From Planobispora longispora (GTDB lineage: Bacteria > Actinomycetota > Actinomycetes > Streptosporangiales > Streptosporangiaceae), in contig NZ_BOOH01000011.1 in assembly GCF_016863135.1 (NCBI RefSeq), positions 43,141 to 107,140 on the forward strand: a stretch of DNA of 64,000 nt. Reading direction: 5' to 3'. The notes under the pieces are model-generated. The model was not told where the DNA came from. It did no database searches and saw only the letters and a program-made list of their open reading frames with translations. Position 1 is the first letter of the stretch. Every line of letters starts with the position of its first letter. Shown in pieces: positions 1-64,000 of the stretch. The translations under genes were made by a program, and so were the position numbers.

Positions 1-965
1 CCGCCCGCGCCGACGGCTCCCGGCGGCGCCGCGAGGAGCTCGTCGAGGGCGAGCCCGTCCCCGGTCCCGGTGAGGCGGTCGACGACACGCTCCGGCTGTA
101 CTTCCTGTGCGCGCACCCGTCCCTGACGCCGGCCTCGGCCGTCGCGCTCACGCTGCGCGCGGTCGGCGGCCTGACCACGCGCCAGATCGCGCAGGCCTAC
201 CTCGTGCCCGAGGCGACCATGGCCCAGCGCATCAGCCGGGCCAAGCGGACCGTCTCGTCCGTCCGGTTCAACCAGCCCGGTGATGTGGCCACGGTGCTGC
301 GCGTCCTCTACCTCGTCTTCAACGAGGGCTACTCCGGCGACGTCGACCTCGCCGCCGAGGCGATCCGGCTCACCCGTCAGCTGGCGGCGAAGACCGGGCA
401 CGAGGAGGTGGCGGGCCTGCTCGCGCTCATGCTGCTCCACCACGCGCGGCGCCCGGCACGGACCGGTCCCGACGGCAGGCTCGTGCCGCTGGCCGAGCAG
501 GACCGGAGCCTGTGGGACACCTGCCTGATCGCCGAGGGCGTGGACATCCTCCAGGCGGCCCTCGCCCGCGACCGGCTCGGCGAGTTCCAGGCCCAGGCCG
601 CCGTCGCCGCGCTCCACGCCGACGCCCGGACGGCGGAGGAGACCGACTGGGTGCAGATCGTCGAGTGGTACGACGAACTGGTGCGCCTCACCGGCAACCC
701 GGTGGCCCGCCTCAACCGGGCCGTCGCGGTCGGCGAGGCCGACGGCCCGCGGGCCGGGCTGGCCGCCCTGGCCGACCTCGACCCCGCCCTGCCGCGATAC
801 GCCGCCGCCGCGGCGTACCTGCACGAGCGGGACGGTGACCCGGCGACCGCGGCACGGCTCTACGCCGAAGCCGCCCGGTCGGCGCCCAACCTCCCCGAAT
901 GCGACCACCTCATGCGCCAGGCCGCCCGGCTCAACGCGCGGCTGCGCGGCGGAGCCGCGACGTGA
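1..965 (+). CDS. ECF-type sigma-70 factor, 3' partial (region 4 HTH then ~230-aa C-terminal extension); gene starts upstream of window
   Basis: In-frame translation from base 3 gives LRLYFLCAHPSLTP...LTTRQIAQAYLVPEATMAQRISRAKRTV, a sigma-70 region-4 HTH. The ORF continues to TGA at 963-965. The C-terminal extension is Ala/Leu-rich. Confidence 0.7.
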   Translation, partial: ARADGSRRRREELVEGEPVPGPGEAVDDTLRLYFLCAHPSLTPASAVALTLRAVGGLTTRQIAQAYLVPEATMAQRISRAKRTVSSVRFNQPGDVATVLRVLYLVFNEGYSGDVDLAAEAIRLTRQLAAKTGHEEVAGLLALMLLHHARRPARTGPDGRLVPLAEQDRSLWDTCLIAEGVDILQAALARDRLGEFQAQAAVAALHADARTAEETDWVQIVEWYDELVRLTGNPVARLNRAVAVGEADGPRAGLAALADLDPALPRYAAAAAYLHERDGDPATAARLYAEAARSAPNLPECDHLMRQAARLNARLRGGAAT

Positions 966-1023
966 CCGGTGGCGGACGGCGGACGCGCCACCGCCTCCGC
1001 TCCGGGCGGGCGCCTCCCGTCCG

Positions 1024-1494
1024 TCACCGCAGAACGGACCGGCCCAGCATCACACGGCAATACCACCAGAACGCGAGGGACAGGACACCGACGCCGATGT
1101 CGAACAGGCTCATCGGCGCCCCGAGGAGGTCCCACCGGTCCCGGAAGGCGAAGGTGAGGATCAGCAGCATCACCTGGGCCAGCGCGGTCATCAGGGCCAG
1201 CGGCACCGCCCAGCGGGAGCGCAGGATCGAAGCCGCCGCCGAGGTGAGACCTCCGACGACGTTGAGGGTCCACAGGACGCCGAGACCGAACGGATAGTCG
1301 GTGAAGTAGCCGATCTGAGGCTCCCCGTACCCCTGGGCGGCCAGATAGCCCGGGTCGAGCGTGAGCGTGAGCAGGTAGTCGCGCGCGCCGCCGATGTAGA
1401 GCGCGAGCATGAACAGCCCGACGACCCACAGATGCCACGGCGCGCGGCCCCGTCGAGGACTTTCCACTGCGGCCGGCACGGTGTCTTCACGCAT
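1024..1494 (-). CDS. hypothetical integral membrane protein (4 predicted TM helices)
   Basis: 156-aa ORF with hydrophobic segments (WHLWVVGLFMLALYIGG, VLWTLNVVGGL, LALMTALAQVMLLILTFAF, IGVGVLSLAFWWY). It overlaps the upstream AbrB-like gene by 8 bp, suggesting an operon. Confidence 0.5.
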   Translation of the reverse strand: MREDTVPAAVESPRRGRAPWHLWVVGLFMLALYIGGARDYLLTLTLDPGYLAAQGYGEPQIGYFTDYPFGLGVLWTLNVVGGLTSAAASILRSRWAVPLALMTALAQVMLLILTFAFRDRWDLLGAPMSLFDIGVGVLSLAFWWYCRVMLGRSVLR

Positions 1495-1714
1495 CGTCGC
1501 TCCGGTCCTTGTGGGCGTCGAGCACGGTCTCGGCGAGGTGGACGAAGTCGTCGTTGCGCAGCACCGCGATGCCGCGCTCCACGTCCGCCAGCAGCAGCAA
1601 CGTGTCTCCGGCGACGATCCCGAACATGTCTCGCATGTCCTTCGGGATGACGATCTGGCCGCGATCCCCGACTTTCGCCGTCCCGGCGAGCTTCCCTGGC
1701 GGTGGTGGCGTCAA
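1487..1714 (-). CDS. AbrB/MazE/SpoVT-family DNA-binding protein (antitoxin-like)
   Basis: Contains GQIVIPKDMRDMFGIVAGDTLLL, which matches the swapped-hairpin AbrB/MazE motif. TTG start is preceded by GGAG. A direct repeat TTTCATAC-c-TTTCATAC lies in the upstream AT-rich leader. Confidence 0.6.
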   Translation of the reverse strand: MTPPPPGKLAGTAKVGDRGQIVIPKDMRDMFGIVAGDTLLLLADVERGIAVLRNDDFVHLAETVLDAHKDRSDDA

Positions 1715-1792
1715 CCCGGCTCCATGTGCGCTCGTTCCTATTTTTCATACCTTTCATACTGAACCTACATCAGACACCGGGCGTGCGGGAGA

Positions 1793-2401
1793 TCAGATCA
1801 TCGGTTCCGGGCCGGGGCGCACGCCGTTGAGGGCGAGGCCGAGCAGCCGGTCGGCTTGGGCCGACCCGTCGGGGCCGCCCTCGGTGGCCTGGGAGATGGC
1901 GCTGACGAGCGTGAGGAGGTCGGCGATCGAGACGTCGGGGCGTACGGCTCCGGCCCGGCGGGCCCGCGCCAGCACTTCCTCCCCGGCGTCCAGGATCATC
2001 GTGTGGCAGGTGGCGCCCAGGGCGGGGTCGCCGCCGGAGGCGCCGCGCATCAGCGAGGCGGCCAGGCCGCGATTGGACACGGCGTGGGCGACGACGGCGC
2101 GAAGCCAGGCTCCCAGCGCGGGGCCCGGGTCCCGGGTGGCCGCCAGGTCGCGTGCGGAGGCGCACAGGACCTCGACCTTGCCGCGGAAGACGGCCTCCAG
2201 CAGTGCCTGCCGGGAGGGGAAGTGCCGGTGCAGGGTGGCCGAGCCGACGCCGGCCCGCCGGGCGATCTCCTCCAGTGACGCCTCGGCTCCGTGCCGGGCG
2301 ACGGCCTCGGCGGCCGCGGTGAGGATTCGCTCGTAGTTGCGGCGTGCGTCGGCGCGCATCGGCCGCCCGGCCCGCGCCGGCGCGGGGCTTCCCTCCGGCA
2401 T
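1793..2401 (-). CDS. TetR-family transcriptional regulator
   Basis: N-terminal RRNYERILTAAAEAVARHGAEASLEEIARRAGVGSATLHRHF is a TetR HTH. Start is ambiguous (ATG at 2440, 2401 or 2359); 2401 has GGAG 8 nt upstream. Divergent from the NmrA gene. Confidence 0.75.
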   Translation of the reverse strand: MPEGSPAPARAGRPMRADARRNYERILTAAAEAVARHGAEASLEEIARRAGVGSATLHRHFPSRQALLEAVFRGKVEVLCASARDLAATRDPGPALGAWLRAVVAHAVSNRGLAASLMRGASGGDPALGATCHTMILDAGEEVLARARRAGAVRPDVSIADLLTLVSAISQATEGGPDGSAQADRLLGLALNGVRPGPEPMI

Positions 2402-2515
2402 GAGATCTCCAGGGGATTGAAAAACGGGGTGGTCCTCCATGTCGTACTCGATCGTAAGTGGAGGGGTGCCCCGTTTAGTGGGCGTCCTTCCCGTGCCCTC
2501 ATTCGGGAGAGATCT

Positions 2516-3445
2516 GTGGACGCATCAGAAAAGACCATCGCGGTGGTGGGAGCCACCGGTCTGCAGGGCCGTGCCGTCACGGCGCACCTGCTCGCCGGCG
2601 GCTGGCGGGTCCGGGCGCTGACGCGTGACCCCGCGGGCCCGGCCGCCCGGGTGCTGGCGGAGGCCGGGGCGCAGGTCGTGCGGGCGGAGATGGACGACGT
2701 CGCCTCCCTCGTGGCCGCGGCCGAGGGCGCGTACGGCATGTTCAGCGTCCAGCCCACCGTCGGCTCTCCGGGAACCGCGGCCGGCTTCTCGGCCGAGGAC
2801 GAGGTCCGCTGGGGCTGCAACGTCGCCGAGGCGGCCCGGGCCGCCTCCGTCCGGCACCTCGTCTACGCCTCGGTCGCCGGCGCGGGCCGTCACGGCACCG
2901 AGAGGCTGCCGCAGAACGTGGTGAGCAAACACCGGATCGAGCGGTGCGTCGGCGAGCTCGGCCTGCCCGCGACGATTCTGCGGCCGGTCTCCTTCATGGA
3001 GAACTACACCGGCGCGTACCACCTGCACGGCGGGGCCCTGACCGCCGCGTTCGCGCCTGAGGTGCCGCAGCAGATCATCGCCGTCGACGACGTCGGCGCC
3101 ATCGCCGCTTCGGTCTTCGCCCGGCCCCGGGACTGGATCGGCCGGGCGGCGGACCTCGCGGGGGACGAGCTGACCCCGGTGCGGATCGCCGCGGCCATCT
3201 CCGAAGCCGTCGGACGTCCCCTGCCCTACGTCCGGATCTCCCTGGAGGCCGTCGCCGCGGCCGGTGGGGAAGAGGCCGCCTTCGCCTACCGGTGGCTCAA
3301 CGAACGCGGCTACCGGGCCGACGTCGCCGCCACGCGCGCCCTGCACCCGGGCCTGATGGATCTGCGCGCGTGGCTGGCGGTCTCGGGTGCGGCCCAGATC
3401 GCGGGCTTCCTGGCCGCCCGGGGCGACGGGGGAGGGGAGGGGTGA
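2516..3445 (+). CDS. NmrA-family NAD(P)-binding protein
   Basis: KTIAVVGATGLQGRAVTAHLLAGGWRVRALTRD is a Rossmann GxxGxxG motif of NmrA type. GTG start at 2516 is preceded by GGAGAG. Confidence 0.8.
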   Translation: MDASEKTIAVVGATGLQGRAVTAHLLAGGWRVRALTRDPAGPAARVLAEAGAQVVRAEMDDVASLVAAAEGAYGMFSVQPTVGSPGTAAGFSAEDEVRWGCNVAEAARAASVRHLVYASVAGAGRHGTERLPQNVVSKHRIERCVGELGLPATILRPVSFMENYTGAYHLHGGALTAAFAPEVPQQIIAVDDVGAIAASVFARPRDWIGRAADLAGDELTPVRIAAAISEAVGRPLPYVRISLEAVAAAGGEEAAFAYRWLNERGYRADVAATRALHPGLMDLRAWLAVSGAAQIAGFLAARGDGGGEG

Positions 3446-3527
3446 ACGGGCCCGCGTGACGCGTGGCTGTGCGTAGTGCGCCGGGTTCGCATTGACAGGC
3501 AAGTAGTGGCTTGCCTATCGTTGCCGT

Positions 3528-3815
3528 ATGGGCGATGTCTTCAAGGCCCTCGCCGACCCCACGCGGCGGACCATCCTCGACGAGCTGGCCGAACGTGACG
3601 GCCAGACCCTGTTCGAGATCTGCGCCCGCCTGGCGAATCACGATCAGCTGAGCCTGACCCGGCAGGGAGTGTCCCAGCACCTGGCGGTGCTGGAGGAGGC
3701 CGGGCTGATCACGACGCGCAAGGAGGGCCGGTACAAGTTCCACTACCTCGACACCACTCCGCTGGCCGCCATCTTCGAGCGGTGGCCGATCACCGGGAAA
3801 GGACAGACGCCGTGA
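3528..3815 (+). CDS. ArsR/SmtB-family transcriptional regulator
   Basis: ALADPTRRTILDELAERDGQTLFEICARLANHDQLSLTRQGVSQHLAVLEEAGLI is an ArsR winged-helix motif. Confidence 0.8.
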   Translation: MGDVFKALADPTRRTILDELAERDGQTLFEICARLANHDQLSLTRQGVSQHLAVLEEAGLITTRKEGRYKFHYLDTTPLAAIFERWPITGKGQTP

Positions 3816-4198
3816 AGATCTATGTCACCAGCGTGTTCGTGGACGACCAGCAGAAGGCCCTCGACTTCTACACCGAGGTGCTCGGCTTCACCAAGAAGCA
3901 CGACATCCCGGCGGGCGGGGCCCGGTGGCTGACGGTCGTCTCGCCTGAGGACCCCGAGGGCACGGAGCTGCTGCTGGAGCCGGACGGGCACCCCGCGGTC
4001 GGGCCGTACAAGAAGGGGCTGGTCGCCGACGGCATCCCGGCCGCCTCGTTCCAGGTCGCGGACGTGCGTGCGGAGCACGAGCGGCTGCGCGGGCTGGGGG
4101 TGACGTTCACGCAGGAGCCGATGGAGGCGGGGCCGGTGACCATGGCGGTCTTCGACGACACCTGCGGGAACCTGATCCAGATCGTGACCCCGGCCTGA
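3812..4198 (+). CDS. VOC/glyoxalase-family protein
   Basis: GTG start overlaps the ArsR stop (GTGA). IYVTSVFVDDQQKALDFYTEVLGF is a glyoxalase/bleomycin-resistance fold signature. Confidence 0.7.
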   Translation: MKIYVTSVFVDDQQKALDFYTEVLGFTKKHDIPAGGARWLTVVSPEDPEGTELLLEPDGHPAVGPYKKGLVADGIPAASFQVADVRAEHERLRGLGVTFTQEPMEAGPVTMAVFDDTCGNLIQIVTPA

Positions 4199-4237
4199 CC
4201 GCCGGATCAAGCCGCTGACCTGGGAGGAGAACGGCGG

Positions 4238-4273
4238 AGCGGGCGGGACTCCGATCTCGCGGAGTCCCGCCCG
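4238..4273. terminator. perfect 15-bp stem / 6-nt loop hairpin between convergent genes (bidirectional terminator candidate)
   Basis: GCGGGCGGGACTCCG-atctcg-CGGAGTCCCGCCCGC read directly from the sequence. It lies between the glyoxalase stop (4198) and the DoxX stop (4332). Confidence 0.6.
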
Positions 4274-4331
4274 CCTTCCCCTTCGCCCGCCCGCGCCCGC
4301 CCGCGTCCGCGCTCGCTCTCGTCCGCGCCCG

Positions 4332-4835
4332 CTATCCGTGGGCCGGCTGCGGGCCGACCCGGGGGTCCGCCGTCCGCCCCGCGACCTCGCGGGCCGGTAC
4401 GAGGCTGGCGCCGAGAGCGCGGGCCGCGATCACCATGGCCGCGGCCGCCAGGACGATGTCCTTGAAGATGTACTGGGCCTCCAGCGTCGGCGCGCCGGGG
4501 AACAGGTCGGTGAAGAACAGGACGTACGGCGCGAAGAACCCGGCCGTCGCACCGATCATCACGACCAGGCCGGTCTTCAGCAGCTTGCCGGTCACCAGCG
4601 TGAGGCCGATGAAGACCTCCATGCCGGCGATCACGAACTGGGCCGCGTAGCCCGACAGCATCCCCAGGGACAGTTTCTCCAGCGTGGCCACCGACAGCTC
4701 CTCCGCCGGACTGACCCCTGGGAAGAACTTGAGTGTGCCGAAGACCACGAAGACCAGGCCGAGGCTGACGCGGAGGATGTCGATGCTGTGCCGGGACAGC
4801 CAGGCGGCCAGCTTGTGGATCGTGTTCGAAGTCAT
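4332..4835 (-). CDS. DoxX-family membrane protein
   Basis: Hydrophobic DoxX-like helices (LGLVFVVFGTLKFFPG, GMEVFIGLTLVTGKLLKTGLVVMIGATAGFFAPYV). ATG at 4835 is preceded by GGGAG. The upstream in-frame extension is judged non-coding. Confidence 0.7.
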   Translation of the reverse strand: MTSNTIHKLAAWLSRHSIDILRVSLGLVFVVFGTLKFFPGVSPAEELSVATLEKLSLGMLSGYAAQFVIAGMEVFIGLTLVTGKLLKTGLVVMIGATAGFFAPYVLFFTDLFPGAPTLEAQYIFKDIVLAAAAMVIAARALGASLVPAREVAGRTADPRVGPQPAHG

Positions 4836-5140
4836 CTCGTGCTCCCTGCCGATGTCGTTCTCGTCTGGGTCCAGACTCGTGAAACCGGCGGCGGAAAACG
4901 TCCGGCCAGCGGAGGCAGTCGGCCTACATCTTCGCCCGTACGGTGAGCCGGGCGCATACCTCGGCACGCCTAAGGGGTTCGCCCTAGGGGAAGCGAACGG
5001 CCTGGTCAGGACCGGTGGCGGGCATGCTCCGGCGGAACGGGCGCGCTCCCGTGGGATGGATCGCCGCGCTCCGGACGGCGAGCGGAGATCGTCGGACGGA
5101 GCAGAAGACGGTTGTCAAATCATGATCAATTAGGGCTGGG

Positions 5141-5170
5141 TTGACATTTAGCTAGGTAAGCCTAACCTAA
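5141..5170 (+). promoter_or_regulatory. sigma-70-like promoter (TTGACA-16-TAACCT) overlapped by an IdeR/DmdR iron box
   Basis: CTAGGTAAGCCTAACCTAA matches the iron-box consensus TTAGGTTAGGCTAACCTAA at 16/19. A perfect TTGACA sits at 5141. Both lie immediately upstream of the ABC ATPase GTG at 5176. Confidence 0.65.
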
Positions 5171-5175
5171 TCCCC

Positions 5176-5994
5176 GTGACCGAGAAGATCTCGCTGCGTG
5201 GAGCCGACCTGCGTCTCAGCTACCACGGCGCCACCGCCGTCGAGAACGGCCACATCACCTTGACGCAAGGGCGCGTGACGGCGCTGGTGGGCCCGAACGG
5301 CAGCGGCAAGTCCACGCTGCTGCGAGCGCTGGCCCGGCTCCACAAGCCGGAGACGGGCACGGTGACACTGGCCGACGGCACGTCCGCCCTGGACCTTCCG
5401 GCCCGCGACTTCGCCAAGCGGGTCACGCTGCTGGCCCAGAGCCGTCCCACGCCGTCCGGCGTGCGGGTCCGGGACGTCGTCGGGTACGGCAGGCACCCCT
5501 ACCGGGGCCGGTGGCGGTCGGGCGACCCCGACGGGGAGGCCGCGATCACCAGGGCGATGGAGCTCACCGGCGTCACGGCCATGGCCGACCGTCCGGCGGA
5601 CGAGCTGTCGGGCGGCGAGCTGCAGCGCGTGTGGCTGGCCACCTGCCTGGCGCAGGACACCGGCGTCCTGCTCCTGGACGAGCCCACCACCTTCCTGGAC
5701 CTGCGCTACCAGATCGAGCTGCTGGATCTGGTGCGCGATCTGGCCGACGAACACGATGTGGCCGTCGGCGTCGTCCTGCACGACCTGAACCAGGCCGCCG
5801 AGCTGGCCGACCACGTCGTCCTGCTGCACGGCGGCCGCGTCCGGGCCGACGGTCCGCCCGCCGAGATCCTCACCGAGGAACTCCTCACCGAGGTGTACGG
5901 CATCCGCATCAAGGTCACGCACGACCCGAGGACGGGGACGGTGAGCACTCGGCCGATCGGCCGGCACACCAGAAGCGTCTCTGCAACAACCTGA
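5176..5994 (+). CDS. iron-siderophore ABC transporter ATP-binding protein (FecE/FepC family)
   Basis: Walker A GPNGSGKST, signature LSGGELQRV and Walker B LLLDEPT. Confidence 0.85.
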   Translation: MTEKISLRGADLRLSYHGATAVENGHITLTQGRVTALVGPNGSGKSTLLRALARLHKPETGTVTLADGTSALDLPARDFAKRVTLLAQSRPTPSGVRVRDVVGYGRHPYRGRWRSGDPDGEAAITRAMELTGVTAMADRPADELSGGELQRVWLATCLAQDTGVLLLDEPTTFLDLRYQIELLDLVRDLADEHDVAVGVVLHDLNQAAELADHVVLLHGGRVRADGPPAEILTEELLTEVYGIRIKVTHDPRTGTVSTRPIGRHTRSVSATT

Positions 5995-6004
5995 CAGGAA
6001 TACC

Positions 6005-6991
6005 ATGATCCCCCTGCGCACCGCCCTCGTGGCCGTGGCCGCCGTCGCCGTGCTCGGCGCCTGCGGCACCACCGAGACCCCCGCTCCGGAACCGGCCGCC
6101 TCCGGCGGCACGGCCTCCGCCGCCCCGATCACCGTGACCGACGACCGCGGCAAGCAGATCACCCTCGACCGTCCCGCCGCCAAGGTGGTCGCCCTGGAGT
6201 GGGGCGAGGCCGAGATGGTGGTCAGCCTCGGCGTCATGCCGGTCGGGGTGGCCGACGTGAAGGGGTACGGCACCTGGGTGACCGCGGCCAAGCTGGACCC
6301 CTCGGTCAAGGACGTCGGCACCCGGCAGGAGCCGAGCGTCGACTCCATCGCCGCCCTCCAGCCCGACCTGATCGTCATGGAGGCCTCACGCGACTCCGCG
6401 CTGGTGCCGCAGCTGGAGAAGTTCGCCCCCGTCGTCGTCATGACCGGCAGTGACGGGAGCGACAACCTGGGCCGGATGCGGAAGGACCTCAAGACGATCG
6501 CGACCGCGCTGGGCAAGACCGCCGAGGCGGACAAGCTGCTGGCGGACTTCGACACCGCGCTGAGCGAGGGCAAGAGCAAGCTCGCCGCCGCCGGCTTCGC
6601 CGGCAAGCCGTTCGCCATCGCCGACGGCTGGAAGGACGGCAGCAAGATCTCCATCCGCATGTTCGGCAAGGGCGCGCTGGTCTCCGAGGTCGCCACCCAG
6701 CTCGGGCTGGTCAACGGCTGGAAGGGCGAGGTGGACCCGGCGTGGGGTCTGGGCGTCACCGACGTCGAGGGCCTGACCGCGCTGAAGGACCCCGGCACCC
6801 GCTTCTTCTACAACGCCTCCGACGGCGTCGACGTCTTCGCCGACGGACTGGCCTCGAACGCCATCTGGAACAAGCTGCCGTTCGTCGAGAAGAAGCAGGT
6901 CACCAAGCTGCCCGACGGCATCTGGACCTTCGGCGGGCCGCTGTCCTGCAAGCAGTACGCCGAGGCCCTCGTGAAGGCCTACACCGGTTGA
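6005..6991 (+). CDS. iron-siderophore ABC transporter substrate-binding lipoprotein (FecB/FhuD-like)
   Basis: Signal peptide with lipobox (VLGAC) and a class-III periplasmic-binding fold. RBS AGGAA precedes the ATG. Confidence 0.8.
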   Translation: MIPLRTALVAVAAVAVLGACGTTETPAPEPAASGGTASAAPITVTDDRGKQITLDRPAAKVVALEWGEAEMVVSLGVMPVGVADVKGYGTWVTAAKLDPSVKDVGTRQEPSVDSIAALQPDLIVMEASRDSALVPQLEKFAPVVVMTGSDGSDNLGRMRKDLKTIATALGKTAEADKLLADFDTALSEGKSKLAAAGFAGKPFAIADGWKDGSKISIRMFGKGALVSEVATQLGLVNGWKGEVDPAWGLGVTDVEGLTALKDPGTRFFYNASDGVDVFADGLASNAIWNKLPFVEKKQVTKLPDGIWTFGGPLSCKQYAEALVKAYTG

Positions 6992-9060
6992 GCACTTCGG
7001 TTCGGACCGCGCCTGCGCCCGTCACGCCGCTGCGGCGGCTGGGGGGCGCCGGCGCGGTCCTCCTGACGCTGGCGGCGGTCGTCCTGGTCGCCGCGGTCCA
7101 CGTGACGCAGGGCACGTCGTCCATCGGCGCGCTCGACCTGCTCCGGCTGCCGTTCGGCGACGGGGACGACGAGGCCGCCCGGATCCTGCTGGCCTCCAGG
7201 CTGCCCCGGCTGCTGGCGGGGATCTCCGTCGGCGTGGCCCTGGGCGCGGCGGGCGCGCTGCTGCAGGCCGTCTCCCGCAATCCCATGGCCTCGCCCGACA
7301 CGCTGGCGGTCAGCTCCGGCGCCTACTTCGCGGTCGCCGCGGCGGCGGTCTTCGGCCTGACGCTGCCGCTCTTCATGTCGGGCCTGCTCGCCCTGCTGGG
7401 CGGGCTGGCGGCGGCCGCCCTCGTGCTGGCGCTGGCCGCGGGCGGCCGTACCGGCACGACCAGGCTGATCCTGGCGGGCTCGGCGACCGCGCTGGCGCTC
7501 GACTCGCTCACCAACCTGCTGCTGATCCTCTTCGAGGAGGAGACCACCGGGCTGTTCGCCTGGGGCAGCGGCTCGCTCGTGCAGAGCGACCTGGAAGCCG
7601 TCTCGCAGATGGGCCCGCTGATCCTGCTGGTCCTGGCCGCCGCCGTGCTGGCCGGGCCGAAGCTCGACATCATGGGCCTGGGCGACGACACCGCCACGGT
7701 GCTCGGCGTCAACGTCGCCCGGCTGCGCCTGTGGCTCACGCTCCTGGCCGTCGTGCTGGCCGCCGCCGCGGTGACCGTCGCGGGGCCCGTCGGGTTCGTG
7801 GGCCTGTGCGCGCCGGTGATCGTCAGGCTGCTCCCGGGCGCGCACCGCCACCGGACGGCGGTTCCGCTGGCGGGTCTCGTCGGCGTGCTCATCGTCCTCG
7901 GCTCCGACATCGCGCTGCGCGCCGTCTTCGGCGGGCAGGCGGGCGTGGACGTGCCGCCCGGCGTGGTGACCACGCTGTTCGGCGCCGCCGTGATGGTGTG
8001 GCTGGCCCGCCGCTACCGGGACGCCGGGCCGACCCGTCAGCCGCCGATCGTGCGCGTCGCCGCCCGCTCGCGCGCCGCCTTCCTGACAGTGGTGACGGTC
8101 TGCGCGATCCTGCTCGCCGGGGCGGTCTTCCTCGGCATGCTCGGCGGCGACACCTGGATTCTGGGCGGCGACCTGGTCAACTGGCTCAGCGGGCGGACCG
8201 GCCGCGGTCTCACCTTCGTGCTCGACCAGCGCTACCCCCGCGTTCTCGCCGCGGTGCTCGCCGGCGCGGCGCTGGCCGCCGCGGGCACGGCCGTCCAGGC
8301 CGTGTGCCGCAATCCGCTGGCCGAGCCCGGCATCCTCGGCGTCACCGCCGGTGCGGGCGTGGGTGCGATCTCGCTGCTGGCCCTCGTGCCGCTCGCCGGG
8401 ATCTGGCCGATGTCCGCGGCGGCCATGGTCGGCGCGCTGGTCGCCGCCGCCGCGGTGTACCTGCTGTCGTGGCGCGGCGGGCTGAGCTCCGACCGCCTGG
8501 TGCTGATCGGCGTCGGGGTGCAGGCGGCGTGCACCGCCCTCACCGTCATGATCATCGTCAAGGCGGATCCCTGGAACACCGCCATGGCGCTGACCTGGCT
8601 GTCCGGTTCCACCTACGGCCGCGTCCCGGCCCAGCTGATCCCGGTCGCGCTGGCCCTGGTCCTGGTGGTCCCGCTGATCGCCTGGCTCCGCCGTGATCTG
8701 GACCTGCTCTCCCTGGACGAGGACAGTCCCCGCATCCTCGGCGTCCCCCTGGAGCCGGTACGGCTGGCCGCCCTGGGCGGCTCGGTGCTGCTGACCGCCA
8801 CCGCGGTCTCCGCCGTGGGCGTCGTCGGCTTCGTCGGCCTGATCGCCCCGCACGCCGCCCGTGCCCTGGTCGGCTCGGGTCACACCCGGGTCCTGCCGGT
8901 GGCCGTGCTCCTCGGCGCCCTGCTGGTGAGCCTGGCCGACACGCTCGGGCGCACCGTCATCGCCCCGGCCCAGGTGCCCGCCGGGATCGTCACCGCGCTG
9001 CTCGGCACGCCGTACTTCGTCTGGCTGTTGTGGCGCTCACGGGCGCACGCGGACGGCTGA
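6988..9060 (+). CDS. iron-siderophore ABC permease, fused tandem FecCD domains (FhuB-like, ~690 aa)
   Basis: Two homologous polytopic halves, each with the FecCD-type motif (LLAGISVGVALGAAGALLQAVSRNPMASP and LAAVLAGAALAAAGTAVQAVCRNPLAEP). TTG start at 6988 overlaps the SBP stop (TTGA). The exact start is uncertain. Confidence 0.7.
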   Translation: MSTSVRTAPAPVTPLRRLGGAGAVLLTLAAVVLVAAVHVTQGTSSIGALDLLRLPFGDGDDEAARILLASRLPRLLAGISVGVALGAAGALLQAVSRNPMASPDTLAVSSGAYFAVAAAAVFGLTLPLFMSGLLALLGGLAAAALVLALAAGGRTGTTRLILAGSATALALDSLTNLLLILFEEETTGLFAWGSGSLVQSDLEAVSQMGPLILLVLAAAVLAGPKLDIMGLGDDTATVLGVNVARLRLWLTLLAVVLAAAAVTVAGPVGFVGLCAPVIVRLLPGAHRHRTAVPLAGLVGVLIVLGSDIALRAVFGGQAGVDVPPGVVTTLFGAAVMVWLARRYRDAGPTRQPPIVRVAARSRAAFLTVVTVCAILLAGAVFLGMLGGDTWILGGDLVNWLSGRTGRGLTFVLDQRYPRVLAAVLAGAALAAAGTAVQAVCRNPLAEPGILGVTAGAGVGAISLLALVPLAGIWPMSAAAMVGALVAAAAVYLLSWRGGLSSDRLVLIGVGVQAACTALTVMIIVKADPWNTAMALTWLSGSTYGRVPAQLIPVALALVLVVPLIAWLRRDLDLLSLDEDSPRILGVPLEPVRLAALGGSVLLTATAVSAVGVVGFVGLIAPHAARALVGSGHTRVLPVAVLLGALLVSLADTLGRTVIAPAQVPAGIVTALLGTPYFVWLLWRSRAHADG

Positions 9061-9102
9061 CGGGCCGACGCCGGGCACCTGGGCAGCGATCAGAACATTC
9101 GT

Positions 9103-9121
9103 TAAGGTTAGCCTTACCTAA
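9103..9121 (+). promoter_or_regulatory. second IdeR/DmdR iron box
   Basis: TAAGGTTAGCCTTACCTAA matches the iron-box consensus at about 16/19. It lies 29 bp upstream of the siderophore-interacting protein ATG. Confidence 0.6.
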
Positions 9122-9149
9122 TGAGGCGCTAGAGGACCGAGGACCGTCC

Positions 9150-9983
9150 ATGGCGAAGAGCAACATGACCGCGACCCGCGTCAAGCCCGAAGTCTCGGAA
9201 CCGCTCACCCTGCGCGTGCTGCGGAGCGAGCGCGTCTCCCCCCACTTCATGCGCGTCACGCTCGGGGAGGGGGACATCGACCGGTTCACCCCGATGGGCT
9301 ACGACCAGTGGTTCCGGCTGTTCCTGCCGGTCTCCGACGACTCCCTGGCCCGCCTGCCCGGCAAGCTGACGACGCTGGCCTACGCCAGGTATCTCACCAT
9401 CCCCAAGAGCTCGCGTCCCATCCTGCGCAACTACTCGGTGCGCGCCTACCGCCCCGAGGGGCCCGAGGGGCCCGAGCTGGACGTCGACTTCGTGCTCCAC
9501 GGCTCACCCGGGGACGGGACCGCCGGCCCCGCGTCCACCTGGGCGCTCACCTGCCGACCGGGTGATCAGGTGGCCATCCTGGACGAGGGCATCAGCTTCA
9601 ACCCCCCGCCGGGGGTGCGCAGCGTCATGCTGGTGGCCGACGAGACGGGCTTGCCCGCGGCCGCCTCGGTACTCGCCTCGCTCCCGCGTGACATCGAAGG
9701 CCGGGCCGTCATCGAACTGCCCTCCCCGGACGACCGGCAGGACCTCGACGCGCCCCCCGGGGTGGAGGTGACCTGGGTGCCGCGCGAGGACCCGCACGAG
9801 GTTCCCGGCCGTGCGGCGCTGGCCCTCGCCCGGGAGCTGCCGGTCCCGGCCGAGTCGTTCTTCGGATGGGCGGTGGGGGAGCAGGCCCTGCCCGCCGCCC
9901 TGCGCCGCCACTGGATCGGGGCGGGGGTCCCGAAGGGGAACATCATGTTCTGCGGCTACTGGCGGGCGCCCGCCGCCCGGTAG
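9150..9983 (+). CDS. siderophore-interacting protein (FAD-binding ferric-siderophore reductase, ViuB/SIP family)
   Basis: FMRVTLGEGDIDRFTPMGYDQWFRLF and RNYSVRAYRPE are SIP FAD-binding motifs. ATG at 9150 is preceded by GAGGACCGAGGA. Confidence 0.8.
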   Translation: MAKSNMTATRVKPEVSEPLTLRVLRSERVSPHFMRVTLGEGDIDRFTPMGYDQWFRLFLPVSDDSLARLPGKLTTLAYARYLTIPKSSRPILRNYSVRAYRPEGPEGPELDVDFVLHGSPGDGTAGPASTWALTCRPGDQVAILDEGISFNPPPGVRSVMLVADETGLPAAASVLASLPRDIEGRAVIELPSPDDRQDLDAPPGVEVTWVPREDPHEVPGRAALALARELPVPAESFFGWAVGEQALPAALRRHWIGAGVPKGNIMFCGYWRAPAAR

Positions 9984-10064
9984 CCCCCGGACCCCGCTCC
10001 CGGCCCGTGCTCGCTCCCGGCCCGCAGCCGGGCCTGGAGCGGCGTGGCCGGTTCGATCCAGGTG

Positions 10065-11540
10065 TCATCCGCGCTCTTCGGGATCCCGCCCGGCCGTCTC
10101 CGCCCACCGGGCGAGCTGGCGCCGGGTCTCCAGCGTGTCCGGATGCTCGGCTCCGAGCAGCCGCTCGAACCCCGGCAGCAGGACGGCCATCCGGTCACGC
10201 GCCCCGGCGGCGTCTCCCGCTTCGCCCGTCATATGGGCGAGACTCTCGCGCAGCCGCAACGTGTGCAGGTGCTCGGCCCCGAACACCCGCTCGTGCGTCG
10301 GTAGCAGGGCGGCCAGCTGGTCGCGGGCGGCGGCCGGGTCCCCGGCGTCTCCCGTCCAGTAGGCGATGTTGTGCCGGGTGTCCAGCGTGTCCGGGTGCTC
10401 GGCTCCGAAGAGCCGCTCGTGTACCGGCAGCTGGGCGATCATTTGGTCGCGGGCGGCGGCCGGGTCTCCGGCCTTCGCCTTCCAGTAGGCGATGTTGCCC
10501 AAGGTGGCCAGCGTGTATTGATGCTCCGGCCCCAGGACCCGCTCGCGTATCGGCAACAGGGCGATCAGCTGGTCGCGGGCGGCGGCCGGGTCCCCGGCGT
10601 CTCCTATCGAGGAGGCGAGTTCGGCTCGGGTGATGAGGACGTCCGGGTGTTCGGCGCCCAGAACCCGTTCGCGCACCGGCAGCAGCGCGGTGAACTGGTC
10701 GCGGGCGGCGGCCGGGTCCCCGGCCTCCCGCGTCCAGTAGGCGAGGTACCCCCGGGCGGCCAGGGTGTTCGGGTGTTCGGCTCCGAACACGCGCTCGTAC
10801 AGCGGGAGCATGGCGGCGTACTGGTCGCGCGCCCCGGCCGCGTCCCCGGCCTTCCCCGTCATGCGGGCGAGGCTGTCACGCAGGATCAGCATGTCGGGAC
10901 AGTCAGCGCCCATGCCCCGTTCATACTCCGGTAGCAGGGTGGCCAGCTGGTCGCGGGCGAAGGCTGCGTCCCCGGCGTCTCCCGTCAAATAGGCGAGTTC
11001 GGCTCGGGTGATGAGAACGTCCGGGTGTTCGGCGCCCAGAACCCGTTTGATCGTCGGCAGCAGGGCGGCGTACTGGTCGCGGGCGGCGGCCGGATCCCCG
11101 GCCTGCCGGGTCCAGTGGGCGAGGTAGCCCCGGGCGGCCAGAGTGTCCGGGTGTTCGGCTCCGACTGCCCGCTCGTACAGCGGCACCAGGGCGGCGTACT
11201 GGTCGCGCGCCCCGGCCGCGTTCCCGTCCCTTCCCGTCCTGCGGGCGAGGCTGTCACGCAGCATCAGCGTGCCGAGGTCGAGGTGTCGGTCTTCCCGGAC
11301 TCGCTCGTACGGCGGTTCCGGAGCGGCGTACCGGACGTCGGCGGCGGCCGGATTCCCCGTCTTCCTCTTCCGGGTGGCGCGTTCGGCTCGGGTGAGCGGT
11401 GTGCCCGGGTGCCCGGCTCTCCGCGCGCGCCTGCGCATTCGCAGGAGGGCCGCGACAGCGATGACCACGGCACGACGCACTCGTGAGGAACCCGGCGGCG
11501 GGGTGATCGGAAACTCCTGCGGGTCGGGGGGAGTGGGCAT
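10065..11540 (-). CDS. tetratricopeptide-repeat protein (about ten tandem 42-aa TPR_12-like units), N-terminal hydrophobic segment
   Basis: Reiterated unit ARDQYAALLPxxERVLGAEHPDTLxxRxxLAYWTGxAGDPAA. Periodicity is consistent on the minus strand; the opposite-strand ORFs are artefacts. Confidence 0.7.
   Translation of the reverse strand: MPTPPDPQEFPITPPPGSSRVRRAVVIAVAALLRMRRRARRAGHPGTPLTRAERATRKRKTGNPAAADVRYAAPEPPYERVREDRHLDLGTLMLRDSLARRTGRDGNAAGARDQYAALVPLYERAVGAEHPDTLAARGYLAHWTRQAGDPAAARDQYAALLPTIKRVLGAEHPDVLITRAELAYLTGDAGDAAFARDQLATLLPEYERGMGADCPDMLILRDSLARMTGKAGDAAGARDQYAAMLPLYERVFGAEHPNTLAARGYLAYWTREAGDPAAARDQFTALLPVRERVLGAEHPDVLITRAELASSIGDAGDPAAARDQLIALLPIRERVLGPEHQYTLATLGNIAYWKAKAGDPAAARDQMIAQLPVHERLFGAEHPDTLDTRHNIAYWTGDAGDPAAARDQLAALLPTHERVFGAEHLHTLRLRESLAHMTGEAGDAAGARDRMAVLLPGFERLLGAEHPDTLETRRQLARWAETAGRDPEERG
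10110..11330 (-). repeat. in-frame ~126-bp tandem DNA repeats encoding the TPR units
   Basis: Near-identical 126-bp blocks (e.g. ...gtgttcggctccgaacacgcgctcgtacagcgg...) are visible about ten times across the gene. Confidence 0.55.
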
Positions 11541-11733
11541 GGCTCCCAGCGTGCCGCGCTAAAAGACCGATATATACATATGTGCCCTATCTGTTACCGA
11601 TCGTCCTCCAAATGGGGCGGGAAGCCCCGCTGCCCACAGGCGTGTCGTTTCGCCGTGTCGTTTCGCCGTGTCGGGCGGTACGGGGACGTGAAGTCCCCGG
11701 TGCCCGCCCGGATACGAATATAGGATCACGAAG

Positions 11734-12126
11734 ATGCGCATTGATCTGGTGACGATCATCGTGGACGACTACGACCGCGCCATCGACTTCTTCGTCACCG
11801 CCCTGGGCTTCGAGCTGGCCGAGGACGCGCCGTCGCTGACGAACGACGGCCGCCCGAAGCGCTGGGTGGTCGTGCGGCCGCCGGGCGGCGGGACCGGCGT
11901 CCTGCTCGCCCGCGCCGACGGCGAGCGTCAGGCCGCCGCCGTCGGCGACCAGGTGGCAGGCCGGGTGGGGTTCTTCCTCCGGGTGGACGACTTCGAGGCC
12001 GCCCACGAGCGGATGACGGCGGCGGGCGTCGCGTTCGTGACCGCGCCGCGCAGGGAGCCCTACGGGCGGATCGCCGTCTTCGAGGACGTCGCCGGCAACC
12101 GGTGGGACCTGCTCGGCCCGGCTTGA
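11734..12126 (+). CDS. VOC/glyoxalase-family protein
   Basis: MRIDLVTIIVDDYDRAIDFFVTALGFEL is a glyoxalase-fold N-terminus. Divergent from the TPR gene. Confidence 0.7.
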   Translation: MRIDLVTIIVDDYDRAIDFFVTALGFELAEDAPSLTNDGRPKRWVVVRPPGGGTGVLLARADGERQAAAVGDQVAGRVGFFLRVDDFEAAHERMTAAGVAFVTAPRREPYGRIAVFEDVAGNRWDLLGPA

Positions 12127-12232
12127 GACGTTCCTCGGAGGCGCCGATCCGGGTGGTGAGCCCGGGGGCGGGAGCCGAGGCGAACGGAAAAGCCCGGCGG
12201 AGACGGGCCGCCCCTCAGATGCTGACCGCTCC

Positions 12233-13426
12233 TCAGAGGCTGACCGTCCGGCCGGTGAGGCGCCGCACCCCTGCCGCGATCCAGATCGTGGCCAGTCCGG
12301 CGTAGGTGCTCAGCATCACGGCGGACATCGAGGCCAGGACCGCTGACACGGCGATGACGAGTGCCAGCAGGCCCGCCCAGCCGTACAGCACGATCCGTGC
12401 GAGCGGCGAGCCGGTGTGCACCGTCTCCTGGACGGGAGTGATCAGAGCCATGACCGCCGCACCCGCCGCGCCCACGACCTCGTGGGAGGACACCGCGCCC
12501 AGCACGATCAGCGTCGCGCCCGCGGCCAGGAGGGCGCAGCACAGGCCGGCCATCCGGACCTCCGCGCGCTCGAAGAGCAGCCTGGCGTCCCCGGCGCGCG
12601 CCAGGCGCAGGGTGGTGAACGCCTCGACGGTCCAGGCCACCCAGTGCAGCAGCGCGACGAGCAGCAGGAGGATGATGAGCATCGGCGCCGCGGGCAGCAG
12701 CAGCACCACCCACCACCTGCCGAAGAACCTGCCGCGCAACCGGTCCAGCGCCCGGTAGAGGGGGTTGCGCCGCTTGAGCGCCTTCAGCAGGAGGTCCCTC
12801 GCCTCGCCGAAACCGGGATCGAGGCGGAGCACCTCGCGGAAGGCGCGGGCGGCGTGGCCGGGGTCGCCGAACTCCAGCGCCACCCGCCCGTACGCCAGGT
12901 GGGCCAGCGCGTCCTCCGGGTCCAGCCGTACGGCCTGCGCCGCGGCGTCCCGGGCCTGGGCGACCTCGCCGAGCGCGGTGAGGGCGAGTGCCAGCAGGCC
13001 GGCCGACTCGGCGTCCTGCGGGTCGAGGGCCAGGCCGCGACGGGAGGCGTCCGCCGCCTCGGTCCACTGTCCCGCCCGCAGGTGCGCCCGGGACAGGAAC
13101 CTCCAGATCGGCGCGTACCCGGGTTCGATGGCCAGGGCGGCGCGGAGGGTGGCGATCGCGTCGCCGGGCCGTCCCGCCATCAGGTAAACCTGACCGGCCA
13201 CGTAGTGCGGGAACCACTGGTCCGGCGCGAGCCGTACCGCTTCGCGCGCCTCGCCGACCGCCTCGGACGGCATCCGCTGCTCGGCCAGGGCGATGCCCAG
13301 CAGGGCGTGCACCTCGGCGTGTTCCGGGTCCCGGGCGAGCACCCCGCGCAGTTCCCGCTCGGCCTCCGCCGGGCGGCGCAGCTTCAGCAGCGTCCGTGCC
13401 CGCTCGATCAGGGTGTCGGCGGTCAC
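12233..13426 (-). CDS. TPR-repeat protein with C-terminal multi-pass membrane domain
   Basis: TPR-like helical N-half (AEVHALLGIALAEQRMPSEAVGEAREAVRLAPDQ...) then hydrophobic segments (WWVVLLLPAAPMLIILLLLVALLHWVAW, LCCALLAAGATLIVLGAV, IVLYGWAGLLALVIAVSAVL). The chosen GTG start overlaps the upstream AAA gene stop (GTGA); the track ORF extends to an ATG at 13513 inside the upstream gene. Confidence 0.55.
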   Translation of the reverse strand: MTADTLIERARTLLKLRRPAEAERELRGVLARDPEHAEVHALLGIALAEQRMPSEAVGEAREAVRLAPDQWFPHYVAGQVYLMAGRPGDAIATLRAALAIEPGYAPIWRFLSRAHLRAGQWTEAADASRRGLALDPQDAESAGLLALALTALGEVAQARDAAAQAVRLDPEDALAHLAYGRVALEFGDPGHAARAFREVLRLDPGFGEARDLLLKALKRRNPLYRALDRLRGRFFGRWWVVLLLPAAPMLIILLLLVALLHWVAWTVEAFTTLRLARAGDARLLFERAEVRMAGLCCALLAAGATLIVLGAVSSHEVVGAAGAAVMALITPVQETVHTGSPLARIVLYGWAGLLALVIAVSAVLASMSAVMLSTYAGLATIWIAAGVRRLTGRTVSL

Positions 13427-14757
13427 CGGATGTCCTCGATCCAGGGCATCAGCTCGTCCCAGGCGCCGGAGTCGTTGGCGTGCAGCACGTAGTTGCGCGC
13501 GGTGGCCAGCCATTCCCGTACGGCGGTCGGCCTGGCGTCGCGGGCCGCGGCCAGCAGGTCCTGCGTCGTCAGCGGGACGAGGCGGCCCGCGCTGATCGAC
13601 TGCTGGAGCTTGGCCTCCACCGCCCGGTCGACCACGCCCTTCAGGTCCGCGCCGGCGAACTGGTCGGTGGCCCGCGCGACCGCGTCGAAGTCCATCTCGG
13701 CCAGGGGTTTGTCACGGCAGAGGATGCGCAGGATGGCGGCCCGCGCCGCGACGTCGGGCGGGGGAACGAACACCAGCTGGTCGAACCGGCCGGGGCGGCG
13801 GAAGGCCGCGTCGACGTACCAGGGGGCGTTGGTGGCCGCCAGTACCAGCACCCCTTCGTTGGCGCGTTCGTCCACGCCGTCGAGCTCGGCCAGGAACTGG
13901 TTGACCAGCTGGCGGTTGTGCGCCTGGCGCATGTCGGCGCGGCGGGCGGCCAGCGCGTCGACCTCGTCGAAGAACAGCACGCACGGCCGGTTGCGGCGGG
14001 CCAGGTTGAACGTGGCCCGCAGGTTGCGCTCGCTCGAACCGATGTACATGTCCAGGATGTCGGCCAGGCCGACGTCGACGAACGACGCGCCGAGCTCGCC
14101 GGCGGCGGCCCGGGCCAGGTGGGTCTTGCCCGCTCCCGGCGGGCCGTACATCATCACCCCGCCACCGGCCCGCTTGCCGAACGCGGCGAACAGCTCCGGC
14201 TGCTGGACGGGGAGCAGGAGCTTGATCCGCAGCGCTTCCTTGACGGCGTCCATCCCCGCCACGTCGGCGAAGGTGACGCGGGAGCGCACCGCCTCCACGC
14301 CGGTCTCGCCGGACGGCCCGGGCGCGGGACGCGCGGGGACGGCCGGGACGGGCTGCGGCGGCGCCAGCCGCGCGGCCAGATCGGGATCGGCGACCGCCGG
14401 GTCGCGGGAGACCGCGTCACGGTAGCGCTGGGCCGCGCCGGTCGTGTCGCCCTCGCCGAGCAGCGCCCTGGCCGCGATCACTCCGAGCCGAGGGGGATGG
14501 CCGGGCACGGTCAGGAACGGTTCGAGCGCCGAGAGCGCGGCGCCGTGGGAGTTCTGCCGCACGAAGGCCTCCGCCAGCCCGGCCGCGACGTCCGGATCCC
14601 TGGGAGCCAGCCGGAGCGCGGCGCGGTACTCGGTCTCGGCCTCGGCGAGATATCCCCGGGCCAGGAGCTGTTCGGCGAGATGCCGCCGCAGGGGGAGGTT
14701 CTCCGGGGAGAGACGCGCCGCTTCGCGAAGCGCCTGGAGCCCAGCGTCGTCGAGCAC
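13423..14757 (-). CDS. AAA+ ATPase with N-terminal TPR domain
   Basis: Walker A MMYGPPGAGKTHLA, Walker B VLFFDEVDAL and an SRH region. The N-terminal ~100 aa is TPR-like. GTG start at 14757. Confidence 0.8.
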   Translation of the reverse strand: MLDDAGLQALREAARLSPENLPLRRHLAEQLLARGYLAEAETEYRAALRLAPRDPDVAAGLAEAFVRQNSHGAALSALEPFLTVPGHPPRLGVIAARALLGEGDTTGAAQRYRDAVSRDPAVADPDLAARLAPPQPVPAVPARPAPGPSGETGVEAVRSRVTFADVAGMDAVKEALRIKLLLPVQQPELFAAFGKRAGGGVMMYGPPGAGKTHLARAAAGELGASFVDVGLADILDMYIGSSERNLRATFNLARRNRPCVLFFDEVDALAARRADMRQAHNRQLVNQFLAELDGVDERANEGVLVLAATNAPWYVDAAFRRPGRFDQLVFVPPPDVAARAAILRILCRDKPLAEMDFDAVARATDQFAGADLKGVVDRAVEAKLQQSISAGRLVPLTTQDLLAAARDARPTAVREWLATARNYVLHANDSGAWDELMPWIEDIR

Positions 14758-14967
14758 GTGCCCGATCCCTTCTCACGAGAAGGATGGTCGATTCCAGCCC
14801 GGGTAAGGGTATCCGAATCGTCAGACCAGGTGATCGGCTGTGGGCGCGGGGCATCCACGGCCGGGCCGCGTGACGCCGGCGGGGCCGCGTGGCGTCAACG
14901 GGGCGGTGTCCGGGACGCGGCGGGCGGTGGCGGCCAGGGCGGGGAGGGCAGGCGGAGAGGGGAGCGG

Positions 14968-15909
14968 TCAGGTCTTGTCCTGGTCGGAGTCGGCGGAGAA
15001 GACGATGGCCCCCACGTAGCCCTCGCCCTCCCGGGTGACCTTCATGAGCATGCTCGGCTGGTAGATGTTGTCGCCGTCGTTGAAGGTGTCCCGGCCGGTG
15101 CGCTGGGCGTACGGCTGGCTCTCGAACACCTTCGTGTTGACGGTCTCGTCGAACATGACCTGCGTGGTCAGCACCCGGGCGCCGCCGACGTGGACCATCG
15201 CGTGGATGTGCACGGTCCGGCCCCGGTACCAGCCCGGCCAGATCGTGACGAACTGGACGATCCCATCGGCTCCCGTGACCTGGGCGCCGCGCAGGTAGCG
15301 CTTGTCGTCGACCGGGCTGAGATCGCCCATGTCGCCCCCGCCCCGGCCCGGATCGCCCGACGGGCCGCCGGGGGGAGGGGTGTCCCGGCCGGGGCCGCCG
15401 GGGGGAGGGGTGCCCTGACCGGGACCGCCCGTGGGCGGCGTGCCCGGCGGGGTGCCGACGCCCGGGCCGCCCTCCTGGCCGCTCCCCGACGACAGCGACT
15501 CCGCGCCCGAGTAGATGCCCCCGGCGTCGCAGTGCCAGATCTCGACCACGGTGTCGGGCAGCGGCGTGCAGGTCTCGCTGTCCTGCACCTTGATCGCCAC
15601 CCGGAGCGGGACGCCCTCCCGGTCCTCGCGGATGTCGCTGCGGATCTTGTCCGCGTCGAAGTAGTACGGCCCCTGCGTGGTGGTCTGGGTCAGCGTGCAG
15701 GTGTTCGCCCCGGCGAACAGGTCCTCCAGACCGGAGGTGGCCGCGGTCGTCGGTGAGATGGCGGTGGTCGAGCCCGTGGAGGTGGTGACCGTCGAGGGGG
15801 TCCCGGCCTGCTCGCCGCAGGCCGCCAGGAGCGCGCCCAGCCCGATCGTGCCGATCCCGGCGAGCGCCGTACGGCGGCTGACCCGCCGGCCCTCGTGATC
15901 GTGCCCCAT
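14968..15909 (-). CDS. intradiol ring-cleavage dioxygenase-like protein, Tat-secreted lipoprotein
   Basis: Twin-arginine signal RRVSRRTALAGIGTIGLGALLAAC with a lipobox Cys. Dioxygenase motifs VVEIWHCDAGGIYSG and GRTVHIHAMVH. An internal Gly/Pro-rich insert is present. Confidence 0.75.
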   Translation of the reverse strand: MGHDHEGRRVSRRTALAGIGTIGLGALLAACGEQAGTPSTVTTSTGSTTAISPTTAATSGLEDLFAGANTCTLTQTTTQGPYYFDADKIRSDIREDREGVPLRVAIKVQDSETCTPLPDTVVEIWHCDAGGIYSGAESLSSGSGQEGGPGVGTPPGTPPTGGPGQGTPPPGGPGRDTPPPGGPSGDPGRGGGDMGDLSPVDDKRYLRGAQVTGADGIVQFVTIWPGWYRGRTVHIHAMVHVGGARVLTTQVMFDETVNTKVFESQPYAQRTGRDTFNDGDNIYQPSMLMKVTREGEGYVGAIVFSADSDQDKT

Positions 15910-16041
15910 GTGATCCGTCCCTTCGAAGCCTGCCCGTACGGCCGCATGACCGGTATGGCGGGAAAAGTACGGAGGGAGCGTGAGAATCATCTTAGAACGC
16001 CCCGAGAACGGGCTTATGAAGGGCGCGCGGGCCGCGGGATC

Positions 16042-16113
16042 GCGCTCGGGCGAAGGGGGCGTGCTCCGGCGAACGAGGGTGTGCTCAGGCGGAACGGGAG
16101 CGCGCTCAGGCGA
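16042..16113. repeat. four degenerate ~19-bp tandem repeats (GYGYGCTCNGGCGAAGG) abutting the P450 stop codon
   Basis: gcgcgctcgggcgaaggggg / cgtgctccggcgaacgaggg / tgtgctcaggcggaacggga / gcgcgctcaggcgaagacg. The last unit contains the P450 TGA (minus strand). Confidence 0.45.
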
Positions 16114-19100
16114 AGACGTCCTGCTGGTAGCGGCCCTCGGCCTCCAGCCCGCGCAGCCACGCCTCGCCGTCCCCGCCGGTCCTGCTCTCGTAGATCCCGG
16201 CCAGGGCGCGCCGTACGGCCGGCGCCATCCGCAGCCCGTCCCCGCACACGTACACGTGCGCCCCGCGCTCCAGCAGCTCCCACACCCGGTCGGCCTCGGC
16301 GGCCACCGCGTCCTGCACGAACCGGAACCGGTGCCCCGGGACCGCGGAGAACGCGGTGTGCACCCGGGCGACCCCGTCGCGCTCCCAGCCCTCCAGCTCC
16401 CTCCGGTACAGCCAGTCGTGGCCGGGGTGGCGGCAGCCGGTGAAGACCTCGGCCGGGCCGCTCGCCCCCGACAGCGCCCGGTCCTCCAGGAAGCCGCGGA
16501 GCGGGGCGAAGCCGGTGCCGGGGCCGATGAGGATCACCGGGACGGCCGGGTCGCCGGGCAGCCGGAACGGGGGAGCCGGGACGCGGACGTAGCCGTAGAA
16601 CACCTCGCCGGGCGCCAGGCCCGCCAGGTAGGCCGAGCACGTGCCGCGGTACTCGCCGGCGCCGGACCAGGCGGGGCCCTCCACCAGCCCGACGGTGATC
16701 CGCACCGTCCCCGGATCGGCCAGCGGCGAGGAGGAGATCGAGTAGTAGCGCGGCCGGATCGGCCCCGTCATCTCCAGGAAGAGCGGGAGCGGCAGCGTGA
16801 TCGCGGGGAAGCGCTCCAGCAGGGCGAGCACGGAGACCCGCTTGGTCAGGATCTCCTCGGCGTAGTCGAGTGCGGCGAGCTGCCCGCGGGTCCACGGGCA
16901 CTCGGTGTGCGCGGCGAGCGTCTCCAGGTCGGAGCGGGTGGCCACGTCCTGCAGCTCGGCGAACTCGGCCAGCAGCAGCCCGGCCGTGACCGGGGTGTCC
17001 GTCGGCAGGTGGGTGGCGCCCCGGGCGCGCAGCCGTACCACCCGGTCGCGGGGGACGCGCAGGCAGCGCAGCGCCCACTCCACCAGCTCCGGGTCGTTCT
17101 TGGCGAAGACCGCCAGGTGGTCGCCGGCCGTGTAGGAGACGCCCTCGGGCAGCCTCGCCGTGATCGAGCGCACGCCCGCGCGGGGCGCCTCCAGGGAGAA
17201 GTCCCAGAGTCCGGCCGGGTCGCCGGTCAGCTCCTCACCGGCGATCACGGTCAGCGGGACGGCCCGGTCCGAGACGACGGCGGGCCGGACGTCGGCCTCG
17301 GTGAGGATCTCCATCTCGTAGCGCGGCCCGCCGCCTGCGTCGCCTCCGGAAGCCGCGCCGTACTCGGCGGCCAGCGCCGCCCACAGGGCCGAGGTCCAGG
17401 CGGTGACGTCGCCGTCGAGGTCGCCGTCGGCGTCGGCCTCCCCGCGCTCCACCAGCGGTACGGCCCCCGCCCCGGTGAGCTTGGCGAAGGCCCGCCGGGG
17501 GAACTCCTGGTAGCTGGGCCACTGGGTGTCGCCGCAGCCCAGCAGCGCCAGCCGTACCCCGTCCAGCGGCGGCAGCTCTTCCAGGGCGTCGAACGCCTGG
17601 GCGTTGTCGGGGGCCCTGCCGTTGTAGCTGGAGGCGACGATCACCAGGGGACCGCTCGCGGGCGGGGCGGCGGCCAGCTCGTCCAGGGTCGTCAGGGTGA
17701 CGGCGAACCCGGCCCGCCCGGCCCGCCCGGCCAGCCGCTCGGCGATGTCGGCGCAGGTGCCGAGGTTGGAACCGTAGGCGACGGTGAGGCCGGTCCCGGT
17801 GACGGCCATCTCCACCGGCTGCTCGTCGGCGGTCCGGCCCGCCCCGGTCTCTCCGGAGGCGTTCCTCTCGTACGGCATGCGCTCCCGGACCCGGAGCGTG
17901 AACCCCTCCGGCTTGAGGGTGAGGGTCTGCTTGACCTTGATCCGGTAGGCGTCCGGGTCGGAGATCGCGAACCGCTGGAGGACGAGCGCGAGGGCCAGAC
18001 GCGCCTCGGTCAGCGCGAACTGCCGTCCGATGCAGGCGCGCTCGCCGTTGCCGAACGGCTTGTAGGCCGCCGGGTGGTGCTCCTTCCTGCGCTCGGGGAG
18101 CCAGCGGTCGATGTCGAACTCCCCGGGCCGCTGCCACGCCTTCGGGTGCCGGTGCAGCGGGGGCAGGAGCACGACGGTCGTCTGCCCCTTGCGCACCGGG
18201 TAGCCGCCGATCTCGGTGTCCGCGAAGGGTTTGACGGCGAAGGCCGGGATGGGGGACCAGATCCGCAGCGTCTCCTCCAGGACGCGGGGGATCACGTCCA
18301 GCTTCATGATCGTCTCATAGGAGGGCGCGGCGTCGCCGGGCAGCAGCCGGTCGACCTCGGCGTAGGCGCGGGCGAGCACGTGCGGGTTGCGCAGCAGGTT
18401 GTACAGGGCGAAGGAGAGCAGGCCGCTGGTGGTCTCGTGTCCGGCGATCAGGAAGGTCAGGACCTGGTTGCGGATGTTCTCGTCCGGCAGCCGCCGTCCG
18501 GTCTTCGGGTCGGCGGCCCCCAGCATCAGGCCGAGCAGGTCCCTGGTCGAGGTGTCGCCCGCGGCGCGCCGCTGCCGGATGACGTCGTCCACCAGGTCCT
18601 GCATGGCCCGGATGTCGGCCCGGTAGGCGGCCTCCTGCTTCTTCATCATCCTGGTGACCAGGGGGAGCCGCCGGTTGCGGAGCATCGCCTCGGTCAGGGC
18701 GCGCCCCATCGCCTGCAGGAACGGGTGGAGCTCGGGCGAGGCGAAGGAGTCGAACCGGTAGTCGAAGCCGGTCAGCGAGATCGTGTCCAGGGTGAGCCTG
18801 GTCATGTCGTCGGAGACGGGCAGGTCCTCGCCCTGCCTGCGCTCCCAGGACGCGACGAGCTGCCGGGCCACCTCCAGCATCTGCGGGAAGTACGCCTTCA
18901 TGGAGCGCTGGCTGAAGGCGGGCATCAGGATGCGGTGCGCCTGGCCCCAGACCGGCTCGTTGCCGCGGGCGGTGAACAGCCCGTCGCCGCCGAAGTCGCG
19001 GACGATGGACAGCGGCGGGTCGATGCCCTTGTAGAAGCGCGTCTCGTCGCAGACCTCGGCGACCAGGTCGGGGTCGTAGACGAACAGCACCCTGCGGCCG

Positions 19101-19243
19101 AGGATCTCCAGCTGGTAGACGCCCTCCTCGTGCTCCGCGGCGAGCCCGTCGAGGAACTCGTTGGGGGAGTGGGCCGGTATCTGCAGGGTGTTGCCGAGAA
19201 CGGGCAGGCCCCGCGGGGCGGGCACGGAACGAGTCGCGGACAT
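16106..19243 (-). CDS. self-sufficient cytochrome P450 (CYP102/P450-BM3-like: P450 heme domain fused to FMN flavodoxin and FAD/NADPH reductase domains)
   Basis: Heme motif FGNGERACIGRQF and I-helix AGHETTS. The diflavin reductase half carries flavodoxin and FAD/NADPH-binding motifs (RYYSISSS, GPGTGFAPLRGF). ATG at 19243 is preceded by GAGGAG. Product is 1,046 aa; BM3 is 1,049 aa. Confidence 0.9.
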   Translation of the reverse strand: MSATRSVPAPRGLPVLGNTLQIPAHSPNEFLDGLAAEHEEGVYQLEILGRRVLFVYDPDLVAEVCDETRFYKGIDPPLSIVRDFGGDGLFTARGNEPVWGQAHRILMPAFSQRSMKAYFPQMLEVARQLVASWERRQGEDLPVSDDMTRLTLDTISLTGFDYRFDSFASPELHPFLQAMGRALTEAMLRNRRLPLVTRMMKKQEAAYRADIRAMQDLVDDVIRQRRAAGDTSTRDLLGLMLGAADPKTGRRLPDENIRNQVLTFLIAGHETTSGLLSFALYNLLRNPHVLARAYAEVDRLLPGDAAPSYETIMKLDVIPRVLEETLRIWSPIPAFAVKPFADTEIGGYPVRKGQTTVVLLPPLHRHPKAWQRPGEFDIDRWLPERRKEHHPAAYKPFGNGERACIGRQFALTEARLALALVLQRFAISDPDAYRIKVKQTLTLKPEGFTLRVRERMPYERNASGETGAGRTADEQPVEMAVTGTGLTVAYGSNLGTCADIAERLAGRAGRAGFAVTLTTLDELAAAPPASGPLVIVASSYNGRAPDNAQAFDALEELPPLDGVRLALLGCGDTQWPSYQEFPRRAFAKLTGAGAVPLVERGEADADGDLDGDVTAWTSALWAALAAEYGAASGGDAGGGPRYEMEILTEADVRPAVVSDRAVPLTVIAGEELTGDPAGLWDFSLEAPRAGVRSITARLPEGVSYTAGDHLAVFAKNDPELVEWALRCLRVPRDRVVRLRARGATHLPTDTPVTAGLLLAEFAELQDVATRSDLETLAAHTECPWTRGQLAALDYAEEILTKRVSVLALLERFPAITLPLPLFLEMTGPIRPRYYSISSSPLADPGTVRITVGLVEGPAWSGAGEYRGTCSAYLAGLAPGEVFYGYVRVPAPPFRLPGDPAVPVILIGPGTGFAPLRGFLEDRALSGASGPAEVFTGCRHPGHDWLYRRELEGWERDGVARVHTAFSAVPGHRFRFVQDAVAAEADRVWELLERGAHVYVCGDGLRMAPAVRRALAGIYESRTGGDGEAWLRGLEAEGRYQQDVFA

Positions 19244-19275
19244 GGGAACTCCTCGCATCCCGTGGCCGGTGACCT

Positions 19276-19328
19276 CCGTACGGCACCGGCCATACACCGT
19301 ATGGCAGTAGCTACCATACGGCGTATGG
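19276..19328. promoter_or_regulatory. operator array in the P450/TetR divergent intergenic region
   Basis: CCGTACGG (19276-19283); CCATAC-acc-GTATGG (19290-19304); CCATAC-ggc-GTATGG (19314-19328). The two 15-bp palindromes are 24 bp apart centre to centre. The second overlaps the TetR ATG (19325). Confidence 0.55.
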
Positions 19329-19900
19329 CCGTGAGTGCGCGCAGGGGGGAGCCCCTGACGCTTGAGGAGATCTGCGCGACCGCCCTGCGGATGATCGACG
19401 CGGGCGGGGTGGACAGCCTGTCCATGCGCAAGCTCGCCGCCGAGCTCGACGTCAACCCGATGTCGCTCTACCACCACGTGGACAGCAAGACCGCGCTCCT
19501 GCAGCAGGTCTGCTCCATGGTGGCGCTCCGGCTCCGGCTGCCCGCCGACGACGGCACCCCGTGGCGGGACCAGCTGCGCGCCCTGGGATACGCCTACCGC
19601 TCCATCGCGCAGCGGCACCCCTCGCTCTGGCTGTACGTGCAGTCCCACCCGGAGGCGCTCAAGCACGACTACCTGCTGTGGGACGTGCTCAACCGGATCC
19701 TGGTCGCCGCCGGGGTCCCGCCGGAGCGGCTGGCCCACACCCGCAAGGCGCTGTTCACCTTCGTCTCCGGCTTCGTCTTCGCCGAGTGCGCCGGGATCCT
19801 CGCCGAGCAGGACGGCCCCGGAGGCGCCGCCGACGTCGACGACACCTTCGAGGTCGCCGTGGACCTCATCATCGCGGGCCTGTCGGCGGCCCGCCCCTGA
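19325..19900 (+). CDS. TetR-family transcriptional regulator (divergent from P450)
   Basis: TLEEICATALRMIDAGGVDSLSMRKLAAELDVNPMSLYHHV is a TetR HTH, followed by a TetR_C-like ligand domain. Confidence 0.8.
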   Translation: MAVSARRGEPLTLEEICATALRMIDAGGVDSLSMRKLAAELDVNPMSLYHHVDSKTALLQQVCSMVALRLRLPADDGTPWRDQLRALGYAYRSIAQRHPSLWLYVQSHPEALKHDYLLWDVLNRILVAAGVPPERLAHTRKALFTFVSGFVFAECAGILAEQDGPGGAADVDDTFEVAVDLIIAGLSAARP

Positions 19901-19981
19901 CGGGCCGCTCCATCCGCTCGTGAAGGTCCGCTCGCGGTCCGCTCGGGGGAGTCCGCTGAGAGTCCGGTCCAGAGAGGCCGG

Positions 19982-21292
19982 TCAGCCCTCGTCGCCGAAC
20001 CAGTTGCCGTGGAAGCCGGCGGGCACCCGGCGCGGCAGCCGCACCGCCGCCACCTGCTCCAGGGAGGCGGCGTCCAGCACCTTCAGCTCCGAGTCGTCCC
20101 CGGCGCTGACGACGGACATCAGCCAGCCGTCGTCCTCGGCCCGCGCGCCCTCCGCGGGCACGTACACGGCCTCCCCGGTCGTGCCGCCGGTCTCCTTGAC
20201 CCGGCCGGAGCCCGTGACCGTGTCGTACTTGACGATCGCGTCGCCGGTCACCGCGTAGAGGTAGCGGTTGGCCAGGCCGGTGCGGTCCCCGTTGAGGCTG
20301 GGGAACTCCACGTCCCGGTCGTCGAGCTGCTCCTCCTTGGCGGTCGCGCCGAGGGTCCAGCGGTACAGGGGCGCGCCGCCGAGCTCGGCGGCCGAGGCGG
20401 CCGGATCGAGATCCCCGCTGATCTCGCCCCAGATCCGCCGGAACGAGCCGGCGGAGTAGCGCACCGCGTCCAGCACGACCTGGCCCTCGTCGTCCTCGTG
20501 GGCGTTGCCGACGTGGAAGACGTAGCACGGGTCGATCTCGTGCCAGCGCACCTTCCCGCCGTCGCCGCCGTCGCGGCGCATGACGCCGAGCCGCGCGCCG
20601 TAGCCTTCGTCCCACCGGTACGGCATGGCGCCGCTCATGGCCGTCTCCAGGTCGAAGACCACCGGCAGGTCCAGCCAGACGACGTGGTTCTCGGTGATCG
20701 CGAAGTCGTGGATCATCGTCGGCCCGGGGACCTCGATCTCCCGGCTCTCGACCAGCTCGCCGTCCGCCGACAGCCGGTGGTAGGTGAGGTACGGCGGGGC
20801 GAAGCCGTACCCGAAGAAGAGCAGCTCCCCGGTCGCGGGGTCCTCCTTCGGGTGCGCGGTCATGGCGGTGGTGAGCCTGCCGCCGAAGTCGTGCGGGCCG
20901 AGGGTCTCCAGCTCCGGGCTGATCTCGTACGGCAGGCCGTTCTCGACCAGGGCGAGGATCCGGCCGGAGTGCCGGATCACGTGGGTGTTGGCGCTGACGG
21001 CGGCCAGGTCGAAGCCCTTGTCGGAGATGAACGGGGCGTCGTCGGTGAAGGCGGTGGTCTTCGTCCACCGGTTCCGGTACCACTCGGCGCGGCCCTCGCG
21101 CAGCCGGACGCCGTGGAGCATGCCGTGCCCCAGGAACCAGTGGCCGGGGTCCTGGCCGGGCAGCGGGTTGGGGCCGTTGCGGAAGTAGCGGCCGGTCAGT
21201 TCGGCGGGCAGTTCGCCGGTCACCGACAGGTCGGCGACGCTGATCTCGTCGGGGACGGGTGCGAAGTGCCCTTGCAGATAAGCGGGGGTCAT
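19982..21292 (-). CDS. carotenoid-cleavage oxygenase (RPE65/CCO family)
   Basis: Family-typical blocks FRNGPNP, HWFLGHGMLHG, HDFAITENHVVWLDLP and FHGNWF, including conserved His ligands. Alternative ATG at 21307. Confidence 0.8.
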   Translation of the reverse strand: MTPAYLQGHFAPVPDEISVADLSVTGELPAELTGRYFRNGPNPLPGQDPGHWFLGHGMLHGVRLREGRAEWYRNRWTKTTAFTDDAPFISDKGFDLAAVSANTHVIRHSGRILALVENGLPYEISPELETLGPHDFGGRLTTAMTAHPKEDPATGELLFFGYGFAPPYLTYHRLSADGELVESREIEVPGPTMIHDFAITENHVVWLDLPVVFDLETAMSGAMPYRWDEGYGARLGVMRRDGGDGGKVRWHEIDPCYVFHVGNAHEDDEGQVVLDAVRYSAGSFRRIWGEISGDLDPAASAAELGGAPLYRWTLGATAKEEQLDDRDVEFPSLNGDRTGLANRYLYAVTGDAIVKYDTVTGSGRVKETGGTTGEAVYVPAEGARAEDDGWLMSVVSAGDDSELKVLDAASLEQVAAVRLPRRVPAGFHGNWFGDEG

Positions 21293-21315
21293 GAGCCCTC
21301 CCAACATTCCAGTTG

Positions 21316-21354
21316 TGACATGTCAAAAGTAGAACGTTCATTGATGACATGTCA
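21316..21354. promoter_or_regulatory. two copies of the perfect palindrome TGACATGTCA in the CCO/PadR divergent promoter region
   Basis: TGACATGTCA at 21316-21325 and 21345-21354. It contains an ACATGT core like known PadR-family operators (ATGT-n-ACAT type). Confidence 0.55.
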
Positions 21355-21377
21355 ATCGAGGAATCTAAGATGACCTC

Positions 21378-21947
21378 ATGAGCCTCCGTCACGCGGTGCT
21401 CGGGCTCCTCACCGAGGGCCCGGCCAGCGGCTACGACCTGCTGAAAGTCTTCGAGGTCTCGCTCGCCAACGTCTGGCCCGCCACCCAGAGCCAGCTCTAC
21501 GGCGAACTCGGCCGGCTGGCCGACGCCGGGCTGATCGAGGTCGTGGCCGAAGGCCCGCGCGGCCGCAAGGAGTACGGGCTGACCGACGCGGGCCTGACGG
21601 AGCTGCGCCGCTGGCTGATCGAGGTCGAGCCCGAGTCGTTCCGCCGCACCGACATGCTGCTGCGGGTGTTCTTCCTCGGCGTCGTCCGGCCCGAGGAGGC
21701 CCGGGCATACCTGCAGGAGCAGGGCACGGTGGCGGCCCGCGCCCGTGAGGACCTGGAGGAGATCCGCTCGGCCGCCGAGAAGGGCGACCTGGGGAACACG
21801 CCCCTGGCGGTCTACGGCCGCATCGCCCTCGAATGGGGACTGCGCTTCACCGTCATGCAGCGGGAGTGGGCCGAGTGGGCCGCCCGCCAGATCGACCAGA
21901 TCGAGGAGCAGAACAGCGTCGGCGCCTCCCGCCAGGATCTGCCCTGA
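21378..21947 (+). CDS. PadR-family transcriptional regulator
   Basis: LRHAVLGLLTEGPASGYDLLKVFEVSLANVWPATQSQLYGELGRLADAGLI is a PadR winged-helix motif. Confidence 0.85.
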   Translation: MSLRHAVLGLLTEGPASGYDLLKVFEVSLANVWPATQSQLYGELGRLADAGLIEVVAEGPRGRKEYGLTDAGLTELRRWLIEVEPESFRRTDMLLRVFFLGVVRPEEARAYLQEQGTVAARAREDLEEIRSAAEKGDLGNTPLAVYGRIALEWGLRFTVMQREWAEWAARQIDQIEEQNSVGASRQDLP

Positions 21948-21985
21948 CCTTTCCCGCTCCGGGCGGGGAAGGGCGGGCGGCGGGC

Positions 21986-22879
21986 TCAGGCGAGGACGCG
22001 GCCGACCACGCGGGCGTACATCCGGCCCGGGCTGGGCACCGAGGGCGGGGTGAGGAAGCCGGGGAGCATGGGGAGGTCCACGGCGAAGGGCTGCAGGCGC
22101 TCGTAGAGCGCCTCGACCCCGGCGGGGCGCCGGTCGGGATTCTTCTCCAGCAGGTCGGCGAGGAGACGGTTCAGCTCGGCGGGGACGCCGGGCACCGGCG
22201 GCGGGCGCTCCTTCACCTGCCGCTCGAACACGGCGTACTCGGTGGGGCCGGTGAACAGCTGCCTGCCGGTGAGCATCTCGTGGATCATGCAGCCCAGGGC
22301 GTACAGGTCGCTGCGCGGCCCGGCCAGGCCCCGCTGGATCTGCTCGGGCGCCATGTAGGACGGGGTGCCCAGGAGCTGGCCGATCCGGGTGAACCGGGTG
22401 GAGTCGGCCTCCCGGAGCATCGCCAGGCCGAAGTCCAGGACCTTGACGCTGCCGTCGGGGCAGAGCATCAGGTTGGTCGGCTTGAGGTCGCGGTGGTAGA
22501 TGGACAGCGCGTGGGCGGCCGAGAGCACCGCGCAGGCCTGGGCCGCGATCGCGGCGGCCCACGGCACCGGGAGCGGGCCGTGCTCGCTGACCAGGTCGGC
22601 CACGGTGACGCCCTCGATGAACTGCATCACCTGGAACAGGCGCTGGTCGAAGGTGCCGAAGTCGTACAGGACCGGGGCGCCGGGGTGCTCCAGCCGGGCC
22701 AGGATGCGGGCCTCGCGCATGAAGCGCCGCTCCAGCTCCTCGTCGGGGCCGGTGAGCAGGCGCATGATCTTGACGGCCACCCGGCGGTCGAGGTGTTTGT
22801 CATGACCGGCGTAGACCGCGCCCATCCCGCCCTGCCCCAGAGGGAGGTCGTCGAGAACGTAGCGGTCGCCGATGACCAT
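21986..22879 (-). CDS. Ser/Thr protein kinase, kinase domain only (297 aa)
   Basis: Gly loop LGQGGMGAVY, Lys in VAVKIM, catalytic loop HRDLKPTNLM, DFG (LDFGLA) and APE (SYMAPE). No sensor or TM domains. Starts 24 bp after the MTase stop. Confidence 0.85.
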   Translation of the reverse strand: MVIGDRYVLDDLPLGQGGMGAVYAGHDKHLDRRVAVKIMRLLTGPDEELERRFMREARILARLEHPGAPVLYDFGTFDQRLFQVMQFIEGVTVADLVSEHGPLPVPWAAAIAAQACAVLSAAHALSIYHRDLKPTNLMLCPDGSVKVLDFGLAMLREADSTRFTRIGQLLGTPSYMAPEQIQRGLAGPRSDLYALGCMIHEMLTGRQLFTGPTEYAVFERQVKERPPPVPGVPAELNRLLADLLEKNPDRRPAGVEALYERLQPFAVDLPMLPGFLTPPSVPSPGRMYARVVGRVLA

Positions 22880-22903
22880 CGACCCTCCCTGGACCCGTGG
22901 GCA

Positions 22904-24889
22904 CTAACCCCCCTGGCCGCACGGTCTCAGATGGCCGTCGGCCAGTCCATCAAAGCCTAGCCGGATCAAGGTCTCGCCCAGTGCCGCCGTCTCGCGCAAC
23001 CGGTCCTCCATCGCGGCCAGTTCCCGGAACGCCTCGCCGTAGCGCCGCTGCTCGGCCACCGGCAGCACCGGCACCCGGGCCCGGCGCACGTCGAGCCGGC
23101 TGGAGCTGGAATGCACGCGCGAGGAGTCCGCGGAGCGGAGGAACCCGGCGAGGAAGTGCGGGTCGAGCCGCTCCGGGTCCACCCGGTAGAGGGTGAGCTG
23201 CGGCCCGAGCGCGGCGCCGGCTTCGGCCACGGAGTCGGCGACCACCCGGACCGCGCCCAGGACGGTGGTCACGATGTCACCCGGGCCGACCATGACCAGG
23301 GCCGGGTCGGGAACGGTCCCGCCGGAGGGCGGCGTTCCCGCGGCGGCGTCCTCGGCCGTCAGGACCGGGACGGGCCCGGAGTCGGCGGTCAGCTTCGACG
23401 GGGCCGCCAGGATGGTGACCAGCCCCGCCTTGACCAGCTCGCCGACCGTCGTGGTGGGCAGCTCCTGCCGTTCGGTCAGCGTCTCCAGCTCCGGAGGGGA
23501 CTTCGGCAGCGCGGCCGACGCCTCCCGGAAGCGGTCGAGGGCGGCGGTGAAGTCGCGGGCGAAGTCCATCCCGCCCTGCTGCGGGCGGTGCCGCCCCGTG
23601 GCGAGGTCCACCTCGTCGTCGAGCAGGTCGATGATCCGCACGGTACGGCTGTCGCCGGTCAGCTCGGCCTCGGGATCCGCGGTGAAGGCGCGCCAGGCCG
23701 GTTCCACGACCGACAGGTCCTCACCGGCGTCCACCATCAGGACCTGCGACGGGGGCCGCTCGCCGGCCGGGCGGCGCAGCAGCCACAGGTCGGGGCCGCC
23801 CGGTCCCAGGGAGATCACCGCGCGGAGCGCCCCGGCCCGCAGCAGGTTTCCCCGGATCCGCTTGCCGGGGCGGCGGCTGGCCGCCGCGGCGGGCATCAGG
23901 ATCGCCACCAGGCCGCCCGGCCGCACGTGGGCCAGGCAGTGCTGCACCCAGGCGAGCTCCGGCTCGCTGCGCGGCGGCAGGCCGTACTCCCAGCGGGAGT
24001 CGCCGGTCAGCTCGTCGTAGCCCCAGGCCCGCTCGTTGAACGGCGGGTCGCAGAGCACCGCGTCGGCGAGGGCGCCGGCCAGGCCGTCCTCACGGAGCGA
24101 GTCTCCGGCCACGATCCGGGCCGGCGCCCCGCGCAGCAGCAGCCGCACCGCGGTGAGCAGGGCGTTCGTCTCACTGAGTTCCTGGCCGAGCGGGGTGTTC
24201 GCGCCCAGCAGGAGGGTGCCGACCCCGCAGGCGGGGTCCAGCACGGCGCCGCCGCCGGCCAGGCGCGTCATGAGCGCGGCCACGTCGTCCCTGGTGACCG
24301 AGAGCTGGCGGGAGTGCACCTCGACGTAGCGGGCGCAGAGGAACTCGAACGCGTCCAGCGGCCCGTTCTCCCGGGCCAGCCGGGAGACCAGCCGGAGCAG
24401 CGCGGGGTCGTGCGGCCGGAGGTCGGGCGCGCGCGGCAGGTCGGCCGTGGTGGCCGCCACCAGTGTGGCGAGGGAGGGCGCGTCGCGGTCGCCAGAGGAG
24501 CGGGAGCCGTCCCCGACGGGGGAGGGCCAGATGCGGCGGTCGCCGGAGAGCACCCGCGGGCCGTGCTCGCGCCAGCTCTCGGGGTCGCGGTGGAGGGAGA
24601 GCAGGAAGACGCCGACCTGTCCGACCAACTCGCCCAGGCGCAGGTCGTCGACCGCGGTCCGCATCCGCTGCCAGACTAGGTCGCCGAGGGAGACTTCGAA
24701 GGACTTGCCGTTGCCGCGCAGCCACGCGGTGACCTCGGACAGGGAGAAGAGGGGGCTGGAGGCGGTTCCGCCGATCGGCTGGGGGAAGTCATCGTGACGG
24801 CGGCGCCAGTTGCTCACCGCCGCCCGGCCGACATCGGCGAACCGGGCGATGTCGCCCGCGTTCACGGTGATCTCCTGGCTCTCCTCCAT
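22904..24889 (-). CDS. N6-adenine DNA methyltransferase fused to an N-terminal HTH and a C-terminal HsdS-like target-recognition domain (M-S fusion; no nuclease domain)
   Basis: Motif I VLDPACGVGTLL and motif IV LCDPPFNERAWGY (gamma-class DPPF). N-terminal HTH DIARFADVGRAAVSNWRRR. C-terminal TRD ends with ...VPVLPVAEQRRYGEAFRE, the HsdS-like conserved tail. An alternative GTG start at ~24865 has a better RBS (AGGAG). Confidence 0.8.
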   Translation of the reverse strand: MEESQEITVNAGDIARFADVGRAAVSNWRRRHDDFPQPIGGTASSPLFSLSEVTAWLRGNGKSFEVSLGDLVWQRMRTAVDDLRLGELVGQVGVFLLSLHRDPESWREHGPRVLSGDRRIWPSPVGDGSRSSGDRDAPSLATLVAATTADLPRAPDLRPHDPALLRLVSRLARENGPLDAFEFLCARYVEVHSRQLSVTRDDVAALMTRLAGGGAVLDPACGVGTLLLGANTPLGQELSETNALLTAVRLLLRGAPARIVAGDSLREDGLAGALADAVLCDPPFNERAWGYDELTGDSRWEYGLPPRSEPELAWVQHCLAHVRPGGLVAILMPAAAASRRPGKRIRGNLLRAGALRAVISLGPGGPDLWLLRRPAGERPPSQVLMVDAGEDLSVVEPAWRAFTADPEAELTGDSRTVRIIDLLDDEVDLATGRHRPQQGGMDFARDFTAALDRFREASAALPKSPPELETLTERQELPTTTVGELVKAGLVTILAAPSKLTADSGPVPVLTAEDAAAGTPPSGGTVPDPALVMVGPGDIVTTVLGAVRVVADSVAEAGAALGPQLTLYRVDPERLDPHFLAGFLRSADSSRVHSSSSRLDVRRARVPVLPVAEQRRYGEAFRELAAMEDRLRETAALGETLIRLGFDGLADGHLRPCGQGG

Positions 24890-24896
24890 ACTCGGT

Positions 24897-24913
24897 CACA
24901 GTAGTTGACTGTG
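24897..24913. promoter_or_regulatory. palindrome CACAGT-agttg-ACTGTG immediately upstream of the MTase start codon
   Basis: Read directly from the sequence. It sits 8 nt from the MTase ATG in the MTase/PP2C divergent region. Confidence 0.4.
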
Positions 24914-24973
24914 CTGAAATGGTCTACAGCCCGTTTGCTTGTGAAGTGCTTCAACCAGTGCTTTACTGCCTTC

Positions 24974-25771
24974 ATGGCACAAAACGAAGGACTGGCACTG
25001 CGCTACGCCGCCCGCTCCGACGTCGGGGTCCGCCGTGAGGCGAACGAGGACTCGGGCTACGCGAGCGCCCGCCTGCTCGCCGTCGCCGACGGCATGGGCG
25101 GCCACGCCGGGGGCGAGATCGCCAGCTCGCTCGCCGTCGCCGCCGTGGCAGCGCTGGACGACAGTCTTCCGAATACCGGTGTCGACCTCAAGGCCGCGCT
25201 GAAAGGCCTGGCCAAGGACATCAACCAGGCGTTGCGCGACACGGCCGAGCGGGAGCCCGCGCTGCGCGGGATGGGCACCACCCTCACCGCGATGCTCTGG
25301 GACGGCGACATGTTCGCCCTGGCCCACGTCGGCGACTCCCGTGCCTACATGCTGCGCGACGGCGCCCTCTACCAGATCACTCACGACCACACCCTCGTCC
25401 AGTCGCTGGTGGACGACGGGCGGATCACCCCCGAGCAGGCGGCCGAGCACCCGCGCCGGTCGATGGTCCTCCGCGTGCTGGAGGGCACCGGCGACGGCGA
25501 GCTCGACCTGACCCTCCGCGAGGCCCAGCCGGGCGACCGCTACCTCATCTGCTCCGACGGCCTGACCGCCGTCGTCGGCCCGGAGACCCTCTTCAACACC
25601 CTCACCGAGATCGACGAGCCCGACGAGGTCGCCCGCTGGCTGATCGACCTGGCCAACCGGGGCGGCGGCCCCGACAACATCACCTGCATCGTGGCCGACT
25701 TCGGCGCGCACGACGCGGGCGCGGAGCGGTTCGTCGTCGGCGCCGCGACGGAGCGCAAGCTCACCCCCTGA
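24974..25771 (+). CDS. PP2C-family Ser/Thr phosphatase (paralogue 1)
   Basis: LRYAARSDVGVRREANEDS, AVADGMGGHAGGEIAS, GMGTTLT and DGxxD...GGPDNITC are PP2C motifs. No obvious SD sequence. Confidence 0.85.
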   Translation: MAQNEGLALRYAARSDVGVRREANEDSGYASARLLAVADGMGGHAGGEIASSLAVAAVAALDDSLPNTGVDLKAALKGLAKDINQALRDTAEREPALRGMGTTLTAMLWDGDMFALAHVGDSRAYMLRDGALYQITHDHTLVQSLVDDGRITPEQAAEHPRRSMVLRVLEGTGDGELDLTLREAQPGDRYLICSDGLTAVVGPETLFNTLTEIDEPDEVARWLIDLANRGGGPDNITCIVADFGAHDAGAERFVVGAATERKLTP

Positions 25772-25793
25772 CGGCCGCCTTCAGGAGTCCCGG

Positions 25794-25815
25794 GCGGACG
25801 GCCGGCGGCGGCCGT
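25794..25815. terminator. GC hairpin between convergent PP2C and giant ATPase genes
   Basis: GGACGGCC-ggcggc-GGCCGTCC, an 8-bp stem between the stop at 25771 (+) and the stop at 25818 (-). Confidence 0.45.
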
Positions 25816-25817
25816 CC

Positions 25818-28800
25818 TCAGGCCTCCCGGGCGGGCAGCCGGTGGTGACGGCCGTTCTCCGGGATGCCGGACAGGCGGTCGGCGGCCTGCTCGATGGCGG
25901 TGCCGACCCGGTCGGCCAGCAGGCCGACCGCGCCGACGGCCCGGGTCACCGGGTCGTCTTCGGCGCCGCCGAGCGCCCTGGCCCGCACATAGGCGGCCTT
26001 CACCTCCGCCCACCGCTCGGCCTGCCCGGCGGTGAGCCTGCCGCGCAGCTCGGCCAGCTTCAGCAGGTTGGCCTCGGTCCCGGACGTGAGGGTCTGGGCC
26101 TCGCCGAGATAGTGATCGTCGATGACGGCCTCCAGCTCGTCGTCGTTCATCACCGGCACGACCCGCGCGGCCAGCTTGGTCATGTTCCGGTAGGACCCCT
26201 GGAGCTGGAACGGCGGCTCGGTCCTGGCGGCGTCGGACTGGGCGGCCGAGGCGATGTAGGCCCGGTTGACGGTCAGCACCACCCGCTGGACGCGGAGCAG
26301 CTTGCGCAGCACTGCGAGGACCTGCTCCAGCTCCACCTGCGAGTACGGGTGGGAGAGCCGGTCGGCGCGGACGGCGGGATCGCCCTGCGCGAGCCGTACC
26401 AGCAGGCGTACGTCGTCGCGCTCCCGGGTGGACAGCGGGGCGAGGACCGGGTTGGAGGTCAGCGCCGTGTCGATGTAGCTCAGCGCGAACAGCTCCTCCC
26501 GGCCCGAGAGCACGTCGCCGAGGTTCCAGACGTCGGCGCGGTTGGCGAGCATGTCGGGGACGCGGAACCGGCTGCCCGACTCGGTGTACGGATTGCCCGC
26601 CATGCAGACCGCGAAGCGCTTGCCGCGCAGGTCGTAGGTGCGGGCCCGGCCCTCCCAGACGCCCTCCACGCGGCGCTGGGCGTCGCACAGCGAGATGAAC
26701 TTCTGCAGCAGCTCGGGGGAGGTGTGCTGGATGTCGTCGAGGTACAGCAGCACGTTGGAGCCCATCTCCAGGGCGAAGTTGATCTTCTCGACCTCCTGGC
26801 GCGCGGTCGCGTCGGGGGCGTCGGCCGGGTCGAGCGAGGTGACCCTGTGGCCCAGCGCCGGGCCGTCCACCTTCACGAACATCAGGCCGAGGCGGTCGGC
26901 GACGTACTCCATCAGCGTCGTCTTGCCGTAGCCGGGCGGTGAGATGAGCAGCAGCAGGCCCATCTGGTCGGTCCGCTCGGCCGCGCCGGTCGCGCCCAGC
27001 TGCTTGGCCAGGTTGTCGCCGATGAGGGGGAGGTAGACCTCGTCGAGGAGCTGGTTGCGGACGAAGGCGCTCATCACCTTCGGCCGGTACTCCTCCAGGC
27101 GCAGCCGCTCGCGCTCGGCGGCGACCAGGGCGTCGCGCCGCTTCAGGTAGGACCGGTAGGCCGGCGCCCGGCGGGTCCCGAACTCCCGGGTCCTGGCGAG
27201 GAACTCGTCCAGGCGGATCGCGAGCCGGCCGCCGGCGATGCGCGGGTGCGTGCCGAGCAGGCCCTCGACGGTCGCGGTCAGCGCGGCCGACGAGTCGTGC
27301 CGGGGCAGCTCGCACAGCCGTACGGCCACCGCCTCGGGCAGCTCGCGGAGCTCGCGGAGCTCGGGCGAGCGCCCGAACGCGCCCAGCCACGCCTCGGCCA
27401 GCCGGTGCCGCCCCGGCAGGTCGCCCTCCAGGGCCCGCAGGTCGTTCTCGAACTCCTGACCCGGAGCCCCCGGGCCCCGCGAGCTCCGCGAGCTCCGCAG
27501 CGCCCGCTCGAAGCGGTCGAGCAGCGTCCTGGCCCCGACGCTCGTCACGAATCCGGGCGGGTCGCCGGCCAGTTCCTCGAACAGGTACTCCCCGGCGAGC
27601 TCGATATCGCCCTCGCCGTACGGCGCCGGCGCGCCGTCCGATCCGGGCGCGCCGCGCAACGCGGACACGAAGGACCCGACGGCGCGGGACAGGGCCCGGC
27701 AGGTCTCCCCGACCGCCTCCACCCGCCCGAACAGGGACCGCGCCCGCGCCAGCGAGGCCGCCTTCGTGGTCCACGACGCGCGGGCCGCCTCGTCGGTCCC
27801 GTGCGCCCAGAACAGCTGGGCGGCGGCCCGCGCGGACGGGGGATAGCGCAGCAGGCCCGCCCCCGCGTGCAGGCGGAGCAGGGCGCGGAGGATCAGCGCG
27901 GCGTCGTGGTCGTGGACGCCGCGCTCGTAGCCCTCGTCGTAGCGGGTCTCCGCCACCCCGCGGACGATCTCCGGCAGTTCCCCCCCGGCCGGCGCCGCCT
28001 CGTGGAGCGCGGTGAGCGAGATCGCCCTGTCGCCCAGGAGCAGCGTCCCGGCCTCGGCGGCGGCCAGGATCGAGGCGGCGAGGTGCTCGCCGCGGTAGAC
28101 CTCCGGCGACTCCGAGACCAGCAGCTGGGTCCAGAAGGGCCTGGTCGCCGCGAAATCGGGGTCCCGGACGGGGGAGCGGTAGCCGGTCCCGGTGACGGCG
28201 AAGGCCATCCCGTCCCCGTGCGGGACCAGCGTCAGATCGGCGGGCCGGGTGGTGACCGCGAACCGGTGCCGGCCCAGCCGGATGGTCTCGCCGCCGTCGG
28301 CGTACAGGTCGAGCCGGTCGCGCAGGGCACGGCCCGCCTCCTGCCGGGCCGCGGCGATCCGGCCGTCCAGCTCCTCGGCGCGCACCTGGTCGCCCAGCGC
28401 GCGCAGCTCCCCGGCCACGGAGCGCAGCTTGGCCACCATCGGGTCGGCGGCGAAGTAGGTGTTGACCTCGTCGAGCGAGCCCAGCGAGGCCAGGCGGCGG
28501 CGCACGCTCGCCAGGATCCGGGCCGCGGAGGAGGCCAGCCGGTCGGCGCGGCGGGCCCGATCGTCCAGCAGGGCCTGGCGGCGGGAGGAGAACGCCTCGT
28601 AGACGTCCTCCCGCTTGGAGGCGAGCCGGGCGAGGAAGTCGTCGAACTCGGCGAAGCGCGACTCCAGTGTCTCCAGCCGGAGCATCAGCCGGCCGAGCTG
28701 CTCCTCGCACCGCTCGGGGGTGTCGGCCACGGCCAGCGCCCCGGTGATCGCCTGCCCCAGCAGGGCGAACTCGGCGGCGAAGGCCGCGCGGCCCTCGGAG

Positions 28801-30920
28801 CCCAGCAGTTCCCGCCGCCGCGCCTCCAGCGTGGCCCGGGCCCGGTTGATCCCGCCGAGCACCGCGCCGACCCGCTCCAGGATCGCGGTGCGCACGGTCG
28901 CGTCGGCGATGTCGAGCGTGCCGACCACCTCGATCACGACTTCCAGGCCCTGGGACTGCCCGGCCAGCCGCTCGCCGAGCGGGCCGGCCCCGGCCGTGGC
29001 GGTGATGGCCCCGGCCTCGGCGACCAGCCGCTCGATCTCGGCGTGGTAGCCGGCGAAGGCGTCCTCGCCCTGGAGGAAGGCCACGGCCCGCCGCGCCGTG
29101 CCCGTCAGCTCGGACTCCAGCTCGGCGTCGATCCGGTCGATCCGACCGAGGTCCGCGTAGCGCAGCTCGCGCAGGGTCACCAGGCGTCCCCGCGCCCTGC
29201 GGAGCTCGGCGAGGCGGTCCACCCACCCCTGGGCGGAGCGGGGCGCCGCGGCCCGCGCCCGCCGTACGAGGGAGGCGGTCTCCTGCGCCGCCTCCTCCAG
29301 GGCGGCCGCCGCCTGGGCGGTGAGCGACTGGACCTTCTCGAACTCCTCCAGCACCTGCTCGGCCGTGGCCCGCACGTCGGCCAGCGGCCCGCTCAGCTCG
29401 TGCTCGCCCAGCCAGTGATAGTGGTCGGACACGCGGACGCAGGCCGCGATCAACGCCTCGAAGACGGGGACCGAGGGCGCCATCTCCTCGACGGCCGCGG
29501 TCACCGACAGGCAGTCGGAGATCCCGCGCACCAGCTCGGCGTTGCCGATCCGCTCCAGCGGGCCGGTCCCCACCGGCTGGGCCGCGGCGTAGACGTCGGA
29601 GGTGTACGGCGTCTGCCACACCTGCATCGGGTGGACCCGGGCGGGCTCCTCCGAGACGGCCCGGAACACCACCAGCGTCCCGTCGTCGAACAACGAGTAG
29701 CCGTGGCAGGGGATCGGCGTGGCGACCTGCTTGCGGATCACGTTGTACGGCAGCAGCAGCGACCGGCCGTCGGAGCGGGCGTGGAACACGTACAGCACGT
29801 CCTCGCCGTTGGCCGAGCGGATGACCCGCTCGAACTCCAGGCCGGCGACGTCGGTGTCGAAGGTCTTGCTCACCCCGGTGGACAGGTGGTAGCCGCCGGG
29901 GAAGATGATCCCCTGGTCCTCGGGGAGCCGCCGGCAGGCCTGGCCGATGCCGTCCAGCCGCACGACGTCCTTGGTCCGGGTGTTGAAGACCAGGTGCCGC
30001 CAGCCGGTCTCGTTGTAGGGCCGGACGCGCAGCAGGATCAGCGGGCCGACCCGGGCGTGCAGCACCTCGGCGTCGGCGAGGCTCTGCAGCGGCTCGGCCA
30101 CCGGCTCGCGGTAGACGCCCTCTCCGGTCTCGGTGTTGTTCTCGATCTTGATGGTGAGGTCGCCGCCGACGGTCTCGACGAACACCTCGCCCTGGATCGA
30201 GATGTGCGGGTGCCGCCCGAGGACGTGGTCGTCGCGGGTGGTCGCGGTCCACTCGAAGTCGTGGGACGGCGGGAACACGTGGTCGCGCTCGCCCCGGTCG
30301 TCGATGTAGGCCAGCGAGCCGTCCGCGCCGACCTGCCAGCGCAGCACCCTGATGTCCTGCGGGCCGGTCCGGAAGACGGCCAGCATCTTGCCCTCGACGC
30401 GGCGCAGCTGCAGCAGCCGGGTGTCGCGGTAGTAGCGGTAGAGCTCGGCGAAGTCCTCCTCGAACCGCGGGTCCCGGACCATCGGCGCGGGCTCGAACCG
30501 GAAGGCGTCGCCGTCCCGGCTGAAGCGGTGCGCGGAGAAGACGTCCTCGACGGTCGTCTCCGGCTTCAGCCCGATGAACACGTTGTAGCCGAACAGCATG
30601 AGGTCGCCGATCGACACGATGTCGCGGGGCACGCAGTTGTTCTCGGTGCGGATCCGCTCGGCGCCGATCAGGCGGAGCTCGGTCCCGCCGAACGCCTCCA
30701 GGCGGCGGGCGTTGAGCGTCTCGGCCCGCCGGGCCAGCTCCGCCGCCTGCTCGGCGAGCCGGGCGCGGAGCACCTCGTAGGTGCCCGCGTCCAGCCCCTG
30801 CCCCGCCCCGTCCAGCCGCTGCTCCGTCCCGTCCGGCGCAGTCGTCCCGGTCGTCGCAGTCGTTCCGGTCGTCCCGGTCTCTGCGGTGGTCACGTCCGTG
30901 CTGGTCACGTCTGGGGTCAC
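25818..30920 (-). CDS. giant (~1,700-aa) protein: low-complexity Thr/Gly N-terminus, large coiled-coil/helical middle, C-terminal AAA+ (MoxR/dynein-like AAA_5) ATPase module
   Basis: Walker A LLISPPGYGKTTL, Walker B VLLYLDDIQ and sensor-1 CMAGNP. Long Ala/Arg/Glu/Leu-rich heptad-like stretches. GTG start overlaps the flotillin stop (GTGA). Confidence 0.8.
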   Translation of the reverse strand: MTPDVTSTDVTTAETGTTGTTATTGTTAPDGTEQRLDGAGQGLDAGTYEVLRARLAEQAAELARRAETLNARRLEAFGGTELRLIGAERIRTENNCVPRDIVSIGDLMLFGYNVFIGLKPETTVEDVFSAHRFSRDGDAFRFEPAPMVRDPRFEEDFAELYRYYRDTRLLQLRRVEGKMLAVFRTGPQDIRVLRWQVGADGSLAYIDDRGERDHVFPPSHDFEWTATTRDDHVLGRHPHISIQGEVFVETVGGDLTIKIENNTETGEGVYREPVAEPLQSLADAEVLHARVGPLILLRVRPYNETGWRHLVFNTRTKDVVRLDGIGQACRRLPEDQGIIFPGGYHLSTGVSKTFDTDVAGLEFERVIRSANGEDVLYVFHARSDGRSLLLPYNVIRKQVATPIPCHGYSLFDDGTLVVFRAVSEEPARVHPMQVWQTPYTSDVYAAAQPVGTGPLERIGNAELVRGISDCLSVTAAVEEMAPSVPVFEALIAACVRVSDHYHWLGEHELSGPLADVRATAEQVLEEFEKVQSLTAQAAAALEEAAQETASLVRRARAAAPRSAQGWVDRLAELRRARGRLVTLRELRYADLGRIDRIDAELESELTGTARRAVAFLQGEDAFAGYHAEIERLVAEAGAITATAGAGPLGERLAGQSQGLEVVIEVVGTLDIADATVRTAILERVGAVLGGINRARATLEARRRELLGSEGRAAFAAEFALLGQAITGALAVADTPERCEEQLGRLMLRLETLESRFAEFDDFLARLASKREDVYEAFSSRRQALLDDRARRADRLASSAARILASVRRRLASLGSLDEVNTYFAADPMVAKLRSVAGELRALGDQVRAEELDGRIAAARQEAGRALRDRLDLYADGGETIRLGRHRFAVTTRPADLTLVPHGDGMAFAVTGTGYRSPVRDPDFAATRPFWTQLLVSESPEVYRGEHLAASILAAAEAGTLLLGDRAISLTALHEAAPAGGELPEIVRGVAETRYDEGYERGVHDHDAALILRALLRLHAGAGLLRYPPSARAAAQLFWAHGTDEAARASWTTKAASLARARSLFGRVEAVGETCRALSRAVGSFVSALRGAPGSDGAPAPYGEGDIELAGEYLFEELAGDPPGFVTSVGARTLLDRFERALRSSRSSRGPGAPGQEFENDLRALEGDLPGRHRLAEAWLGAFGRSPELRELRELPEAVAVRLCELPRHDSSAALTATVEGLLGTHPRIAGGRLAIRLDEFLARTREFGTRRAPAYRSYLKRRDALVAAERERLRLEEYRPKVMSAFVRNQLLDEVYLPLIGDNLAKQLGATGAAERTDQMGLLLLISPPGYGKTTLMEYVADRLGLMFVKVDGPALGHRVTSLDPADAPDATARQEVEKINFALEMGSNVLLYLDDIQHTSPELLQKFISLCDAQRRVEGVWEGRARTYDLRGKRFAVCMAGNPYTESGSRFRVPDMLANRADVWNLGDVLSGREELFALSYIDTALTSNPVLAPLSTRERDDVRLLVRLAQGDPAVRADRLSHPYSQVELEQVLAVLRKLLRVQRVVLTVNRAYIASAAQSDAARTEPPFQLQGSYRNMTKLAARVVPVMNDDELEAVIDDHYLGEAQTLTSGTEANLLKLAELRGRLTAGQAERWAEVKAAYVRARALGGAEDDPVTRAVGAVGLLADRVGTAIEQAADRLSGIPENGRHHRLPAREA

Positions 30921-33085
30921 TCCTGGACCGTGTCGACGACGGAGCCGCCGGCGGTGATCGGGGCACCGCCGTCGCCCAGGATGTCCACGGCCGCCACGGG
31001 GGTCATGGCGGGCGCCGTGGTCGTCACGGTGGACGCGGGGCTCAGCAGTTCGCGCAGCTTCTGCGACTCCGCGCCGCCGCCGTTCATCAGCTTGACCAGC
31101 AGGGCCGAGAGCGACAGGTCCCGCACGTCGCCGCTGCCCAGCGAGCCGAGCGCCCGGGTCAGGTCGGCGGGCAGGCTCTGCGTCCCGTCCAGGTACGGCC
31201 CGGCGAGCGTGCGGGCCACGTCGGAGCTGTCCACGAAGCCGTCCAGGCTCTTGCCCAGGGTGACCGAGCCGACCAGCTTGTCGAAGAACACGCTGTCGCC
31301 GCCGACGATGTCGATGTTGGCCTTCTCCAGTCCGGCGGCCAGCACCACGGCCTGCGCCTCGGCGAGCTTGACCTGGGAGGTGACGCCGGCGAGCCGGATC
31401 TCCTTCTCGGCCTCCAGCCGCAGGCGGTACTCCTCGTGGCCGCGGCTCGCGTCGTCGAGCGCCGCCAGCGCCGCCGCCTTCTCGGTCAGGCCCTCGGCCT
31501 CCGCCTTCAGCTTCTCGCCGATCGTCGCGGCCGCGGCCAGCGCCTTCTCCCGCTCGCCCTCGGCCTCGGCCTTGAGCTTCTCGCGGATCGCGGTGGCGAC
31601 GGCGTGCGCCCTGGCCTGCTCGCCCTCCGCGGCGGCCAGCGCCTTCTCCCGCTCGACCGCGGCCTCGGCGCGGCCGACCTTCTCGATCGCGGCGGCGTTG
31701 CGCTCGGCGACCTGGACCTCGGCCAGGCCGACCGCGGCGGCCTCGGCCTGGACGCCCTCGGCCAGGCGGATCTTGGCGCGGGCGTCGAGCTCGGCGGCCT
31801 GCTGGCGCGACTCGGCCATCACCAGCGCCTCGCGCGCCTTGTACTTGGAGGCGGCCTCGGCGGCCTCGGCGGCCTTGATGTCCTTGACCAGGTTCTCCTG
31901 GGACTCCGCCTCGGCCTGGATGATCACGGCCTGGCGGGTCCGCTCGGCCTCCTCGACCACCCGCAGGCGCTTGATGCTCTCCTCCTGCTCGGCGACGGTC
32001 TTCTCGACCGCGATGCGCTCCCGGACCACCTCGGCGATCGAGCGCTTCTCGCCCTCGAGCTCCTTGTCCTTGGCGATGCGCGACAGCTCGGTCTCGCGCT
32101 CGCGGGAGATGACCTCCAGCATGCGGTCCTTCTCGATGCGCTCGCTCTCGATGGCGATGACCCGCTCGCGGTTCTTGGCCGCCACGGCGATCTCGCGGGC
32201 CTGGTTCTCCTGCTGGATGCCGAGCTGCTCCTGGGTGCGCAGGTCGGCGGCGTGCGCCTTGAGCCGCTCCTCGGCCTGGACCCGGGCGATCTCCGCCTCC
32301 TCGCGGGCCCGCATGGTCTCGATCTCGCGCTTCTGCTTGATCTCCGCGTCGGTCTGGCGCCGCTGCAGTTCGAGGATCGCCTCGCGGGCGTCCACGTTCT
32401 GGCGGGTGATCTCCTTCTCCTCGCGCCGCTGGAAGTCGTTGGTCCGCACGTGCTCGATCGCGGTCAGCTCGGTGATCTTCCGGATGCCCTGGGCGTCGAG
32501 GATGTTGTTCTTGTCGAGGGAGAGCAGCGAGGTCTGCTCCAGGTAGTCGATCGCCGCGTCCTCGAGGCTGTAGCCGTTCAGGTCGGTGCCGATCACCTGG
32601 ATGATCTGGTCGCGGAAGTGGTCGCGCTGGGTGTAGAGGTCGACGAAGTCGAGCTGCTTTCCGACGGTCTTGAGCGCCTCGGAGAACTTGGCGCTGAACA
32701 GCTCCTGCAGCGTCTCCTGGTCGCTGGCCCGGGCGGTGCCGATCGCCTGCGCGACCTTCACCACGTCCTCGGCGGTCTTGTTGACCCGGACGAAGAACGT
32801 GATCTTGATGTCCGCCCGGATGTTGTCCCGGCAGATCAGGCCCTCGCGGCCGGACCGTTCGATCTCGATGGTCTTCACCGAGATGTCCATGACCTCCGCC
32901 CGGTGGAGCACGGGCAGGACGACCGCCCCGGTGAAGGTGACGTCGACCTTGTTGACCTTGGAGACGATCAGGGCCTTGCCCTGTTCGACCTTGCGGAACA
33001 GGCGGGTGACCGTGATCACCATGGCGATGGCGACGAGGAGGACGACGGCGAGGAGCACGCCGAAGCCGGTGGAGATGACGTCCAT
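30917..33085 (-). CDS. flotillin (SPFH/band-7 domain, FloT/YuaG-like) with long EA-rich coiled-coil
   Basis: N-terminal TM (GVLLAVVLLVAIAMVI) and SPFH core. An extended ...AEAEGEREKALAAA... repeat region is typical of flotillins. Confidence 0.9.
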   Translation of the reverse strand: MDVISTGFGVLLAVVLLVAIAMVITVTRLFRKVEQGKALIVSKVNKVDVTFTGAVVLPVLHRAEVMDISVKTIEIERSGREGLICRDNIRADIKITFFVRVNKTAEDVVKVAQAIGTARASDQETLQELFSAKFSEALKTVGKQLDFVDLYTQRDHFRDQIIQVIGTDLNGYSLEDAAIDYLEQTSLLSLDKNNILDAQGIRKITELTAIEHVRTNDFQRREEKEITRQNVDAREAILELQRRQTDAEIKQKREIETMRAREEAEIARVQAEERLKAHAADLRTQEQLGIQQENQAREIAVAAKNRERVIAIESERIEKDRMLEVISRERETELSRIAKDKELEGEKRSIAEVVRERIAVEKTVAEQEESIKRLRVVEEAERTRQAVIIQAEAESQENLVKDIKAAEAAEAASKYKAREALVMAESRQQAAELDARAKIRLAEGVQAEAAAVGLAEVQVAERNAAAIEKVGRAEAAVEREKALAAAEGEQARAHAVATAIREKLKAEAEGEREKALAAAATIGEKLKAEAEGLTEKAAALAALDDASRGHEEYRLRLEAEKEIRLAGVTSQVKLAEAQAVVLAAGLEKANIDIVGGDSVFFDKLVGSVTLGKSLDGFVDSSDVARTLAGPYLDGTQSLPADLTRALGSLGSGDVRDLSLSALLVKLMNGGGAESQKLRELLSPASTVTTTAPAMTPVAAVDILGDGGAPITAGGSVVDTVQE

Positions 33086-33097
33086 GGATTCCCTCGG

Positions 33098-33745
33098 CTA
33101 GATGGGACGGTGGGGGTCGAGTTCCGCGTCGTACGGCATCACCCAGAAGAATTCGCCGCCGGAGTCGTAGGCGAAGATCAGGGCGGTGCTTCCGGCGAGG
33201 AAGACGTCGTCGCCGGTCTGTCGGACTTGTACGAGAGCGGAGGACCCGTCGGGAGCGGTGACCTCGGCCTGGCCGAAGTCCCCTCCCACCCGGCCCGTGC
33301 GGATGACGCAGGTGCGGCCCACGAAGTCGGCGCGGGACGGCGCGCGCTCCTTGCGCGCGACGCGCCGCAGGGGCAGCGTCAGCAGGCGGGTGCCGAGCCA
33401 GGCGCAGCCGATCGCCGCGACGGGCACGGCGGCCAGGGCGGCCGTGCCGGTGATGAGGGCGGACCCGGCGAGGCTGGCGAACCAGGCGATGGCGACCAGC
33501 AGCGAGACGGTCACCGAGACCGGCACCCCGCCGAGCCCGAGGCCCGCCAGGAAACCCGCCGCGCCCGAGAGCTCCGCGTCGCCGATCGCGTCGTCACCCG
33601 CGACGCCGTCGCCCGCCGCGTCGTCGAGCACGGCGCCGCCGAGAAGGGCGAGCAGCCAGTAACCGACCACCACGATCAGCGGGAAGGTGAACAGAACGGT
33701 CGGGAACGACAGCGCGGTCTCGGTGAAGCTGCCCAACTGGCCCAT
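33098..33745 (-). CDS. NfeD-like membrane protein (YuaF-like, OB-fold C-terminus)
   Basis: Multiple TM helices then a C-terminal beta-rich soluble domain. Immediately upstream of flotillin on the same strand, as in nfeD-floT operons. ATG at 33745 chosen because the upstream in-frame extension is AT-rich and non-coding-like. Confidence 0.7.
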   Translation of the reverse strand: MGQLGSFTETALSFPTVLFTFPLIVVVGYWLLALLGGAVLDDAAGDGVAGDDAIGDAELSGAAGFLAGLGLGGVPVSVTVSLLVAIAWFASLAGSALITGTAALAAVPVAAIGCAWLGTRLLTLPLRRVARKERAPSRADFVGRTCVIRTGRVGGDFGQAEVTAPDGSSALVQVRQTGDDVFLAGSTALIFAYDSGGEFFWVMPYDAELDPHRPI

Positions 33746-33899
33746 CGATGCGGAAGATCTCCCTGTCCGGTGTGCTCGCCTGCTCCCCCGAGCGTGTGGC
33801 TTCACCCGGATAAAGAATGAGTAAAAGAAATAGTTCCCGAAGCCTGAAAAATCTGGATATGCGAGGGACGGGAGGGGTGGAAGGGGGGCGCGGGAGAGC

Positions 33900-34010
33900 A
33901 CAGGAGGGCGCGGACGCGCGGGGGGAACCGCGAGAGGGGCGGACGCGCGTGGGGAGGCGTAAGGGCGCGGACGCGCGTGGGGAACGGCGTGGGAGGGCGC
34001 ACGGCATCGC
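33900..34010. repeat. G-rich tandem ~29-bp repeats (GGGCGCGGACGCGCGTGGGGA...) with many GGGG runs
   Basis: ggcgcggacgcgcggggggaacc / gagaggggcggacgcgcgtggggaggcgtaa / gggcgcggacgcgcgtggggaacggcgtggga. The G4-capable runs are on the + strand, i.e. the non-template strand for the minus-strand operon. Confidence 0.5.
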
Positions 34011-34066
34011 CGCCCGGGCGGGGACGGGGCGGGCGGGGCGTCGGGGCGCGGACGGGCGCGCGGGTG

Positions 34067-34831
34067 CTACGGGGCGGCCGAGCCGACGATCAGGGGAGTG
34101 TTCTGGACGGAGTCCGGCTCGTCGACCACGTCGGCCACGACACAGGTGATGTTGTCCGGGCCGCCGCCCTCGCAGGCGAGATCGATGAGCGTGCGGATCA
34201 CGGTGTCGAGATCGTCGATCGTGGCCAGCACGTGGCGGAGCTGCTCGGCCTCCACCACGCCGGACAGGCCGTCGGAGCAGAGCAGGTAACGGTCTCCCAC
34301 CTCGGCGTCCCGCAGCGACAGGTCGGCCTCGACGCCGTCGCTGCCGTCCAGGACCTGGAGCAGGATCGACCGGTGGGGATGCCGGGCGGCCTCCTCGGCG
34401 GTGATCCGGCCGTCGTCCATCAGGGTCTGGACGAGCGTGTGGTCGTAGGTGATCTGGTAGAGGTCGCCGTTGCGCAGCAGGTAGGCGCGGGAGTCGCCGA
34501 TGTGGGCGAGCGCGACGCGCGGGCCGTCCCAGAGCATCAGCGTCAGGGTGGTGCCCATCCCGGTGAGACTGGGATCCTGCTCGGTCAGCTCCCGCAGCCG
34601 CTGGTTGGCCCGGCGGACCCCGCTCTCGGCGGCGGCGACCAGATCGGAGGGGGGCTCGTGGTCCAGGGGTGAGATGGCCGCGACAGCGGCCGAGCTGGCG
34701 ACCTCCCCGCCGACGTGCCCGCCCATGCCGTCGGCGACGGCGAGCAGCCGGACACCGGCGTAGGCGGCGTCCTCGTTGCCCTGGCGGACCTTGCCGACAT
34801 CGGAACCCGCCGCGTAGCGGAGCGTGATCAT
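34067..34831 (-). CDS. PP2C-family Ser/Thr phosphatase (paralogue 2)
   Basis: MITLRYAAGSDVGKVRQGNEDA, AVADGMGGHVGGEVAS, GMGTTLT and GGPDNITC. Roughly 65-70% identical to paralogue 1 by eye. The larger track ORF upstream is antisense to prfC. Confidence 0.85.
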   Translation of the reverse strand: MITLRYAAGSDVGKVRQGNEDAAYAGVRLLAVADGMGGHVGGEVASSAAVAAISPLDHEPPSDLVAAAESGVRRANQRLRELTEQDPSLTGMGTTLTLMLWDGPRVALAHIGDSRAYLLRNGDLYQITYDHTLVQTLMDDGRITAEEAARHPHRSILLQVLDGSDGVEADLSLRDAEVGDRYLLCSDGLSGVVEAEQLRHVLATIDDLDTVIRTLIDLACEGGGPDNITCVVADVVDEPDSVQNTPLIVGSAAP

Positions 34832-35086
34832 CTGCACTCCACCGGGACCCTGCGCTCTGAGGGAACCCTGCGAACTGGAACATCGAGTTGCACGAGCAGT
34901 CGCTTTCGGACAGTCAATACGGACACGGCGAACCGAGATCTCCAACGATCCACTGTGCGCCGTGGTGGCGCAAGCGGCCTGAGAAAGTGTTGCCACATCA
35001 ATTGAAGGGCGTGGTGACGCGTAAGCTGTTGCGGCACCCCGCCCACCATCTCGGACGAGTTCCACCGTACGGCAAGGAGACGAAGG

Positions 35087-36670
35087 ATGACCGCGATCGC
35101 CCAGCAGGCGTCCCGGCGCCGCACGTTCGCGGTGATCAGCCATCCCGACGCCGGAAAGTCCACCATGACCGAGGCGCTGGCGCTGCACGCCTCCGCCATC
35201 ACCGAGGCCGGCGCCGTGCACGGCAAGGCCGGCCGGCGTGGCGTGACCTCCGACTGGATGGACATGGAGAAGGCCCGCGGCATCTCCATCACCTCGGCCG
35301 CCCTCCGGTTCGAGTACCGCGACCACGTCTTCAACCTCGTCGACACGCCGGGCCACGCCGACTTCTCCGAGGACACCTACCGGGTGCTGGCCGCCGTCGA
35401 CTGCGCGGTCATGCTGCTGGACGCCGCCAAGGGCATGGAGCCGCAGACCCTGAAGCTGTTCGAGGTCTGCCGCCACCGCCGCATCCCGGTCATCACGTTC
35501 ATCAACAAGTGGGACCGCCCCGGCCGCGAGGCGCTGGAGCTGCTGGACGAGATCGAGGAGCGGACCGGCCTGCGCCCGACCCCGATCACCTGGCCCATCG
35601 GCACCGGCGGCTTCTTCCACGGGGTGATCGACCGGATCGGCGGCCAGGCCGTCCGCTACACCCGGACCCCGGGCGGCGCCACCAAGGCCATCGAGACCGA
35701 GCTCACCCCCGAGCGGGCCCTCGCCGAGATCGGGGAAGACTGGGAGCGGGCCAGGGAGGAGGCCGACCTCCTCACGGAGATCGGCTCCGACCACGACCAG
35801 AAGGCCTTCGAGGCCCACGAGTCGACCCCGGTGCTGTTCGGCGCGGCCCTGTCCAACTTCGGCGTCGGCCGCCTGCTGGACGCGATGGTGGACATCGCCC
35901 CCGCGCCCGCGCCCCGTCCCGACGTGAACGACGACCCGCGCCCGCTGGAGGAGCCCTTCGCCGGCCTGGTCTTCAAGGTCCAGGCCAACATGGACCCCTC
36001 GCACCGCGACCGGATCGCTTTCGTCCGGGTCTGCTCCGGCCGCTTCGAGCGCGGCATGGTGCTGACCCACGCGGCGACCGGGCGCCCGTTCGCCACCAAG
36101 TACGCCCAGTCGGTCTTCGGCCAGGAGCGCGCCACGATCGACGAGGCGTTCCCCGGAGACGTGATCGGCCTGGTCAACGCCACGGCGCTGCGTCCCGGCG
36201 ACACCCTCTACGAGGGCCCCGCGGTCGAGTTCCCGAAGATCCCGAGCTTCGCGCCCGAGCACTTCTGGACCGCCCGGGTCCGCGACTCCAGCCGCTCCAA
36301 GCAGTTCCGCAAGGGCATCGAGCAGATGGAGGGGGAGGGCGTCGTCCAGGTGCTCCGCTCCGAGATCCGGGGCGACCAGTCGCCGGTGCTCGCGGCGGTC
36401 GGCCCCATGCAGTTCGACGTGGTCAAGCACCGGCTGGCCGGGGAGTTCAACACCGAGATCGCCCTGGACCGGCTCGACTTCAGCCTCGCCCGGCTCACCG
36501 ACGCCGAGTCCGCGCCGATCCTGGCCCGCCAGCGCGGCGTGGAGGTCTTCACCCGGACCCTCGACGGGGCGCTGCTGGCGCTGTTCACCGACGAGTGGCG
36601 GATGCGCGGGGTGCTGCGTGACCACCCGGACCTGGTGCTGGAACCGCTGCTCGCCGACACCCGCGGCTGA
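35087..36670 (+). CDS. prfC: peptide chain release factor 3
   Basis: G1 AVISHPDAGKST, G3 DTPGHADF and G4 NKWD in a 527-aa translational GTPase with RF3-like C-terminal domains. RBS AAGGAG. Confidence 0.9.
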   Translation: MTAIAQQASRRRTFAVISHPDAGKSTMTEALALHASAITEAGAVHGKAGRRGVTSDWMDMEKARGISITSAALRFEYRDHVFNLVDTPGHADFSEDTYRVLAAVDCAVMLLDAAKGMEPQTLKLFEVCRHRRIPVITFINKWDRPGREALELLDEIEERTGLRPTPITWPIGTGGFFHGVIDRIGGQAVRYTRTPGGATKAIETELTPERALAEIGEDWERAREEADLLTEIGSDHDQKAFEAHESTPVLFGAALSNFGVGRLLDAMVDIAPAPAPRPDVNDDPRPLEEPFAGLVFKVQANMDPSHRDRIAFVRVCSGRFERGMVLTHAATGRPFATKYAQSVFGQERATIDEAFPGDVIGLVNATALRPGDTLYEGPAVEFPKIPSFAPEHFWTARVRDSSRSKQFRKGIEQMEGEGVVQVLRSEIRGDQSPVLAAVGPMQFDVVKHRLAGEFNTEIALDRLDFSLARLTDAESAPILARQRGVEVFTRTLDGALLALFTDEWRMRGVLRDHPDLVLEPLLADTRG

Positions 36671-36689
36671 TCCGCGGGCCGCGTGCGCG

Positions 36690-36870
36690 GTCTCCGGCTG
36701 CCCGCCGCACCGCCTGCGCCCGGCCTTCGGGCGTTCGCCGTACCGCCTGCGCCCGGCCTTCGGGCGCCCGCCGTACCGCTCGCGTGGCCTCCCGCTCGGC
36801 GAGCGGTACGGCGAGCGGTACGGCGAGCAGCCGTGGGAGCGTTCCCACGAAGCGGTGTGACGTGGTGTGA
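36690..36870. repeat. complex direct and inverted repeats downstream of prfC
   Basis: Two copies of CCGCCTGCGCCCGGCCTTCGGGCGYYCGCCGTA. CGCCGTACCGC x2 faces GCGGTACGGCG x2 as inverted partners. Confidence 0.45.
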
Positions 36871-36879
36871 TAGGGCGCT

Positions 36880-37860
36880 ATGAGCACGATTAAGTGGGGA
36901 ATCCTCGCCACCGGCGGCATCGCCGCGACCTTCACCGAGGACCTGAAGCTGCTGCCCGGCGCCGAGGTGGCGGCGGTCGGGTCCCGCTCGGCCGAGAGCG
37001 CCGCGGCGTTCGCCGACCGGTACGGCATTCCCCGCGCCCACGGCAGCTGGGCCGAGCTGGCCGCCGACCCGGACGTGGACGTCATCTACGTCGCCACCCC
37101 CCACAACGCCCACTACGAGGCGGTCAGGCTCTGCCTGGAGGCGGGCAAGGCCGTCCTGTGCGAGAAGGCGTTCACGCTCAACCGCGCCCAGGCCGCCGAA
37201 CTGGTGGACCTGGCGCGCGAGCGCGGCCTCTTCCTGATGGAGGCCATGTGGATGCGGTGCAACCCGGCCATCAGGAAGATCGTCGAGCTGGTCGGCGAGG
37301 GCGCGATCGGCCCGGTGAGCACCGTGCACGCCGACTTCGGGCTCTCCGTCGCCGTCGAGCCCGGCCACCGGCTGCGCAACCCGGAGCTGGGCGGCGGGGC
37401 CCTGCTCGACCTGGGCGTCTACCCGATCTCCTTCGCCCACATGCTGCTCGGCGCTCCCGCGAAGGTGCAGTCCTGGTCCCACCTGACCCCCGAGGGCGTG
37501 GACGAGAACACCGGCATGCTGTTCGGCTACTCCGGCGGCGCCGTCGCGCTGCTGTCCTGCGGCATCGGCACGCACAGCCCGGTCACCGCGTCGGTCTCCG
37601 GCCCGCTCGGCCGCATCGAGCTGCCGCACCTGTTCTTCCGCCCCGACGTCTTCACCCTCTACCGCACCGGCGGCGAGCCGGAGACCTTCCACGTCCCCTA
37701 TGACGGCAACGGCATGAACCACGAGGCCGCCGAGGCCATGCGCTGCCTGCGGGAAGGGCTCCTGGAGAGCCCGCTCGTGCCCTGGCAGGCGACGCTCGAG
37801 GTGATGGGCCTCATGGACGAGATCCGCGCCCAGGCGGGGGTGCGCTTCCCCGGGGAGTGA
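36880..37860 (+). CDS. Gfo/Idh/MocA-family NAD(P)-dependent oxidoreductase
   Basis: KWGILATGGIAATFTEDL Rossmann N-terminus and EKAF consensus (CEKAFTLN). Confidence 0.85.
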   Translation: MSTIKWGILATGGIAATFTEDLKLLPGAEVAAVGSRSAESAAAFADRYGIPRAHGSWAELAADPDVDVIYVATPHNAHYEAVRLCLEAGKAVLCEKAFTLNRAQAAELVDLARERGLFLMEAMWMRCNPAIRKIVELVGEGAIGPVSTVHADFGLSVAVEPGHRLRNPELGGGALLDLGVYPISFAHMLLGAPAKVQSWSHLTPEGVDENTGMLFGYSGGAVALLSCGIGTHSPVTASVSGPLGRIELPHLFFRPDVFTLYRTGGEPETFHVPYDGNGMNHEAAEAMRCLREGLLESPLVPWQATLEVMGLMDEIRAQAGVRFPGE

Positions 37861-37873
37861 CCCGCCCCGCCGG

Positions 37874-38482
37874 TCAGACGGGTTTCCAGTCGTGGCGCTC
37901 CAGGAAGGCGCGGTTGTCCACGGCGTACTCGGCGAAGGCCGTGCGGACCGTCTTCAGCTCCGGGACGTGGGTGCGGAACATCAGGTTCCGGACGCTGTCC
38001 TTGTACTCCAGCTCGTAGCCGGTGATCTCCGGGGACGCCTGGACGAAGTGCTGGCCGAAGACGACCAGCGCGACGAACGGGTTCTGCGGGCCCATGGTGT
38101 CCAGGGTGTCGTGGACCAGCTGGAGGTCGGGGTCGATCACGATCATGCCGTCGCCCGTGTGCATCTGCATGCCCGGGTAGGAGCCCAGCGGCTGCAGGTT
38201 GTGCACCAGCCGCCGCTGCGGGTCGTAGCAGACCAGCCCGCACTCGCGGGCCAGCTCGAAGGCCGCGCCCGCCACCTCGTCGGCCCGTTCCGGCGCGACG
38301 CTGACGAGAGCGTAGCCGGGCGCGGCCTGCTCGGCCTCGGCCAGCCGCCCGGCGAACGCCGCCACCCCGGGGTGCGGCGCGACGGCTTCGGGCTCGCCCC
38401 TGCGGAGCGCCCGGAAGGTGTGCTCCGCGTGCTCCCTGGTGATCGGCTCGGGCGTGTGCCAGACGGCCAGTTCGAAGTTCAC
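37874..38482 (-). CDS. hypothetical protein (202 aa, no recognised family)
   Basis: Good high-GC third-position bias and convergent placement. No motif recognised. Confidence 0.45.
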   Translation of the reverse strand: MNFELAVWHTPEPITREHAEHTFRALRRGEPEAVAPHPGVAAFAGRLAEAEQAAPGYALVSVAPERADEVAGAAFELARECGLVCYDPQRRLVHNLQPLGSYPGMQMHTGDGMIVIDPDLQLVHDTLDTMGPQNPFVALVVFGQHFVQASPEITGYELEYKDSVRNLMFRTHVPELKTVRTAFAEYAVDNRAFLERHDWKPV

Positions 38483-38709
38483 GGGTCCATCGTCCTACAG
38501 CGTGCTCTCCTGTGGCAGTCCGGGCACCGCCATCGCCGTCGCCGGACGGCTGCCACCGGTGTTTATGGGGTGGTTTTAACCCTTTTGACCTGGGATTTCA
38601 TCGAGCCGCAAGCACCGGGCAAGTCCGTCGGAGCAGACTCCCGATCAGAAACCGCCCCGGACGAGGAGGGGCACGTGCTGACGGGGTGGAACAGGTGAAC
38701 GGAGTTTCG

Positions 38710-40503
38710 ATGCGGCGGCTGGCCGCGGTGGCGGCGCTGGCCGTGGCGGGGGCACTGGGATCCGCCGGCGCGGCGACCGCCGGGACCGAGCCGGTCCCCG
38801 CGGCGACGCTGATCGCGGCGAAGGCGAACCCCGCCGTGCAGCTGATCAAGACGACCTACTCGGGCCGGGTCACGGTGCCCACCGCGGCCTCGAAGAAGTC
38901 GTTCGACGAACTGCTGGACGAGGCGCAGAAGCAGGCGCGCAAGGGACGGATCCCCTCCGACAACCTGAGCATCGCCAAGTGGGCGTTCGGCAAGCTCGCC
39001 GCCGACCCCGGCAAGTACCTCAAGACCGGCAAGCCGGAGCGCACCGAGGACGTCACGTTCTCCGGGACGTGCACGGGCTGGTGGATCACCCCCGACGGCC
39101 ACATGGTCACCGCCGGGCACTGCGTCCAGAACACCCCCGCCCAGATCGAGGCCGGTTTCGCGGAGTACGGCCTGGCCGACCTCACCAAGAAGGACGTCGA
39201 GGCCGCGCTGAAGGACCTCATGGGCTCGGTCGAGCCCGACAAGGAGCTCACCGACCTGGTGACCAAGGTCTTCGTCACCTTCAACACCGACAACCTCCGG
39301 GTGTCGGACGCGAAGGTGAAGTACGAGCTGGTCCTGCCGCTCCCGGGCGGAGGCATGAACGCGACCTCCACCCACCTGCCGATCGAGCTCGTCGCCGTGA
39401 ACGGCACGGGCGGCCCCGGCAAGGACGTCGCCCTGCTCAAGCTCGACGGCGCCCGCAACCTGCCCACCGTGCCGCTCGGCACCGACGGCGACGTGCGGGT
39501 CGGCAACGCGCTCTACGCTGTCGGCTTCCCGGGGACGGTCAACCGCGACGAGAGCCTGACCGAGAAGTCCCGGCTGTATCCCGCGATCACCGAGGGCGCC
39601 TACAGCGCCCTGCGGGAGACCACCCTGGGCGTGCCGTACATCCAGGCGCAGACGCCCATCTACGGCGGCAACTCCGGTGGACCGGTCTTCAACTCCGAGG
39701 GCAAGGTCGTCGCGCTCGTCTCCGCCACGTACCTCAACGAGACCATGACCGAACGCCAGGAGAACCAGAGCGTGTTCTTCCCCGTCGGTCAGATCCGCGA
39801 GTTCCTCGAGGCCCAGGGGGTCACCCCCCAGGAGTCGCCCGCCACCCGGACCTACGACGCCGCGCTGGCCGACTTCTTCGCCGACCGGTACAGCCCCGCC
39901 CTCGCGGGCTTCAAGCAGACGCTCGACCTCTACCCGCTGCACCCGTACGCCGCCGGCTACATCAAGGAGTCGGAGGAGGCCATCGCCGCCGGCCGGGACA
40001 CCTCGTCCGGCGCGCCGCCGGCCTCCCCGCAGCCCGACGCGGCCGCCCCGGACGCGTCCGCGACCTCGACACCCGGCACCGCCGCGGTGAACGCCGACGC
40101 GTCACCGGCCCCCGTTCCCTCCATCGAGGCCGAGCCGGTCGCGGCCGAGGAAGGGCTGATGAGCAAGCCGATGGCGCTCGTCGGCATCTTCGGCAGCGCG
40201 CTGCTGGTGCTCTTCATGCTCGGCGGCCTGCTCATGGCTCTCCACCGCCGCAAGCTCGCCCCGGCCGGGGTCCCGGCGCTCCAGGTCCCTGTGGCCGCCC
40301 CCGCCCCGGCCGCCCCGCCGGCCCCCTTCCCGTTCGGCCCGGGTACCCCCGCCCCTCAGGCGGCTCCGTCGGCCGCACCGTACGCCCCGGCCCCGAGCAC
40401 GCCCGACCCCACCGCGACCCGCGTCTACCCCCGGAACCCGGGCACCCCGTACGGCAACGCCCCGGTCCCGCCGTCCCAGAACGGCCACCCCGGTCAACTC
40501 TGA
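38710..40503 (+). CDS. secreted trypsin-like (S1) serine protease with C-terminal TM anchor and Pro/Ala-rich tail
   Basis: Signal peptide, His site TAGHC, Ser site GNSGGPV, late TM segment (ALVGIFGSALLVLFMLGGLLMAL), then a PAPAAP-rich C-terminus. RBS GGAG. Confidence 0.8.
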   Translation: MRRLAAVAALAVAGALGSAGAATAGTEPVPAATLIAAKANPAVQLIKTTYSGRVTVPTAASKKSFDELLDEAQKQARKGRIPSDNLSIAKWAFGKLAADPGKYLKTGKPERTEDVTFSGTCTGWWITPDGHMVTAGHCVQNTPAQIEAGFAEYGLADLTKKDVEAALKDLMGSVEPDKELTDLVTKVFVTFNTDNLRVSDAKVKYELVLPLPGGGMNATSTHLPIELVAVNGTGGPGKDVALLKLDGARNLPTVPLGTDGDVRVGNALYAVGFPGTVNRDESLTEKSRLYPAITEGAYSALRETTLGVPYIQAQTPIYGGNSGGPVFNSEGKVVALVSATYLNETMTERQENQSVFFPVGQIREFLEAQGVTPQESPATRTYDAALADFFADRYSPALAGFKQTLDLYPLHPYAAGYIKESEEAIAAGRDTSSGAPPASPQPDAAAPDASATSTPGTAAVNADASPAPVPSIEAEPVAAEEGLMSKPMALVGIFGSALLVLFMLGGLLMALHRRKLAPAGVPALQVPVAAPAPAAPPAPFPFGPGTPAPQAAPSAAPYAPAPSTPDPTATRVYPRNPGTPYGNAPVPPSQNGHPGQL

Positions 40504-40590
40504 CCCACGACCGGGACCGCACGATCCCCGAAGACTCCGCCGCCACCGGAGGCCATCTCGGCCGGTGGCGGCGGAGGCCGTTGTCGGCCC

Positions 40591-40845
40591 TCAGGGGCGA
40601 CGGCGAGAGAACAGGCGTGCCCTGCGCCGGGCACGCCTGAACCAGGCGATATCGAACCGCCCACGCCGTACGGCCCGCACGAAGGCTGCCCACTCGTCAG
40701 CAGTGAACGTCAGGACCGATCCGGTACCGTCGTCCTTGCTGTCGCGCACCCCCACTCGGCTGCCGTCGAAAGCCAACTCCACACAGCTTCCGCCGTTGCA
40801 CGGCCGGTGCCAGGCGCTGGGGTTGAACGGAGTTTTCCCCGTCAT
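40591..40845 (-). CDS. DUF397 domain protein (copy 1, C-terminally extended)
   Basis: SAWHRPCNGGSCVELAFDGSRVGVRDSKDDGTGSVLTFTADEWAAFVRAVRRGRFD fits the DUF397 pattern (W.KSS.C..G.CVEVA...VRDSK...G..L.F....W.AF). RBS GGGAGAG. Confidence 0.65.
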   Translation of the reverse strand: MTGKTPFNPSAWHRPCNGGSCVELAFDGSRVGVRDSKDDGTGSVLTFTADEWAAFVRAVRRGRFDIAWFRRARRRARLFSRRRP

Positions 40846-40936
40846 GCGCTCTCCCGAAAAGATCGACTACACGGAGATGGGGCGCAATGTCGGAAGTATC
40901 ATAATATACGTTTTTATAAATTTAATGTCTCTTTTA

Positions 40937-40969
40937 GGTGTTAAAGGTACCGGGGTCGAGGGAGTCGGC
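40937..40969. terminator. 9-bp stem hairpin downstream of DUF397 copy 2
   Basis: GGTACCGGGG-(13 nt)-CCCCGGTACC, followed on the minus strand by CTTTAA and AT-rich sequence. Confidence 0.45.
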
Positions 40970-40990
40970 CCCGGTACGGCGCCGGACCCG

Positions 40991-41203
40991 CTAAGAGGGG
41001 TCGTGTTCCCCCTGCTTGACGGCCCAGATGAACGTCGCCCACTCACTGTGGGAGTACGTCAGCGTGCCATTGTCCGGGGCCTTGGAATCCCGGACGGCGA
41101 TCAAGTCTCCGGTGAAGGCGACTTGGACACAGTTTCCTCCGTTGCAGTGGGAGGAAGTGTGCCACTCCAGTGAAGGAGTGCCGGGACTTTGCGGTGAGCC
41201 CAT
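40991..41203 (-). CDS. DUF397 domain protein (copy 2, 70 aa)
   Basis: LEWHTSSHCNGGNCVQVAFTGDLIAVRDSKAPDNGTLTYSHSEWATFIWAVKQGEHD. ATG has AGGAG 5 nt upstream; the track TTG extension was rejected. Confidence 0.75.
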   Translation of the reverse strand: MGSPQSPGTPSLEWHTSSHCNGGNCVQVAFTGDLIAVRDSKAPDNGTLTYSHSEWATFIWAVKQGEHDPS

Positions 41204-41478
41204 TGAAACTCCTGGGGTCGGATGGAACAATGATGCTTCTTAGTTCAGGAGTTTTCAGAGCCGATCAACATTCGGTGATCAGCGATGTCGCAGACTTGAC
41301 CTCTGCGTACGTAAAAGGTGTCGTCACCGAGATCGCGGTTCCCTGTGCCCGGTCGGTGGGTCGCTGCCGCCGAGGTCGGGTGCTTATTTTACAAGGTTGC
41401 CTGCTGAATTCCGGGTGGATGTGTTCTGTAAATTATTGGACTGTGCGGCCTGGGTTCCGTAGAATCAGCCCGCGTGAC

Positions 41479-41509
41479 GAGCCGAGGCCCGTACGGAAGG
41501 CCTCGGCTC
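41479..41509. terminator. perfect 11-bp stem hairpin downstream of DUF397 copy 3
   Basis: GAGCCGAGGCC-cgtacggaa-GGCCTCGGCTC. Confidence 0.45.
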
Positions 41510-41524
41510 TACTATCGCCCCGCG

Positions 41525-41737
41525 TCAGAGGCGCCCGTATCTATTAGTCTTGACGTCCATGATGAACGCGCGCCACTCGTCGTGTGAATAGCGCAATACG
41601 GGGCTGCCTGAGATTTTGGAGTCACGAACGAGCACGAGGTCATCGCCTATGGCGACCTCGACGCAGCCTCCCCCGTTGCAGTGACTTGACTTGTGCCAAG
41701 CTTCTGTCAAAAAGTGGACATTCTCTGGAGCTGTCAT
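41525..41737 (-). CDS. DUF397 domain protein (copy 3, 70 aa)
   Basis: EAWHKSSHCNGGGCVEVAIGDDLVLVRDSKISGSPVLRYSHDEWRAFIMDVKTNRYG. ATG has AGGAG 5 nt upstream. Confidence 0.75.
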   Translation of the reverse strand: MTAPENVHFLTEAWHKSSHCNGGGCVEVAIGDDLVLVRDSKISGSPVLRYSHDEWRAFIMDVKTNRYGRL

Positions 41738-41817
41738 CGATTCTCCTGTCGACTCTGGAATACTGGCCACCTCTCCAGGCAGCTCTTCGAGCGACATGTG
41801 TCCACTTGCGTGTCTGC

Positions 41818-42678
41818 TTATAAGGTGTATGACTGATTTGCCTCCATGATCTTCTCAAGAGACGACTGGGGGTTCAGTGCCGCTGCGCGAATGTGGTCGA
41901 TCGCCTCTCGATACTGCTTGAGGTCGCGCTCCTTCTCCAGGTACTCCGCCACGGTCAGCAATTCCAGGTGGACGATGGTCGAGACCTGCTGGTCGTCCAC
42001 CTCAAGGAGTACGAACGGATTTCCTGCCCCCATGTACGGACCAACGTTAAAAGGTATGACCTGTACGGTTACGTGAGGTAGGTTGGCTGTTTCCAAGACG
42101 GTCTGCAGCTGGGCCCTCATAATCTTGGGTCCTCCCACCGCCCTGAAGAGGGCGGCCTCGTCGATGAAGGTCCAGTATCGAGGCGGGTTCTCCTTTGTCA
42201 GGATGTGCTTTCTTCCCATGCGGGCCGTTACTCGTCTGTTCAGCACATCCTCGGGTATCAGTGGAAGCAGTCCGCGGATGAGGGCCCGCGCGTAGTCTTC
42301 GGTCTGCAGGAGGCCGGGGATGTAGGCCGTCTGGAATTCGGTGATCGACTGAGAGACCTCTTCAAGCTCCATATAGGTGTAGAGAGCGTCGTCGCCGAGG
42401 TCTCCGTACTCCTGCTTGAGGCCTGGCTGGCGTATTTCGCGCGCCAGTGTCATCAGATGATCAATCAATTTCTGATCGGTTATCCCGTAGATCCTGCAGA
42501 GATCCCGTACGTCTCGCTGACTGGCCGGGCGCTGCGCCGTCTCGATGCGGCTGATCTTAGGCGGGCTGCAGAGCAGTTCCTGTGCTACTTGCTCAACCGT
42601 AAGGCCAGTGTTTTTACGTAACTCGCGCAACTTCCCAGCCAATTGACGCCGACGAAGGGTCACATTGGTTTCAGCCAT
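41818..42678 (-). CDS. XRE-family HTH regulator with DUF5753 (Scr1-like; usual partner of DUF397)
   Basis: LRRRQLAGKLRELRKNTGLTVEQVAQELLCSPPKISRIETAQR is an XRE HTH, followed by a DUF5753-type C-terminal domain. Start at internal ATG (MAETN). Confidence 0.8.
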   Translation of the reverse strand: MAETNVTLRRRQLAGKLRELRKNTGLTVEQVAQELLCSPPKISRIETAQRPASQRDVRDLCRIYGITDQKLIDHLMTLAREIRQPGLKQEYGDLGDDALYTYMELEEVSQSITEFQTAYIPGLLQTEDYARALIRGLLPLIPEDVLNRRVTARMGRKHILTKENPPRYWTFIDEAALFRAVGGPKIMRAQLQTVLETANLPHVTVQVIPFNVGPYMGAGNPFVLLEVDDQQVSTIVHLELLTVAEYLEKERDLKQYREAIDHIRAAALNPQSSLEKIMEANQSYTL

Positions 42679-42879
42679 CGCTTCACCGCCCTCCTGATGC
42701 CGCCAGCGCACTGTACTCCCAGGTGGAAGTCGATATTACCGCGTTAGCATGATCCTTCGGCAAGAACCTACGGAAAATTCTGCTGGCAAGTTTTCCTGGT
42801 AATTTCCATCTGTAGGTTGCCACAGGTACAAACCAGGGTAAAAATACATAAAGGCCCTGGTGGGCGGACCTTCAAGGGG

Positions 42880-43305
42880 GTGCTGACCTTGAAGCACCAC
42901 ATCGAGATCCGGGGCGGCCACTGGATCGGCGTACGAGGCTTGCTGATCGTCTGGCTGCGGGCGCTGGAGGACCGGATCTTCGGAGAGATCGACGCGTTCG
43001 CGTGGGTGCAGGGATGGGAGATCGACCGGCGGAGGGTGCTGCGCCGGGTCTACCGGGATCCCAGGTTCGACGCCCTGCAGGAATGCGGTCTGTGCCGGGG
43101 CGAGGGCACGACCGCCGTGAAGGAGCGGTGCCCGCTCTGCGACGGGACCGGGCGGATCGACCGGGGCGGAAGCAGAACGTCGGGACAGGGGGAGCCGGAG
43201 CTGGACACGGACACCGACGGGTGGCCGGTGCCGGAGCCCAGCGGACCACGGGCCCAGAAGTACGGCGAACGGCAGGCTCGGGAGTACGGCGAGTGGTGGG
43301 TCTAG
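42880..43305 (+). CDS. hypothetical zinc-ribbon protein
   Basis: CGLCRGEGTTAVKERCPLCDGTGRIDRGG is a CxxC...CxxC motif. Coding bias begins only after the AT-rich leader. GTG start is tentative. Confidence 0.45.
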   Translation: MLTLKHHIEIRGGHWIGVRGLLIVWLRALEDRIFGEIDAFAWVQGWEIDRRRVLRRVYRDPRFDALQECGLCRGEGTTAVKERCPLCDGTGRIDRGGSRTSGQGEPELDTDTDGWPVPEPSGPRAQKYGERQAREYGEWWV

Positions 43306-43312
43306 GTGCGTG

Positions 43313-43864
43313 ATGAGCGGTGAGGACGGCACACGCAGGCAGGTGTACGCCGGGCGGCGGGCGGCGGTCATCCCGGCCGTGCGCCCGGGGCCGCTGACCC
43401 TGGTCTGGTGGTGGCGGTACGAGATCATGCTCGCCGCCGGGTTGCCGGTGGCGTTCCTGTGGGCGGCGGGGGCGTTCGGCTGGCTCCCGGTCGTCCTGAT
43501 GGCCCTCGGGCTCGTGGCGTCGGTTTTGGTGTGGCCGACGGCGCGGCGCGAGGTGTGGGGGCGGATCCGGTGCGTGTACACCGCGCACCGGATCCGATCC
43601 GGGTGCGTCGAGGCGATCATCATGAACCGGCGTGGCCGGATCCCGGCCGTCCTGTGGACGGTGCCGACCCGGTTCGGCGAGCGGGTCTGGCTGTGGTGCC
43701 GGGCGGGCACCACGGCGGCCGACCTGGAAGGGGCGGCGGGGCTCCTGGCGTCCTGCTGCCTGGCGCCGGTGGTGCAGGTGAGCGCCCATCCCCGCTATCC
43801 CGCGCTCGTGGTCGTCGACGTGGTCCGCGACGAGAAGGCCTGGGCCGACAGCTCGATCACCTGA
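43313..43864 (+). CDS. hypothetical membrane protein
   Basis: Hydrophobic N-half (LTLVWWWRYEIMLAAGLPVAFLWAAGAFGWLPVVLMALGLVASVLVWP). Follows the zinc-ribbon gene. Confidence 0.45.
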   Translation: MSGEDGTRRQVYAGRRAAVIPAVRPGPLTLVWWWRYEIMLAAGLPVAFLWAAGAFGWLPVVLMALGLVASVLVWPTARREVWGRIRCVYTAHRIRSGCVEAIIMNRRGRIPAVLWTVPTRFGERVWLWCRAGTTAADLEGAAGLLASCCLAPVVQVSAHPRYPALVVVDVVRDEKAWADSSIT

Positions 43865-44139
43865 TGGGGCCGTCCCGGTTGCCCGCCGTACGGTGGCGCC
43901 GAAGATCGCCGTGCCGCCTCTCGCCGTACCGGCGCCGTGGGATAAGGCTGTCGCTGGGGGAGGGAATCGGGGTGGCCGAGGCAATCAGAGCGGCGGTTGG
44001 GCGGGAGTGACCGGGCGGCTGGGATGGGTGGTTGAGGGGAAGGGGTGGGGCGGGAGGGGCGAGGGGGTGGTTGGGCGGGGTGGCGGGGGGAAATGGGCGG
44101 GCGGTTACTATCGGCGCATCTGCGAGCGAGGTGGCCGGG

Positions 44140-47100
44140 GTGGACTTTCGGGTGCTGGGGCCGGTCGAGGTGATCGGTGACGATGGGACGCCCCTGGACG
44201 TCGGGTCCTATCAGCAGCGGGTGGTGCTGGCCCTGTGCGCGCTCGCCGCGCCCCGCCCGGTCCCGCTGAGCCGCGTGGTCGACGTCCTCTGGGGGGACGA
44301 GCCGCCCCCCGGGGCGGTCAACACCGTCCAGGCCTACGTCTCCAAGCTCCGCCGGGTCTTCGAGCCGGACAGGCCGCGGAACACGCCCCCCGCGATCCTG
44401 GTCAGCAGGCCCGGCGGCTACGCCCTGGAGATCCCCGAGACGGGACTCGACCTGAGCCGGGCACGCGCGCACGCGGCCGAGGGCAGGCGCAGGGCCGCGG
44501 CCGGCGACCACCGGGGCGCGGGGGAGGAGCTCCGGCGGGCGCTGGGCGAGTGGCGCGGGGAACCGCTGACCGACTTCGCGGAGGCCTCCTGGGCGGAGGA
44601 GGAGATCGCGCACCTGGTGGAGTTCCGGCTGACCCTGGAGGAGGACGCCGCGGAGGCGGACCTCGCGCTCGGCCTGGGCGAGGCGCTCACCGGGCGGCTG
44701 GCCCGGCTGGTGGCGGCCCACCCGTTCCGGGAGCGGCTCCGCGTGCTCGGCGCGCACGCGCTTTACCAGGCCGGACGGCAGGCCGACGCGCTGGCCGTCC
44801 TCGCCGAGGGGCGCAGGCTGCTGGTGGAGGACCTCGGGCTCGACCCCGGGCCCCGGGCGCGGGAGATGGAGCGGCGCATCCTCGCCCAGGACGCCGCGCT
44901 CATGCCCCGGGTCCGCGTCACGGCCGAGGCCCCCCGGCTGGTCGGGCGGGAGGCGGAGACCGGGGAACTGCGCCGCGCGGTGGCGGAGGACGGCCACCGG
45001 GTGGTGCTGCTGGCGGGGGAGCCCGGCATCGGTAAGACCAGCCTGGCCGAGCAGGCGGCGGAGGCCGCCGCGGCTCTCGGTCACCGGGTGGTCTGGGGCC
45101 GGTGCTGGGACGGGACCGGCGCGCCGCCGTTCTGGCCGTGGACGCAGGCCGTACAGGAACTCGCGGGGGTGGACGGCGGGCTGGGGCGGCTCGCCGGGAG
45201 CGGACGGTTCGAGCTCTACGAGGCGTTCGCCGGGCTGCTGAACGAGCACGGCCGGGTCCTGGTCGTCCTCGACGACCTCCAGTGGGCCGACGCCTCCTCG
45301 CTGCGGCTGCTGGAGTTCCTCGCCACGACCCGGCTCTGCCCCGGGCTGACCGTGGTCGCCACCTACCGCGACACCGACGTGCGGCCCGGCGGCGCGCTGG
45401 AGCAGGCCCTCGGCACGCTGGTACGGCTCCCGCACGCACGGCGGCTCCTGCTGCGCGGGCTGGGCGAGGCCGAGATCCGCCAGTATCTCGACAGGGCCGG
45501 GGCCGACCCGGAACGGGCCGCCGAGATGGCCGGGCTGACCGCGGGCAATCCGTTCTTCCTCGGGGAGATCCTGCACCTGGGGGAGACTCCGGGGGCTCTG
45601 TCCGACGTCGTGCGGGGGCGGATGGCCGGCCTGCCGCCGGAGACCGAGGAGGTGCTCACCGCCGCCGCCCTGCTCGGCAGGGACGCGGCCACCGACATCC
45701 TGCTCCGGGTGGCCGAGCCGCCCGAGGAGCGGGTGCTCGACATCCTCGACGCGGCGGTACGGGCCCGGCTGCTGACCGAGGGAGACGGGCCGGTCTTCCG
45801 GTTCGTCCACGACATCGTCCGCGACGTGCTGCGCGAGGCGCTGCCCCCGTCGCGCCGCAGGCGCCTGCACGCCAGGATCGCCGAGGTGCTGGAGGAGCGG
45901 AGCGGCACCCGGCTCACCGAGATCGCCCACCACTACCGCGAGGGCGTCCTGAGCGGGCGCATGGCGGGCAAGGCCATCGGGTACACCCGCCGTGCCGCGG
46001 CCCAGGCGACGGCGCAGTTCGCCCACGAGGACGCGGTGGAGCACCTGGAGCGGGCGATCGCGCTGATCGGCCAGTTGCCCAGATCCGATGACGCGCTCCG
46101 CTGCGACCTCCTGCTGGATCTGGCCGAGGCGCAGGCGGCGGCGGGGATGAGCACCGCCGCGCACGTCTCGCTGGAGAGCGCCGCGGGGATCGCCGAGGAG
46201 CTCGGCGACGACAGCCGGCTGGCCCGGGCGGCGCTGGGCCTGTCCGACCAGATCTACCTCGCGATGTACGAGGAGGTGACCGAGGTCGAGCGGCTCGCCG
46301 AGCGCATCGACCGGGCGCTCGCCTCGGACCTGGCCGAGGAGTCGCCCTGGCGGGCCCGGCTCCTGGCCGCCTCGGCGTTCATCGGGTCCACCGGGCGGCC
46401 CGTCGAGCGGAGCCGGGAGCTGGCGGCGCGGGCCGTACGGCTGGCCCGCCGCACCGGGGACGACCGGGCCCTGTCCAGGGCGCTGATCGTCCAGGAACTG
46501 CTGCTCCGGACCGGCCACGACCACGATCTCCGGCGGGAGGTCGTCGGGGAGATCATCGAGATCGGGGCCCGCACCGGTGACCTGATGACCGAGTGGATCG
46601 GGCGGGAGGTCGAGTACGTCCTGCTGACCTCCCAGGGCACGACCGGCGGGGCGGAGCGGGCACTGGCCTGGCTGCGGGAGACCGCGGGCCGGCTCCGGCT
46701 CCCCTCGATGGTCAGCCTGGCGGCCTGGCAGACGGCGGTCCACGCCCACCTGACCGGACGGCCCGCCGAGGCGCTGGCGGCGGCCGAGGAGTCCGGCGCG
46801 GTCTACCCGGAGGGGGCGCTCGGCCGCGGTGACGCGCGGCTGCGCAGCGAGACCTTCCGCTTCCTGGGGCTGCGGCGGGAGGGGCGCCCGGCGGAGGCGC
46901 TGGCCCTGGCCGAGGAGCTCCTCACCCTCCGTCCCGGCCAGCGGCCCTGGCGGATCCTGCGCTGCCTGGCCCTGATCGACCTCGGCCGTTCCGAGGAGGG
47001 ACGGATCGAGCAGGCGCGGGCCGAGTTCGCGGGGTTCGCCCGCGACGGCTTCGCGGAGATCCTTCCCGACCTGCCCTACCGGTTCGTCGCCGACGCCCTC

Positions 47101-47352
47101 AGCGAGATCTGCTCCGGTCTGGGAGACGCCGGGGCGGGCCGGGTCCTCTACGGCCACCTGGCCCCGGACTCCGGGCGGCTGCTGGGCTGGTCGGTGGCCG
47201 ACCTGTGCCTGGCGCGGCTGGCCCTGCTGGACGGCGACCGGGAGCGGGCCGGGAAACACCTGCGGGCGGCCGAGACGTTCGTCCGCCGCGCGGGGCTGCA
47301 CGTCTACGAGCCCGTCCTGGAGACGCTGGCGAAGGAGCTCCCGGCCAGGTGA
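44140..47352 (+). CDS. SARP/AfsR-family transcriptional regulator (OmpR-type wHTH + BTAD + NB-ARC ATPase + TPR)
   Basis: N-terminus VDFRVLGPVEV...YQQRVVLALCAL...VSKLRR is an OmpR/SARP DNA-binding domain. A BTAD region and a P-loop (LLAGEPGIGKTSLA) follow, then a helical-repeat C-terminus. Confidence 0.85.
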   Translation: MDFRVLGPVEVIGDDGTPLDVGSYQQRVVLALCALAAPRPVPLSRVVDVLWGDEPPPGAVNTVQAYVSKLRRVFEPDRPRNTPPAILVSRPGGYALEIPETGLDLSRARAHAAEGRRRAAAGDHRGAGEELRRALGEWRGEPLTDFAEASWAEEEIAHLVEFRLTLEEDAAEADLALGLGEALTGRLARLVAAHPFRERLRVLGAHALYQAGRQADALAVLAEGRRLLVEDLGLDPGPRAREMERRILAQDAALMPRVRVTAEAPRLVGREAETGELRRAVAEDGHRVVLLAGEPGIGKTSLAEQAAEAAAALGHRVVWGRCWDGTGAPPFWPWTQAVQELAGVDGGLGRLAGSGRFELYEAFAGLLNEHGRVLVVLDDLQWADASSLRLLEFLATTRLCPGLTVVATYRDTDVRPGGALEQALGTLVRLPHARRLLLRGLGEAEIRQYLDRAGADPERAAEMAGLTAGNPFFLGEILHLGETPGALSDVVRGRMAGLPPETEEVLTAAALLGRDAATDILLRVAEPPEERVLDILDAAVRARLLTEGDGPVFRFVHDIVRDVLREALPPSRRRRLHARIAEVLEERSGTRLTEIAHHYREGVLSGRMAGKAIGYTRRAAAQATAQFAHEDAVEHLERAIALIGQLPRSDDALRCDLLLDLAEAQAAAGMSTAAHVSLESAAGIAEELGDDSRLARAALGLSDQIYLAMYEEVTEVERLAERIDRALASDLAEESPWRARLLAASAFIGSTGRPVERSRELAARAVRLARRTGDDRALSRALIVQELLLRTGHDHDLRREVVGEIIEIGARTGDLMTEWIGREVEYVLLTSQGTTGGAERALAWLRETAGRLRLPSMVSLAAWQTAVHAHLTGRPAEALAAAEESGAVYPEGALGRGDARLRSETFRFLGLRREGRPAEALALAEELLTLRPGQRPWRILRCLALIDLGRSEEGRIEQARAEFAGFARDGFAEILPDLPYRFVADALSEICSGLGDAGAGRVLYGHLAPDSGRLLGWSVADLCLARLALLDGDRERAGKHLRAAETFVRRAGLHVYEPVLETLAKELPAR

Positions 47353-47556
47353 CCCGGCCGGAAAGCCTTCCGGGGGTGACGGGCTGAGACGGTCCTGGAG
47401 AAGTCGGTCCCGAAGAGGTGAATCCTTTCGCGGCGCGGGGGCCTCTTATGGGGGTGACGATCACGCGGGGAAGGAGATCCGGATGGGTGACGCCGTGCTG
47501 CCGGCCGTTCGGCAGGCACTGTTCACGACTTCGTTCCGCCGGCGGAGGTGCGGACG

Positions 47557-48131
47557 TGGCTGATCGCGGCTGGGCGAGCACGCGGCTCATCGAGGCCGCG
47601 CAGGCCGGTGATCGAGAGTCGATCACCGCGGTGGTCCACGGCGCCCATTCCCATGTGCGGCGCTTCGCCGAGCATCTTTGCGCCTCTCCGCAAGATGCCG
47701 AGGACGCCGCGCAGGAAGCACTGATCATCCTCTATCGGAAGATCGGTTCGCTGCGCGCCACCGGGGCGCTGGCATCGTGGATGTTCCGAATCGTCCGGAA
47801 CGAGTGCCTGCGCCGGGCTCGGTTGCTGTTCGACCACTATGACGGAGCCGGCGCCGGCCTGGCGACGTCGGCCGAGGACGAGGTCATCCGGCGTCTGGAA
47901 GCCGACCTCGTCGCACAGGCGATCAAGGAGCTGCCGGAGGTCCAGCGCAGAGTGTTGATCATGCGGGATGTGCTGGGCCATCCGGGACGGGTGGTCGCGG
48001 AGAGGCTCGGGCTGAGCGACGCCGCGATGAAGTCCCAGCTGCACCGGGCACGCGGCAGGCTACGGCACAGCCTGGACGGAAAGGGCCACGCCGCCGGCGG
48101 CCCGGACGGGGCCGGAACCGCCGGCGCCTGA
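47557..48131 (+). CDS. ECF sigma-70 factor
   Basis: Region 2 (AQEALIILYRKIGSLRATGALASWMFRIVRNECLRRAR) and region 4 (LPEVQRRVLIMRDVLGHPGRVVAERLGLSDAAMKSQLHRARGRLRH). GTG start with GGAGG upstream. Confidence 0.75.
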
Positions 48132-48179
48132 CCTGAGCGGACCGTATTTCCACAACCCGAGTCGAAGGGGAGCTTCACC

Positions 48180-48641
48180 ATGCTCGAAACCGGATCGCCC
48201 GCACCCGACATCGTGCTGGAGGACACCGACGGCCAAGTCGTCCGTCTGTCCGACTACCGGGGCGACCAGGCCGTACTCGTCTACTTCATGCGGTCCACGT
48301 CGTGCCCGGTCTGCAACCGGCATGTCCACGACCTCATCCGGCGCCGCGACGAGTTCGCCGCCGGCGGCCTCCGGGTGTTCGTCGCGGTTCCCGAGGACCG
48401 CCGGACGGCGGCCGAGTGGAAGACCAGGCGCCGGATCCCGTTCCCCGTCCTCACCGGCCGCGGCGGCGCCCCGCACGAGATGATCGGCCTGAGCAGGAAG
48501 GTCTTCGGCTCGCTGCAGCAGTCGGGCAGCGTCCTCATCGATTCCCGGGGAATCGTCCGCCACGCCCACGGCGCCACCATGCCCACCGGCGGTTACGACA
48601 GGAAGGGGATCACCGCCGCCGTCCGGGCCCTCCGCGCATAG
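48180..48641 (+). CDS. thioredoxin-fold redoxin (AhpC/TSA/peroxiredoxin-like)
   Basis: Conserved CPVC redox motif, and DGQVVRLSDYRGDQAVLVYFM matches the redoxin N-terminal pattern. Confidence 0.7.
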   Translation: MLETGSPAPDIVLEDTDGQVVRLSDYRGDQAVLVYFMRSTSCPVCNRHVHDLIRRRDEFAAGGLRVFVAVPEDRRTAAEWKTRRRIPFPVLTGRGGAPHEMIGLSRKVFGSLQQSGSVLIDSRGIVRHAHGATMPTGGYDRKGITAAVRALRA

Positions 48642-48717
48642 GCGGGCGGGGACGCCCGGGGCGGGAGGAGCGGGCGGGGGCGGGTTTCGGGAGGGGGAGG
48701 CCGGTCAGGGGAGGTCC

Positions 48718-49107
48718 ATGGTCGTGAACCGAATCCTCACCAACATCCTGTCCGACCGGCTCCCCGAGACCAGGGACTTCTTCACCGGCCTGCTGGACCT
48801 CCAGGTCAACTTCGAGGAGGACTGGTACGTCCATCTGTCGGCGCCGGGGAACCTCGGCCTGGAGGTCGCCGTCTGGCGCCGTGACCACGAGCTGATCCCG
48901 CAGGCCCACCGCGCCGCGCCGTGCGGCACGATCCTGACCGTCGTCGTGGACGACGTGGACGCCGTCCACGAGCGCGCCGTGACGATGGGCGTCGAGGTCG
49001 TCGCCCCGCCCCGCGACCAGTTCTACGGGCAGCGGAGCTGTCTGGTGCTCGATCCCAACGGCCTGCTCGTGGATGTCTCCACCCCGGTGTCCCGAACCGT
49101 CTCCTGA
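48718..49107 (+). CDS. VOC/glyoxalase-family protein
   Basis: Short glyoxalase-fold protein (LDPNGLLVDV C-terminus). Confidence 0.65.
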   Translation: MVVNRILTNILSDRLPETRDFFTGLLDLQVNFEEDWYVHLSAPGNLGLEVAVWRRDHELIPQAHRAAPCGTILTVVVDDVDAVHERAVTMGVEVVAPPRDQFYGQRSCLVLDPNGLLVDVSTPVSRTVS

Positions 49108-49205
49108 ACGCGGCGGCAGCGGCGGGGGCCGTGATGCCGGGACCGGAAAGCAGGCATGGCCTGGAGAGCAATGGGCATATCTCCACACCGCTGAAGGGCG
49201 GTGAA

Positions 49206-51303
<2,098 letters not shown>

Positions 51304-51311
<8 letters not shown>

Positions 51312-53556
51312 TCCGAGGCCGCCAGACCCGGCGGCGGGCCGGCCCGCCTCCACCTACCGGTTCCAGCTGACCCCCGGCTTCGGGTTCGCCGAGGTGGCCG
51401 GACTCGCCCCCTACCTGCGGGAGCTGGGCGTCGGCCACGTCTACCTCTCGCCGATCCTGCAGTCCGTGCCGGACTCGACGCACGGCTACGACGTCACCGA
51501 CCACTCCCGGATCCGGGAGGAGTTCGGCGGGGCCGAGGGGCTGCGGGCGATGGCGGCCGCGCTCGCCGAGCACGGCCTGGGGATCGTGGTGGACATCGTC
51601 CCCAACCACATGACGGTCCCGGTGCCGGAGTCGGGCAACGCGCAGCTGTGGTCGGTGCTCGCCGAGGGGCCCGCCTCGCCGTACGCCTCGTGGTTCGACA
51701 TCCAGTGGTCGGACGGGAAAGTCAACATGCCGGTGATCGGCGACGACACCGAGCCCGTCGTGGACGGCGACGTGCTGCGCTACCACGACCACGTCTTCCC
51801 CCGCGCGGACACGCACTACCGGCTGGTCGACTGGCGGCGGGGGCCGGGGTACCGGCGTTTCTTCGACGTGTCGTCGCTGATCGGGCTCCGGGTGGAGGAC
51901 CCGGAGGTCTTCACCGCCACCCACGAGGTGATCCTCTCCCTGGTCCGGGAGGGGCTCGTCCAGGGGCTGCGGGTGGACCACCCCGACGGGCTGGCCGACC
52001 CGCGCGGCTACCTGGCCCGGTTGCGCGCCGCGTCGGGCGGGGTGTGGACCGTCGCGGAGAAGATCCTGGTCGGGGAGGAACGGCTCCCGGAGGACTGGGA
52101 CTGCGACGGCACCACCGGCTACGACGTGCTCAACCGGATCACCGGGCTGTTCGTGGACCCGGGCGGGGCCGGTCCGCTGCTCGACCTGTTCGTCCGGCAG
52201 ACGGGCGCGCCGCCCGACTACGCCGAGGTGGTCTACACGTCCAAGAAGCAGGTCCTCGACCTGTTCTTCGGCGCGGAGCTCGACCGGCTGGCCGAGGTCG
52301 CCGGGGCCGGCCGCGACGTGCTCGCGGAGCTGCTGGCCGCGATGCCCGTCTACCGGGCGTACGCGGTGCCGGGAGAGCCCGTGCCCGCGGCCTCGGCCGC
52401 CATCGTGGAGGAGGCGGGCCGGGTCGCCGCGGGGCGGCTGCCGGAGGGCGCCCCCGCGGGAGAGGCCGAGGAGGCGGTGGAGAAGGTGCTGTACGGCCCG
52501 GCCGAGGCCGTGGTCCGCTTCCAGCAGACCTGCGGCCCGGTCATGGCCAAGGGCGTGGAGGACACCGCGCTCTACCGGTGGTACCCGCTGTCGTGCCTGA
52601 ACGAGGTGGGCGGGGAGCCCGACCGGTTCGGCGGGACGCCGGAGGAGTTCCACGCCTTCTGCCGGGAGATGTCCCCGGGCACGATGACCACGCTCTCCAC
52701 CCACGACACCAAGCGCTCGGAGGACGTGCGGGCCCGGCTGGCCGTGCTGTCGGAGCTGCCCGGCCGGTGGGCGGAGGCGGTCGGGGAGTGGTCGGCCAAG
52801 GTCTCCTTCGACCCGTTCCTGGACTACCTGGCCTGGCAGAACCTGATGGCCGCCTGGCCGATCGGGCCGGACCGGTTCTTCGACTACCTGTTCAAGGCGG
52901 CCCGCGAGGCCAAGACCTCGATCTCCTGGGTCGCCCCCGACCCGGCCTACGAGGAGGGGCTGCGGGCCTTCGCGAACCGGGCGATCGGCGAGTGCGGCCC
53001 CTCGATCGCGGAGTTCACCGCCTCGATCGAGCCCTACGCGCGGTCCAACTCGCTGAGCCAGAAGCTGGTCCAGCTCATGCTGCCCGGCGTCCCCGACCTC
53101 TACTGGGGCAACGAGATCACCGACTTCTCCCTGGTGGACCCGGACAACCGCCGCCCGGTCGACTTCGAGCTGCGCCGCCGGATGCTCGCCGCGCCGGGCG
53201 TGGACGGGGGAGAGGCCGCGGAGAACGGGCGGGGCTCCTCCTGGGACGCGGCCAAGCTGCTCGTCACGAGGCGGGCGCTGAACCTGCGGCGGCGGCTCGA
53301 CCCGGCGGCGCCGTACGTCCCGCTGGAGGCCGACGAGCACGCGATCGCCTTCGCCCGCGGGGAGCAGGCGGTGGCGGTGGCGACCCGGCTCCCGGTGGGG
53401 CTGGAGCGGCGCGGCGGCTGGGGGGACCGCACGCTGACGCTGCCGCACGGGCGCTGGCGGGATCTGCTGTCCGGCGCCGAGCACACCGGGCGTGTCCCCC
53501 TGGCCCACCTGCTGTCACACCATCCGGTCGCGCTTCTGGAGAGGGAGAGGGGATAG
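51304..53556 (+). CDS. treY: malto-oligosyltrehalose synthase
   Basis: N-terminus YRFQLTPGFGFAEVAGLAPYLRELGVGHVYLSPI and VDIVPNHM. GTG start overlaps the glgX 3' end. treZ lies downstream. Confidence 0.9.
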
Positions 53557-53559
53557 CCG

Positions 53560-55269
53560 ATGTTCGAGGTCTGGGCGCCGCAGGCGCAGTCGGTCGAGGT
53601 GGAGATCGGCGGGACCCGGCATCCCATGCGGCCCGGGCGGGGCGGCTGGTGGACGGCCGAGGTGCCCGGGGCCGGCCACGGCACGGACTACCGGTTCCGG
53701 CTGGACGGCGGCGACCCGCTGCCCGACCCGCGGACCCGCTGGCAGCCCGAGGGGATCTTCGGGCCGAGCCGGGTCTACGAGCACGACCGGTTCGTGTGGA
53801 GCGACGGCCTGTGGACCGGCCGTACCCTGCCCGGCTCGATCATCTACGAGCTGCACATCGGCACCTTCACCCCGGCCGGGACCTTCGAGGCGGCGATCGA
53901 GAAACTGGACCACCTGGCCGAGCTGGGCGTCGGCTTCGTGGAGGTCATGCCGGTGCCGCCGGTCCCCGGCGAGCGCAACTGGGGTTACGACGGGGTGGAC
54001 CTGTGGGCGGTCACCGACAACTACGGCGGTCCCGACGGGCTCAAGCGTTTCGTGGACGCCTGTCACCGCCGGGGGCTCGGAGTGATCCTCGACGTCGTCT
54101 ACAACCACCTCGGGCCGTCGGGCAACTTCCTGGCCCCCTTCGGCCCCTACTTCCACTCCTCCGCCTCCTCGTTCTGGGGGCAGGCGGTCAACCTGGACGG
54201 TCCCGGCTCCGACGAGGTGCGCCGCTACTTCATCGGCAACGCGCTGCAGTGGCTGCGCGACTACCACATCGACGGGCTGCGCCTGGACGCCGTGCACGCG
54301 CTGCACGACGAACGCGCCACGCACTTCCTGGAGGAGCTGGCCGTCGAGGTGGACGCGCTCTCGGCCGCCCTCGGCCGCCCGCTGACGCTCATCGCCGAGT
54401 CCGATCTCAACGACCCCGGGCTGATGACCCCGCGCGAGGCCGGCGGGTACGGCCTGGCCGCGGCCTGGAACGACGACGTCCACCACGCCCTGCACGCGGC
54501 GGTGACCGGCGAGCGGCACGGCTACTACGAGGATTTCGCCACCGCGTCGCCGCTGTCCCTGGCCAAGGTGCTGACCTCGGCCTACTACCACGACGGGACC
54601 TACTCGGCCTTCCGCGGGCGCGGTCACGGCCGCCCGGCCCGGCACGTCCCGGGCCACCGGTTCGTCGTCTGCGCGCAGAACCACGACCAGATCGGCAACC
54701 GCGCCGAGGGCGACCGGATGGACCCCGAGGCGCTCCGGCTGGCCGCCGGGCTCCTGCTGACCTCGCCGTTCACGCCCATGTTGTTCATGGGCGAGGAGTG
54801 GGGGGCGCGCACGCCGTTCCTGTTCTTCACCGACCACGTCGAGCCTGCGCTGCGGGAGGGCGAGGCCGACCGGCGGCGCCGGGAGTTCGTGGGCTTCGGC
54901 TACGACGACTGGGCGGAGAAGGCGCCCGACCCGGGCGAGGAGATGACGTTCCTGCGCTCCAAGCTCGACTGGAGCGAGCTCGACGACCCGGCCCACCGCG
55001 CCCATCTCGACTGGTACCGCGCCCTGGTCGCGCTGCGCCGTACGCACCCGGACCTGTCGGACTCCCGGCTGGACCGGGTCCGGGTGGAGCACGGCGACGG
55101 CTGGCTGGTCGTCCACCGGGGGGCCTTCCGGGTGACGGCCAACCTCGGCCGCGCCCCGGTCACGCTCCAGACCGAGCCCGCCGAGATCGTGCTCGCCTCC
55201 GACCCCGGCGTCCACCTGGGGCCCGATCTCGTCCTCCCGCCCCGCTCCCTGGCGATCCTGCGGGTCTGA
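53560..55269 (+). CDS. treZ: malto-oligosyltrehalose trehalohydrolase
   Basis: GH13 motifs VILDVVYNHLGP, GLRLDAVHA, AESD and QNHDQIGNR. Confidence 0.9.
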   Translation: MFEVWAPQAQSVEVEIGGTRHPMRPGRGGWWTAEVPGAGHGTDYRFRLDGGDPLPDPRTRWQPEGIFGPSRVYEHDRFVWSDGLWTGRTLPGSIIYELHIGTFTPAGTFEAAIEKLDHLAELGVGFVEVMPVPPVPGERNWGYDGVDLWAVTDNYGGPDGLKRFVDACHRRGLGVILDVVYNHLGPSGNFLAPFGPYFHSSASSFWGQAVNLDGPGSDEVRRYFIGNALQWLRDYHIDGLRLDAVHALHDERATHFLEELAVEVDALSAALGRPLTLIAESDLNDPGLMTPREAGGYGLAAAWNDDVHHALHAAVTGERHGYYEDFATASPLSLAKVLTSAYYHDGTYSAFRGRGHGRPARHVPGHRFVVCAQNHDQIGNRAEGDRMDPEALRLAAGLLLTSPFTPMLFMGEEWGARTPFLFFTDHVEPALREGEADRRRREFVGFGYDDWAEKAPDPGEEMTFLRSKLDWSELDDPAHRAHLDWYRALVALRRTHPDLSDSRLDRVRVEHGDGWLVVHRGAFRVTANLGRAPVTLQTEPAEIVLASDPGVHLGPDLVLPPRSLAILRV

Positions 55270-55376
55270 CCGCCCGGCGTTCCGCACGGCCCGCCCGCGG
55301 GGAGTGCAACCGCCGGCGACCCCGGCGGCGAAGGGATCCGTGTGGGCAGTCACCGACATTTCAAGGGACGGGCACG

Positions 55377-57512
55377 GTGCGGAGCGTGAGCGCGGCGGTG
55401 TGCGGGCGCAGGGGCAAATGGGTGGTCCTCGTGATCTGGCTGCTGCTGGCGGCCGGGGCGGGGATGCTCGGCGGCAGGCTGGAGGAGGTCCAGAGCAACG
55501 ACCCGGCGTCGTTCCTGCCGGACGGGGCCGAGTCCACGGTGGTGCAGGAGGCGCAGCGCCGGTCCGCGGCCGGGAACCAGGTCCCGGCGATCGTGGTCTA
55601 CCAGGGGCGGCCGGTGGCCGAGGCCGCCGCGGACGCCGAGCGGTTCGCGGAGGTGGAGGGGGTCGCCGGGCGGGTGTCGCCCCCGGTCCCCGCTCCCGGC
55701 GCGGAGGCCGTGCAGGTCGTCGTGCCGCTGGACGGGAGCGACTACGGCGCGCTGACCGCGGCGGTCGACCGGATCCGCGAGATCACCGGTGACCGCGCGT
55801 ACGTGACCGGCCCGGCGGGGCAGAGCGCCGACACCATCGAGGTCTTCGGGTCGATCGACGCGACGCTCCTGGCGGCGACCTCCGCCGTGGTCGTCCTGGT
55901 GCTGCTGCTGACCTACCGCAGCCCGCTGCTGTGGCTGATCCCGTTCCTGTCGGCGGGCGTGGCGCTGGCCTGCTCGCGGGCGGGCAACTACCTGCTGGCC
56001 GAGTACGCCGGCCTGACCGTGAACGGGCAGAGCGGGGGCATCCTGCTGGTGCTGGTCTTCGGCATCGCCACCGACTACGCGCTGCTGCTGGTCGCCCGCT
56101 ACCGCGAGGAACTCGCCCTGCACGAGGACCGGCACGAGGCGATGGCCTCCGCGCTGCGCCGGGCCACCCCGGCGATCGCGGCCAGCGCGGCGACCGTGGC
56201 GGCCGGGCTCTGCTGCCTGCTGGTGGCCGAGCAGAACGCCACGCGCGGGCTCGGGCCGGTCTGCGCGGTGGGGGTGGCCTGCGCGCTGGCCGCCATGCTC
56301 ACCCTGCTGCCCGCGCTGCTGGTGATCGTCCCGCGCGGGGTGTTCTGGCCGAGGGTCCCGGTGTACGGCGGCGCGGCCGAGACCGGGTCGCGGCTCTGGG
56401 ACCGGATCGGCCGCGTGATCGCCCGCCGTCCCCGGATCACCTGGCTCGGGACGGCGGCGGCCCTGGGCGGCCTGGCCCTGACGCTGACGGCCGCGACCGT
56501 CGGGCCGCTGGCCGATGCCGACGCCTACCGCGCCGAGCCCGAGTCCGTACGCGGCGCGCAGGTCCTGGACCGGTACTTCGGCACCGGTCAGGAGGGGTCG
56601 CTGGTGGTGCTGGCCCCGGAGGGCGAGGCCGAGCGGATCGCGGCGGCGGTGGCCGCGGACCCGGGCGTCGAGCGGATCGGGGACCGGGGCGCGGGCGGGC
56701 GGCCCGGCGGCGCGGACGGGCGGCCGGACGATGCGGGCGAGAGGCCGGACGGCGGCGCCCAGGCGGTGGACGGCCGGGTCCTGCTCCGCGGCACGTTGAA
56801 GGACGCTCCGGACAGCCGGGCCGCCTACGAGACGGTCGAGCGGCTCAGGGAGATCCCCGGCGCCACGGTCGGCGGCACCGCCGCGGTCAACCTGGACGGC
56901 ACGCTCGCCTCCGAGCGCGACCTGCGGGTCGTCGTCCCCCTGATCCTGGGGGTCATCCTGGTCATCCTGGTGGTCCTGCTCCGGGCGCTGGTCGCGCCGC
57001 TGCTGCTGATGGCCACCGTCGTGCTGTCCTTCGCGGCGGCGCTCGGGGTGAGCGGCCTGATCTTCACGGAGCTGTTCGGCTTCGCCGCCGTGGACACCGG
57101 AGTGCCGCTGCTGGCCTTCGTCTTCCTGGTGGCGGTCGGCGTCGACTACAACATCTTCCTGATCACCCGGGTCCGGGAGGAGGCCGCGGTCCGCGGCACG
57201 CGCGAGGCCGCCCTCGTCGGGCTCTCCGCCACGGGAGGGGTGATCACCTCGGCGGGCGTGGTGCTCGCGGCCACCTTCGCGGTGCTGGGCGTGCTGCCCC
57301 TGGTGGTCCTGGCCGAGCTGGGCTTCGTCGTCGCGTTCGGCGTCCTGCTCGACACCTTCGTGGTCCGCTCGGTCCTGCTGACCGCGCTGACGCTGGACGT
57401 GGGCCGGTGGATGTGGTGGCCGGACCGGCGGCTCACCCGGGAGCGGGCGGACGGCTCCGGCGGCGTCGCCGTCGCGGAGACGGCGAGGAGCGCGGCCGTC
57501 CGGCGGGGATGA
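55377..57512 (+). CDS. MMPL-family (RND-superfamily) membrane transporter
   Basis: Two six-TM bundles with intervening extracytoplasmic domains, and an MMPL-type motif (GVDYNIFLITRVREE). The track ORF is a frame fusion with upstream genes; GTG at 55377 chosen. Confidence 0.75.
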   Translation: MRSVSAAVCGRRGKWVVLVIWLLLAAGAGMLGGRLEEVQSNDPASFLPDGAESTVVQEAQRRSAAGNQVPAIVVYQGRPVAEAAADAERFAEVEGVAGRVSPPVPAPGAEAVQVVVPLDGSDYGALTAAVDRIREITGDRAYVTGPAGQSADTIEVFGSIDATLLAATSAVVVLVLLLTYRSPLLWLIPFLSAGVALACSRAGNYLLAEYAGLTVNGQSGGILLVLVFGIATDYALLLVARYREELALHEDRHEAMASALRRATPAIAASAATVAAGLCCLLVAEQNATRGLGPVCAVGVACALAAMLTLLPALLVIVPRGVFWPRVPVYGGAAETGSRLWDRIGRVIARRPRITWLGTAAALGGLALTLTAATVGPLADADAYRAEPESVRGAQVLDRYFGTGQEGSLVVLAPEGEAERIAAAVAADPGVERIGDRGAGGRPGGADGRPDDAGERPDGGAQAVDGRVLLRGTLKDAPDSRAAYETVERLREIPGATVGGTAAVNLDGTLASERDLRVVVPLILGVILVILVVLLRALVAPLLLMATVVLSFAAALGVSGLIFTELFGFAAVDTGVPLLAFVFLVAVGVDYNIFLITRVREEAAVRGTREAALVGLSATGGVITSAGVVLAATFAVLGVLPLVVLAELGFVVAFGVLLDTFVVRSVLLTALTLDVGRWMWWPDRRLTRERADGSGGVAVAETARSAAVRRG

Positions 57513-57624
57513 GGAGCGCGGCCGCCGGGTGATCGCCTCTCCGGCGGCGAAGAGACGGCCGGCCCGTGACGGGCCGGCCGTTTCCGCGGCTCAGGCCGGG
57601 ACGTGGTCGCGCGGGCGTCCGGGC

Positions 57625-58608
57625 TCAGGCCGGGACGTGGTTGCGCAGGCGGAGCTCTTCCGGATACGGGGCGAAGTACGTCTGGTCGCGGACGTAGTCC
57701 TCGCCCTCGCCCCGCGCGTCGTGGAGCAGCAGGGCCGCCGGCACGCTGAGGGCCACCCGCCCGTCCCGGTAGGAGGTGATGACCTCCGCCAGGTCGGCCC
57801 GGCGGGCCGGGTCCAGGGAACCGGCGATCATTCCCGCGCAGTGCTGGAGCACGTTGACGTTGCGGCCGATGCTCGCCTTGTGGGAGAACGCCGTGCGGAA
57901 GGCGCGGCCGTACCTGGCCGCCAGCTCCCGGCGGCCGAGCACGCCGGCCAGGGCCACGGCCCGGCCCGCCTCGTTGTAGGAGACGGGGTCGTGGGCGAGG
58001 AGCTGCATCTTGTGACGGGAGTGGAACGCGATCAGCTCACGCGGGCCCCAGTCGCTCTCCAGGAACGCGCGCAGCCGGGCGTGGGCGAAGATCCGTTCGA
58101 CGAAGGTCTCGCGCAGCATCGGGTCGTGCAGCCGCCCCTCGTCCTCCACGGGCAGCAGCGGGTGTTCCTCCATGATCCGGGCCGCGAACAGGCCCCGGTT
58201 CCTGCGGTCCGCCGGCATCTCCCCCGCGTAGATCGGGACGCCGTGGATCCCGCAGCTGGGGCTCTTGGCCTTGAAGACGTAGCCGTCCACGTCGAGGGTG
58301 CGCGCCCGCTCGGCGGCGAGGGCCGTCATCCGCGCGGTGTGGTCCGTCCGCGACTTCCTGGCGATGAGCCGGGGGCCCTCGGGAGAACGTTCGAGGTGAA
58401 GGCTCTCCCGGGGGGCGCCGAGGCCGATCTCCATCTCCGGGCAGACCGGCACCCAGTCGACGTACGGATCGAGCTCGCCGCTGAGGAACCGGTCGCGGCT
58501 GTGCCCGCCGTTGAAGCGCACCAGCTCGCCGATCAGGCAGCTCGACACCGCGACGCGGGGCCTGACCTCGTCCGTCCGGGCGGTGGGAAGACCGTTCATG
58601 TCGTTCAC
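57625..58608 (-). CDS. DUF523/DUF1722 (YbbK/YbgA-like) protein
   Basis: PRVAVSSCLIGELVRFNGGHSRD is a DUF523 N-terminus; the C-terminal half is DUF1722-like. Such genes are commonly adjacent to photolyase genes. Confidence 0.7.
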   Translation of the reverse strand: MNDMNGLPTARTDEVRPRVAVSSCLIGELVRFNGGHSRDRFLSGELDPYVDWVPVCPEMEIGLGAPRESLHLERSPEGPRLIARKSRTDHTARMTALAAERARTLDVDGYVFKAKSPSCGIHGVPIYAGEMPADRRNRGLFAARIMEEHPLLPVEDEGRLHDPMLRETFVERIFAHARLRAFLESDWGPRELIAFHSRHKMQLLAHDPVSYNEAGRAVALAGVLGRRELAARYGRAFRTAFSHKASIGRNVNVLQHCAGMIAGSLDPARRADLAEVITSYRDGRVALSVPAALLLHDARGEGEDYVRDQTYFAPYPEELRLRNHVPA

Positions 58609-58615
58609 ATCCCCT

Positions 58616-59143
58616 TCATGCCGCCGTGGAGGTGAGGACGCTCGACAGCCGGCGCAGGCCGCGCGCGGTGCGGGCCTTGACGGTGCCGAGCGGGACGCCG
58701 AGGAACTCGGCGATCTCCCGCTGCGTCAGCTCGCCGTAGTAGGCCAGTTCGATGGCCTGGCGCTGGGGCGCGGGCAGTTCGGCCAGCGCCCGGCGGACCT
58801 GGTCGCGGTCGGCCATGCCGTCGCCGGCGGCCCGGCCGTCCGCGCCGGGCGGATCGGCGACCGCCTCCAGCGGCACCGTCTGCGGGGCGCGCGCCCGCAG
58901 GTGGTCGACCGCGCGTTTGTGCGCGATGCCGAGCAGCCACGCGGGCAGACTCCGGGACGGGTCGAACCGGTGCCGTGAGCGCCAGACCTCGGCGAAGACC
59001 ACCTGCCGTACGTCTTCCACGTCGTACGGCGGCACGAAACGGCGCAGGTAGGCGCCGATGAGGGCGGAGTACGTGCGCAGGCATTCCGCGAGCGCGGTGT
59101 CGTCGCCGGCGGCGAGCCGTGTGTTGAGGGTTTCCGCGGTCAT
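58616..59143 (-). CDS. ECF sigma-70 factor (LitS-like position downstream of LitR-like regulator)
   Basis: Region 2 (VRQVVFAEVWRSRHRFDPSRSLPAWLLGIAHKRAVDHLR) and region 4 (LPAPQRQAIELAYYGELTQREIAEFLGVPLGTVKARTARGLRRL). Confidence 0.75.
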   Translation of the reverse strand: MTAETLNTRLAAGDDTALAECLRTYSALIGAYLRRFVPPYDVEDVRQVVFAEVWRSRHRFDPSRSLPAWLLGIAHKRAVDHLRARAPQTVPLEAVADPPGADGRAAGDGMADRDQVRRALAELPAPQRQAIELAYYGELTQREIAEFLGVPLGTVKARTARGLRRLSSVLTSTAA

Positions 59144-59259
59144 GACGACCTCCTCATAAGAAACCTATTCAAAACTTATTCATACCGGTTGGTCCGCCAT
59201 GATCGCAAGGTGTCGGCCCAGGTCGGTGCCGGGATGACGGAGGAAGGGACGCCGGAATG

Positions 59260-59392
59260 GGAGGGGAGGGGCTCCGGCGGAGAGGCCGCGAGGGCTTCGG
59301 CGAAGAGGCGGCGAGGGCCCCGGTGAAGGGAAGACAGGGGCTCCGGCGAAGGGAGGACGGGGGCTCCGGCGCGGGGCTCAGCCCAGGGCCGA
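59260..59392. repeat. about five degenerate ~23-bp tandem repeats (GGGCTCCGGCGAAGGGAGGACGG) abutting the LitR-like gene stop codon
   Basis: ggggctccggcggagaggccgcga / gggcttcggcgaagaggcggcga / gggccccggtgaagggaagacag / gggctccggcgaagggaggacgg / gggctccggcgcggggctcagc. Shares the core GCTCCGGCGAAGG with the array at 16042-16113. Confidence 0.45.
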
Positions 59393-60394
59393 GGAGATCC
59401 GGGCGAGGGCGTCGCGGAAGGAGGTGACGTGCGGGATCGACGCCGGCAGCCCGGCCCGCCATCCCGGGCCGCCCGCCATGACGCGGCTCGCCGGGCGCGA
59501 CGCCGGCAGCCCGGTGAGCGCTCCGGGATCACCGGTCGACGCCTGCTGGGACCAGACGAACACGACCGCCGGGGCGAGCCGGCGCGTCGCCCCGGCCAGC
59601 GCGGAGAAGGGCGTCCGGGCTCCCAGGACGCGCGACTCGATCCGGTGCTCGGTGGCCAGCGCCGCGGCCAGCGCGTAGATCGGGAGGCTGTGCTGTTCGT
59701 CCTCGGCGCAGGCCAGCAGCACCGGCCGGTCGTTGACCGGCGCCCGGGGCGCCTTGACCAGCGGGAGCAGGGCGGCGAGCACCCGGTCGGAGAAGACGTG
59801 CTCGACCTCGATGGCGGCCCCGGTCGCGGCCTGCCGCGCGCAGATCGCCTCGAAGACCGGGATGACCAGGCGCTCCCAGGTCCACACGACCCCGTGCCGG
59901 GTCAGCGCGGCCCCGAGCCAGCCGGACAGGGACGAGCTGTCCAGCGCCACCGCGGACCGGGCCATCATCGCGGGCGTCGGGATCTCGTGCCGGGGCGGCG
60001 GGACCGGAAGCCCGCCGGGCGTGTCGTCACCGGGGGACGCCCCCCGGGACCGTCCGGCGGAGACCGTCTCCCCGGCGGCCGGGACACCGGGCCTCCCGGT
60101 GGCCGCGACGGCCGCCTCCGCCGGGGCGTCCGCAGCTCCGGCGGGACGGGCCCGCAACACCTGCCGCGCGGCGTCGGCGGCGGGGACACCGGTCTTGATC
60201 AACCGGTTCATCTCCTCCAGCCGCCACAGGTCGCCGGAGTCGTAGCGGCGGTGCCCGCCGGGGCTGCGGCGGCTCGGGCCGACGCCGTAGCGCAGGTTCC
60301 AGGTGCGGAGCGTCGGGGCGGGCACGCCGAGCCGCCGGGCGACGGCGCCGATGCCGTAGCCCGGTTCGTCTTCGCTGGTCGGTCGCTCGTCCAT
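59378..60394 (-). CDS. MerR-family regulator with C-terminal cobalamin (B12)-binding domain (LitR/CarH-like light-responsive regulator)
   Basis: MerR HTH YGIGAVARRLGVPAPTLRTWNLRYGV...HRRYDSGDLWRLEEMNRL. C-terminal Rossmann-like domain with an E/DxH B12-ligand-like motif (CAEDEQHSLPIYALAAAL). Confidence 0.7.
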   Translation of the reverse strand: MDERPTSEDEPGYGIGAVARRLGVPAPTLRTWNLRYGVGPSRRSPGGHRRYDSGDLWRLEEMNRLIKTGVPAADAARQVLRARPAGAADAPAEAAVAATGRPGVPAAGETVSAGRSRGASPGDDTPGGLPVPPPRHEIPTPAMMARSAVALDSSSLSGWLGAALTRHGVVWTWERLVIPVFEAICARQAATGAAIEVEHVFSDRVLAALLPLVKAPRAPVNDRPVLLACAEDEQHSLPIYALAAALATEHRIESRVLGARTPFSALAGATRRLAPAVVFVWSQQASTGDPGALTGLPASRPASRVMAGGPGWRAGLPASIPHVTSFRDALARISSALG

Positions 60395-60462
60395 GACTCT
60401 CGTCTTCCGTGCGCCGGACTGCCGGGGGTCGCCCGCGCGCTCAGGACATTCTTTCGCAACAG

Positions 60463-60492
60463 GTTCGCCCGCGGATGCAACCGCGGCCGAAC
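60463..60492. promoter_or_regulatory. imperfect inverted repeat GTTCGCCCGCGG-atgcaa-CCGCGGCCGAAC in the litR-like/phr divergent region
   Basis: 11/12 arm complementarity, read directly from the sequence. About 25 bp upstream of the phr ATG. Confidence 0.35.
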
Positions 60493-60513
60493 CCGTGCGC
60501 GGAGAGGGTGGCG

Positions 60514-61552
60514 ATGGACACCGTCGTCGTTCTCTTCACCAATGACCTCCGGGTGCACGATCACCCGGCGCTGACCGCCGCGTGCGCGGAGGCCCGGCAC
60601 GGGGTTCCGCGCGTTCCCCGGCGTGACGATCGTGCCGCCGGAGGCCCTGCGCCCTTCCGGAGGCGGCGACCACTACCGGATCTTCACGCCGTACCTGCGG
60701 GCCTGGACGCGCGCCGGGCGCAGGCAGGTGCTGGACGCCCCGGAGAAGGTGCCGTTCCCCGGCGGGCCGGCCCTCGGCCGGCCGGAGATCTCGCGGGAGC
60801 CGTACGGCTCCACGCGGCGGGCGAGGCGGCCGTACGAGTTCCCGCGGGGCGGGGAGAGCGCGGCGCGCCGGCGGATGGCGCGGTGGCTGGAGTGGTGCGC
60901 GGAGGACTACGCGGACGGCAAGGACGACCTCGCCGGGGACCGGACTTCCCGGCTCGGCCCCTACCTGCGGCTGGGCTGCGTGTCCCCGCTGGAGCTGGAG
61001 TCGCTGGCGGAGAACGGCGAATTCGTCCGGCAGCTGTGCTGGCGCGACTTCTACCACCAGGTGACGTCCGCGTTCCCGCGCATCGACCGGGACGACTACC
61101 GGCCCCGCGGGACACGGTGGCGTGACGACGACGGCGCGATCCGGGCGTGGAAGGAGGGCCTGACCGGGGTGCCGATCGTCGACGCCGGCATGCGCCACCT
61201 GCTCGCCGAGGGCTGGATGCCCAACCGGGTCCGCATGATCACGGCGTCGTTCCTGGTCAAGAGGGTGTTCGTGGACTGGCGTGTGGGCGCCGGCCACTTC
61301 GCCGAGCTGCTGCTCGACGGCGTCGTGGCGAGCAACTACGGCAACTGGCAGTGGGTCGCGGGGACGGGGAACGACACCCGTCCCAACCGGACCCTCAGCC
61401 CCGTCCGGCAGGCCAGGCGGTTCGATCCGCAGGGAGAGTACGTCCGGCGCTACCTTCCCGAACTGGCCGCCGTCCCGGCGAAGGCGGTCCACGAGCCGTG
61501 GCGGTCCGCCCCGGTCAAGGGATATCCGCCGCCGCTGGTCCCGTTCGGCTGA
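60514..61552 (+). pseudogene. phr: deoxyribodipyrimidine photolyase, decayed (internal ~100-codon deletion plus frameshift)
   Basis: Frame 1 gives MDTVVVLFTNDLRVHDHPALTAACAEARHG, the photolyase N-terminal domain start, then loses sense near 60600. Frame 2 resumes at VTIVPPEALRP...YRIFTPYLRAW and continues through the intact FAD domain (WREFY, TGVPIVDAGMRHL, NRVRMITASFLVK, GNWQWVAG). About 100 residues of the alpha/beta domain are missing. Confidence 0.6.
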
Positions 61553-61693
61553 CCGCCCCGCCCGGGCGGTCCGGGGGAGCCGCCCCGGCGGAAGGCCGCG
61601 GAACTGTTCTAGAACCTCGTTCAGGAAAGTGTTCCGTGAGTTACGATCTGCGCCAGAGTGATCAATGGGCCCGGCGGTTCGAGGCAGGTGCGT

Positions 61694-62464
61694 GTGAACG
61701 ACAGGAACCCCTACGGCATCGACGTGAACACGGCCAATGTCGCGCGGATCTACGACTACATGCTCGGCGGGAAGGACAACTTCGCCGCCGACCGCGCCGC
61801 CGCCGAGGAGATCCTCAAGGCGTTCCCCGAGTCGCGCGAGGGCGTGCGGCTCAACCGGGAGTTCCTCGGCAACGTGGTCCGCCACCTCGCGGCGGAGGCG
61901 GGCGTCCGGCAGTTCCTCGACATCGGCGCCGGGCTTCCCACGCAGAAGAACGTGCACGAGGTCGCGCACGAGGTGAACCCCGAGGCCCGCACGGTCTACG
62001 TCGACAACGACCCGGTCGTGTGCGTGCACGGCAGGGCGCTGCTCGCCAGCACTCCGACGGTCGCCATGGTCGAGGGCGATCTGCGCGCCCCCGAGGAGAT
62101 CTGGGACGGAGCGGCGAGGACCGGCCTGCTCGTCCCGGGAGAGCCGGTCGCCGTGCTCATGGTGGCGCTCCTGCACTTCCTCGACGACCCCTACGCCGAG
62201 GTCGCCAAGGTCAGGGAGCTGATGGCCCCCGGCAGCTTCCTGGTGATCACTCACCTGTCGATGGCCGAGCGCCGGGCCAAGGACACCGACGCGGTGAAGG
62301 ACGTCTACTCCCGGGCCAACTCGGGCGTGGTGCCCCGGACGCCGGAGGAGATCCGGCGCTTCTTCGGCGACTTCGAGCTCCTGGACAACAAGCGGTTCAT
62401 CGCGCCCAACGCGCTGGAGCGCATGTCGGTCCTCGGCGCGGCCGGAGTGGGCCGCAAGCCCTAG
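61694..62464 (+). CDS. SAM-dependent methyltransferase (DUF574/SAM_MT family)
   Basis: ARIYDYMLGGKDNFAADR and FLDIGAGLPT; the family is common in actinomycetes. GTG start with GAGGCAGG upstream. Confidence 0.7.
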   Translation: MNDRNPYGIDVNTANVARIYDYMLGGKDNFAADRAAAEEILKAFPESREGVRLNREFLGNVVRHLAAEAGVRQFLDIGAGLPTQKNVHEVAHEVNPEARTVYVDNDPVVCVHGRALLASTPTVAMVEGDLRAPEEIWDGAARTGLLVPGEPVAVLMVALLHFLDDPYAEVAKVRELMAPGSFLVITHLSMAERRAKDTDAVKDVYSRANSGVVPRTPEEIRRFFGDFELLDNKRFIAPNALERMSVLGAAGVGRKP

Positions 62465-62542
62465 GATCCGGGACGGCCGGAAAGACGGGCCCCGGGGCCG
62501 GGGCGGGCGGAACGATTTGATCGTCTCACGCGTCGCACAGGT

Positions 62543-63484
62543 GTGACCCCCTTCGACATCAACGATGACGATCTGCGCGCCGCCCGCGAGAGAGTGCGGC
62601 GGCTGGAACGGCTGACCGGGCAGCGCCGGGCCGCGGCCGCGCAGATCGAGGAGACCGTACGGCTCATCGCCGAGCTGGAGACGCGGCTGGCGGAGGAGGA
62701 GCACGACGTCTCCCGCCTGGAGGAGGGGGGTTTCGCGGCGTTCCTGGCGGGCCTGACGGGCTCCAGGGAGGAACGGCTGGCCAGGGAGCGGGCCGAGGCG
62801 CAGGCCGTACGGGAACGGCTGCGCGGGCAGCGGACCCGGCTGGAGTGGCTGAGAGCCGACCTGGCGGCCGTGGAGAGCGGCCTGACCGAGGTGGGAGGGG
62901 CCCGCGAGGAGTTCGACGCCCTGCTCGACCGCAAGGAGCGCCTGCTGGTGCGGTCGGGTGACGCGCGCGGCCGCGAGCTCGTCGAGCTCGGCCGGAACCT
63001 CGCCGACACCGTCGCGGACCTGCGGGAGCACGAGGAGGCCCACCGCGCCGGAGCCGTCGCGGCCGAGGCGATCGGCCGGGTCCTGCACTGCCTCGGCGGC
63101 GCGCGCGGCGCGTCCACCTGGGACGTGGTCGGCGGCGGTCTCATCGCGGACATGATGGAGCACGGCCACCTGCGCGACGCGGACGAGGCGGCCCTGCACG
63201 CCCAGCGGGCGCTGGACGCCTTCGCCCGGGAGCTGGCCGACGTCGGCGTGCACGTCGCCCCCGCCCTCCCCGAGGTGGACACCCGCGTGTTCGCCGACAT
63301 GTTCTTCGACAACATCATCACCGACGCGCTCAAGCACCAGCGGATCTCCCGCACCGGCGAGGCCGTGGCCGAGATGGCCCGGTGGGTGAACGGCACGATG
63401 GGCGACCTGGCCGCGCGCGGCGCCGAGCTGGCCGGCCGGCGCGACTCCCTCGTCGCCCGCAGGCAGGACGTCCTGACGGGCTGA
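62543..63484 (+). CDS. hypothetical coiled-coil protein
   Basis: 313-aa ORF with strong coding bias. The N-terminal half is heptad-like (RLERLTGQRRAAAAQIEETVRLIAELETRLAEEEHDVSRLEE). Confidence 0.55.
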   Translation: MTPFDINDDDLRAARERVRRLERLTGQRRAAAAQIEETVRLIAELETRLAEEEHDVSRLEEGGFAAFLAGLTGSREERLARERAEAQAVRERLRGQRTRLEWLRADLAAVESGLTEVGGAREEFDALLDRKERLLVRSGDARGRELVELGRNLADTVADLREHEEAHRAGAVAAEAIGRVLHCLGGARGASTWDVVGGGLIADMMEHGHLRDADEAALHAQRALDAFARELADVGVHVAPALPEVDTRVFADMFFDNIITDALKHQRISRTGEAVAEMARWVNGTMGDLAARGAELAGRRDSLVARRQDVLTG

Positions 63485-63569
63485 ACCGCCCCCTGACCCC
63501 CTGTGACGGACGGGGACCGGCGCCCTAGGGAAATCCCCGGGGCGCCCCCTGAGGCTGGCCGACGCCGGA

Positions 63570-63845
63570 ATGCCTATGGTCAAGGGGCTACGCAGTGATG
63601 CGGGAGAGATGGTCATGGACGTCCAGCAGGTACGGCGCCGCCACGAGGACGCGCTTCTCGCCAAGCCCAACGTCGTCGGTGTGGCCACCGACAGCAGCGG
63701 CCCCGACGGAGGCGTGATCATCGTCTACGTCACGCGCAAGGTGCCGCCGAGCCGGCTCGCCGAGCAGGACGCCGTTCCCGGGCGGCTGGACGGGTTCCCC
63801 GTGAGAGTCGTCGAGATCGGTTCCCCGGCTGCGCAGCAGCCGTGA
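63570..63845 (+). CDS. hypothetical small protein
   Basis: 91-aa ORF with moderate coding bias and no recognisable motif. Confidence 0.3.
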   Translation: MPMVKGLRSDAGEMVMDVQQVRRRHEDALLAKPNVVGVATDSSGPDGGVIIVYVTRKVPPSRLAEQDAVPGRLDGFPVRVVEIGSPAAQQP

Positions 63846-63887
63846 GCAGCGCTCACGGTCCTTTCGGCCTCAAGAGAGGTGGCTGGT

Positions 63888-64000
63888 ATGAACCGGCAGG
63901 AACTGATGCGTGGTCCACAGAGTTTCCGCCTGTCGGGCGAGGTCCGGGCGCAGGCGATCGAGGAACTCGTCAATCCCGAGCGGGGACCGTCCAACGTCGT
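63888..64000 (+). CDS. hypothetical protein, 5' partial (continues beyond window)
   Basis: ATG preceded by GAGAGGTGG. MNRQELMRGPQSFRLSGEVRAQAIEEL... stays open to the window end. Not in the ORF track because it is truncated. Confidence 0.3.
   Translation, partial: MNRQELMRGPQSFRLSGEVRAQAIEELVNPERGPSNV

Follow-up and report, generated by a model that had tools for sequence, protein, structure and literature searches.

A LitR/CarH-like regulator, an ECF sigma factor and RudS beside a partly deleted photolyase gene in Planobispora longispora

Gene content and conservation of the locus

The window, i.e., the whole stretch of 64,000 nucleotides of DNA from the soil actinomycete Planobispora longispora that was analyzed, contains three genes on the minus strand, encoding a MerR/CarH-like regulator, an ECF sigma factor and a DUF523+DUF1722 protein, and a divergent photolyase remnant. 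ORF calls and Pfam place and orient these four genes as originally predicted. The features are, in order of position:

55305-55332, plus strand: third sigma-LitS-type motif, TGCAACC-N17-CGAA, 45 nt upstream of the MMPL gene
55377-57512, plus strand: MMPL-family RND transporter (Pfam MMPL, 8.8e-104)
57625-58608, minus strand: rudS, a TudS(DUF523)-DUF1722 fusion (PF04463, 9.4e-35, full profile; PF08349, 1.6e-29)
58616-59143, minus strand: ECF sigma factor, LitS-like, 175 aa (Sigma70_r2 and r4_2, Pfam)
59161-59182, no strand: candidate LitR operator, an 11-bp direct repeat in tandem (2 copies of period 11 by Tandem Repeats Finder)
59179-59208, minus strand: putative housekeeping-type sigma-rudS promoter (block kept at fixed spacing in related loci)
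59269-59371, no strand: 23-bp tandem repeat (Tandem Repeats Finder)
59378-60394, minus strand: LitR/CarH-like regulator (Pfam, phmmer, AlphaFold2 fold)
60453-60479, minus strand: sigma-LitS-type promoter facing the regulator (exact TGCATCC-N16-CGAA)
60476-60503, plus strand: sigma-LitS-type promoter facing phr (sequence reading; TGCAACC as -35)
60514-61552, plus strand: phr pseudogene, class I CPD photolyase (Pfam, tblastn, DNA alignments)

Related loci were compared in two sets, 80 for footprinting and 73 full-length ones for counting gene presence. The sigma gene follows next after the regulator gene in 67 of the 73, while 45 of them contain rudS and 38 have phr alongside, which argues that the arrangement is not due to chance. 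Judged by these 73 loci, regulator and sigma gene form the constant core of the module, with phr and rudS as cargo that varies, and the loss of phr thus represents ordinary turnover. The original prediction of a retained sensor that had lost its output was therefore overstated, as rudS and the promoter of the MMPL gene are kept. Its observation that crt genes are missing was borne out, since a Pfam scan of the window ORFs, as called by GC3, revealed no gene for crt biosynthesis. Neither was a cobalamin riboswitch found in the window. Methyltransferase and coiled-coil genes also neighbor the cluster. The spacer between regulator and sigma gene contains 4.5 copies of the 23-bp repeat (Tandem Repeats Finder score 90); its transcript is C-rich and unstructured (RNA fold z-score +1.2) and no intrinsic terminator was found there on the transcribed minus strand.

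The DUF523/DUF1722 protein, originally proposed as a possible alternative output, is RudS by its sequence features, a predicted tRNA 4-thiouridine desulfidase of the type described in 2024 (PMC11417400). Residues Cys24, Cys56 and Cys119 show the spacing of the RudS [4Fe-4S] ligands (Table 1, PMC11417400). The protein is 42.3% identical over 94% of its length to the product of an Escherichia phage 1H12 gene, the position of this match being consistent with the validated RudS_vir, and 92% identical to the P. rosea orthologue. As rudS starts 7 nt past the stop codon of the sigma gene, co-transcription of both is probable, which strengthens the proposal of RudS as an output. RudS genes were reported in light-responsive operons alongside LitR and PhrB (PMC11417400). 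Convergent with rudS lies the MMPL gene, whose product matches TIGR00833 (1.4e-132) and has MmpL4/MmpL5 as nearest solved structures; its orthologue adjoins rudS in L001, L002, L003, L019 and L063.

The regulator and its adenosyl pocket

The regulator is built of a MerR helix-turn-helix (MerR_1, 6e-12), a disordered linker, a four-helix bundle and a Rossmann-type cobalamin-binding domain. The Pfam match for B12 binding is weak (9.5e-4, under the gathering score), and the C-terminal half aligns with T. thermophilus CarH and CtMerR 8jbs in phmmer. The AlphaFold2 model (pLDDT 83) finds exclusively CarH/CtMerR cobalamin-binding photoreceptor structures among its best 50 PDB matches (E down to 5e-15), with TM 0.75-0.79 and an rmsd of about 3 A over the B12 domain. 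The presence of a B12-binding fold in the C-terminal domain, on which the original prediction hinged, is thereby supported, as the fold of the model is that of CarH/LitR. What that prediction overlooked is the exchange of a signature residue in the sensor. The adenosyl-capping Trp of CarH is replaced by Gln across this Streptosporangiaceae clade, giving a "Q-type" variant with C185xxQ188 in place of GxxW: Gln188 is found in 117 of the 120 closest homologues and Trp in none, compared to 103 of 149 wider-family representatives with Trp. The equivalent of CarH His132, next to the capping position, is Ala. As the Trp of the Wx9EH/GxxW signature was described as crucial to CarH photoreceptor activity (PMC9304148), B12-dependent photosensing by this regulator is uncertain.

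These exchanges bear on an alternative reading of the same wiring, in which the regulator resembles CarA, i.e., it binds the repeats without a need for adenosylcobalamin and does not itself sense light. Derepression would then occur via an antirepressor, via singlet oxygen or UV damage, or via a partner photoreceptor as for class II LitR with its short LOV protein. In favor of this reading, the Wx9EH Trp is absent clade-wide and the His132 equivalent is missing; M. xanthus CarA, which has EH plus the B12 motif but no such Trp, works independently of B12 (PMC9304148), and class II LitR acts through a separate LOV protein (PMC9758184). However, in CarA the Trp region is deleted, whereas Q188, G192, E198 and H199 vary little or not at all here, pointing to a constrained and still-used upper-face pocket. 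Moreover, all 120 closest homologues share E198, H199, H235, G258 and P262, i.e., EH, axial His and GxxxP, without exception, the closest kin outside the clade are canonical W-type proteins and the cluster contains no conserved LOV, BLUF or CarS-like gene. Altogether, we regard a CarA-like regulator as unlikely, although it is the alternative to be taken most seriously. A CarH-like regulator probably loaded with cobalamin through His235, as its conserved motifs suggest, is the preferred reading.

Promoters, operator and the photolyase deletion

The sigma factor matches TIGR02937 (sigma70-ECF, 7.4e-25) and has no adjoining anti-sigma gene. On a Streptomyces plasmid a W-type LitR gene and a divergent sigma gene encode proteins to which regulator and sigma factor are each 37-38% identical (sigma: 38%, E 1e-26), and a motif matching the sigma-LitS type sits just downstream of that plasmid sigma gene. 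As the 38% identity to this presumed LitS is no higher than that to SigK-like sigma factors, the assignment as LitS rests on promoter motif and linkage. The motif, TGCAWCC-N16/17-CGAA, forms a bidirectional promoter pair between phr and regulator, in which the phr-side -35 (TGCAACC) overlaps the regulator-side -35 on the opposite strand. It equals the experimentally derived Streptomyces sigma-LitS consensus GCATCCR-N15-CVGAAD (PMC11519972) in the -35 (GCATCC) and the -10 (GAA), which are 17-18 nt apart. A LitR-LitS-type cascade is thus the best reading, and the original assignment to such circuits is supported by this agreement together with the fold of the regulator.

The regulator-side promoter recurs at this place in 41 related loci with the consensus cGGTTGCATCC-N16/17-CGAAAGAATG. 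On the phr side, 42 related loci match TGCAACC-N16/17-CGAA, all of them with CGAA as -10, and the motif stops about 8-10 nt short of the phr ATG, whereas the window has CGGA as -10 and fails the pattern. The window contains two exact motif copies compared to 0.12 expected, both upstream of genes and correctly oriented. The one preceding the MMPL gene is at the same position in four other genomes (L001, L002, L003 and L063), and its -35 and -10 blocks stand out as the best-kept stretches of an upstream region with little conservation elsewhere (alignment A2). The MMPL gene is probably a regulon member in Planobispora and Planomonospora.

The candidate operator reads AAACCTATTCA AAACTTATTCA on the plus strand, in CarH register nnnnTnnTCAn, and overlaps the -10 region and the start of the putative sigma-rudS promoter. 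It is unique in the window (0.01 expected) and occurs once per locus in 73 of the 80 related loci. In these it invariably sits directly before sigma, or before rudS in loci without sigma (L041, L043), and it moves with sigma-rudS where this pair is inverted or displaced. CarH operators consist of tandem 11-bp repeats nnnnTnnACAn (PMC9304148); the core found here is one base off, TnnTCA instead of TnnACA, and shows only two clear direct repeats, compared to three or four for CarH from T. thermophilus and B. megaterium. The near-invariance of the operator is paralleled by the recognition helix TLRTWNLRY, invariant in 120 of 120 closest homologues. The promoter that we infer to serve sigma-rudS is of the housekeeping type, with a -35 TTGCGA (59208-59203) and a -10 TATGAA (59184-59179) separated by an 18-nt spacer; only 8 of its 12 positions agree with the consensus, and a consensus scan did not call it.

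It may also be supposed that the regulator, while binding cobalamin, signals B12 supply or some other stress instead of light, the sigma regulon being a general stress set including phr and rudS. The conserved B12 domain with its altered adenosyl pocket would fit, as would the MMPL, methyltransferase and coiled-coil neighbors, which have no evident link to light. Yet the two commonest cargo genes encode a light-driven DNA repair enzyme and a remover of the near-UV chromophore of tRNA, and the promoter motif coincides with that of the sigma-LitS regulon, which is light-inducible in Streptomyces, making this supposition very improbable compared to a light-inducible cascade.

The photolyase gene is really broken, as originally predicted, but not by a simple frameshift. 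Its ATG lies at 60514, which corrects the earlier description; frame 1 holds the first ~25-33 codons, and the FAD-binding part is read in frame 2 as far as the stop codon at 61552 (FAD_binding_7, 9.7e-65, in the ORF 60623-61552). Only positions 1-30 and 127-158 of the DNA_photolyase profile are covered, and intact orthologues match in tblastn as two segments in different frames. The two parts are 10 nt apart here compared to 258-273 nt in nearly all of 42 relatives. A point frameshift was thus rejected in favor of an internal deletion of ~260 nt, which took ~85 codons out of the N-terminal alpha/beta domain and shifted the frame; its junction, at 60588-60613, is flanked by short direct repeats, GTGCGCGG...CCGG. 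The surviving 309 codons show 70-78% similarity to orthologues, like the neighboring genes, indicating a recent lesion. Sequencing or assembly error in an intact gene comes to mind, since another public P. longispora record has a regulator frameshift absent from the window, so that at least one assembly of the species carries indel errors. The loss of ~260 nt with a clean junction in direct repeats is, however, no homopolymer indel, the repeats are too short for assembly collapse, the promoter -10 is altered too, and phr is wholly absent from this site in Planobispora rosea, the closest relative, and in three Planomonospora species. Such an artefact is the least probable of the alternatives considered.

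Proposed circuit and comparison with known systems

From these features we infer binding partners, cobalamin binding and a response to light and B12 that would together form a two-tier light-inducible cascade of the LitR/LitS kind, wired to UV/near-UV damage functions instead of carotenoid genes, a reading that we favor with moderate confidence. In the dark, the CarH-like regulator, probably cobalamin-loaded via His235, would bind the two repeats overlapping the -10 of the housekeeping-type promoter and thereby block sigma-rudS transcription. In the light it would leave the DNA, and ECF sigma factor and RudS would be made. The sigma factor would then read the back-to-back phr/regulator promoters and the copy before the MMPL exporter gene, the regulator-side promoter inducing the regulator and, by read-through, extra sigma and RudS. 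RudS would strip photosensitive 4-thiouridine from tRNA. The photolyase output has recently been destroyed by the deletion, and the -10 of its promoter carries a substitution. A continued dependence of rudS, and probably of the MMPL gene, on the circuit may explain why it persists.

Like the Planobispora regulator, Myxococcus xanthus CarA, a CarH paralogue, keeps EH and the B12-binding motif without the Wx9EH Trp; here that position holds a conserved Gln, and no CarS-like gene was seen. In Pseudomonas, a class II LitR regulator (PplR/PmlR), a photolyase (PhrB) and a RudS gene are likewise clustered, in a unit that responds to light (PMC11417400, PMC9758184). There, the regulator keeps the helix bundle only, has no need for B12 and is partnered by a short LOV protein, and the regulon has no ECF sigma step, whereas the B12 domain is complete and a sigma gene is present here.

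CarH from T. thermophilus and B. megaterium shares domain order, fold, EH, axial His and GxxxP with the regulator, as well as an operator of tandem 11-bp direct repeats over promoter elements. Differences concern the number of repeats and their core, the recognition helix (RxWERRY in CarH, RTWNLRY here), W131/H132, which correspond to Q188/A189, and the direct repression of crt promoters by CarH compared to the sigma step proposed here.

Closest in wiring are the class I LitR-LitS systems of S. coelicolor and S. griseus, in which a MerR/B12-domain regulator controls a linked ECF sigma gene, the sigma promoters have GCATCC and (C)GAA at 17-18 nt and the unit contains no anti-sigma gene. The GxxW Trp is kept in the Streptomyces protein examined, and the one Streptomyces spacer inspected showed no AT-rich repeat operator. 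Contrary to the original claim, the gene order differs, since litR and litS are divergent in Streptomyces and co-directional in Planobispora, where a sigma-type promoter would drive the regulator gene as well. Nor is photolyase the canonical output: Streptomyces LitR-LitS controls crt operons, whereas the proposed outputs here are phr, rudS and the MMPL gene.

Layout of the locus and its relatives

The locus lies in high-GC actinomycete DNA and comprises four genes:

59378-60394 (-), MerR-family regulator
58616-59143 (-), ECF sigma gene, after a 234-nt spacer behind the regulator
57625-58608 (-), DUF523+DUF1722 gene (rudS), beginning 7 nt past the sigma gene
60514-61552 (+), photolyase gene (phr), split over two frames and divergent from the other three genes

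Among genomes, the nearest match is to Planobispora rosea, whose regulator is 81% identical. Among 73 full-length related loci the regulator is accompanied by the sigma gene in 67, by rudS in 45 and by phr in only 38, and 29 loci have the complete set of four genes. The original prediction had read the broken photolyase beside a retained sensor as regulon rewiring; since the presence of sigma, rudS and phr varies in this way across the 73 loci, cargo turnover is the norm and the loss of phr in the window is one instance of it. What had been observed was real, and the interpretation was largely right but overstated. As had also been stated, the window yielded no genes for crt biosynthesis. In one related locus, from an uncultured actinomycete genome (L071, 3152-6924), the sigma gene is preceded by a tandem of two LitR-like paralogues. 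Further away in the window, the region 21986-33901 is possibly a defence or DNA-modification island:

21986-22879, Ser/Thr kinase
22904-24889, N6 DNA methylase
24905-25771, PP2C phosphatase
25818-30920, DUF3686 + DUF7902 + AAA protein of 1700 aa
30917-33085 and 33098-33901, two ORFs without Pfam family

The predicted cobalamin pocket of the regulator

The regulator possesses an N-terminal MerR-type helix-turn-helix (MerR_1 in Pfam, 6e-12; residues 12-86 match the CarH model of NCBIfam), with a recognition helix that is invariant in 120 homologues and differs at two positions from the CarH sequence RxWERRY. The original prediction would have been contradicted by a C-terminal domain lacking the B12-binding fold. 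The Pfam B12-binding match was below threshold (9.5e-4); in phmmer the C-terminal half aligned with CarH of T. thermophilus and with the photoreceptor domain of Chloracidobacterium CtMerR, and the 50 best Foldseek PDB matches of an AlphaFold2 model (pLDDT 83) were all CarH or CtMerR, with E-values down to 5e-15, TM-scores of 0.75-0.79 and an rmsd of ~3 Å over the cobalamin domain. In the predicted structure both the four-helix bundle and the Rossmann-type cobalamin-binding fold are present.

Light-responsive cobalamin domains carry the signature GxxW, EH, GxxH and GxxxP (PMC11796333), for which the regulator shows the counterparts C185xxQ188, E198-H199, D232xxH235 and G258xxxP262. The B12-binding motif D/ExHxxG/P is present as E233-x-H235-x-x-P238, with H235 as the lower axial histidine, and GxxxP as G258-x-x-x-P262; E198, H199, H235, G258 and P262 are invariant in all 120 closest homologues. 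The adenosyl-capping motif Wx9EH/GxxW is not intact, as the tryptophan is replaced by Q188 and the glycine by C185, while EH is kept. Position 188 is glutamine in 117 of the 120 closest homologues and tryptophan in none, and among 149 representatives of the wider family tryptophan is found in 103 and glutamine in nine, five of which are the five closest representatives; the LitR encoded on a Streptomyces plasmid keeps the tryptophan. This tryptophan contacts the adenosyl group and was described as crucial to CarH photoreceptor activity, and its absence is a mark of the B12-independent paralogue CarA (PMC9304148).

The clade-wide occurrence of Q188, together with the comparison of the tryptophan, EH, axial histidine and GxxxP positions, argues for a clade-specific variant that may or may not depend on cobalamin and light. 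In the pocket of these Q-type proteins the adenosyl-capping tryptophan and the light-state histidine are exchanged for conserved glutamine and alanine, with the rest invariant. They might bind a different upper ligand, might differ in photochemistry or wavelength sensitivity, or might be B12-independent. An Rfam scan of the window returned no cobalamin riboswitch and no other family.

The sigma factor, its putative promoters and the proposed circuit

The sigma factor is a two-domain ECF protein (regions 2 and 4) that is genetically linked to the regulator. Its relation to Streptomyces LitS was approached by sequence, and orthology was not adopted: tblastn against plasmid records returned 35-42% matches to many SigK-like sigmas, in the two contexts inspected (L081, L082) LitR, a crt gene and the promoter motif were all absent, and the presumed LitS encoded divergently from a LitR on a Streptomyces plasmid (L083) shares only 38% identity. 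The ECF group is not assignable from sequence alone.

The sigma-LitS consensus GCATCCR-N15-CVGAAD was derived from Streptomyces crtE promoters (PMC11519972). At the locus studied here, the motif TGCAWCC-N16/17-CGAA is found upstream of the regulator gene, of phr in the relatives and of an MMPL gene encoding an RND-family transporter (55377-57512, +). In the spacer between phr and the regulator, two motifs stand back to back and overlap in their -35 elements, the regulator-facing consensus being cGGTTGCATCC-N16/17-CGAAAGAATG (41 loci) and the phr-facing one cGGATGCAACC-N16/17-CGAAga (42 loci), a compact design of two divergent ECF promoters. The paired motifs equal the Streptomyces sigma-LitS consensus and would presumably be recognized by the sigma factor encoded here. 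The window copy on the regulator side is exact, and the -10 element on the phr side reads CGGA. A third exact copy (55305-55332) lies 45 nt upstream of the MMPL gene and is kept in four other Planobispora and Planomonospora genomes, in which the surrounding sequence is not. The palindrome GGTTGCATCC was also considered as a MerR-type operator instead of two -35 elements; this was rejected because the copy at the MMPL gene is non-palindromic and because CGAA occurs on both sides at the published sigma-LitS spacing. Additional matches in L008 and L018 (both at ~11.1 kb) and their counterpart in L007 (6359) fall within a coding sequence of the opposite strand and were discarded as chance.

Upstream of the MMPL gene, a run of three alpha-amylase-family genes (48921-55269, +), similar to a set for trehalose synthesis (treX/treY/treZ-like), stops 36 nt short of the motif. 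In Streptosporangium canum (L060, 5826-5922) the regulator-side promoter occurs in three tandem copies, 35 nt apart, a natural promoter amplification. No motif was found near the region 16106-21947, in which an RPE65-family carotenoid or stilbene cleavage oxygenase (19982-21307, 2.5e-114) adjoins a 1210-aa P450-flavodoxin-FAD-NAD fusion (P450 BM3-like, 16106-19738) and a PadR regulator.

The sigma gene is directly preceded by the AT-rich block TATGAATAAGTTTTGAATAGGTTT, a candidate operator of the regulator, itself preceded at 18 nt by TTGCGA and present in one copy per locus in 73 of 80 related loci. It moves along with sigma-rudS where the pair is inverted and precedes rudS in loci without sigma. 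The block consists of two tandem 11-bp repeats that overlap the -10 region of the putative sigma promoter; their register nnnnTnnTCAn (core TnnTCA) is one base off the CarH operator, whose 11-bp direct repeats (nnnnTnnACAn) stand in tandem and overlap promoter elements (PMC9304148). The proposed sigma promoter was not picked up in a promoter and terminator scan, which also gave no minus-strand terminator; in the regulator-sigma spacer no terminator was found, and its RNA has no significant structure. Immediately past the regulator stop codon a 23-bp tandem repeat of 4.5 copies (59269-59371) yields a C-rich, unstructured transcript, as a Rho-loading site would; related loci have other, species-specific repeats at this place. 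In two Acrocarpospora loci (L041 and L043, ~6990-8060) sigma is absent and the candidate direct-repeat operator stands immediately after the regulator and directly upstream of rudS; this would be a circuit of one tier only, in which RudS is the direct target.

Gene identities, motifs and the photolyase deletion can be read from the sequence; DNA binding, cobalamin use and a light response we infer for the circuit. In the dark, the regulator would repress sigma-rudS. In the light this repression would be lifted, upon which sigma would drive phr, the regulator gene as feedback and the MMPL gene, and RudS would strip the near-UV chromophore from tRNA.

RudS and the photolyase remnant

The DUF523+DUF1722 fusion was characterized in 2024 as RudS, which removes 4-thiouridine from tRNA, and RudS genes were found in light-responsive operons with LitR and PhrB (PMC11417400). 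In the window protein TudS (DUF523; PF04463, residues 19-157) and DUF1722 (PF08349, residues 200-316) are fused and both full-length. The predicted [4Fe-4S] ligands Cys24, Cys56 and Cys119 are 32 and 63 residues apart, compared with 31-32 and 64-66 in validated RudS proteins (PMC11417400). The protein shares 42.3% identity with a gene product of Escherichia phage 1H12 (residues 16-322, 94% of the length, E 1e-56), the position of which fits RudS_vir, validated in the same study (PMC11417400); phmmer against PDB sequences returned nothing at E <= 0.001. The protein fits the RudS family and is a predicted tRNA 4-thiouridine desulfidase.

The photolyase is broken, as originally proposed. Its FAD-binding helical domain is present (PF03441, 9.7e-65; NCBIfam deoxyribodipyrimidine photo-lyase, 1.6e-65), and the N-terminal alpha/beta domain (PF00875) is incomplete, covering only profile positions 1-30 and 127-158 of 164 in different frames. 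Intact orthologues align in two segments in different frames, residues 1-45 and then from ~117-149 onwards depending on the orthologue. DNA alignment places the loss at ~260 nt with the junction at 60588-60613 between short GTGCGCGG...CCGG direct repeats, and the corresponding interval measures 10 nt in the window versus 258-273 nt in nearly all of 42 relatives. The surviving part spans 309 codons without a stop codon and is 70-78% identical to orthologues, like the neighboring genes, so the lesion is recent. In P. rosea phr is reduced to about five codons, and it is missing from the site in three Planomonospora species.

A public Planobispora longispora protein fragment is identical to the regulator across 130 residues. 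Compared with window 59183-59968, the P. longispora record BFE87053.1 represents the regulator with a truncated N-terminus and a frameshift after residue 272, so indel errors occur in at least one assembly of this species, a caveat for relying on the phr lesion before it is resequenced.

Behind phr and co-directional with it lie a Methyltransf_19 gene (61658-62464, +; 1.8e-74) and a gene for a coiled-coil protein of 313 aa without Pfam family (62543-63484, +). One or both are also found behind phr in many related loci, and in P. rosea they directly follow the kept phr-side promoter, phr itself being lost; they may be transcribed together with phr.

Comparison with known light-response systems

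The main interest lies in the Q-type cobalamin domain and in RudS as a proposed core output of the light regulon. More than 100 clade members whose adenosyl pocket has undergone a W-to-Q exchange constitute natural B12-photoreceptor variants, relevant to the questions of which residues CarH photochemistry truly requires and how optogenetic tools might be designed. What RudS does physiologically has so far been inferred from overexpression in E. coli; with RudS under a putative sensor-sigma cascade and the photolyase dispensable, the idea of a light-induced defence by s4U removal becomes directly testable. A bolder reading, which we consider rather unlikely, is that the Q-type regulators are a distinct Streptosporangiaceae branch of cobalamin photoreceptors governing, through an ECF sigma factor, a near-UV defence regulon with RudS and not pigment as core output; that regulon would combine photolyase and the removal of s4U from tRNA with an exporter of lipids or metabolites.

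Within the literature searched, no study of LitR or CarH from Streptosporangiaceae turned up. The finding adds to known biology and overturns nothing. In Pseudomonas, RudS, PhrB and a LitR-family regulator were already known to cluster, in a system with a B12-independent class II LitR and no sigma step (PMC11417400, PMC9758184). The closest known system is the Streptomyces LitR-LitS cascade, the targets of which are crt operons. The gene order had been said to match such circuits; however, litR and litS of Streptomyces are divergent and share a bidirectional promoter region, whereas here regulator and sigma genes are co-directional and separated by their spacer.
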